From assembly GCA_036005985.1 (NCBI GenBank), contig DASYQB010000262.1:1-35274 (forward strand): a DNA stretch of 35,274 bases, read 5' to 3'. Each line of letters opens with the position of its first letter. Within the stretch, counting starts at the first letter, position 1. The position numbers and the translations under genes were made by a program. Shown here one piece after another: positions 1 through 35,274 of the stretch. This stretch comes from Candidatus Methylomirabilota bacterium. Its GTDB lineage: Bacteria > Methylomirabilota > Methylomirabilia > Rokubacteriales > CSP1-6. The notes under the pieces are model-generated. The model was not told where the DNA came from. It saw nothing but the letters and a program-made list of their open reading frames with translations, and did no database searches.

Positions 1-291
1 CTCTGTCAGGCGGCGATTCCCGGGGGCGTCAAGGTGACGAACCGGATCAGCCCGGGCTACGCAGGCTGGGATACGCGCGAGCAGGCTTCGCTCTTCCGGC
101 TCTGCCCGGGGGAGCCCATCGGGGTCACCCTCAACGAGGCGTGTGTCATGACGCCGGGCAAGAGCATCTCCTTTCTCGTTGGGGTCGGGCCTGCCGCCCG
201 CGTGGACCACTACTTCACCCAGTGCCGGCGCTGCTGGATGCGGGATTGTGCGTACCGCCGGGCTCCCGCCGTCCTCACCGTGCGGCGGTAG
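1..291 (+). CDS. C-terminal fragment (5' end outside the window) of a B12-dependent methionine synthase reactivation-domain (Met_synt_B12-like) protein
   Basis: Frame 1 is open from base 1 to TAG 289-291. The translation ...ISPGYAGWDTREQASLFRLC..GVTLNEACVMTPGKSISFLVGVG follows the SPGYxxW..Q..LF..L...G..L.E...M.P.KS pattern of the MetH activation domain. It ends with a C-x2-C-x4-C motif (CRRCWMRDC). Confidence 0.6.
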   Translation, partial: LCQAAIPGGVKVTNRISPGYAGWDTREQASLFRLCPGEPIGVTLNEACVMTPGKSISFLVGVGPAARVDHYFTQCRRCWMRDCAYRRAPAVLTVRR

Positions 292-326
292 GGACCCGCG
301 GGCGCAGGTGATACGATAGCCAGGCC

Positions 327-848
327 ATGGCGGAGAACGTGATCCTCGTCGGCTTCATGGGGGCGGGAAAATCGTCGGTCGGGCGCATCCTCGCCCGGCG
401 GCTCGGGCGGTGCTTCGTGGAGACGGACGAGATGATCACGGCCACGGAAGGCTGCTCCATCCCCGAGATCTTCGCGGAGAAAGGCGAGGGACACTTCCGG
501 ATGCTCGAGGACGCGGTGATTCGTCTCCTCGCCCTCAAGCGCGGCGATGTCATCGCCACCGGGGGAGGGCTGCCGTGCGCCGAGGGTCGCCTCGAGGCTC
601 TCCGCTCCATCGGCACCGTGGTGTGGCTGGGAGGGGATTTCGCCACGCTCTACGAGCGCGCGCTACGCGGCGGTGACCGACCCATGCTTCGCGGCAAGAC
701 GCGCGAGCAGGCGGAGGCGCTGTACGAAGGGCGCAAGGCTTTCTACTCTCGGGCGGACCTGGTAGTGGAGACGGCCGGCTTCAACCCCGACCAGGTCGCC
801 GCCCACGTGGCGGCCGCGCTCTCCGCGCGCCTGCGGCAGGCCGTGTGA
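327..848 (+). CDS. aroK: Shikimate kinase
   Basis: 173 aa. N-terminal Walker A motif VILVGFMGAGKSSVGR, a typical AroK length, and GGG in the shikimate-binding region. Confidence 0.9.
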   Translation: MAENVILVGFMGAGKSSVGRILARRLGRCFVETDEMITATEGCSIPEIFAEKGEGHFRMLEDAVIRLLALKRGDVIATGGGLPCAEGRLEALRSIGTVVWLGGDFATLYERALRGGDRPMLRGKTREQAEALYEGRKAFYSRADLVVETAGFNPDQVAAHVAAALSARLRQAV

Positions 849-2695
849 TGGCGGGGGCGTTCCTCGACCGGCTCCGCGAGCGTCCGCTCCTCGGCGACGG
901 CGCCATGGGCACCATGCTCTACGCGCGCGGTGTGCCGCTCGACGCCTGCTTCGACGTGCTCAACGTCAACGAGCCCAAGGTCGTCCAGGGCATCCATGCC
1001 GAGTACATCCAGGCCGGCGCGGACTGGATCGAGACGAATACCTTCGGCGCCAACCGCTTCAAGCTGGGCGTGCACGGACTGTCCTCCCGTGTGCGGGAGA
1101 TCAACCTTCGCGGGGTCAAGCTCGCGCGTGACGTGCGCGAGACGATGGGGCGCGATGTCTTCGTGATGGGCTCCATGGGACCCCTCGGCAAGTACCTCGC
1201 CCCTCTCGGCTCCATCACGCCCGAAGAGGGCCGGGCGGCGTTCCTCGAGCAGGCCGAGGGGCTTCTCGAGGGCGGGGTCGACGCCTTCGTGGTCGAGACG
1301 TTCTCCGATCTCACGGAGATCGAGCTGGCCGTGGAGGCGATTCGCGCCATCACCGACCTGCCCATCATCACCCAGGTTGCCTTCACCCAGGACCTCGTGA
1401 CCTTTCTCGGCCACACCCCGACCGAGGTGGCGCGGACGCTCCGGGAGCTGCCCGTGCAGGTGGTCGGCGCCAACTGCTCGGTCGGCTCGAGCACGCTGTT
1501 CGACGTGCTCGAGCACATGCTGCCCGAGGCGGGCGGCTTGCCCATCGCCATCCAGCCGAATGCCGGGTTGCCGAGCCGGATTGGCGAGCGGCTCATCTAC
1601 ATCTCGTCGCCCTCGTACATGGCCGACTACGCGGCGAGGATGATCGCGGCGGGGGCGCGCATGGTGGGCGGCTGTTGCGGCACGAACGCCGACCACATCC
1701 GGGCCATGCGCGAGGTGGTGGACCGCCACGTGCCGCGCGCCGGGGTAGCCTCGGTGGCCACGCCGCGGCGCGCCCGCCCCGAGGCGAGCGCGGCGCCGGC
1801 CCTCCTCACCACCGCCCCGCCGACATTGCTCCAGCGCAAGGTGGATGCTGGCGAGTTCATCGTCACCGTCGAGCTCGATCCGCCCCGCGGCCACAATATC
1901 GAGAAGCTGGTGCAGGGGGCCAAGCTCCTCAAGGAGCGCGGCGTCGACATCGTGGACATCAACGACGGCTCCCTCGGGCGGGTGCGCATGTCGGTGCTGC
2001 CCACGGCCATCCTCGTTCGGGAAGCGACCGGCCTCGACATCAACATGCATTTCACCTGTCGCGACCGGAACCTCATGGGCATCCAGGCTGACGCGCTGGG
2101 TGCGCACGCCCTCGATATCAGGAATATCCTCGCCATGACCGGCGATCCGCCGCGCACGGGTGACTACGTCAACGCCACCGCGGTGTTCGACGTGGACGCC
2201 ATCGGGCTCATCCGCATCCTCACCGGGATGAACGACGGGCGGGACGCCACGGGGAACTCGGTGGGCGAGCCCACGGCATTCTGCGTGGGAGCCGCCGTCG
2301 ATCCCGCCGCCGCCGAGCCTTCCCGTGAGATCGAGCGCCTGCTCGCCAAGGCGGAGGCGGGAGCGCGCTGGTGCCAGACCCAGCCCGTCTATGACCTCGA
2401 GGTGGTCGAGCGCTTCTTCCAGCGGACACGCTCCCCGATTCCCGTGGTGGTGGGCGTGCTGCCTCTGCACTCGTCGCGCCACGCCGAGTTCCTTCACAAC
2501 GAGGTGCCCGGCATCACCGTCCCCGATGCGGTCCGGTCACGCATGAAGGAAGCGGGAGATCGTGGACTGAGGGCGGGGATCGAGACGGCGCAGGCTCTCG
2601 TGTGTCAGCTCCGGGGCAAGTACGCCGGGGCCTACCTCATGCCCTCGTTCGGCCGATTCGAAGTGGTCGCAGAAGTTCTCGACGCCCTCCAGTAA
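845..2695 (+). CDS. Bifunctional homocysteine S-methyltransferase / 5,10-methylenetetrahydrofolate reductase (YitJ-like fusion)
   Basis: 616 aa. The N-terminal half looks like a Hcy-binding S-methyltransferase domain (LLGDGAMGTML..IETNTFGAN..GGCCGT). The C-terminal half looks like MTHFR (VELDPPRG..., INMHFTCRDRN, AMTGDPP). GTG 845 / ATG 848 overlaps the aroK stop. Confidence 0.85.
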   Translation: MMAGAFLDRLRERPLLGDGAMGTMLYARGVPLDACFDVLNVNEPKVVQGIHAEYIQAGADWIETNTFGANRFKLGVHGLSSRVREINLRGVKLARDVRETMGRDVFVMGSMGPLGKYLAPLGSITPEEGRAAFLEQAEGLLEGGVDAFVVETFSDLTEIELAVEAIRAITDLPIITQVAFTQDLVTFLGHTPTEVARTLRELPVQVVGANCSVGSSTLFDVLEHMLPEAGGLPIAIQPNAGLPSRIGERLIYISSPSYMADYAARMIAAGARMVGGCCGTNADHIRAMREVVDRHVPRAGVASVATPRRARPEASAAPALLTTAPPTLLQRKVDAGEFIVTVELDPPRGHNIEKLVQGAKLLKERGVDIVDINDGSLGRVRMSVLPTAILVREATGLDINMHFTCRDRNLMGIQADALGAHALDIRNILAMTGDPPRTGDYVNATAVFDVDAIGLIRILTGMNDGRDATGNSVGEPTAFCVGAAVDPAAAEPSREIERLLAKAEAGARWCQTQPVYDLEVVERFFQRTRSPIPVVVGVLPLHSSRHAEFLHNEVPGITVPDAVRSRMKEAGDRGLRAGIETAQALVCQLRGKYAGAYLMPSFGRFEVVAEVLDALQ

Positions 2696-2714
2696 ATTCT
2701 CCGGGGAGGATCGC

Positions 2715-4061
2715 ATGCCCGATCTGTACGACGTCACCGCCGCCGAAGCTGCGCGCCGCATCCGCTCGGGTGCGCTCTCTCCCTCGAATCTCCTCGCCTC
2801 GTGCCTCAAGCGCATCGATGCCGTGGAGCCCACCCTCAAGGCCTGGGTGCATCTCGACCGCGACGCGGCGGCGCGGGTGGCTGTGCAACGGGACATCGAG
2901 GCGCGCGAGGGGCGCTTCATGGGGCCGCTCCACGGCGTGCCCGTCGCCCTCAAGGACATCTACGACGCGGCCGGGCTCGTGACCACCTCCGGGGCGGGGC
3001 CGTGGGCCCATCGCCGCCCCACCGCGGATGCCGTATCGGTGGCACGGCTCCGGGCCGCCGGCGCGGTGATTCTCGGCAAGGTGACGACCACACCGTTCGC
3101 CCTTCGTGACCCGACGGCCACAGGCAATCCGTGGAATCCCGGACACACTCCGGGCGGCTCGTCGAGCGGCTCCGGATCCTCCGTGGGCGCGCGCATGGTG
3201 CCGCTCGCCCTGGGCACGCAGACCGTGGGATCGGTGCTGCGTCCGGCCGCCTATTGCGGGGTGGTGGGCTTCAAGCCCACCCACGGTCGGATCAGCACGG
3301 TCGGCGTCACCCCCCTCGCGTGGAGCCTGGACCACGTGGGCGTGCTGTGTCGCTCGGTGGAGGATGCGGCGCTGGGGCTCTCGATCATGGCCGGTCATGA
3401 TCCTGCCGACCCTCACTCCGTGGCGAGACCGATCGAGGACTTCGTGGCCGCTCTCGCCGAGCCGGGAGCACCGCGTATCGGCGTCTTGCGGAGCCTCGTG
3501 GACCGAGCCGAGCCGGCCAACGCGGCCCAGATCGAAGCGGTGCTCGAGACGCTTCGCAAGGAGGGCGCCCGGATCGAGGACGCTCCGCTCTCCGCGACCT
3601 TCGAGGGCATCCACGCTGCCGGAGATACGGTGGCGCGCTCCGAGGCGGCGGCCTTCCATCGCGATCTCTACGGGAAGCACGCCGCGGAGTATCCGAAGCA
3701 TATCGGTGAAGCGGTGAAGGTGGGACTCGGCCTCAACGCCGTGGACTATCTTGCCGCCCAGGCGCACCGGCGCGCCTTCCGTGCCGACATGGGCGCGGTG
3801 GCCGCCCGCTATGATGCCCTCGTATCGCCAGTGGCGGCCGGGCCCGCTCCCAAGGGGCTCGACTCGACGGGCGAGCCGTACTTCTGCGCGCCGTGGAGCT
3901 CGGCGGGGATGCCGTCCATCTCACTGCCCACCGGCCTCGCCTCCGATGGTCTGCCCTTCGCCGTGCAGCTCACGGGAATGCCGTGGGGCGAGGCTCGCTT
4001 GCTCGCCGCGGCCGCATGGTGCGAGCGCACGCTGGGATTCTCGGAGAATCCGCGCCTCTGA
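2715..4061 (+). CDS. Amidase-signature family enzyme (GatA-like amidase)
   Basis: 448 aa. Contains the amidase signature stretch GGSSSGSGSSVGA and the conserved KD..D/TTSG motifs. Confidence 0.85.
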   Translation: MPDLYDVTAAEAARRIRSGALSPSNLLASCLKRIDAVEPTLKAWVHLDRDAAARVAVQRDIEAREGRFMGPLHGVPVALKDIYDAAGLVTTSGAGPWAHRRPTADAVSVARLRAAGAVILGKVTTTPFALRDPTATGNPWNPGHTPGGSSSGSGSSVGARMVPLALGTQTVGSVLRPAAYCGVVGFKPTHGRISTVGVTPLAWSLDHVGVLCRSVEDAALGLSIMAGHDPADPHSVARPIEDFVAALAEPGAPRIGVLRSLVDRAEPANAAQIEAVLETLRKEGARIEDAPLSATFEGIHAAGDTVARSEAAAFHRDLYGKHAAEYPKHIGEAVKVGLGLNAVDYLAAQAHRRAFRADMGAVAARYDALVSPVAAGPAPKGLDSTGEPYFCAPWSSAGMPSISLPTGLASDGLPFAVQLTGMPWGEARLLAAAAWCERTLGFSENPRL

Positions 4062-4262
4062 TGGCGAGGGCGCTCTCGTAGGCACCCGCATGACGATTGA
4101 TGGCTCTCCCCCGGCGGGGTGCTCAACCACGCACCAGTGTAGGTGGGTGTAAGGGCTCACCGCCGTCCTGTCGGGCATTCCGCCCGAACTTGCCGTCTTG
4201 ACGATGGCTGCTCAAATTGCCATGGGCTGAAACCATGCGCACTTCGCGAGCATCCAAGGAGA

Positions 4263-4278
4263 TGGCACTTTGCTTGCT
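4263..4278 (+). promoter_or_regulatory. Consensus sigma-54 (-24/-12) promoter
   Basis: TGGCAC(4263-4268)-tttgc-TTGCT(4274-4278) is an exact match to TGGCAC-N5-TTGCW. It is intergenic and correctly oriented, with its -12 element 42 nt before ATG 4320. A locally AT-richer leader follows. Confidence 0.6.
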
Positions 4279-4319
4279 GCGTTCCCAGAGGTTCTAAAAT
4301 CAATCCTGAAAGGAATTCC

Positions 4320-4730
4320 ATGACACGCGTGTTGATGATCGATGAGAATCGTGCGCTGACCGAGTCGGTCGGCCTGCAGTGCCTCGAGCACGGGATGGCC
4401 GTTCGCATGGCCGACACATTTTGTGATGGCCTCCGCCAAGTGCTCCAAACGCCGGTCTCGCTGGTGATCGTCGCTTCGGGCCTCGTGCATCTCTCGGCGG
4501 GGGAGCTGGCCAAGCTCTTCGATATGATCGCTCCCGGCGTTCCCGTGGTGGTGCGCCTCGACGCCCGGCACACCATGGACGACCAGGTGCGCTTCGAGCT
4601 CCACGGCTTCCGGGTGGTGCGGGAGCCCTTTGATGTGGCCGATCTCGTGGTCAAGGGCGAGCGGCTTCCGCGCCGTGTCGCGCCGAGCCCTGTCGTGGCC
4701 GCCGCCGTCGTCGAGGCGGCATGCCGCTAG
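4320..4730 (+). CDS. Stand-alone receiver-like (pseudo-receiver) domain protein
   Basis: CheY-like layout (VLMIDEN...SLVIVASG...VVVRLDA...REPF). The phospho-acceptor Asp position reads Ala/Ser and the conserved Lys of KPF reads Glu. ATG 4320 follows GAAAGGAA. The longer GTG 4143 start would span the sigma-54 promoter. Confidence 0.6.
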   Translation: MTRVLMIDENRALTESVGLQCLEHGMAVRMADTFCDGLRQVLQTPVSLVIVASGLVHLSAGELAKLFDMIAPGVPVVVRLDARHTMDDQVRFELHGFRVVREPFDVADLVVKGERLPRRVAPSPVVAAAVVEAACR

Positions 4731-4954
4731 GCATCATCGAACGATTCGGGGGCAAGGTGCTCGCGTGGATCTCCGCCCTCGTGCTGCTCCTCGCGCTGAT
4801 CGGGCTCCTCGTCGCCACCGGTGAGTCACTGCGACGTCAGGAGCACCGGTCTCCGTTCACGAAAGCGGTCGAGCCCGATCTGCCTCGGCAAAGCCCCGAG
4901 GCTCCCGCTGAGGTCTATCACGCCCCGGGCGTGGCCGCCTGGCCCACACCGTGA
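4721..4954 (+). CDS. Small single-pass membrane protein, hypothetical
   Basis: 77 aa with one hydrophobic helix (VLAWISALVLLLALIGLLVA) and GC3-rich codons. It overlaps the preceding gene by 10 nt. No recognisable family. Confidence 0.4.
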   Translation: MPLGIIERFGGKVLAWISALVLLLALIGLLVATGESLRRQEHRSPFTKAVEPDLPRQSPEAPAEVYHAPGVAAWPTP

Positions 4955-5103
4955 TGCTGCGGTAGCCCGCCTACGGCTGCGGTCCGGGACATATGGTATA
5001 AACTGGAGAGGTAGCGCCGCAGCCGGCGCCCTCGCCTCCGATATTGGCTCTTCCGAGTATTGGGGCGTGCATCAAGGCGGAAGAGCGATTGAAGGAGATC
5101 CGG

Positions 5104-5499
5104 ATGGCCTCGAAACTATACGTGGGTGGGTTGTCGTATTCGACGACGAGTGAGACGCTGCGGGAATACTTCGCCCAGTGCGGCACGGTGGAGTCTGCGG
5201 CGGTCATCACCGACAAGTTCTCCGGTCAGTCGCGCGGTTTCGGTTTCGTCGAAATGGCCACCGCCGAGGAGGCTCAGCGCGCCATCTCGGAGCTCAATGG
5301 CAAGGATCTCGATGGTCGCAAGCTGACCGTGAATCTCTCGACTCCGAAAGCGCCGGGCTCCGGCGGCGGTGGACCGCGCGGGGGTGGCCGGCCGGGCGGC
5401 GGACGCCCGGGCGGGGGCGGACGGGGCGGCGGGTTTGGCGGGGGCGGGGATCGGGGCGCCTACGGCGTGCCCCCTTCAAAGAAGCCCTTCAAGTGGTAG
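5104..5499 (+). CDS. RRM-type RNA-binding protein with a Gly/Arg-rich (RGG) C-terminal tail
   Basis: RNP2 motif KLYVGGL and RNP1 motif RGFGFVEM, followed by GGGGPRGGGRPGGGRPGGGGRGGGFGGGG. AGGAG at 5093-5097 precedes the ATG. Confidence 0.9.
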   Translation: MASKLYVGGLSYSTTSETLREYFAQCGTVESAAVITDKFSGQSRGFGFVEMATAEEAQRAISELNGKDLDGRKLTVNLSTPKAPGSGGGGPRGGGRPGGGRPGGGGRGGGFGGGGDRGAYGVPPSKKPFKW

Positions 5500-5518
5500 C
5501 TGACTTCTAGATATTGTC

Positions 5519-5552
5519 CCAAGGGCGCGGAGAGTTCCCACCGCGCCCTTGG
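5519..5552. terminator. Bidirectional stem-loop terminator between convergent genes
   Basis: A perfect 12-bp inverted repeat, CCAAGGGCGCGG (5519-5530) / CCGCGCCCTTGG (5541-5552), with a 10-nt loop. It is flanked by T/A-rich stretches on both sides and lies between the stops at 5499 (+) and 5569 (-). Confidence 0.6.
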
Positions 5553-5568
5553 CGTTTCTAGCCCGTTT

Positions 5569-7413
5569 CTAGCCGAGGACGCGCTCGTAGCGGCCGTAGT
5601 CGTGGGCCGCGTCCATGAACCACTTCACGATCTCGGGATTCGACCGCGGCGGAATCTCGCATGAGGTCGACAGGATGAAGCCGGAGTGTCGTGCCGCGCT
5701 GTCGATACAGCGACGAACATCGGCCTCCATCTCCGCCTTGGTGGTCTTCTCGAACCTGGTCGCGTCCACGTTGCCGATGGCCACCGCGCGCCCCTTGGCC
5801 ACTTCCATGAACCGCCGGAGCTGGTCGACGTGAAGCTTGGGATCGGCCTGCTGGTCGAGGTCGAAGGAGACGGTGGTGAAGCCGCAGCCGATGATGTCCT
5901 CGAAGATCGGGTAGGTAGTCCCGCAGATGTGGGTGGTCAGGCCCACCTTCTTGGCCTTGAAGTACTCCACGAGCTCCTTGTGGTACGGAGCGATGAACTC
6001 CCGGTAGTTGTCCGGCGACACGAGGCTGATGGAGGCGGTGGGCTCGGAGAAGCTCAGGCCGATCTTGGTCTTCGCGATGGCGTCGCCCCATACCTTGCAG
6101 AAGTCCGTGGTGATCCGCATCACGTCGTGAATGAACTGGGGGTCCTCGAAGGTGTCGAGCAGCATCATCTCCGGATTGCGGAGGAGCATGGCAATGGTCC
6201 ACGGCCCTACCGCGACCGCCCCCATGGCGGCGGGGGGAGCGGCCTTCACGAGCGCCTCGCACTGCTCGAGAAAGCCGGGCAGCCGCGCAGTGCCGTAGGG
6301 GTCGGGCATCTTGATCTTGGCCAGGCTCGCCTTGTCTTCCAGCACGTGTCCCTCGATCGAAGGCACCACGTAGTCGGAGTACTTGACCTTGCACCCGAAG
6401 GCTTCGGCCTCCTTGGCGAGGTCGTTGTAGGCGAGCACCACGTCGGGCTGATAGCGCTCGTAGTAGTTCATCATGGCCGTGATGGCCTTGACGGGGTTCG
6501 TGCAGTACTCCTCGATGGACTGCCCGTCGAGGGTGCCCGCGAAGGCGGCCACGATCGGATAGACGGGCACCCGGTCGGAAAAGGAGCGCTTGTAGGCCGC
6601 GACCACGCGATCGCGGTTGGTCAGCGCCCCCTTGCCCTTCTCGGCGTCCCACAGCCGATTCACTTCCATGTAGCGCGGGGGCAACTTGGCCTCGTACTCC
6701 ATGAACTGGGTGATCGGATATCGGATGCCGCCATTGTGGGTGCCGCGGAGCCCTTCGACGATCTCCTCCATTCTGCCCCACGGGATGGCGAAGGCCATTT
6801 CGTGATCCTGGGTCTGGCCGAAGATGCGATCGCCGGAGCAGGGCAGGATGACCTGCGCCTCGCCCGTCTGCATGGTGGTGACGATGATGTCGGCGCACAC
6901 CGCGCGCCCCTCGAAGGAGGAGTGCAGGCGCCCCCCGCGCTTCCAGAGCGCGGCCTGGGTCAGCCGCATGACCTGGGCTGGATTGGCGTAGACGCAGACG
7001 AGGTGGGGTTCGAAGGTCGCCCGGTCGAGGGGCGCCACGAGGAGGGTCTCGTACTCTCCCGGCGCGAATTTGTCGATGGCCGCCTCGGAGCGCTGCCCCG
7101 CCTCCTTGGTCTCGGTATACATGCCCTCGCAGAGGGTGCCCACGTTGTAGATGGGGAGCGGCTTGTCGAAGCCAATGGCCGTGATGCCGAGCGAGCAGAT
7201 GTGGTCCTCGCGGGTGAGGGCGATCATCCAGCCGTAGCGGCGCGCCATGTCGATGACCTGACAGGACATGCTGAGCTTCTTGAAATCGCGGGCGGGCCGC
7301 CGCGCCCGCTCGGGAATCGGCTCGCCGGGCTTCAGCATGCGGATGGCCACGGGGAAGGTCTGGGGGCGGATATAGGTCTGGAGCTCCTTGTCCGCCGTCT
7401 TGACGTCGATCAT
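5569..7413 (-). CDS. Fusion protein: N-terminal DUF169 domain plus C-terminal URO-D-like (MtaA/CmuA, MT2-type) methyltransferase domain
   Basis: The N-terminal ~250 aa match the DUF169 pattern (FPVAIRML..., SCQVID, LVAPL...FEP..V..YANPAQVMRL.QA, CAD). The C-terminal ~360 aa are URO-D-like (DRVPVYP..., EAEAFG, THICG, SCEIPP). The start is placed at ATG 7413, which is preceded by GGAG; the ORF extends to 7467. Confidence 0.8.
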   Translation of the reverse strand: MIDVKTADKELQTYIRPQTFPVAIRMLKPGEPIPERARRPARDFKKLSMSCQVIDMARRYGWMIALTREDHICSLGITAIGFDKPLPIYNVGTLCEGMYTETKEAGQRSEAAIDKFAPGEYETLLVAPLDRATFEPHLVCVYANPAQVMRLTQAALWKRGGRLHSSFEGRAVCADIIVTTMQTGEAQVILPCSGDRIFGQTQDHEMAFAIPWGRMEEIVEGLRGTHNGGIRYPITQFMEYEAKLPPRYMEVNRLWDAEKGKGALTNRDRVVAAYKRSFSDRVPVYPIVAAFAGTLDGQSIEEYCTNPVKAITAMMNYYERYQPDVVLAYNDLAKEAEAFGCKVKYSDYVVPSIEGHVLEDKASLAKIKMPDPYGTARLPGFLEQCEALVKAAPPAAMGAVAVGPWTIAMLLRNPEMMLLDTFEDPQFIHDVMRITTDFCKVWGDAIAKTKIGLSFSEPTASISLVSPDNYREFIAPYHKELVEYFKAKKVGLTTHICGTTYPIFEDIIGCGFTTVSFDLDQQADPKLHVDQLRRFMEVAKGRAVAIGNVDATRFEKTTKAEMEADVRRCIDSAARHSGFILSTSCEIPPRSNPEIVKWFMDAAHDYGRYERVLG

Positions 7414-7580
7414 CGGAGGTCTCCGTTTCATCCTCAACATGCCGGAGGCATGTTGACCGTGGGCCAATCAGGTTAGGGCGATGCGCGTGATGGTGACCCT
7501 GCAGGTCTCTGAGAGCGTAGAGTCGGGGTACACCTTTGTCAAGCAATCGCGCGACTTTTCGATAGAATTGCCGCACTCTC

Positions 7581-7871
7581 ATGGCTCGCTACCGCATCGT
7601 GCACTGGAAAGAGATACCGTCGATGGTCGAGACGGCGGACGGGGCCGAGACGGCTCGCCGCCAGCTCTCGGCGAAGTTCCAGGATCTGATCGACGCCTTG
7701 GCCATGCGGGAGAACGAGACGGAGGGCGACGCCTATCTGGAGGGCTGGGGCCAGGGTGAGTGGATGGAGCGCCCGGGCTCGCCGGAGGAAGTGGCGGACG
7801 CGGTCGCCCTCGAGCTGGAGAACGGGTTCCAGGCCTTGCTCATGAAGCGCTTCCTGCCCAAGCCGGGCTGA
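7581..7871 (+). CDS. Small conserved hypothetical protein (HW-motif 'virulence factor'-like family, from memory)
   Basis: 96 aa with GC3-rich codons. The N-terminus YRIVHWKEIPSMVE...L..KFQDLIDALAM...DAYLEGW resembles small proteins annotated Virulence_fact that I recall from corrinoid/URO-D methyltransferase loci. This is not verified. Confidence 0.55.
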   Translation: MARYRIVHWKEIPSMVETADGAETARRQLSAKFQDLIDALAMRENETEGDAYLEGWGQGEWMERPGSPEEVADAVALELENGFQALLMKRFLPKPG

Positions 7872-7902
7872 CCCACCGGCGCCTCCGTTCGCTCTCCCCT
7901 CG

Positions 7903-7931
7903 TTGCGTCCTTCGCGGGCGCCCCCTATAAT
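7903..7931 (+). promoter_or_regulatory. Putative sigma-70 promoter (TTGCGT-N17-TATAAT)
   Basis: A perfect TATAAT at 7926-7931 lies 12 nt before ATG 7944, which implies a near-leaderless mRNA. TTGCGT at 7903-7908 is 17 nt upstream of it. Confidence 0.35.
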
Positions 7932-7943
7932 CCCGGCCAGCCA

Positions 7944-8147
7944 ATGAAGGCCCGGGAGCTTCTTGTCGCCTGCTTCGCCCTCTTCGGAGCGTGTCTCCTG
8001 TGGCCCCTCCTTGCCATCGCTAATCGCCCCCTCCTGATTCTCGGGGTGCCCGCCCTCGTCCTCTACCTGCTCGCCGTCTGGGTCGTCATCGTGACCGTGC
8101 TCGTGGTGGCCGCGGCGCGGCGCCGAGGGCTGGAGGACGACGAATGA
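7944..8147 (+). CDS. Small two-TM membrane protein (DUF3311-like accessory subunit of sodium:solute symporters)
   Basis: 67 aa with two hydrophobic helices and an RPLLILGVPALVLY motif. An ATGA overlap couples it to the SSS-domain sensor kinase. Confidence 0.6.
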   Translation: MKARELLVACFALFGACLLWPLLAIANRPLLILGVPALVLYLLAVWVVIVTVLVVAAARRRGLEDDE

Positions 8148-11100
8148 GCTGGCTGAGCCAGCCCACGCTGCTCGCCATCCTCCTCGGCTATCTCATCTTC
8201 CTGTTCCTCGTCGCCTCCGCGGGCGAGACCTTCGCGCGCCGATTGAGCCGCCCGCGAATCCGTACCGTCACCTACGTGCTCGCGGCCTCTGTGTACTGCA
8301 CGGCGTGGACCTTCTACGGTAGCGTGGGCCTCGCCGCCAACCGCGGCCTCGAGTTCCTCACCATCTACCTGGGACCGGCGTGCGTCGCCCTCCTGTGGCC
8401 GCTCCTCCTGCGCAAGCTGGTGCGGGTGTCCAAGGAGCAGCGCATCACGTCCATCTCGGACTTCATCTCCAGCCGCTACGGCAAGTCGGCCCACCTCGGC
8501 ACCCTGGTCGCGGTGCTGGTGGTGGGGGGGATGATCCCGTACATCGCGCTCCAGCTTCGCGCGGTCTCCGCGTCCTTCAGCATGATCATCCAGGAAAGCT
8601 CGGTGTTCCACGTCTTCGATCCCACTCTGCTCGTGGCGGTGACCCTCGCCCTGTTCGGCATCCTGTTCGGGGCCCGTAATCTCGACTTCACCAAGCAGCA
8701 GACCGGCCTCATGACCGCGGTGGCGGTGGAATCCGTGATCAAGCTCGTGGCCTTCCTCGTCATCGGCGTGTACGTCACGTGGGGTCTCTTCAAGGGCCCC
8801 GGGGAGATCTTCGGGCAGATCGTGGGCGATCCGGTGTGGTCCCGTCTCCTCACCCTGGATAAGCCGGAGACCGCCTCCTACGCGCGGTGGGCGGCCATGC
8901 TCCTCATCTCGATGATGGCCGTGATGTTTCTGCCCCGGCAGTTCCACGTGCTCGTCGTGCAGAATCCGCGCGAGCGCGACGTCGACGCGGTGGCGTGGTC
9001 GTTTCCGCTCTATCTGCTCCTCATCAATCTCTTCGTCCTCCCCATTGCCTTCGCGGGTCTCCTCATCTTCCCGGAGTCGGGGGCGCAGGCGGATGGCTTC
9101 ATCCTGCGCCTGCCCCTGCACTTCGATAATCGCCTCGTCTCGGTAGTGGTCTTTCTCGGAGGCTTCTCCGCGGCCACCGCCATGATCGTCGTCGAGTCGC
9201 TCGCCCTCTCCAAGATGATCACCAACGACATCATCCTGCCCATGCTCCTGCGCCGGCGGCAGATGGAGGATGTGTACTGGGTCACCCTCTTCTACACGCG
9301 CGTGGCCATGCTGGGCGTGGTGGCTCTCGGCTTCGCGTGGGCGCGAATGGAGCGGGGGCAGCTTCTCCTCGTCGAGATGGGGCTCTTGTCCTTCGTGGCG
9401 GTGAGCCAGTGCGCGCCGGCTATCCTGCTGGGCCTGTACTGGCGCCGCGGCAACCGGCGGGGCGCCGCGGCGGGGATCTCCGCGGGGTTCGCCCTGTGGT
9501 TCTACACCCTGACCATTCCCGCCCTCGTCAAGGAGGGCGTGGTGTCACCCTCCGTCCTCACCGAGGGCCCGTGGGGCATCGGCTGGCTGAATCCCACCGC
9601 CCTCTTCGGCCTGACCGGTCTCGACGCGACGACCCACGGGATCTTCTGGTCGCTCTTCGTCAATCTCGCCCTCTTCGTGCTCGTGTCCCTCTTCACCGAG
9701 CAGGACGCCGACGACCGCGCCCAAGCCGCGGCCTTCGTGGGCGCGGCAGGGGAGGAACGCCAGCCCGCGGGCGCCCCGGCCATCCTGTCCGCCACCGAGA
9801 TCGAGCGGCTCGTGCATCACTACGTGGGCGACGAGGAGGCGGAAGGTCTCGTGCGCGACCTCTTCCGCGGCAAGTCGCCCGCGGATCTCTCAGTTCCCGA
9901 GCTGCTCGAGCTGCGCATCCGGTTCGAGCGGCTGCTCGCCGCTTCCTTGGGGGCGGCGGCTGCGCGCATGATCGTGGAGGACCGGTTCACCATCTCCAAG
10001 GACGAGGCCGAGCAGCTGGTGACGTCGTTCCAGCATATGCAGCAGTCGCTGCGTCTGACCGAGGAGGAGGTGCGGCGGGGCGAGCGTCTCCTCGCCTCGG
10101 TGGTCCAGAGCGTGGACGACTGCATCTTCACTACCGGCGTCGATGGCCGGCTCGTCACCATGAATCCAGCCGGCCAGCGTCTGCTCGGCCACCGGGAGCG
10201 TCGGCTCGGCCGTCTCGACGTCCAGGATCTCCTCGGCCAGGAGGAGCGCGGACGGGCGGCCAAGGCCATCGTGCCCGCCGTGGAGGCTGGACAGGGGTGG
10301 AGCGGACAGGTGACCGCCCGCACCGCGAAGGGTCATACCTTTCCCGCCTACCTTTCGGTGCGGTGCATCTTCGACGCGGGGGGGCAGATCATCGGCACGG
10401 TGGGCGTGCTGCGCGACCTCACCGAGCAGGTGGAAACGCAGCGGCGGCTCATCCAGCGGGAGAAGCTTGCTTCGCTGGGCGAGATGGCGGCGGGGGTGGC
10501 TCACGAGATCAGGAATCCGCTGGGCGGCATCAAGATGGCGACCAACCTCCTTTCCACCGGGGACCTCGGCGGCGGCTCGCTCTCGCAGGAGATGGCGCGC
10601 TCCATCCTGTCCGGGATCGGCGAGATCGAGCGCATCATCAACAGCCTGCTCGACTTCACTCGGGACACGAAGCTGGAGCGCGCGGAGTACGAGGTCGCGC
10701 GCATCCTCGATCCCGTGGTGGAGGCGGTGGCGGCGGAGGGACGGCTGCGCGGGGTCGAGATCGACTACGGGCGCGCGGATCGGGAGGTGGTGGCATCCGC
10801 GGACGGCCAGCGGCTGCGCCAGGTCTTCGCCAACGTCACGAAGAACGCGCTGGAGGCGATCGATCCGCGCCGTACCGACGGGCGGGTGGTCATCAATCTC
10901 TTCGCCGAGGAGGAGCGGGCGGTGGTGGAGATCATCGACAATGGCGGAGGCATCACCCTCGAGGACCGGGAGAAGATCTTCCTGCCCTTCTTCACCACCA
11001 AGCCCTCGGGCACGGGCCTCGGCATGGCCATCGTGAAGAAGATCGTGGATCTGCACGGGGGCGACATCGGCATCGAGAGCACGCCGGGGCGGGGCACGCG

Positions 11101-11161
11101 GGTGCGTATCTCCCTGCCCGCGGTGGCTCTCACCCAGCCCATCGGAGGAGGCAAATCATGA
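8144..11161 (+). CDS. Sensor histidine kinase with an N-terminal sodium:solute symporter (SSS/SLC5) domain, linker (STAC-like), PAS and HisKA/HATPase domains (CbrA/CrbS-like)
   Basis: 1005 aa. About 500 aa are polytopic and SSS-like. A PAS region follows (VVQSVDDCIFTTGVDGRLVTMNPA). H-box MAAGVAHEIRNPL, N/G boxes DNGGGI and GTGLGMAIV. There is no receiver domain. Confidence 0.9.
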   Translation: MSWLSQPTLLAILLGYLIFLFLVASAGETFARRLSRPRIRTVTYVLAASVYCTAWTFYGSVGLAANRGLEFLTIYLGPACVALLWPLLLRKLVRVSKEQRITSISDFISSRYGKSAHLGTLVAVLVVGGMIPYIALQLRAVSASFSMIIQESSVFHVFDPTLLVAVTLALFGILFGARNLDFTKQQTGLMTAVAVESVIKLVAFLVIGVYVTWGLFKGPGEIFGQIVGDPVWSRLLTLDKPETASYARWAAMLLISMMAVMFLPRQFHVLVVQNPRERDVDAVAWSFPLYLLLINLFVLPIAFAGLLIFPESGAQADGFILRLPLHFDNRLVSVVVFLGGFSAATAMIVVESLALSKMITNDIILPMLLRRRQMEDVYWVTLFYTRVAMLGVVALGFAWARMERGQLLLVEMGLLSFVAVSQCAPAILLGLYWRRGNRRGAAAGISAGFALWFYTLTIPALVKEGVVSPSVLTEGPWGIGWLNPTALFGLTGLDATTHGIFWSLFVNLALFVLVSLFTEQDADDRAQAAAFVGAAGEERQPAGAPAILSATEIERLVHHYVGDEEAEGLVRDLFRGKSPADLSVPELLELRIRFERLLAASLGAAAARMIVEDRFTISKDEAEQLVTSFQHMQQSLRLTEEEVRRGERLLASVVQSVDDCIFTTGVDGRLVTMNPAGQRLLGHRERRLGRLDVQDLLGQEERGRAAKAIVPAVEAGQGWSGQVTARTAKGHTFPAYLSVRCIFDAGGQIIGTVGVLRDLTEQVETQRRLIQREKLASLGEMAAGVAHEIRNPLGGIKMATNLLSTGDLGGGSLSQEMARSILSGIGEIERIINSLLDFTRDTKLERAEYEVARILDPVVEAVAAEGRLRGVEIDYGRADREVVASADGQRLRQVFANVTKNALEAIDPRRTDGRVVINLFAEEERAVVEIIDNGGGITLEDREKIFLPFFTTKPSGTGLGMAIVKKIVDLHGGDIGIESTPGRGTRVRISLPAVALTQPIGGGKS

Positions 11162-12561
11162 AGCAGCGTTTGCTGCTCGTCGACGACGACGAGGTATTTC
11201 TCCGCCCGTTGCACCGGACCCTCGAGCGGGCGGGCTACGAGGTGTTGCCAGTCCAGAGCGGCGAGGAAGCCCTCGACACCCTCAAAGGCGAGGACGTGGA
11301 TCTCGTGCTCACCGACCGGCGACTGCCCGGCATGGACGGAGTGGCCCTCGTGCGCCAGATCAAGATGGATCATCCGGATCTGGCGGTGGTGGTCATGACG
11401 GCCTACGGAACGATCGAATCCGCGGTGGAAGCGATGCGGCTCGGCGCCGAGGATTATCTGGTCAAGCCGTTCGAGGCGGCCGAGATGCTGCTGGTGATTC
11501 GTCGCGCCATCGAGTTCCAGACCCTCAAGTCGGCCAACCGACGCTCCATCCGCCGCAACCAGGAGCGCTTCACCTTCAGCAACGTGGTAGCGCGGAGCGC
11601 GCCCATGCAGGGGGTGTTCGACACGCTCCGCTCCGTGGCCGACCTCGACACGACGGTGCTGATCTACGGCGAGACGGGGGTGGGTAAGGAATTGCTGGCC
11701 CGCTCCGTCCACTTCTCGGGCGCGCGGCGCGACCGTCCGTTCGTGGCCGTCAACTGCGCGGCCATACCCGCGGAGCTCTTCGAATCCGAGCTCTTCGGAT
11801 CACGGAAAGGCGCCTTCACCGGGGCCAGCGAACATCGGCGGGGCCACTTCCAGATGGCCCACGGGGGCACCCTTCTCCTCGATGAGATCGGGGAGATGCC
11901 GCTTCACCTCCAGAGCAAGCTTCTGCGGGCCATCGAGGAAAAGAAGGTCACCTCGGTGGGCGCCGACCGTCCCGTGGACATCGACGTGCGCTTCATCGCC
12001 ACCACCAACAAGGATCTCCAGGGCGAGGTGGAGCGTGGCGCTTTCCGCCGAGATCTCTTCTACCGGCTGTCCGTGATGCCGGTCCGCGTGCCCGCGCTCC
12101 GGGAGCGGTTCGAGGATATTCCCCTCCTCGCGGAGCATTTCCTGCAGGAGCTGGCCCGCCGGCTCAAGCGGGCGGTCAAGAGCATCGCGCCGGAGAGCCT
12201 GCAGGCGCTTCTCCGCTACCCGTGGCCGGGCAATGTGCGAGAGCTCGAGAACGTCATCGAGCGGGCAGTCATCGTGTCCAAGGGCGAGGTGCTGACCGAG
12301 CTCGAGCGGTTCTTGATCGGCCCCGGAGGGGAGCAGGCGCCGGTGGACCTGTCGCTGTCCTTCCGCGACGCCAAGGCGCGCGTGGTAGAAGAATTCGAGC
12401 GGGCATACGTGGCGGGGCTTCTGGAGGCGCACGGCGGCAAGCTGACCGCCGCGGCCAAGCAGGCCGACATGGATCCGAAGAACTTCTCCGACAAGATGGC
12501 GCGTTACGGACTGCGCCGCCAGGCCATCGAGGGAGGCGAGAGCGGCGGGCGCGCTACTTGA
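11158..12561 (+). CDS. NtrC-family sigma-54-dependent response regulator (receiver + AAA+ + Fis-type HTH)
   Basis: Receiver domain (LLLVDDD..., DLVLTDRRLPGMDG, KPF). AAA+ domain with GETGVGKE, the GAFTGA motif and ESELFG. C-terminal HTH. An ATGA overlap joins it to the kinase gene. Confidence 0.9.
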   Translation: MKQRLLLVDDDEVFLRPLHRTLERAGYEVLPVQSGEEALDTLKGEDVDLVLTDRRLPGMDGVALVRQIKMDHPDLAVVVMTAYGTIESAVEAMRLGAEDYLVKPFEAAEMLLVIRRAIEFQTLKSANRRSIRRNQERFTFSNVVARSAPMQGVFDTLRSVADLDTTVLIYGETGVGKELLARSVHFSGARRDRPFVAVNCAAIPAELFESELFGSRKGAFTGASEHRRGHFQMAHGGTLLLDEIGEMPLHLQSKLLRAIEEKKVTSVGADRPVDIDVRFIATTNKDLQGEVERGAFRRDLFYRLSVMPVRVPALRERFEDIPLLAEHFLQELARRLKRAVKSIAPESLQALLRYPWPGNVRELENVIERAVIVSKGEVLTELERFLIGPGGEQAPVDLSLSFRDAKARVVEEFERAYVAGLLEAHGGKLTAAAKQADMDPKNFSDKMARYGLRRQAIEGGESGGRAT

Positions 12562-12644
12562 AGTCTCCCGGAAGTTGGTTTAGAAGATAGCGGGCGCTAT
12601 GCCGCGTCCACCCCCGATTCCCACTCATCACGCGAGGCAGGTCT

Positions 12645-14597
12645 ATGGCGACCAAGGCAGCGGCCGGCGGCACCCAGATCGAGGCTCTCCTGAAAGAGAA
12701 GCGCAAGTTTCCGCCTCCCAAGGAGTTCGTCAAGCGCGCCAACATCAATCGCCCGTCGATCTATGCCCAGGCCGCCAAGAACCCCGTCAGGTTCTGGGAG
12801 GGCTTCGCCAAGGAGCTCGACTGGTTCAAGCCCTGGAGGAAAGGGCTCGAGTGGAAGGCGCCTTACGCCAAGTGGTTCGTGGGGGGCAAGCTCAATGTTT
12901 CCTACAACTGTCTCGACCGGCACATCCACACCGCGCGACGGACGAAGGCCGCCCTCATCTGGGAAGGGGAGCCGGGCGACACGCGGACGCTGACCTACTG
13001 GGATCTCTACCGCGAGGTCAACCGCTTCGCGAGCGCGCTCAAGCGGGCGGGAGTGAAGCGCGGCGATCGCGTGACCATCTACATGCCCATGGTGCCGGAG
13101 ACGGCCATCGCCATGCTCGCGTGCACGCGCATCGGGGCTCCCCACAGCGTCATCTTCGGCGGCTTCGCGCCCGATGCCATTCGCGAGCGGATCCACGACG
13201 CCCAGTCCACCGTGCTCCTCACGGGGGACGGCGGCTGGCGGCGCGGCGGTATCGTGCCCCTCAAGAAAAACGTGGACGAAGCCCTCCAGGACTGCCCCGA
13301 CGTCAAGACGGTGGTGGTGCTCAAGCGCACCGGCCAGCCCATCGACATGCAGGCCGGCCGTGACGTGTGGTGGGACGATTTCGTCAAGGGGGCGGATGCG
13401 CACTGCGCGCCGGAAAAGATGGACGCGGAGGACATGCTCTACCTCCTCTACACCTCGGGCTCGACGGGCAAGCCCAAGGGCATCCAGCACACCACCGGCG
13501 GCTATCTCACTGGCGTCTACGCGACGACCAAGTGGGTGTTTGACCTGAAGGACACCGACGTCTATTGGTGCACGGCCGATATCGGCTGGGTCACCGGTCA
13601 TTCCTATGTCGTCTACGGCCCGCTCGCCAACGGCACCACCACCGTCATGTATGAAGGCACGCCGGACACCCCGGACAAGGACCGCTTCTGGCGCATCATC
13701 GAAAAGCACGGCATCACCATCTGCTACACCGCGCCCACCGCCATCCGCACCTTCATGCGCTGGGGCGACCACTATCCGGGTCGCTGCGACCTCTCGAGCC
13801 TCCGGCTCCTCGGCTCGGTCGGCGAGCCCATCAATCCCGAGGCGTGGGTCTGGTACTGGAAGGTCATCGGGGGCGGCCGCTGTCCGGTGGTGGACACGTG
13901 GTGGCAGACAGAAACCGGACATATCCTCATCACGCCCCTGCCCGGGATCACCGTTCTCAAGCCGGGCTCGGCGACCAAGCCCTTCCCCGGTATCGCGGCC
14001 GACGTGCTCAACGACAAGGGTGAGCCCGCCAAGGCCGGCTACCTCGTGATCAGGAAGCCCTGGCCGGGCATGCTTCGCGGTATCTACAGGGACCCGCAGC
14101 GTTTCCAGGCACAGTACTGGAGCCGCTACCCGGGGATCTACTTCACGGGGGACGGCGCCAAGATCGACGACGACGGCTACTTCTGGCTGCTCGGTCGCGT
14201 GGACGACGTCATGAACATCTCGGGCCACCGCGTCTCCACCATGGAAGTCGAGTCGGCGCTGGTCGACCACCCGCTGGTCGCCGAGGCCGCGGTGATCGGG
14301 CGCCCCCACGAGATCAAGGGACAGGCCATCGCCGCCTTCGTGACCATCAGGGACGGCAATCAGGGCAGCAAGGAACTGATGGAGGAGCTCAAAGGGCACG
14401 TGACCAAGAAGATCGGCGCCCTGGCCCGCCCCGACGACCTCATCTTCGCCTCGGATCTGCCCAAGACCCGAAGTGGCAAGATCATGCGCCGTCTCCTGCG
14501 TGACATCGCAGAAGGCAAGGCTCTCGGAGACACGACCACGCTGGCCGATCCGGCGGTGGTGGCCATGCTCAAGGACAAGTACGGCGAGGAGGAATAG
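12645..14597 (+). CDS. acs: Acetyl-CoA synthetase (AMP-forming)
   Basis: 650 aa. N-terminus typical of Acs ([14 protein letters not shown]...[16 protein letters not shown]), AMP-binding motif [11 protein letters not shown], and C-terminal SGKIMRR. Confidence 0.95.
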
Positions 14598-14808
14598 CCG
14601 GGCTTCGCTATCTCTCCATGTCGCTGCCCTACCACATCGGCAATGGGTGGTTCGGCGGCATGCTGCCGCTCCTTGCCACCGCTATCGTGGCCAAGGTGGG
14701 GAATAGCTGTTCGGGGGTATCCCCATCACCGTCGCCCTTATGACGGTGGTCATTGGGCTCCGTTCGCTGAAGGAGACCGGACACATCCGAATCCAGGACG
14801 AGCCCTGA
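14597..14808 (+). pseudogene. Truncated, frameshifted remnant of an MFS (metabolite:H+ symporter, MHS-type) transporter C-terminus
   Basis: One frame reads [36 protein letters not shown] (14597-14704). The +1 frame continues LFGGIPITVALMTVVIGLRSLKETGHIRIQDEP* (14707-14808). Together they resemble the last two helices and tail of ProP/KgtP/ShiA-type carriers. There is no N-terminal part, because the fragment abuts the acs stop. Confidence 0.5.
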
Positions 14809-15137
14809 TCCCTCAGCGTTCTCAGGGGATTCCGGGCTCCAAAGCCTAGATGGCGTCCGGGGCCGGTGTTTTTTTGCCGGGTCTTCGGCCTCCCCGACCG
14901 GGTCGGACTGGGCCGTTCGTCGCTGGCGTCGCCAAATTTTGGCGGTGCCGTTGACCAATTTTCCTACCTCGGGGAGGCGGTTTGCCCGGTTTGGCAAAGG
15001 GAGACCCCATTCCAGACTCGAATAACTGAGCTTTCCATGCGTCTCTTAGATCGACACCCGCGGCATGGGGCTTGCAACTAGGGTCGGCCAGTCGGGTGAA
15101 GGTGAAGAGCAAGGAAACCTCCCAAGGGGGAAAAGTC

Positions 15138-15548
15138 ATGGACGAGATCAGAAAGAACCTGGAAGCCGAACTAAGTCGGACCGTTGAGCGTATCCGCCAC
15201 ATGGGCGGTGCATCGACGTCCGTGCAGACGATGGGAGCGGTTGGTGATACGAGCCAGCTCGCCGACGAAGTCGACGTGATCCAAGTCAACGAGGATCGCG
15301 AGATGAACTTCGCCACCCGGAGCCTGCTCGTGGAGCGCGCCAACCGCCTCGCCGAGGCGCTCGAGCGCCTGCGTGGCGGCGACTACGGCACCTGTCAGGA
15401 GTGCGGCGAAGCCATTGCACCCGCCCGCCTCAAGGCCATGCCTGAGGTGACCACCTGCGTGCGCTGTCAGGATCGCCTCGAGAAGATGTCGCGCCACCTG
15501 GCATCGGTCGGCGGCTCCGATGAAGGGGACGAATCCGAAGACGACTAG
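15138..15548 (+). CDS. DksA/TraR-family C4 zinc-finger protein
   Basis: 136 aa. A coiled-coil region is followed by CQECGEAI-x-ARL...TCVRCQ (CxxC-N17-CxxC). AAGGGGGA lies upstream of ATG 15138. Acidic C-terminal tail. Confidence 0.85.
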   Translation: MDEIRKNLEAELSRTVERIRHMGGASTSVQTMGAVGDTSQLADEVDVIQVNEDREMNFATRSLLVERANRLAEALERLRGGDYGTCQECGEAIAPARLKAMPEVTTCVRCQDRLEKMSRHLASVGGSDEGDESEDD

Positions 15549-16297
15549 GCAAAGCGTTCCGACCGGTCGATCCGCGCCCGGACCAGTCCAGGCCGGCCGG
15601 TAACGATCCCGTCCACGCGCCAGCCGACGAGCCGGTCCACCAGGGCCGGCTCGTCGGCTTTCCCGACGTAGCATCCCAAGCCGGCTGACCGGATCGCGAC
15701 GACGTCCGGCTGTTCCACCGCTGGCGCGGCCGCGTACACCGCGTCCGCGATGGTAGAAGCCTGGAGCAGTGGATCGAGGGCGCCGCCCCTCCAGGTGACC
15801 ACGAGCCGGATCTCGGGGTTCAGGGCGCGGACCCGCTCCAAGACGTTCGGTTGCGCCGCCTGCACCTGGCAAATCTCGACCGCGTCGTAGATCTCGATGG
15901 TGGAGACGGCTCGCTCCTCGATACCGCTTTCAGCGGGTGCGTCGTCCGGAAGCTCGATCCAGAAGCGCGTCCGGCCACGAAAGCGCTCGAGGACTTCGTG
16001 GAGCGTCTGGATCCGCTGGCCCTCGAAACGGGGATCCTTCCCGCCGCCGGCGTCGAGGCGCTTCAGCTCCCGCACGGTATGCGCGCTCAGCGGCCCACGA
16101 CCGTTCGTGATCCTTTCAAGCCTGGCGGGTCCGAAGACCACGAGATGAGCATCCTGAGTGAGGCGCACCTGGAGTCCGAGGGCATCGGCCCCCTCGCCGA
16201 TCGCGGTTTCGAAGGCGACGATGGTGTGCTCGGGCGCCTCGGCGGACGCTCCGCCACCGGCGATGACGAGCGGCTTGCGCTCAATTGTGTCCGTCAC
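15545..16297 (-). CDS. Glycerophosphodiester phosphodiesterase (GDPD)-fold protein lacking the canonical catalytic residues
   Basis: 250 aa, alignable by eye to UgpQ. IAGGGASAEAPEHT stands where IAHRGxxxxAPENT is expected, LQVRL where IE.D is expected, and VVFGPARLERITNG where LLHDD.L.RT.NG is expected. GTG start at 16297. Confidence 0.7.
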   Translation of the reverse strand: MTDTIERKPLVIAGGGASAEAPEHTIVAFETAIGEGADALGLQVRLTQDAHLVVFGPARLERITNGRGPLSAHTVRELKRLDAGGGKDPRFEGQRIQTLHEVLERFRGRTRFWIELPDDAPAESGIEERAVSTIEIYDAVEICQVQAAQPNVLERVRALNPEIRLVVTWRGGALDPLLQASTIADAVYAAAPAVEQPDVVAIRSAGLGCYVGKADEPALVDRLVGWRVDGIVTGRPGLVRARIDRSERFA

Positions 16298-16953
16298 GAT
16301 CTCCGTGGCACACTCATCGCGTGGGCACGCCCGTCTTGAACGCTGTCCGCCCGTTCCTCCACCTCGGGGCGCGTGTCTACTGGCGAATCCGCTTCGAGGG
16401 AACGGAGCACATTCCCACCGACGGTCCCCTCATCATCGTCCCGAATCACGTCACCTATGCCGATCCCGTCCTCGTCTGTATTCCCGTTCGCTTCGCCGTA
16501 CACTTCATGGCCTGGGACGCGCTCTTCCGGATCCCCGGGTTCTCCTGGCTCATTCGCCGTCTCCGGGCCTTCCCGGTCCAACTCGACTCGGCCGACCCGC
16601 GCTCGACACGGGAGGCGGTACGACTGCTCCAGTCCGGCCAGGCGGTGATGATCTTTCCCGAAGGCGGACGCACGCCCGACGGACGGCTTCAGCGCTTCCG
16701 CCCCGGCGCTTTTCGACTCGCCTGCTCGCTCAAGGTGCCCGTGCTACCCGTGACGATCGTGGGTGGCCACGCCTCCTGGCCGCCGGGACGCATGCTGCCG
16801 AGGCCGGGGAGGCTCCGCATCATTTATCACCCGATCGTCTCGCCTCCGCCCGAGGCCGACGCTCGCGCGGCCGCCCGGACGCTGGCTCGAGAGGTCCGGG
16901 ATGCGATCGCGGCCAGCCTCCCCGACGCGGATCAGCCCGAGGCAGGTGAATAG
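16285..16953 (+). CDS. plsC: 1-acyl-sn-glycerol-3-phosphate acyltransferase
   Basis: H(X)4D motif PNHVTYAD and the FPEGGRT motif. The start is uncertain: TTG 16285 overlaps the divergent GDPD gene, and GTG 16321 is an alternative. Confidence 0.8.
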
Positions 16954-16976
16954 GGTCAGTGTATACTCTCGGCGGC

Positions 16977-17456
16977 ATGGCACGTTCGTCGGCCACGCGC
17001 GTCCTTGTCCTTCACGGGCCCAATCTGAATCTCCTGGGTACACGCGAGCCGGCCGTGTACGGACGTACCACACTGGCTCAGCTCGATCGCCAGATTCAAC
17101 GTCACGCGGAGAGCCGAGGGGCGGAGGCGGTGTGCCGGCAGTCGAATCACGAAGGTCAGCTCGTGGACTGGATCCAGGGCGCGGGCCGCGAGGGGTTTCA
17201 GGCCATCGTCATGAATCCGGGCGCCCTTACCCACTACTCTCTCGCCCTCCGCGATGCCGTCTCCGCTGTGTCCATCCCCGTCGTCGAAGTCCACCTTTCG
17301 AATATCCACGGGCGGGAGGAGTTCCGACGCCATTCCGTGATCGCCGCCGCGGCACGGGGCCAGATTGCGGGCTTCGGCCCGGCCAGCTACCTGCTGGGCG
17401 TGGACGCGGCACTCCAGTCAGCCCCGCCCGGGCGGCCGTCCCGGCGCCCGCGGTGA
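16977..17456 (+). CDS. aroQ: Type II 3-dehydroquinate dehydratase
   Basis: [42 protein letters not shown] and HLSNIH.RE.FR are hallmark AroQ motifs. Confidence 0.9.
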
Positions 17457-17524
17457 ATGCGGGCCCTCCGTCCGGCGTCCAACCCTAGTCGCGGCGGGAG
17501 GCGCGGGGGCCGCGGCGGATATCC

Positions 17525-18763
17525 GTGATGCCACCTGGGCCTCCGTCGACGCCTCCCGAAGGTGACGGGTCTCCGGCTTTCAAGGATCTGGACGAGACCG
17601 CTCTTATCGAGCGGTGTCGTGCCGGAGACGTTGCAGCCTTCGAGCCCCTGGTGGAAAAGTACCGGCAGCGCGTGTGGCGCCTGGCCTTCCAGGTGCTGCG
17701 CGATCGCGAGGAGGCATGGGATTGCGCTCAAGACGCATTCGTTCGAGCCTTTCAGTCGCTCGGCTCATTTCGCGGGCAGTCGGCCTTCTACACCTGGCTC
17801 TTCCGCATCGCCATGAATGTGGCCACGGACCGATTGCGCTCTCGTGGAGCGCAGGCTCGCGCCTTCGGCACCCAGGCCATTCCCGCCGAAGAGTGGGAGC
17901 GGACGGCTCCCGATCCCGAGGCGCGGCCGGACCAGGCGGCGATCGGCGTGGAGCGTCGCGAGCGCATCAGCCAGGCCCTCGATACCTTGCCGCCCAATGC
18001 GCGAGCCATTATCATGCTCAGTGACGTCGAAGGGCTCTCTTACCGCGAGATCGCCACCGTGCTCAACTGTCCGATCGGTACCGTGATGTCCCGGCTCCAC
18101 AACGCGCGCAAGCGTCTGCGCACGGCGCTGGGCCCCATGCTCCTGGTGCTCCTCGCCCTGGTCACCGCGCTCGCCGGCTTCTCCGCATGGTCGCCCGTGG
18201 GCGCTCAAACGCCTCCACCGGCCCCCGTTCCCATGCCCCTCCAAACCGCTCCGCCTCCCAAGGGCACGGTGCACTTCGAGGTGCGCGTGCTCCAGGCCTC
18301 GAATCCTACCGCTCCGCCGCCCGCCCCCGGAGGCAAGCAGTCGCCCGCTCCCAGCGGCCCGGTGACGGCGCCGCCCGCAGCCACCCCGGGCGCCACGGCG
18401 ACCTCGGTCCCCGATGGTCAGATGGACGAGCGGCTCAAGCTCATCGTGCCGCGGCTGCGCAAGCTCTTCCGCTACAGCGACTACACGTCGATTGATCATC
18501 AGAAGGTCGACGTGGATTTCGGAGTGTCCAAGCGCATTCCCGCACCCGACGACCGGTGGCTCGAGGTCACGCCGAGGGACCTGCAGGGCAAGTCGGTTCG
18601 CATGCAGGTCCGCCTCCTCAAGGGCGAGAAGTCGGTGATGACCTCCAATATCGTGGCTGCCCCCGGCGCGCCGGCCATCGTGGGTGGTCCGCGCCACGGC
18701 ACCGGCGTCCTCATCATCATCCTCTGGGCCGATCCCGTTCCTGCTCCGCCCGCGGCGAAGTGA
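17525..18763 (+). CDS. ECF (group IV) sigma-70 factor fused to a TM helix, a Pro-rich linker and a ~140-aa extracytoplasmic domain
   Basis: Sigma region 2 (DAFVRAF..., FYTWLFRIAMNVATD) and region 4 (LSYREIATVLNCPIGTVMSRLHNARKRLR) are followed in frame by LLVLLALVTALAGFSAW, then a PPPAPVP-rich segment and a C-terminal domain. GTG 17525 / ATG 17528. Confidence 0.8.
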   Translation: MMPPGPPSTPPEGDGSPAFKDLDETALIERCRAGDVAAFEPLVEKYRQRVWRLAFQVLRDREEAWDCAQDAFVRAFQSLGSFRGQSAFYTWLFRIAMNVATDRLRSRGAQARAFGTQAIPAEEWERTAPDPEARPDQAAIGVERRERISQALDTLPPNARAIIMLSDVEGLSYREIATVLNCPIGTVMSRLHNARKRLRTALGPMLLVLLALVTALAGFSAWSPVGAQTPPPAPVPMPLQTAPPPKGTVHFEVRVLQASNPTAPPPAPGGKQSPAPSGPVTAPPAATPGATATSVPDGQMDERLKLIVPRLRKLFRYSDYTSIDHQKVDVDFGVSKRIPAPDDRWLEVTPRDLQGKSVRMQVRLLKGEKSVMTSNIVAAPGAPAIVGGPRHGTGVLIIILWADPVPAPPAAK

Positions 18764-18781
18764 GCCGCTGGGACCTGGTCG

Positions 18782-20305
18782 ATGAGTGACGAGCGCTACT
18801 TCAAAGAGCGTGCCCGCATCGAGCAGGGCCACGCCAAGTACCGCGCCAAGCTGACCGAAGAGGGCAAGCTCTTCGTTCGCGACCGGCTCCAGCTCCTCCT
18901 CGATCCCGGGTCCGAGTTCCAGGAAGACTTCCTCTTCGCGCGCAATCAGGAAGCTGACACCCCCGCCGACGGTGTGGTGACCGGCGTGGGTCGTGTCGGC
19001 GGGCGCGCCGTCTGCATCATGGCCAATGACTACACCGTCAAGGCCGGCTCCTGGGGGGAGAAGACGGTAGCCAAGATCGTGCGCATCCAGGAGCGGGCTC
19101 AGCGCCTCCAGGTGCCGCTGCTGTACCTCGTGGACGCCGCGGGCGGACGCATCTCGGAGCAGATCAAGATCTTCCCCGGCCGGCTCCACGCCGGACGCAT
19201 CTTCTACAACGAGGTCCAGCTCTCGGGGGTCGTCCCCCAGGTGTGCATTCTCTTCGGACCGTCCCCGGCCGGCTCGGCCTATCTCCCCGCGCTGACCGAC
19301 TGCGTGATCATGGTGGACGGCAAGGCGAGCCTCTACGTCGGCTCGCCGCGCATGGTGGAGATGGCGGTGGGAGAGAAGGTCTCCCTCGAGGATCTGGGCG
19401 GCGCACGCATGCACTGCTCGGTGTCGGGCTGCGGGGACATCCTGGCCGCCTCGGACGAGGAGGCAATCGAGCTCGCCAAGAGATATCTCAGCTTCATGCC
19501 TCAGTCCTACAAGGAGCGCCCGGCCGCCCGGGAGCCCCGCGAGGCCGAGCCGGGACGGTCGATCGAAGAGATCGTTCCCTACGACCAGCGCAAGTGGTTC
19601 GACATGTACGAGCTCATCGCCCGGGTTGTGGACGCCGGCTCATTCTTCGAGATCAAGCGGCTCTTCGCCCAGGAGATCATCATCGGGTTCGCGCGCCTGG
19701 GGGGCCGCGCGGTGGGGATCGTGGCCAACCAGCCCAAGGTCAAAGGCGGCGTCCTCATGGTCGATTCCTCGGACAAGGCGGCGCGCTTCATCTCGCTCTG
19801 CAACGCCTTCAACATTCCGCTCGTCTATCTCGCCGACGTGCCCGGCTTCATGGTAGGTACCAAGGTGGAGCGAGCGGGCATCATCCGCCACGGGGCCAAG
19901 ATGGTCTTCGCCACCTCCCAGGCCACGGTGCCGAAGATCTCCGTGGTCGTCCGCAAGTGCTACGGGGCCGGGCTCTACGCGATGTGTGGGCCGGCCTTCG
20001 AGCCCGATGCCGCCCTCTCCCTGCCGCAGGGGCAGGTCGCCATCATGGGGCCCGAGCCCGCCGTCAACGCTGTCTACTACAACAGGATCATGGAGCTGCC
20101 GGAGGGTGAGCGCGCCGCCTTCGTGCAGCAGAAGCGCGAGGAGTACGTCCAGGACGTGGACATCTACAAGCTCGCCTCGGAGATGCTCGTCGACGGGATC
20201 ATCGCGGGCTCGGAGCTCCGCGGCGAGCTCATCAAGCGGCTCGGCTACGCGGAGAGCAAGCAGCTCGAATTCCCTCTCCGACGCAATCCCGTACCGCCGG
20301 TGTGA
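18782..20305 (+). CDS. Acyl-CoA carboxylase carboxyltransferase (beta) subunit / methylmalonyl-CoA decarboxylase alpha-like
   Basis: 507 aa with a two-lobed carboxyl-transferase domain pattern (GRAVCIMANDYTVKAGSWG..., GGARMH, VGIVANQP...GVL). No biotin carboxylase or BCCP gene lies adjacent. Confidence 0.85.
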   Translation: MSDERYFKERARIEQGHAKYRAKLTEEGKLFVRDRLQLLLDPGSEFQEDFLFARNQEADTPADGVVTGVGRVGGRAVCIMANDYTVKAGSWGEKTVAKIVRIQERAQRLQVPLLYLVDAAGGRISEQIKIFPGRLHAGRIFYNEVQLSGVVPQVCILFGPSPAGSAYLPALTDCVIMVDGKASLYVGSPRMVEMAVGEKVSLEDLGGARMHCSVSGCGDILAASDEEAIELAKRYLSFMPQSYKERPAAREPREAEPGRSIEEIVPYDQRKWFDMYELIARVVDAGSFFEIKRLFAQEIIIGFARLGGRAVGIVANQPKVKGGVLMVDSSDKAARFISLCNAFNIPLVYLADVPGFMVGTKVERAGIIRHGAKMVFATSQATVPKISVVVRKCYGAGLYAMCGPAFEPDAALSLPQGQVAIMGPEPAVNAVYYNRIMELPEGERAAFVQQKREEYVQDVDIYKLASEMLVDGIIAGSELRGELIKRLGYAESKQLEFPLRRNPVPPV

Positions 20306-20345
20306 GGGGCGGGGCGGAGTCCCCGCCGCCCGTGATGGTCATCCA

Positions 20346-21095
20346 GTGAGCTACCTCGTCCTCGCCTTACGATTTCTCACCATCGTGCCCGTGCCGGGCG
20401 AGGAGGCGCAGGGACCGGGAGCCCTCGGGCGGGCCGCGTGGTGGTTCCCCGTGGTCGGACTCGCGCTCGGGGCCGGCCTCGTGCTCGCCGACCGGGTGCT
20501 CCTGACCGTCTTTCCTCCGCTGCTTGCCGCCGTCCTGCTCGTGGCTGTCTGGAAGATCCTCACCGGGGGCCTCCACCTCGACGGGCTGGCCGACGCCGTG
20601 GACGGCCTGGCGGGCGGGGACGGGGAGCGGCGACTCGCCATCATGAGAGACAGCCACCTCGGCGTTTTCGGCGCGGCTGCCCTCGGCCTCTGCCTCCTCA
20701 TCTTCGTGGCCGCGCTCGATGCGGTCCCGGCCCCTCGACGCTCCGCCCTGCTCGTTCTCGCCCCCGCCGTCGGTCGGCTCGCCCCGCTCTTGATCGGCCC
20801 CCTGTTCCCCGCCGCCACTCCCGGAGAGGGATCAGGCGCCGACTTCCTCGCCGGACTCTCCCCGTGGGCGACGCCCGTGTACGTGGCCGCCCTCTGGATG
20901 CTGTCGGCGACCACGCTCGGCTCGTGGGGCGGCCTCGTCCTGAGCCTCGCTCTCGCCTCCGTGCTGCTCTGGGCCGTCTTTCTCGTGTCGCGGGTGGGAG
21001 GCCTCACCGGCGATGCCCTCGGGGGAGCGGTGGAGATCGGAGAGATGGCGACGCTGGTCGCGGCGGCGGCGTTCATCCACGTGCACCTGATCTAA
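20346..21095 (+). CDS. cobS: Adenosylcobinamide-GDP ribazoletransferase (cobalamin 5'-phosphate synthase)
   Basis: A polytopic protein with LRFLT..PVP, GGLHLDGLADA.DG and D...G.FG motifs. GTG 20346 is the first plausible start; the upstream part of the long ORF is an out-of-frame overlap of the previous gene. Confidence 0.85.
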   Translation: MSYLVLALRFLTIVPVPGEEAQGPGALGRAAWWFPVVGLALGAGLVLADRVLLTVFPPLLAAVLLVAVWKILTGGLHLDGLADAVDGLAGGDGERRLAIMRDSHLGVFGAAALGLCLLIFVAALDAVPAPRRSALLVLAPAVGRLAPLLIGPLFPAATPGEGSGADFLAGLSPWATPVYVAALWMLSATTLGSWGGLVLSLALASVLLWAVFLVSRVGGLTGDALGGAVEIGEMATLVAAAAFIHVHLI

Positions 21096-21704
21096 GTGCC
21101 GACCACCATCTATCTCGTCCGCCACGGCAGCGTGGTGGGGGCGGAGACGCGGCGCTTCATCGGGCATCTCGACGTGCCGCTCTCGCCCCGCGGAGAGCTG
21201 GAGGCGGCTGCGCTCGCCCGCCGTCTCGCGACCGTGAAGCTGGCCGCCGCCTACTCCAGCGATCTCTCTCGCACGCGCCGGACGGCGGAGATCCTGACCG
21301 GGCCGCATCGGCTCGAGGCGGTCGCGGTGCCCGCCCTTCGCGAATTCGCGATGGGCCGGTGGGAGGGCCTCACCGCCGAGGAGATCCGTGCCCTCGACCC
21401 GGCAGCCTTCGACGCCTGGATGGCGGACGTCGGGCGCTTCCAGTTTCCGGACGGCGAGAGCCTCGGCGACGTGACGGCGCGGGTGTGGCCCGCCCTGGAG
21501 GCCATCGTGGAACGCCACGCCGGGGGCACGGTGCTCGTGGTCGCCCACGGCGGACCGAACCGCATCGTGCTGTGCCAGGCCCTCGGGATGCCGCTCGAGC
21601 GCATTCTCTCCCTGGGCCAGGACTACGCGGCCCTGTCGATCATCGAGCGCAACCGTGAGGGCTGGAGGCTGCGTCTCCTGAACCACCGAGAGCCCTTGCT
21701 ATAA
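21096..21704 (+). CDS. cobC: Alpha-ribazole phosphatase / histidine phosphatase family
   Basis: IYLVRHG...G..D.PLS.RG, SSDL.R...TAE and VVAHGG motifs. The GTG start lies immediately after the cobS TAA stop. Confidence 0.8.
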   Translation: MPTTIYLVRHGSVVGAETRRFIGHLDVPLSPRGELEAAALARRLATVKLAAAYSSDLSRTRRTAEILTGPHRLEAVAVPALREFAMGRWEGLTAEEIRALDPAAFDAWMADVGRFQFPDGESLGDVTARVWPALEAIVERHAGGTVLVVAHGGPNRIVLCQALGMPLERILSLGQDYAALSIIERNREGWRLRLLNHREPLL

Positions 21705-23377
21705 TGCCGCCGGTCCGTCACCGGCTCCGCATGGTCTCGGAGGACACCTTGGGCGATCTCTCCACACGGTCCGCGATCCGGCGCGACTTCCTCAAGCTCG
21801 CGGCGGGAGCCGCGGCCACGCTGGCCAGCCCACCGGGACTGGCGCTCGCCGGGCCTCGGCCGAAGCGGGGCGGCGTGCTCAAGGTCATCGGGCTCGAGCC
21901 TCCGACCTTCGACGCGCACGGCACGATCTCGTATCAGACCCTGCTCATGTCGTCGTTCGTGAGACGGACGCTCTTCAAGTACGTCAACGGCGCCAGGTAC
22001 AGCCCGTCCGATTTCACCCTCGTGCCCGACCTGGCGCTCAAGGCCGACGTCTCGAAGGACGGCCGCGTCTATACGATCGCCCTCCGCCCCGGGGTGCGCT
22101 GGGAGTCGCGGGCTCCCGTAAAGGGACGCGAGCTCGTGGCCGCCGACGTCAAGTACAGCTTCGACCGGGCCATCAAGAAATCACTCACGGCCCACCTGCT
22201 CGGGCGCATCGAGGGTATCGAGACGCCGGACAAGTACACGGTCCGCGTCACCCTCGCCGATGCCTACGCGCCCTTTTTGCACAACCTGGCCGAGCCGTGG
22301 AACGGCGTCGTGCCGCCCGAGGTCGAGGACAAGATGGGCGACCTCAGGACGGCCGAGTCGTTGATCGGATGCGGGCCCTTCGTGTTCGACCGATACGAGC
22401 CCGGGGCCAAGGCGGTGTTCGTCCGCAACCCGGGGTATTACGCCAGAGGCCTCCCGTATCTCGACAAGGTGGAGTGGCTCTTCGTGAAGGACCGGTCGAC
22501 CCAGCTCTCGCTCTTTCGTGCGGGGCAGGTCGATCTGCCGTTCCACGACGCCCGCATTCCCCGCACCGACGTGGCTTCCTTCAAGAAGTCCAATCCCACC
22601 TATCCGCTGGTCTTCTGGGACTGGCTGGGTGTTCGCACCCTCGCGTTCCGCACCGACAAGGCGCCCTTTCACGACGCGCGCGTGCGGCAGGCCTTCTCCC
22701 TCGCGGTGGACCGCAAGAAGTGGCTCAACCAGTTCCTCGAGGGGCAGGGATGGGAAGATCCCGGGCCCGTGCCCGCGCCCATGCGGGAATGGAAGCTGCC
22801 TACCGCCCCGCCGAGTGAGGCGGCGAGATGGCTCCAGCACAATCCGGCCCTCGCCAAGAAGATGCTCGCCGAGGCGGGCTTTCCCAACGGGCTGAAGGTC
22901 AAGTGCACGAACTGGCCCGGCTATGGCCCCGAATACGTCGAGGAGCTCGAGCTGCTTGCCTCTAGCCTCAAGCAGATCGGCGTGGAGCTCCAGATCATCA
23001 ACGAGGACTACGGCAACTACATCCGCGGCTCCTTTCTCGGCAAGTTCGAGGAGGCGAGCTGGGGACCCTCCTCCCTGTTCACGGAGGTCGACGGCTATCT
23101 CTACAGCTTCTTCCGGACGGGGCAGCCCAATAACCGCAGCCACGTGGCCGACACCGAGCTCGACGTGATGCTGGACGCCCAGCGCCGCTACCCCTCGCGA
23201 TCGTCCCGCAAGAAGATCATCGACGACATCCAGCGCCACACCGCCGATCGCGTGTACTACGTGTACACGCCGTACCCGAAGAACGTGTCCGCGTGGACTC
23301 CCTGGGTGAAGAACTACGGCTGCAAGAACTCGTTCGATCGGGGAGCTCAGCTCCAGGTGGTGTGGCTCGACCGATAG
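21704..23377 (+). CDS. ABC transporter substrate-binding protein, family 5 (peptide/nickel/opine type), with a Tat signal
   Basis: 557 aa. Twin-arginine signal SAIRRDFLKLAAGAAATLA..ALA and an SBP_bac_5-like body. ATG 21704 overlaps the cobC stop (TAATG); ATG 21731 is an alternative. No permease or ATPase genes lie adjacent. Confidence 0.8.
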   Translation: MPPVRHRLRMVSEDTLGDLSTRSAIRRDFLKLAAGAAATLASPPGLALAGPRPKRGGVLKVIGLEPPTFDAHGTISYQTLLMSSFVRRTLFKYVNGARYSPSDFTLVPDLALKADVSKDGRVYTIALRPGVRWESRAPVKGRELVAADVKYSFDRAIKKSLTAHLLGRIEGIETPDKYTVRVTLADAYAPFLHNLAEPWNGVVPPEVEDKMGDLRTAESLIGCGPFVFDRYEPGAKAVFVRNPGYYARGLPYLDKVEWLFVKDRSTQLSLFRAGQVDLPFHDARIPRTDVASFKKSNPTYPLVFWDWLGVRTLAFRTDKAPFHDARVRQAFSLAVDRKKWLNQFLEGQGWEDPGPVPAPMREWKLPTAPPSEAARWLQHNPALAKKMLAEAGFPNGLKVKCTNWPGYGPEYVEELELLASSLKQIGVELQIINEDYGNYIRGSFLGKFEEASWGPSSLFTEVDGYLYSFFRTGQPNNRSHVADTELDVMLDAQRRYPSRSSRKKIIDDIQRHTADRVYYVYTPYPKNVSAWTPWVKNYGCKNSFDRGAQLQVVWLDR

Positions 23378-23609
23378 CCGGTGGTTTTCGGCGCCGAAAT
23401 GCTCCGTGACGCCTCGCGCGATCTCCTGGATCCCCGGCGGAGCGGCAGCGAAAAGTGAGGTCGATCTGACGGTCTCCGTCGTTCGGCTGTCGCGAGGAGA
23501 ACACTCGTACTCGGGTGGCGTGGGTTCCTCGAGAACGGCGCCCACCAGGGCGCTCTTCAAAAACAGTCAGTTGTGGGAAGGATCACCCATGCTGGTTCCC
23601 ATCGAGCCG

Positions 23610-23625
23610 TGGCACCCTCCTTGCT
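23610..23625 (+). promoter_or_regulatory. Consensus sigma-54 (-24/-12) promoter
   Basis: TGGCAC(23610-23615)-cctcc-TTGCT(23621-23625) is an exact TGGCAC-N5-TTGCW match. It is intergenic, with its -12 element 24 nt upstream of ATG 23649. AGGAG lies at 23634-23638. Confidence 0.6.
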
Positions 23626-23648
23626 TAGGCGCTAGGAGCCATCCATCC

Positions 23649-24122
23649 ATGAACACGATCTTTGAGTTGTCGAGAAGGGCCGTCCGGAGTGGGGACGGCT
23701 TCACCGTAGCGGAACTTCTTGCCGCGATATTCGTCATCGCCGTCGGTCTCGTCGCAGTGGGCGCGGGCTTCGCCACCGCCATCCAGGGCGTTGAGACAGG
23801 CCGCCAGCAGACGACGGCGACCTTCCTTGCCGAGCAGCGCATGGAGCAGATCCGCGCGACTGCCCTCGGCGACCCGCTGGTCGCCTGCATGGGCTTCACC
23901 AATATCACGACCGCGTGCTTCCCCGCCCAGGCGTACGGGGCCATTGAAAGTGCGCCGGGCTACCGGTCGACCGTCACCATCACCGACTACACCGTCGCCG
24001 GGAACGTCGTGCGCAAGCGGGTGGACGTGGAGGTCTTCTACCAGCCGATCGTCGCGTGGGGCGTGCTCGTCACGGCCGAGCGCAGCGTCCGTCTGTCCAC
24101 GCTGGTAGCGAACCACACATGA
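23649..24122 (+). CDS. Prepilin-type N-terminal cleavage/methylation domain protein (PilV/GspI-like minor pilin)
   Basis: Class III signal ...RSGDG|FTVAELLAAIFVIAVGLVAVG, with Gly-1, Phe+1, Glu+5 and a hydrophobic helix. 157 aa. Confidence 0.75.
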   Translation: MNTIFELSRRAVRSGDGFTVAELLAAIFVIAVGLVAVGAGFATAIQGVETGRQQTTATFLAEQRMEQIRATALGDPLVACMGFTNITTACFPAQAYGAIESAPGYRSTVTITDYTVAGNVVRKRVDVEVFYQPIVAWGVLVTAERSVRLSTLVANHT

Positions 24123-24769
24123 GCAACGACCAGCCGGCCATCCGTGATCAGCGGGGCTTCTCCATGAGCGAGCTCCTCGTTGTCTGCGCCGTTCTGGGCA
24201 TCGTCATGGCGGGGGTGCTCGGTCTCCTCATGGTGGGCCAGCAAAGCGCCACCACGACCTCGAACAAGGTCGACGCGCAGGCGAACGCCCGCATCGCCAT
24301 CGAGCGCATGATCGAGGAGATCCGCGAGGCGGGTTATCTGCCGGCGGGGCCAGCGTGTCCCGGGGCACCCGTCACTCCGTGTCCTCCCTTCAGCTACGCC
24401 TTCTCCGCCATCACCAACGAGAGCGCCACGGGCCTGACCATTCAGAACGACTGGAATGCCAACAACAGCATACAGACCACCTCGGTGGTCGATCCCATCT
24501 CCGGCGGGAATCGCGGCGAGCAGGTTATCTACTCTTTCGCGGGTGGACAGCTGTCCCGGCGGGAGATGGGTGTCGACGCCGCTCCCGTGGTTCTGGCATC
24601 GGGTATCACCAGTCTTGCCTTCACCTATCTCGACCAGGCCAATGCGGTCACGGGCACCGCTGCCGACATCCGGACGGTGACGATTACCATGACCACCCAG
24701 CAGAGCACCGGCCAGCCGCAGGTGACTATGGTGCACCGGGTGCGCCTCCGCAACCGGCCGACCTCGTGA
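24119..24769 (+). CDS. Prepilin-type N-terminal domain protein (PilW/GspJ-like minor pilin)
   Basis: ...RDQRG|FSMSELLVVCAVLGIVMAGVLGLL with Glu+5. 216 aa. An ATGA overlap joins it to the upstream gene. Confidence 0.75.
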   Translation: MSNDQPAIRDQRGFSMSELLVVCAVLGIVMAGVLGLLMVGQQSATTTSNKVDAQANARIAIERMIEEIREAGYLPAGPACPGAPVTPCPPFSYAFSAITNESATGLTIQNDWNANNSIQTTSVVDPISGGNRGEQVIYSFAGGQLSRREMGVDAAPVVLASGITSLAFTYLDQANAVTGTAADIRTVTITMTTQQSTGQPQVTMVHRVRLRNRPTS

Positions 24770-24780
24770 GGAACGTGACC

Positions 24781-26280
24781 ATGACGCGTCTCAGAGCCAT
24801 GATGTGCGACCAGCGCGGGGTGGCCCTGCCGCTTGCCCTGATCTCGCTTCTCATTCTGACCTCGCTCGTGTTGACCGTGCTGAACCTGGGAGCGGTCGAG
24901 CCGCAGATCTCGAGGAATCTCTCGGACACCGCGCGCGCCCGGCACCTCGCCGAAGCGGGCATCGAGTGGGCGTTCGACTGCATCGCCGACCAGGACCTGG
25001 ACTCGTTCCTCGCCGGCCCCGACAGTATGCAGAACACGGCCGACGATCAACTGGCCACCAGCGTGGCCGGCCAGAACATCGGCGCCCAGATGAGCAACAA
25101 CGTCTGCGTCAATTCGCCCGCGCCCGGCGCGCTCCCCGGCCTCAGCAACGCCATGGGCACGTTCGCGGTGACGATCCGCAACGACTCCATCGCCGCGGGC
25201 GGCGGCTACGCGGGCGACCAGATTCTCACCGGGTCGCCTGTCGACGCCGGGGGCAAGTTCACGGATACGAACGGTATCGTCATCCTCACCGCTACCGGCA
25301 CCTACGGCACGGCCACTCGGCAGATCACCGCCGTGATCAGCCGCAATACCCTGGCCGTCAATGCCGCGGTCACTCTTCCCGGCTTCCAGGCCGATACCTA
25401 CATGCAGACGGTCGGTAACCAGACCATAGACGGCCGGGACTGGATGCGTGCGGACGATAATTCCTTGAGCGCTCCTAACGGCTCCACGATGCGACTGGGC
25501 ATCGCGACCCAGGCGGGAACGCAGGCGAACCTCGGTATCACCTACGAGCAGAACGTCGAGAACGCCTTCGACACGGTGGCCAAACAGGACACCGTGCAGG
25601 GAAAGAGCCAGGTGAACGGTACCGCGACTTCGGGATACAACACCATCGCGGCCGACAACACCATGACCCCGACCGCCGTGCAGAACTTCCTCAACAAGCT
25701 GGCCGCCAATCCGGCGACCAGGGTCATTCAGAGCAGCCTGGCGTGTCCGCTCAGGCTCACGGGTACCGTGGCCAGCCCGAACACGCCGGCGCTCTCCAGC
25801 ACGGGCAACCAGTCGGGCTGCGCGGGCAACCCGCCCATTGGCACCAATCTCTACCTGGGGACACCCACCGATCCCAAGCTCGTGTACTTTCGGGGTGAGC
25901 TCGACCCGTCGTCGAACTTCACCGGCCTCAACATCACGGGCACCGTCAAGGGGGCGGGCATCCTCGTGGTGGAGGACGGCGACCTTTCCATCACTACCTC
26001 GGGCGCCGGGCTCAACATCTCCGGCCGCGACGTGGACTTCTACTGGGACGGTATCGTGATCGTGACCGGACGCTACGTGGGCACGGGGTTCCGGAGCGGC
26101 AGCAATGCCGAGATTCGCGGCGCCTTTGTGGCCAACGAGACGATCTCCAACGAGGCGAGCGGCTACTTCGAGTTCGTCACCCAGGCCAACACCCTGGCTC
26201 TTCGCAACAGCTCCCAGAACATCAACATGGCGCTGCGGGCCGCCTACAACCAGCGGATCATCAGCTGGCGCGAAAACTGA
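24781..26280 (+). CDS. Large PilX/GspK-like pseudopilin-type protein (hydrophobic N-terminus without Glu+5)
   Basis: N-terminus DQRGVALPLALISLLILTSLVLTVL, as in GspK/PilX N-terminal domains. 499 aa, rich in Thr/Asn/Gly and predicted to be exported. C-terminal GILVVEDGDL...WDGIVIVTG...IRGAF segment. GAGGA lies upstream. Confidence 0.65.
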   Translation: MTRLRAMMCDQRGVALPLALISLLILTSLVLTVLNLGAVEPQISRNLSDTARARHLAEAGIEWAFDCIADQDLDSFLAGPDSMQNTADDQLATSVAGQNIGAQMSNNVCVNSPAPGALPGLSNAMGTFAVTIRNDSIAAGGGYAGDQILTGSPVDAGGKFTDTNGIVILTATGTYGTATRQITAVISRNTLAVNAAVTLPGFQADTYMQTVGNQTIDGRDWMRADDNSLSAPNGSTMRLGIATQAGTQANLGITYEQNVENAFDTVAKQDTVQGKSQVNGTATSGYNTIAADNTMTPTAVQNFLNKLAANPATRVIQSSLACPLRLTGTVASPNTPALSSTGNQSGCAGNPPIGTNLYLGTPTDPKLVYFRGELDPSSNFTGLNITGTVKGAGILVVEDGDLSITTSGAGLNISGRDVDFYWDGIVIVTGRYVGTGFRSGSNAEIRGAFVANETISNEASGYFEFVTQANTLALRNSSQNINMALRAAYNQRIISWREN

Positions 26281-27024
26281 GTGCGGGACTACCCGCTGCT
26301 CTTCGGTTTGGCGGCGCTCGGCCTCGTCGTCGGCTGCCAGCAGGCACCCCAACGACCGGCCGACGCGCCGCATGTTTCACGGGCCGCGGTGGCGCGAGGG
26401 ACGGCCGACCAGCTCATGGAGAGCGGCGAGTATGAGAAGGCGGCCGGCAGGTATCAGGAAGCGGTCGGCCTCGTGCCCAATGACATGGCGCTGCGCTTCG
26501 CCCTCGGCACCGCCTACTCGCACCTCGGACGACAGGCCGAGGCCGCCGAGCAGTTTCAGTGGGCGGTGAAGCGCGGCGACCCCGCCGCGGACTATTACCG
26601 GGGGGCGCGCCAGTGGCTCCTTCGCGCCGGCCTTCTTTCCGACGAGGCGGTGGCCAGCGCGTCACCGGAGACTGCCTCCGCCAGCCGGTGGTCGGCCAAA
26701 GGCAAGGTGGGCGGCCCCCTGGAGTGGCCGGGGGTGAACTCTCGCGCGTGGCTGATCAAGGTGCGCGTGACCCTCAGCGGTGACGATCAGGCCACGAGAT
26801 CGGTGAAGGTGTCGCGCCCCTTCCGGCTGGGCGAGCGATACGAGTTTCGCGATCTGACGCCGGGAAAGTATCGGCTGGTTGCCAGGGCGGAGAATGGCGC
26901 TCCCGCCGTCGAGCTATGGAATCAAGAGGTGATGATCGAGGCGGGAAAGGCCATCCAGCTCGCCCTGAGCGCCGCGAACAGCAAGGTCAGCCCAGCCCAG
27001 TTCCCCGGCGCTGCGCCGAGGTAG
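26281..27024 (+). CDS. Lipoprotein with TPR repeats and a C-terminal beta-sandwich (carboxypeptidase-regulatory-like) domain
   Basis: Lipobox LGLVVGC. TPR-like region YEKAAGRYQEAVGLVPND..LGTAYSHLGRQAEAAEQFQWAV. C-terminal RDLTPGKYRLVARAENG. The GTG start abuts the preceding TGA. Confidence 0.7.
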   Translation: MRDYPLLFGLAALGLVVGCQQAPQRPADAPHVSRAAVARGTADQLMESGEYEKAAGRYQEAVGLVPNDMALRFALGTAYSHLGRQAEAAEQFQWAVKRGDPAADYYRGARQWLLRAGLLSDEAVASASPETASASRWSAKGKVGGPLEWPGVNSRAWLIKVRVTLSGDDQATRSVKVSRPFRLGERYEFRDLTPGKYRLVARAENGAPAVELWNQEVMIEAGKAIQLALSAANSKVSPAQFPGAAPR

Positions 27025-27039
27025 CTCCCGCCGCCTCGG

Positions 27040-27435
27040 CTATTTCCTGAAGGTGAAGGCGCCCGCCCCGAGCAGGGCTTGGGCAATGGTGGCGCCGAGA
27101 AGGAACAGGACGTACTCGTACCCGTTCTTCCCGCCGAAGATGAAGAAGCCCTGGGACAGGTGCACGAACCACAGGGCCCCCGCGATGATCGGTATGTTCG
27201 CCAGCGCCGCCCATCTCACCATGATGCCGAGGATGAGCAGGAGGCCGCCCAGTCCGTGGGCGAGGATCAGATACCACACGCCGATCTCGGGCAGGGGAAT
27301 GTGGATGGCGCGCTGATAGTCGATGGCCTTGGCCGGCCCCATCACGAAGAGGGCAAGATAGGCATGCGCCATGTAGATCACGCCGAGAAAGATTCGCAGC
27401 ACCAGCGCGCCGTAGGCCTCGAGGCCTCGCCCCAC
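27040..27435 (-). CDS. DoxX-family membrane protein
   Basis: 131 aa with four hydrophobic segments. LRIFLGVIYMAHA start and a typical DoxX size and layout. Confidence 0.8.
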   Translation of the reverse strand: MGRGLEAYGALVLRIFLGVIYMAHAYLALFVMGPAKAIDYQRAIHIPLPEIGVWYLILAHGLGGLLLILGIMVRWAALANIPIIAGALWFVHLSQGFFIFGGKNGYEYVLFLLGATIAQALLGAGAFTFRK

Positions 27436-27463
27436 CGTCAGCCCTCCTTGTCGAGACGGGTCC

Positions 27464-28135
27464 TCACGGCTTCCGGAAGAAGATCTCGCCGATGAAGGCC
27501 TCGGCCCGCGATTTCGTGTCGTCGGAGTCGATGCCGAGGGACAACGCCTCCACCTTCTCGTTGGGGTCCTCGCCGTAGATCTTCTTGTAGTCTTCGCAGA
27601 CGTTGCGGGATTCTGTGAGCCACTTGCCCAAGTCCGCCTCGCCCGAGCGCATCACCACGTAGGTGACGAGCCCCGTCTTCTGGCTCTTGAACGTGAGGCC
27701 GGCGGGCGCCGTGGTGTCCCAGATGTAGCCGATCACCCGCGAGCGCACGGCGGCCGGGAAGCGGGGGAAGGTGACGTAGACCTGGGCCGCCTCGTCGTCC
27801 GTCTCCTTCTTGCGAGCGTCGGCGCCCTTGGGCAGGGCCATCACCTTCCAGCTCCACTGGAGGATCGGATAGTCCTTGCAGTCGATCTTGATTTCCTTGT
27901 TGATGGTGGAGCTGTCACCCTCGCTGAGCAGGCGAAGGACATGCGCCGAGCCTTCCCCCACCACCTCGAAATCGTACTTGGGACTGCCCCAGCTCTGCGC
28001 GCGCCAGCCGGGAGGGACGCCCTTGGTGCCCACGGGGACCTTCGACCAGTCCTCCACGAGAAACCGGGGACCTTGCGCGGACACGAGGGAGGCGCTGGCC
28101 GCGAGCAGGAGCAGCGTGAGCCAGCCTCGTCGCAT
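27464..28135 (-). CDS. Secreted DUF3047-family protein
   Basis: Signal peptide MRRGWLTLLLLAASASLVSA. The body has a YPILQWSWKV...DDEAAQVYVTF pattern that I associate with DUF3047. ATG 28135 is preceded by GAGGAGG. Confidence 0.7.
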   Translation of the reverse strand: MRRGWLTLLLLAASASLVSAQGPRFLVEDWSKVPVGTKGVPPGWRAQSWGSPKYDFEVVGEGSAHVLRLLSEGDSSTINKEIKIDCKDYPILQWSWKVMALPKGADARKKETDDEAAQVYVTFPRFPAAVRSRVIGYIWDTTAPAGLTFKSQKTGLVTYVVMRSGEADLGKWLTESRNVCEDYKKIYGEDPNEKVEALSLGIDSDDTKSRAEAFIGEIFFRKP

Positions 28136-28295
28136 CGTGTCCCCGCCTCCTCTGGACGCAGCATCGATTCGTCCCTCGATCGTGGCCACGAGTTTCTCAT
28201 GGCCCGCAGCAGCCGCCAAATTGCCGACATTCCCGCGTGATGGTCGACGTCCGCCCGCGAGTATAGCCCAGGCCCTGTGCTACCGTATGCGCGTC

Positions 28296-28661
28296 ATGGC
28301 CGATATGCGCCTCGACAAATGGCTGTGGGCCGCACGCTTCTTCAAGAGCCGGACGCTGGCCGCCACGGCCTGCGACGGCGGCAAGGTGGATCTGAACGAG
28401 CAGGCGGCCAAGCCGTCTCGCGCCGTGCGCCCCGGCGATCTGCTGCGGATCACGTTGCCGCGCGGGAAAAGGATCGTGCGTGTCGCGCTGCTCTCGGAGC
28501 GCCGGGGACCGGGAGCCCAGGCCGCCCTGCTCTACGAAGATCTCACTCCGCCTCCGCCGCCTCGCGAAGCGCGCGTGTTGCCGCCGGTCATCCGGCCCCG
28601 CGGGCTCGGCAGACCGACCAAGCGGGAGCGCCGGCTCATCGATCAGCTGGGCCGCTCCTGA
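28296..28661 (+). CDS. RNA-binding S4-domain protein (Hsp15/HslR-like)
   Basis: MRLDKWLWAARFFKSR..A......GKV.LN....KPSR.V..GD.L is the Hsp15-type S4 motif. Basic and Pro-rich tail. ATG 28287 is an alternative start. Confidence 0.85.
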   Translation: MADMRLDKWLWAARFFKSRTLAATACDGGKVDLNEQAAKPSRAVRPGDLLRITLPRGKRIVRVALLSERRGPGAQAALLYEDLTPPPPPREARVLPPVIRPRGLGRPTKRERRLIDQLGRS

Positions 28662-28687
28662 GCCCTTTCCGCCTGAGCCCTTTCCGG
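28658..28687 (+). repeat. Tandem 15-bp direct repeat x2
   Basis: CTGAGCCCTTTCCGC (28658-28672) and CTGAGCCCTTTCCGG (28673-28687) are identical at 14 of 15 positions. The repeat starts at the stop codon of the S4 gene. Confidence 0.8.
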
Positions 28688-28716
28688 TTGTCGCCTCTCC
28701 GCCTTCTGCGTAGAAT
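28688..28716 (+). promoter_or_regulatory. Putative sigma-70 promoter (TTGTCG-N17-TAGAAT)
   Basis: TTGTCG at 28688-28693, a 17-nt spacer, then TAGAAT at 28711-28716. The -10 element lies 39 nt upstream of ATG 28756, which has a GAGGGAG ribosome-binding site. Confidence 0.3.
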
Positions 28717-28755
28717 CGCCACCGCGCTGTCCCACGCCAACTGTGAGGGAGACCC

Positions 28756-29214
28756 ATGCGACATGGATTCGGCTTACTCGCTGTGCGCGCCGCCGCGGTG
28801 GCCGGGCTGGCCGCGATCGTGGTCCTGACCCAGGCCTGCTCGTTTTCCGCCAGCTCGAAAGGGTCGTCCAACAGCTCCGAGTCGTCGTCCGACTCCTCGG
28901 CGAGCAGCTCGCGCTCGAGCTCACCGGAGAGCGCGGAGTCGCAATACAAGAGCGACGTGCGCGAGTACACCGCCGCCTACATGAAGACCGGCGGACAGTT
29001 CGACGCATTCCGACGCGGCATCGGCGACATTGCCAGGAAGCACAACATCACGAACTGGGAAGACCATCCCGTGACCTACGAGGGCATAGGTCAGGGGCTG
29101 GGGGAGGGGGGAGCGACCGAGCTCCAGCTCAAGGCGTATATGGACGGTCTGGCCGGGCAGGATGCGGGGAAGCGCGCGGCGATGCAGAAGGGCTACGACG
29201 CCAAGAAGAAGTAG
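28756..29214 (+). CDS. Lipoprotein with a Ser-rich linker, unknown function
   Basis: Lipobox VVLTQAC. Linker SSKGSSNSSESSSDSSASSSRSSSPES. A ~95-aa helical-looking C-terminal domain. No family recognised. Confidence 0.6.
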   Translation: MRHGFGLLAVRAAAVAGLAAIVVLTQACSFSASSKGSSNSSESSSDSSASSSRSSSPESAESQYKSDVREYTAAYMKTGGQFDAFRRGIGDIARKHNITNWEDHPVTYEGIGQGLGEGGATELQLKAYMDGLAGQDAGKRAAMQKGYDAKKK

Positions 29215-29215
29215 C

Positions 29216-31111
29216 ATGCGAAAGCTCGGGCGGCTGCTCTGGCTTGGCGTGATGCTCGTGGCGGGCCTCCGGCATCCGGCCGCCGCGGAGACCGCGGCGG
29301 GCGTCGAATATCTCTACGTAGAGTCCAATGAGGGCGGCTCGAGCGGCGGCCATGTCGCCCTTCGCGTGGGCGATGACGTCTTTCACTTCGAGCATCGCTC
29401 TCCCGGCGTCCTCGTCCTGGGCCGGGACGACTTCGACCACTTCCGGTACCGGTACAGCGTCCTCGAAAATCGCACCATACACGTGAGCCGCCTCGCGGTG
29501 AGCGGGGAGACCGCTGGTCTCCTCGCCGATCGCTTCAGGCGCCGGCACTTCCTCCAGCGCCGCCACCTCGACGCGATCGAAAGCCTGCGCGCGGACCGGA
29601 CGACCCTCGAGGAGATGCTGTCGGACGGCATCGTCCTCGAGGCCGCGGGCTATTTTCTCTCCGACCATGGGCTCGCACCGAAGCCGGCGCCCCTCACCGA
29701 GGACCCGGACCTCGCGGATCTTCGCTCACGGGTCGCCCTCGCTCACGGGGCCGACTTCCTCGAGCGCAGGACGAGGAGCCTCCGGGCCGCCCTCGCCGCG
29801 CTCGACCCGCTCGTGATGGACCTGCCCGAGCTTCCCACCGCCGAGATGCCGCCTGCACCCGCCTATAGTTTTCCTCAGCGCTATCGGGATCTGATGGGAG
29901 CGCTCGCGTCGCTCGAGGTCCTGCGCGACGCTCGCCCGCTGGTATCGGGATCCCTGCGCCAGCGCGCCTCCGACGACCTCGTGTTCACCGAGGCGGATTC
30001 TCTCGCTGCCCGCCAGCTCTCCGATGCCCTCGCGGCGGCGCTCGTCCGCCTTGTCGCATCCGACCGCCCGGACGGAGGCGTGGCGCTCATGGTCGGCATG
30101 GCCAGGCTGGCCGCCCTCGGAGCTAGCCGGCGCCAGGAGCGCTGGGTCGTCGTCGATCTCTTTCCTTCCGAGATCACGCCCGTTCCCCGGCGTGGGCTGG
30201 CGGTGGGGCCCGAGCAGGCCGCGGTCCTCCTCGAGGACACCAGCGAGGAGCTTGCCCGCACCCGGGAGCGGCTCCTGCGTCGCTCCGAGGACGGCAGTTT
30301 CCCCGAGGCCGAATTCGCGAGCTTCGAGGCCGCGGCCAACCGCTCGGACGAGCTCCGCCTCGCTCTCGCGGCGCAGCGTGAGCGTCGCGTCCTCAAGATC
30401 CCGCTCGTCCCGTCTCGGCCCGCCCGTCTGGGCGTTGCGGGAATGGACCGTCAGGCCCTGCTCCACGGCCTCGAAGCCGTCCACGAGCGGGAAGAGGCCT
30501 TCGCGGTCGGGTTCAAGCGGCGATGGGGATACAACCTGGTCACCCGCAACTGCGTCTCGGAGGTCTTCAGCGAGATCGACGCGGCCTTCGAGGGAGGCGC
30601 CCAGGAATCGGAGCGGCGCATGGGCGGACGTCTTCGCATGGACGGCTCGCTCAACTTCATTCCCGCCGTCTCCGCGGCGGCCGTCGAGACCTCGTATCCG
30701 GTGACGGAGCGGCTCCAGCTCACGTCGTACCGTCGGGCCCGGGTCGACGAGATGTACCGCCAGGAGAACCCCGTCACCGTCTTCCTGCGGGAATCGAACA
30801 CGCTGACCTCGGCCATATACCGGCGCAACGCGGACGACTCCATCTTCGTGTTCTTCACGGACGACGCGGTGGTGGCCCGGCCGTTCTTCGGCGCGGTCAA
30901 CCTCGTGGTGGGAATCGCCGCGAGCGCCGTGGGGCTGGTCGCCCTGCCCGCGGACGGAGGCGCCACGCTGTGGGCGGGTCTGAAGGGAGCGCTGTTCAGC
31001 CTGCCCGAGCTCTTCTTCCAGAACATCCGCAAGGGCTCCTTCGAGCACGTCAGGCGGGAAGGCTTTCCGGAGCCCGTGACCCGCCGCGCGGAGGCGCCCG
31101 GCGGCGGTTGA
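29216..31111 (+). CDS. Large exported/membrane-anchored protein of unknown function (possible distant DUF4105/Lnb-periplasmic-domain-like motifs)
   Basis: 631 aa. Signal peptide ending in AAAE. GGHVALRVGDDVFHFEH near the N-terminus and YNLVTRNCVSEVF about 420 aa later. C-terminal hydrophobic helix FFGAVNLVVGIAASAVGLVAL. The start lies 1 nt after the lipoprotein stop. Confidence 0.6.
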   Translation: MRKLGRLLWLGVMLVAGLRHPAAAETAAGVEYLYVESNEGGSSGGHVALRVGDDVFHFEHRSPGVLVLGRDDFDHFRYRYSVLENRTIHVSRLAVSGETAGLLADRFRRRHFLQRRHLDAIESLRADRTTLEEMLSDGIVLEAAGYFLSDHGLAPKPAPLTEDPDLADLRSRVALAHGADFLERRTRSLRAALAALDPLVMDLPELPTAEMPPAPAYSFPQRYRDLMGALASLEVLRDARPLVSGSLRQRASDDLVFTEADSLAARQLSDALAAALVRLVASDRPDGGVALMVGMARLAALGASRRQERWVVVDLFPSEITPVPRRGLAVGPEQAAVLLEDTSEELARTRERLLRRSEDGSFPEAEFASFEAAANRSDELRLALAAQRERRVLKIPLVPSRPARLGVAGMDRQALLHGLEAVHEREEAFAVGFKRRWGYNLVTRNCVSEVFSEIDAAFEGGAQESERRMGGRLRMDGSLNFIPAVSAAAVETSYPVTERLQLTSYRRARVDEMYRQENPVTVFLRESNTLTSAIYRRNADDSIFVFFTDDAVVARPFFGAVNLVVGIAASAVGLVALPADGGATLWAGLKGALFSLPELFFQNIRKGSFEHVRREGFPEPVTRRAEAPGGG

Positions 31112-31149
31112 CCAGCCGTACCGCCTTCTGTTACCGTCACCGCGCCAAT

Positions 31150-31318
31150 GGTGTCGGGCGGCCCGCCGAGGAGCGGGCCCCAGGGAAGGCGGTGCAAATC
31201 CGCCGCGACCGCGTCACTGTGATCGGGGACGAAACCCACAGAGAGCCACTGGCCCGTCAGGGCCGGGAAGGCGTGGGGAGTAGGACGATCCGAAAGTCAG
31301 GAGACCTGCCCGCACACC
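31150..31318 (+). promoter_or_regulatory. Cobalamin (B12) riboswitch
   Basis: Conserved core read directly from the sequence: GGGAAGGCGGTGCAAATCCGCCGCGACCGCGTCACTGT...GAAA...GCCACTGG...GGCCGGGAAGGC...AAGTCAGGAGACCTGCC (B12 box). P1 pairing of GGTGTCGGGC (31150-) with GCCCGCACACC (-31318). GGAGGA at 31341-31346 and the cobU GTG at 31352 follow. Confidence 0.9.
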
Positions 31319-31351
31319 GTCACTCCAACCGGTCTTCGCTGGAGGACCCGG

Positions 31352-31933
31352 GTGAGCTTCGTCCCTCAATCAGATCTCATCCTGGGCGGCGTCCGTAGCG
31401 GCAAGAGCCGCGAGGCCCTGCGCGTGGCCGCCTTGCTGCCCCCAGGTTTCCGGGGCTGCTTTCTCGCCACCGCCCAGGCCCTCGACGCGGACATGCAGGC
31501 ACGGATCGCGCGTCACCAGGTCGAGCGGCCCCCGGGCTGGACAACGGTAGAGGAGCCATACGACATCGCGGGAGCGTGCGAGAAATTGGCCGGCCGCTGC
31601 GATGTCATCGTCATCGATTGCCTCACCCTCTGGGTCTCCAACCTTCTCCTGCGGGGCGACAAGGACGCAGCCATTCTCGATGCCGCTGACAACCTCGCGC
31701 GCCATGCCGGCCTTCGCCGCCTCAGCCTCATCATGGTCTCGAACGAGGTCGGCGCGGGGGTGCACCCTCCGACGCAGATAGGGCTGCGGTTTCGGGACGT
31801 GCTGGGCGAGGTAAACCAGCGGCTCGCCGCCGCCTCGGATCGGGTCACCTACATGATGGCCGGCATCCCCATGGTGATCAAGAACGTTCCACTACCAAAG
31901 GACTTACGTGATCGACCTTTCGAGTCTCCTTGA
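31352..31933 (+). CDS. cobU: Bifunctional adenosylcobinamide kinase / adenosylcobinamide-phosphate guanylyltransferase
   Basis: P-loop LILGGVRSGKS, IDCLT.W..N and VSNEVG.G..P motifs. GTG start. Confidence 0.85.
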   Translation: MSFVPQSDLILGGVRSGKSREALRVAALLPPGFRGCFLATAQALDADMQARIARHQVERPPGWTTVEEPYDIAGACEKLAGRCDVIVIDCLTLWVSNLLLRGDKDAAILDAADNLARHAGLRRLSLIMVSNEVGAGVHPPTQIGLRFRDVLGEVNQRLAAASDRVTYMMAGIPMVIKNVPLPKDLRDRPFESP

Positions 31934-32966
31934 CCGCATCGGCATCCCGCAAGGCTCGGCGGGTTTCGAGACGCAGCAGGCGCTCGACCACCTGACCAAG
32001 CCGCCGGGAAGCCTCGGTCGCCTCGAAGAGCTGGCACGGCGCCTCGCCGAGATCTCGGGCCGTTTCCCGCCGCGAGTCGACCAAGCCGTCATCTTCACTC
32101 TCGCGGCCGATCACGGCGTGACCGGTGAAGGGGTGAGCGCCTATCCGCAGATCGTGACCGCCCAGATGGTGGAGAACCTGCTGCGAGGCGGCGCGGCCGT
32201 CAATGTCCTGGCCCGCCATGTCGGCGCGAAGGTCGTGGTCGTCGACATGGGAGTGGCCGCGCCGCTTCCCACCCACGCCGGGCTCCTCTCGCGCAGGATC
32301 GCTTCCGGCACCCAGAACATGGCAAACGGACCGGCCATGACGCGCGGCCAGGCGGTGGCTGCCATCGAGGCGGGGGCGGACCTGGTCGAAGCCGAGCGCG
32401 GCCACGGTCTCGACCTGATCGGCACGGGCGAGATGGGCATCGGCAATAGCACCGCGGCCAGCGCCGTGGTCGCCGCCCTCACCGGAGCGGGCGCGGAGGC
32501 CGTGACGGGCACGGGCACCGGCGTGGACGAGGAGGGGCGCCGGCGCAAGGTAACAGTGATCGAGCGGGCCCTCGCGACGAACCGCCCGGAGCTATCCGAC
32601 GGTATCGACGTGCTCGCCAAGGTGGGCGGATTCGAGATCGCGGGACTGTGTGGCGTCATCCTGGCCGGCGCCGCCGCCCGCATTCCTGTCGTGGTCGACG
32701 GCTTCATCGCGGGGGCGGCGGCCCTCGCCGCCGTGCGCATCAAGGCGGAGGCGCGCCACTACCTCCTCGCCTCCCATCGCTCCCCCGAGCCCGGGGCCGG
32801 GCACGTTCTCGAGGCGCTCGGTCTCGATCCCTACCTCGACCTCGGTATGCGCCTGGGCGAAGGCACAGGGGCCGCGCTCTGCATCGGTCTCGCCCAGGCC
32901 GCGGTGAAGATCCTCGGCGAGATGGCGACCTTCAAATCCGCCGGCGTGACGGACCGCTCGGCGTGA
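31908..32966 (+). CDS. cobT: Nicotinate-nucleotide--dimethylbenzimidazole phosphoribosyltransferase
   Basis: LTKPPGSLGRLEELA, AADHGV, GEMGIGNST and LGEGTGA motifs. GTG 31908 overlaps cobU by 26 nt. Confidence 0.9.
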   Translation: MIDLSSLLDRIGIPQGSAGFETQQALDHLTKPPGSLGRLEELARRLAEISGRFPPRVDQAVIFTLAADHGVTGEGVSAYPQIVTAQMVENLLRGGAAVNVLARHVGAKVVVVDMGVAAPLPTHAGLLSRRIASGTQNMANGPAMTRGQAVAAIEAGADLVEAERGHGLDLIGTGEMGIGNSTAASAVVAALTGAGAEAVTGTGTGVDEEGRRRKVTVIERALATNRPELSDGIDVLAKVGGFEIAGLCGVILAGAAARIPVVVDGFIAGAAALAAVRIKAEARHYLLASHRSPEPGAGHVLEALGLDPYLDLGMRLGEGTGAALCIGLAQAAVKILGEMATFKSAGVTDRSA

Positions 32967-33895
32967 CCGCCGTCCTCCGCACCCTCGCGCTGATCGCGCT
33001 CCTTCTTCCCGCGAGCGCATGGGCCCTCACCGTCGTGGACCAGACGGGGCGCACGCTGACCCTGCCCGCTCCACCGCGGCGCATCGTGTCGCTCGTGCCG
33101 AGCGTGACCGAGGTCCTCTACGCCATCGGCGCCGAGAGCGTCCTCGTGGGTGTCACCGACTTCTGCGACTATCCGCCTGAAGCCACGCGCAAGCCCCACG
33201 TGGGCGGCATGCTGTCCCCGAACCTCGAGACCCTCGTTACGCTCAAGCCCGACCTGGTGGTGGCCACGCGCTCTGGCAATACCGAGGAAACGTTCGACCA
33301 GTTGAAGCGGCTCGGCCTCCCCGTCTATCTCGTCGACCCGGCCACGGTGTCCGACGTGCTCCGGCTCGTCTCGGATCTCGGTCAGCTGACCGGGCATCGC
33401 GACGGCGCGGCCGCGGTGGACAAGGACATCGAGCGGCGCATCGCGGCCGTGCGCGAGCGCGTGGCGGGGCGCCCCCTCCCGCGCGTGCTCTACGTGCTCT
33501 GGCCCGAGCCCCTCATCGTGCCCGGCAAAGGCGCCCTCGTCTCGGAGCTGATCGCCCTTGCCGGAGGAGCGTCGGTGACCGCCGATCAGGGTCAGGGCTA
33601 TCCACGGATGAGTCTGGAGGCCGCGGTGGGGAGAGCGCCCGAGGTCATCATCCTCGCGAGCCACGGCTCGAAAGGCGGACCCGCCGCCCGCCAGCGGTGG
33701 GAGCGTCTCCAGAGCCTGCCTGCCATCAAGAGCGGGCGCCTCTACACGGCCGACGGCGATCTCATGCACCGCTACGGTCCACGCTTCGTGGTGGGCCTGG
33801 AGTCCCTCGCGCGCTTTATTCATCCGGAAGCCTTCGGGCATCCGGAGGCGCTCGCGCCTCCGGATGATCCAAAGCGCGCCGGAGCGCCCAGATGA
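32963..33895 (+). CDS. btuF: Periplasmic corrinoid/siderophore-type ABC substrate-binding protein (BtuF-like)
   Basis: Signal peptide LALIALLLPASAWA. RIVSL.PS.TE.L.A.G, P...E.L..LKPDLV and the layout typical of cluster A (PF01497-like) binding proteins. A GTGA overlap joins it to cobT. Confidence 0.8.
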   Translation: MTAVLRTLALIALLLPASAWALTVVDQTGRTLTLPAPPRRIVSLVPSVTEVLYAIGAESVLVGVTDFCDYPPEATRKPHVGGMLSPNLETLVTLKPDLVVATRSGNTEETFDQLKRLGLPVYLVDPATVSDVLRLVSDLGQLTGHRDGAAAVDKDIERRIAAVRERVAGRPLPRVLYVLWPEPLIVPGKGALVSELIALAGGASVTADQGQGYPRMSLEAAVGRAPEVIILASHGSKGGPAARQRWERLQSLPAIKSGRLYTADGDLMHRYGPRFVVGLESLARFIHPEAFGHPEALAPPDDPKRAGAPR

Positions 33896-34911
33896 CGGGC
33901 GGGCTCAGGCTCGCGTGGATTTGCGCCGGTCTCGCCCTCCTCCTCGCCGTCGTCGCGGCAGCCTCACTGTTGATCGGCGCCGCCTCCGTCTCCCCGGGAG
34001 CCGTGCTCGAGCTCATCACCGGCCGCGGCCCGAGCGCGGGCACGGATCGCACTGTGGTGCTGAGCATCAGGCTGCCGCGCATCGCGGCCGCGATGCTGGC
34101 GGGGGGAGCGCTCGCGGTGGCCGGCGCGGGCTTCCAGGCCCTCACGCGCAATCCGCTGGCCGAGCCGTCCATACTCGGCGTCTCGGGAGGCGCGGCCTTC
34201 GGAGTCGTCCTCGCGCAGGTGTCGGGTCTCGGGCAAGGGGTGGTGGAAGCACTCGGGCTCACGGCCTTCGGCTTCGCGGGCGCGGTGGCGGCGGGAATCG
34301 CCGTCTATCTGATCGCGTCGAGCTCGGTGGGACTGCCCGTGCATACGCTGCTGCTCGCCGGCGTCATCGTCGGCATCTTCTTCTCCGCCGCCATCACCGT
34401 GCTGATCTCGATCGTGGACGCCAACCGCCTGGGCGGGGTGATCCACTGGCTGCTCGGGAGCGTCGCGCCCATTCCGCCGAGCCAGCTCGCCATCTTCACC
34501 GTGGCCACCGCGGTGGGAGTCTGGCTCGTTCTCGGCCAGGCCCGCGCCCTCAACCTCCTCGCTCTCGGCGAAGAGGCGGCGACCGAGCTCGGCGTGAATG
34601 CCCTCGCCGTCAAGCGCCGGATCTTTTTCGGGGCGGCCTTGCTCACGGGCACGGTGGTGGCCTTCGTGGGGCCCATCGGCTTCGTCGGCCTCATCGTGCC
34701 TCAGGTGTTCCGGATGCTCCTCGGGCCGGACAATCGCGTGCTCGTGCCCGCCGCGCTCCTCGGGGGAGGGGCATTCCTCCTCGTCGCCGATACCCTGGCG
34801 CGCACAGTGGTGGCGCCCGCCGAGCTGTCGGTGGGCGTGCTGACCTCCTTCTGCGGGGCGCCGTTCTTCATCTGGCTCCTGCGCTCCCGCGTGGCCAGGG
34901 GCGCGCCGTGA
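33892..34911 (+). CDS. btuC: FecCD-family ABC permease (BtuC-like)
   Basis: 339 aa and polytopic. R.PR......GA.LA.AG...Q...RNPLA.P..LG.S.GA motif. ATGA overlap. Confidence 0.85.
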   Translation: MTGGLRLAWICAGLALLLAVVAAASLLIGAASVSPGAVLELITGRGPSAGTDRTVVLSIRLPRIAAAMLAGGALAVAGAGFQALTRNPLAEPSILGVSGGAAFGVVLAQVSGLGQGVVEALGLTAFGFAGAVAAGIAVYLIASSSVGLPVHTLLLAGVIVGIFFSAAITVLISIVDANRLGGVIHWLLGSVAPIPPSQLAIFTVATAVGVWLVLGQARALNLLALGEEAATELGVNALAVKRRIFFGAALLTGTVVAFVGPIGFVGLIVPQVFRMLLGPDNRVLVPAALLGGGAFLLVADTLARTVVAPAELSVGVLTSFCGAPFFIWLLRSRVARGAP

Positions 34912-35274
34912 CACCGCTGGCCGAGTTTCGGGGGGTGAGCTTCACCTATCCGCAAGGCGCGGGGGACCGCCCGCCTTTCGAGCTCCGCGAGCTGAGCTTT
35001 TCCGTGGCGGCCGGCGAGGTGCTGGGACTCATCGGCCCCAACGCGGCGGGAAAGACCACGGTCATCCGTCTCCTCTCCCACGTGCTTCGTCCCTCGCGCG
35101 GCGAGATCCTGGTGGGCGGCGAGCGCGTGTCGGCCCTCGGCCGGGCCTCGGTGGCGCGGCAGATCGCCGTGGTGCCTCAGGACGTTCCCCAGGGATTTCC
35201 GTTCACCGTCGAGCAGCTCGTTCTCATGGGCCGCTTCCCGCACGCGCCCGCGCGCTTTTTCGAGAGCCGGGCGG
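34908..35274 (+). CDS. btuD: ABC transporter ATP-binding protein (BtuD/FecE-like), 3' end outside the window
   Basis: This ORF is not in the supplied ORF track, because it runs off the end of the window. GTG 34908 overlaps the btuC stop (GTGA). Translation ...VSFTYP...GEVLGLIGPNAAGKTT (Walker A)...QIAVVPQD. Confidence 0.8.
   Translation, partial: MTPLAEFRGVSFTYPQGAGDRPPFELRELSFSVAAGEVLGLIGPNAAGKTTVIRLLSHVLRPSRGEILVGGERVSALGRASVARQIAVVPQDVPQGFPFTVEQLVLMGRFPHAPARFFESRA

Follow-up and report, generated by a model that had tools for sequence, protein, structure and literature searches.

What process is served by a set of pilin-like genes that lies apart from any pilus machinery? This question is raised by four tightly coupled genes (23649-27024, + strand) of Rokubacteria (Methylomirabilota), uncultured soil bacteria, which follow an exact TGGCAC-N5-TTGCT element at 23610-23625 of contig DASYQB010000262.1. 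The whole stretch of DNA that was analysed, 35,274 nt in length, is referred to as the window. As a sequence-only reading of this DNA had stated, no pilus or T2SS machinery genes were found in the 35-kb window, and the same was observed for the +/-10 kb flanks of its syntenic relatives. The features of the locus are as follows.

23466..23505, + strand: conserved upstream element, candidate UAS, from the alignment of upstream regions; putative protein-binding site
23610..23625, + strand: predicted sigma-54 (-24/-12) promoter, TGGCAC-N5-TTGCT, from motif and conservation
23649..24122, + strand: ORF1, PilV-like minor prepilin, 157 aa, G|FTVAE, from weak HMM matches and an embedded homologue
24119..24769, + strand: ORF2, PilW/PpdB-like minor prepilin, 216 aa, G|FSMSE, from N_methyl, TIGR02532 and homology
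24781..26280, + strand: ORF3, predicted terminal pilin with a PilX/GspK-like N-terminus, bulky (499 aa), G|VALPL, from the weak GspK N-terminal match, homologues and the AF2 model
26281..27024, + strand: ORF4, TPR/beta-sandwich lipoprotein, 247 aa, from Pfam, AF2 and lipobox

ORF1 and ORF2 overlap by ATGA, ORF2 and ORF3 are separated by 11 nt, the GTG start of ORF4 abuts the TGA of ORF3, and the last base of TTGCT lies 24 nt before the ATG of ORF1. These junctions and distances agree in every detail with those given in the sequence-only reading. The reading frames of all four genes are intact, and the dN/dS values of 0.17-0.27 for the module (0.22-0.27 for ORF1) indicate purifying selection.

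The promoter motif, TGGCACCCTCCTTGCT, at 23610-23625 on the + strand has a single other strict match in the window, at 4263. In 1.69 Mb of related loci, with both strands counted, the strict motif occurred 24 times, and 19 of these matches lie about 40 nt 5' of an ORF1 homologue, which is far beyond chance. The strict pattern is thus present at this position in 19 of 42 loci, and about 10 more loci match under the pattern GG-N10-GC. In a four-locus alignment the motif was invariant and its flanks had diverged. The element shows the exactly spaced GG (-24) and GC (-12), upstream of a gene and conserved in orthologues, that characterize a sigma-54 promoter, and no sigma-70-like promoter was found in 23200-27600.

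Further upstream, a second conserved element was observed, which reads CTGACGGTCTCCGTCGTTCGGCTGTCGCG... in the window and GCTGACG-N3-TTC-N-TGTAGGT-N5-CTGTCAC in most relatives. It aligns across 17 upstream regions despite differing upstream genes, and precedes the -24 element by a constant 132-146 nt in 11 syntenic loci; in the window, CTGAC lies 144 nt before it. GCTGAC...TGTCA(C) boxes are also found in the pilA promoters of Rokubacterial pil clusters, where pilA has a sigma-54-type promoter and adjoins pilR. Because the -24/-12 element occupies the same position in related loci and is preceded by the upstream element at about 144 nt, sigma-54 control of the predicted promoter, already proposed in the sequence-only reading, is well supported. 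Elsewhere in the window, at 11161-12558, lies a gene for a sigma-54 activator, which the earlier reader had missed; the genome therefore uses sigma-54.

The products of ORF1-3 have the properties of type IV pilin-like proteins, namely Gly at -1, a hydrophobic segment some 20 residues long and, except in terminal PilX/GspK-type subunits, Glu at +5. For ORF1, the class III signal is ...SGDG|FTVAE. Its scores for N_methyl (16.1 bits, cut-off 21.2) and TIGR02532 (just below the cut-off of 16.3) fall short, and the matches to PilV (TIGR02523, E=1.9e-6, 28.4 bits against a cut-off of 52.2, residues 17-71 only) and GspI (TIGR01707, E=1.4e-3, 19.1 bits against 44.35) are weak. For ORF2, with the signal ...QRG|FSMSE, the cut-offs were passed for N_methyl (30.9 bits, cut-off 21.2) and TIGR02532 (23.9, cut-off 16.3), and that of PpdB was not reached (NF007848, 23.3 bits against 120); the ORF2 homologue in locus L005 matches PF27121 PpdB weakly. 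None of the window proteins reached the curated PilV, PilW, GspK or PilX cut-offs of Pfam and NCBIfam.

For ORF3, the N-terminus reads ...QRG|VALPL, followed by a hydrophobic helix, and Glu is absent at +5. Residues 11-73 match the N-terminus of GspK weakly (NF037980, E=1.9e-4, 21.1 bits against a cut-off of 130). The window protein has no Pfam match at E<=1; many of its homologues at 45-49% identity carry PF14341 PilX_N, and the ORF3-type proteins of L055 and L062 match PF14341 at E ~2e-3. G13, L16 and P17 are invariant. Among the residues of the body, A, G and T (each about 11%) and N (8.9%) are abundant. In the AF2 model (pLDDT 82), the N-terminus forms a long helix; besides a pilin sheet there is a large body of some 300 aa, rich in beta structure, whose long strands may not form a regular solenoid. 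These results agree with the trio described in the sequence-only reading, in which two class III signals are followed by a third subunit without Glu5, by sequence and by weak HMM matches.

For ORF4, the lipobox LVVG|C, the Pfam matches (TPR_11 and TPR_14 above cut-offs, CarboxypepD_reg weak) and the AF2 model (pLDDT 80.6) bear out the proposed TPR/beta-sandwich lipoprotein: 2.5 TPRs (34-115) are joined by a linker to a 7-stranded beta-sandwich (141-226). Foldseek returned generic TPR and beta-sandwich matches only. The family consists of only 93 matches, and in nearly all modules a homologue follows the big-X gene, as the ORF3-type gene is called below, also in the embedded modules described next, where it lies just ahead of pilM; this linkage may point to a role with the pilins.

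The related loci were examined as +/-10 kb around matches. Synteny of the module is maintained over the phylum at identities as low as 40-47%, and the cob/DoxX neighbourhood of the window operon is kept. A homologous module is embedded in the phylum's complete type IVa pil cluster in the order pilS-pilR-pilA-pilD-[GspH-like, V, W, big X, TPR lipoprotein]-pilMNOPQ. In L055, V, W, X and TPR genes stand in the same order between pilD and pilM, with identities of 43% (ORF1 to the protein in the PilV position), 40% (ORF2), 36% (ORF3, over the full length) and 33% (ORF4). The same architecture was observed in L042, L023, L056 and L062, so that association with the type IVa machinery (pilD, pilMNOPQ, pilA, pilC) is found in these five loci and not in the window or its syntenic relatives. 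The flanking genes are pilC, pilS, pilR, pilA, pilD, pilMNO(P) and the AMIN-secretin pilQ, and the L062 module bears the near-identical TGGCGCCCTCCTTGCT, which extends the conservation of the promoter and upstream element. The four-gene order thus recurs in both syntenic and embedded modules, and the locus is not the isolated oddity that it had appeared to be.

From this same-order homology to a module inside the phylum's pil cluster, we conclude that the four genes probably constitute one sigma-54-dependent operon for a type IVa pilus minor-pilin priming or tip module with an accessory periplasmic lipoprotein. The earlier idea that the module is assembled by a machine encoded elsewhere gains support, and that machine would be expected in the same genome. 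Whether the module can be called self-contained is doubtful: the embedded modules have a fourth, GspH/FimU-like pilin gene upstream, whereas the window copy has three pilin-like genes only. In one variant cluster, the same slot is occupied by GspH, pilins, a PilY1 of 969 aa and a TPR protein; by comparison, big X would seem to take the place of both PilX and PilY1. In Rokubacterial pil clusters, a different protein consisting wholly of TPRs (about 207 aa) is encoded downstream of pilQ, and this could be the pilotin.

The window operon might instead be the organism's sole core type IVa minor-pilin set, moved out of the pil cluster, rather than an extra tip. Between pilD and pilM, L061 has just two genes, a GspH-like and a PilV-like one, and the GspH-like gene is precisely what is missing from the detached module. 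The assembly of L061 and the detached-module assemblies L058 and L060 belong to one series. In addition, a single module was found in most MAGs scanned. However, no link exists between L061 and any detached-module genome, at least six MAGs have two ORF3-type loci on different contigs, and the scan, whose patterns had been tuned to close relatives, may have missed embedded copies. We consider a sole set somewhat unlikely; most probably, the window carries a paralogous set in addition to an embedded one.

The best PDB fold match of ORF3 by Foldseek was ComZ (6qvi; E 0.019-0.029, probability 0.2-0.28, TM 0.18-0.21; runner-up E 1.7), a bulky tip pilin that has a neighbouring minor pilin as its partner and is able to bind DNA (PMC6561018). 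The module could accordingly prime short DNA-uptake pili with ORF3 as a ComZ-like DNA receptor, and cyanobacteria do have separate minor-pilin sets for competence and motility. The fold match is weak, however, no PDB chain matched ORF3 by sequence, the DNA-binding lysines of ComZ are not mappable onto ORF3, and comEA, comEC and dprA were absent near the window operon and all related loci, which makes a competence-type tip improbable.

The weak GspI and GspK matches of ORF1 and ORF3, together with the T2SSG domain matched by the major pilins of Rokubacterial clusters, would fit a GspI/J/K-like pseudopilus tip serving a T2SS encoded elsewhere. This is very unlikely, given that the genes around the homologous modules are type IVa hallmarks, namely pilM, pilN, pilO, an AMIN-domain secretin and pilS/pilR, that no gspC-M genes, including those for GspC, GspL and GspM, were found in the window or any related locus, and that the Gsp scores are far below cut-offs. 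That the operon is left over from a duplicated pilus module, decaying or silent and now without function, as the reduced versions might suggest (an orphan ORF3 in L016; ORF1 and ORF3 without ORF2 and ORF4 in the syntenic loci L018 and L043), is scarcely credible in view of the intact frames, the low dN/dS, the conserved promoter and upstream element, and the synteny over deep divergence.

For the additional type IVa tip set, the following mechanism is proposed. An NtrC-family activator, most likely PilR or a relative, would bind the element about 144 nt upstream and open the sigma-54 promoter at 23610. A prepilin peptidase, such as the PilD encoded in pil clusters of this phylum, would cut ORF1 (PilV-like) and ORF2 (PilW-like) at G|F, and ORF3 would serve as a terminal subunit only, because of its PilX/GspK-type N-terminus without Glu5. 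Within the inner membrane, contacts between the N-terminal helices would bring ORF1-3 together; the three would then prime pilus assembly, carried out by a PilB/C/M-Q machine encoded at another locus, and would come to lie at the tip. There, the beta-rich body of ORF3 may act as a plug or an adhesin with a ligand of its own, the role of PilY1 in Proteobacteria, as modelled on proposals for ComZ and cyanobacterial PilX. ORF4 may help to fold, hold or dock the bulky tip complex. The window set and the embedded set of the pil cluster would use one machine and one GspH/FimU-like adaptor in common. A bolder version, which we offer as speculation and regard as doubtful, is that the ORF4 family is a previously unrecognised dedicated pilus-tip component, a periplasmic chaperone or docking factor for a bulky PilX-/PilY1-type tip as it assembles and passes the secretin, and that the module next to cob/DoxX, driven from a sigma-54 enhancer of its own, switches the pilus to a second, distinct tip under a separate signal.

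Rokubacteria are abundant, uncultured members of soil and groundwater in a poorly studied phylum, and nothing on their surface appendages was found in the searchable literature. With the present analysis, both the type IVa pilus gene cluster of the phylum and the minor-pilin module within it are identified. It suggests that this is the third phylum, after Deinococcus-Thermus and Cyanobacteria, with a bulky PilX-type subunit in place of the Proteobacterial PilX plus PilY1, and fits the idea that the role of tip plug or adhesin is built into the terminal pilin. The conserved lipoprotein partner and the conserved sigma-54 enhancer are both testable. The arrangement is a fairly ordinary one and no new kind of machine, as precedents exist for detached minor-pilin operons, for a bulky PilX replacing PilY1 and for sigma-54/PilR control.

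Type IVa minor-pilin operons are often separate loci, away from the machinery, as is fimU-pilVWXY1E of P. aeruginosa, and several paralogous sets per genome are possible; the earlier expectation that PilV/W/X sets normally adjoin pilin, ATPase and secretin genes therefore holds for the T2SS but not for type IVa pili. The window operon resembles these sets and the minor-pilin/PilY1 clusters of M. xanthus, whose products have a proposed role in assembly priming and at the tip, in the order of PilV-, PilW- and Glu5-less PilX-like genes within one operon. Unlike them, it lacks a FimU/GspH-like adaptor, PilE and PilY1, its third subunit is 499 aa long compared with about 150-200 aa, and its last gene encodes a TPR/beta-sandwich lipoprotein.

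The -24/-12 promoter with TGTC(AC) boxes upstream resembles PilS-PilR/sigma-54 control of pilins (pilA of P. aeruginosa and M. xanthus; RpoN2-PilRX of X. oryzae), and in Xanthomonas oryzae the expression of a fimT-pilVWXYE operon is reported to be sigma-54/PilR-dependent. In contrast to those systems, the UAS layout is its own, GCTGACG...TGTAGGT...CTGTCAC at about 144 nt upstream, and no pilS/pilR genes lie near the window operon. Like the PilF/PilW/Tgl pilotins, ORF4 is a TPR lipoprotein of about 250 aa encoded with pilus genes, but it combines about 2.5 TPRs with a beta-sandwich where the pilotins have six TPRs, and its best NCBIfam match, TIGR02521 (29.5 bits), is far from the cut-off of 154.

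The GspI-GspJ-GspK tip of the T2SS is likewise a pseudopilin trimer whose third member, GspK, is of the QRGVAL type, without Glu5 and with an extra domain. It differs in that the relatives of the window operon lie in a type IVa pilus context and that the extra domain of ORF3 is beta-rich, whereas the insert of GspK is alpha-helical. The oversized third subunit, which the sequence-only reading had treated as special, probably belongs to a type already described in ComZ of Thermus thermophilus (6QVI; PMC6561018) and in the bulky beta-solenoid tip pilins PilX of cyanobacteria (bioRxiv 10.64898/2026.02.12.705559). All three, ORF3 by its AF2 model, combine a GspK-like pilin N-domain with a large beta-rich domain, which in ComZ is inserted before the last pilin strand. 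ORF3 and ComZ have no detectable sequence similarity and a weak fold match (TM 0.2). All three have adjacent PilV/W-like genes, PilY1 is absent from the organism or the cluster, and each is a proposed tip cap.

On sequence grounds, the four-gene operon quite probably represents a sigma-54-controlled minor-pilin priming or tip module of a type IVa pilus, together with an accessory lipoprotein. The type IVa assignment is well supported, because the operon shares homology and gene order with modules that lie in complete pil clusters. The features of the operon and its upstream region are as follows.

23466–23494: diverged upstream block, CTGACG...GTCG...CTGTCGCG; its CTGAC lies 144 nt before the -24 element
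23610–23625, + strand: sigma-54 (-24/-12) motif, TGGCACCCTCCTTGCT
23649–24122, + strand: ORF1, 157 aa, ...RSGDG↓FTVAELLAAIFVIAVG
24119–24769, + strand: ORF2, 216 aa, ATGA overlap with ORF1, ...DQRG↓FSMSELLVVCAVLG
24781–26280, + strand: ORF3, 499 aa, 11 nt after ORF2, ...DQRG↓VALPLALISLLILTSL, position +5 being Leu, not Glu
26281–27024, + strand: ORF4, 247 aa, GTG start abutting the ORF3 TGA, lipobox LVVG↓C

Re-reading of the sequence bore out the gene couplings, the class III signals, the Glu5-less third ORF, and the lipoprotein, as first described in the sequence-only reading. The GC3 bias typical of real genes is present in each of the four frames (window G+C, 67.6%), and the pairwise dN/dS values against two close relatives were 0.17–0.27 for all four genes. 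Ala, Gly, and Thr each make up 11% of the ORF3 body, and Asn makes up 9%.

In the HMM searches, ORF2 scored above the cut-offs of Pfam N_methyl and TIGR02532, and ORF1 fell slightly under both. The top named match of ORF1 was PilV (TIGR02523, E = 1.9e-6), followed by GspI, and that of ORF2 was PpdB. For ORF3, the GspK match was confined to the first 63 positions (E = 1.9e-4), and a Pfam scan of the window protein returned no match. Because the named-family matches fall short of the curated thresholds, only "-like" labels are used, and ORF1–3 are putatively designated PilV-like, PilW-like, and PilX/GspK-like from their N-termini and gene positions. ORF4 matched several TPR families and, weakly, CarboxypepD_reg in Pfam; its top NCBIfam match was the pilotin PilW/PilF, at 29.5 bits versus a cut-off of 154.

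The AlphaFold2 model of ORF3, built from a 37-sequence alignment (pLDDT 82, pTM 0.70), consists of a pilin part, with a helix at 11–68 and a four-stranded sheet at about 100–187, and a large, beta-rich body at 195–476 with two short helical segments, followed by a C-terminal helix. A Foldseek search of this model against the PDB ranked ComZ of Thermus thermophilus (6qvi) first (E 0.019–0.029, probability 0.2–0.28, TM about 0.2), the runner-up having an E value of 1.7. This likeness to the ComZ fold is suggestive, not significant, and a profile of the ORF3 family run against all PDB sequences gave only noise, with no chain matched at the sequence level. The body of one relative showed a faint DUF7305 match. 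In the ORF4 model (pLDDT 80.6), a disordered tether leads to 2.5 TPRs built from five helices (34–115), which a linker joins to a seven-stranded beta-sandwich (141–226), and Foldseek returned generic TPR and beta-sandwich matches for it, with no pilotin- or PilP-specific signal. The lipobox, the Pfam TPR matches, and the model agree with the earlier description of ORF4 as a lipoprotein with TPRs and a beta-sandwich.

The extreme C-terminus of ORF3 (window 26266–26277), a stretch with predicted disorder, has the pattern [WYF]-R-E-[NLI], which nearly all members of the family keep. The idea that this tail is a peptide ligand of the ORF4 TPRs was dropped, because the tail shows no covariation with the presence of ORF4: it is kept in loci without ORF4, and is altered in the related loci L042 and L055, which have ORF4.

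The proposed sigma-54 promoter ahead of ORF1 is an exact motif that is kept at the same place in related loci. Within the window's 35,274 bases, just one further strict motif occurs, at 4263. When four loci are aligned, TGGCA[CT]-N5-TTGCT stays unchanged between flanks that have diverged. Of the 42 fetched loci, 19 have a strict motif about 40 nt 5' of their ORF1 homologue, and about 10 more have a GG-N10-GC variant at that spot; strict motifs number 24 in total on both strands of the 1.69 Mb of fetched loci. Eleven syntenic loci (flanked by cob genes and DoxX) have a second conserved block, GCTGACG-N3-TTC-N-TGTAGGT-N5-CTGTCAC, 132–146 nt 5' of the -24 element, and the gene 5' of this block differs from locus to locus. 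The arrangement of block and promoter is the classic enhancer-dependent sigma-54 layout. The interval between them includes a conserved, short CA-N4-6-TT stretch, which could tentatively be a candidate IHF-type site. A sigma-70-like promoter was sought near the operon and none was found, an Rfam scan of the 270-nt upstream region matched no family, and a weak terminator-like hairpin is present 3' of the preceding gene. Assuming a start about 12 nt past the GC, the window's leader measures about 13 nt; a 12-nt deletion, in comparison with other loci, makes it this short.

Sigma-54-type promoters are also seen for pilA in Rokubacterial pil clusters, just 3' of pilR and with upstream GCTGAC...TGTCA(C) boxes, and the embedded module of locus L062 has its own TGGCGCCCTCCTTGCT, one base off the window motif.

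Five loci (L042, L023, L055, L056, and L062) carry modules inside pil clusters. The order there is (pilC)-pilS-pilR-pilA-[PMT_2/TPR membrane protein]-pilD, followed by a slot with a GspH-like pilin, a PilV-like and a PilW-like protein, a 400–480-aa PilX_N protein, and a TPR lipoprotein of about 240 aa, and then by pilM-pilN-pilO-(pilP)-pilQ (AMIN secretin)-aroC/aroB-TPR (207 aa)-efp-accBC. The four L055 proteins are 43, 40, 36, and 33% identical to ORF1–4, respectively, over nearly their full length, and the TPR protein of L062 has the TPR plus CarboxypepD_reg pattern of ORF4. The view of the operon as a detached tip module holds for the window copy, which has no machinery in the window; some paralogous modules are embedded in pil clusters. 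When GenBank accessions and locus tags of ORF3-family and PilM clusters were compared, and NCBI-derived PilM contigs were added, no assembly was matched that carries both the detached module and pilM.

The slot between pilD and pilM varies in content. In L061, one GspH-like and one PilV-like gene are its sole contents. In a Rokubacteria-like variant cluster (contig with P0318, JGI 3300043331), it lacks the module with the large PilX-like protein and contains, on the opposite strand, GspH, a pilin, 233-aa and 149-aa proteins, PilY1 (969 aa), and a 231-aa TPR protein. Since this cluster fills the same slot, the type with the large PilX-like protein and the classical PilX plus PilY1 type share one position.

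The PMT_2/TPR membrane protein between pilA and pilD (about 610–630 aa; L042 4438–6288, L055 3608–5437, L062 3264–5153) may glycosylate pilins; L022 likewise has a homologue close to its module.

Relatives of ORF3 number more than 500. Those that are named come from Candidatus Rokubacteria/Methylomirabilota MAGs, and PilX_N is present in many at 45–49% identity. When 1.84 billion representatives were searched with a profile, 101 relatives passed E ≤ 1e-30 and 398 passed E ≤ 1e-10. Whether the four-gene order recurs in related genomes was checked, and it does: the genes keep their slot between cobS-cobC(-SBP5) and DoxX-DUF3047, in a cobalamin neighbourhood, on contigs of the phylum whose ORF3 is 86%, 75%, and 47% identical, and the same slot holds the module in about 20 species-representative MAGs. 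A neighbour-joining tree groups the window copy with L001–L004; it unites most syntenic copies in a single clade and places the embedded copies in different ones.

In several MAGs, two ORF3-type loci occur on separate contigs. Two or three ORF3 copies stand in tandem inside one module in L004 (10001–13086), L023 (6967–10090), L025 (5285–9538), L042 (8553–11443), and L046 (7008–11275), which suggests diversification of the tip subunit. An extra pilin gene precedes the paralogous modules of L017, L021, L022, L026, L046, and L048, and a PilA-like gene behind the module replaces ORF4 in L033 and L034. In L018 (7909–9875) and L043 (9513–11503), the syntenic slot holds ORF1 and ORF3 only, with no space for ORF2 or ORF4, and L016 (5203–6675) has a lone ORF3 homologue.

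Pfam scans of the remaining window genes found housekeeping functions only and no pilus or T2SS machinery, in line with the sequence-only reading. These genes are as follows.

Various: aroK, metH-like, amidase, RRM protein, DUF169-UroD (Pfam)
8144–11161: SSF-PAS histidine kinase
11161–12558: NtrC-family (NtrC/AtoC) sigma-54 activator
12645–14597: acs, acetyl-CoA synthetase
Further genes: dksA, GDPD, plsC, aroQ, ECF sigma factor, carboxyltransferase
Directly before the module: cobS, cobC, SBP_bac_5 protein
After the module: DoxX and DUF3047 on the opposite strand; S4 protein; two unassigned proteins
Downstream cobalamin genes: riboswitch, cobU, cobT, btuF, fecCD

The activator gene, which is easily missed because it is nested in a longer spurious ORF (9337–12561), indicates that the genome uses sigma-54. 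As activator of the operon itself, its product is a mere possibility; it pairs with the SSF-PAS kinase by acs, and this pair is unlinked to the module in other loci. The kinase-activator-acs set (8144–14597) is similar to a unit for acetate sensing of the CbrA/CrbS-like kind. The second exact sigma-54 motif, TGGCACTTTGCTTGCT at 4263–4278, lies 42 nt 5' of a 136-aa ORF (4320–4730, MTRVLMIDENRALTES...) that resembles a degenerate receiver domain standing alone, has no Pfam match, and is followed by a small membrane ORF (4721–4954). A 649-aa secreted-looking protein (29162–31111), which follows a 152-aa protein and like it has no Pfam match, is kept in the syntenic neighbourhood (L001 15350–17672). 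The cobalamin riboswitch (31139–31328; RF00174, 100.9 bits) lies 5' of cobU-cobT-btuF-fecCD.

As far as found, three things are seemingly undescribed: the ORF3 protein family, for whose body Pfam offers no model; the constant association of that family with a TPR/beta-sandwich lipoprotein; and the specific upstream enhancer element, a candidate from conservation. Nothing relevant was found in the literature on Rokubacteria or Methylomirabilota pili. Separate minor-pilin operons, multiple sets per genome, and terminal subunits without Glu5 all have precedents. Control of pilus genes by sigma-54 and PilR is likewise precedented, as for the fimT-pilVWXYE operon of Xanthomonas oryzae, and so are bulky tips of the PilX/ComZ type. 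In ComZ, a beta-solenoid is inserted into a GspK-like pilin domain, and the protein has been argued to sit at the tip, binding PilA2 and DNA (PMC6561018); a domain of this type is reported to occur in all cyanobacterial PilX proteins, where it was proposed to substitute for the PilY1 plug (2026 preprint, bioRxiv 10.64898/2026.02.12.705559).
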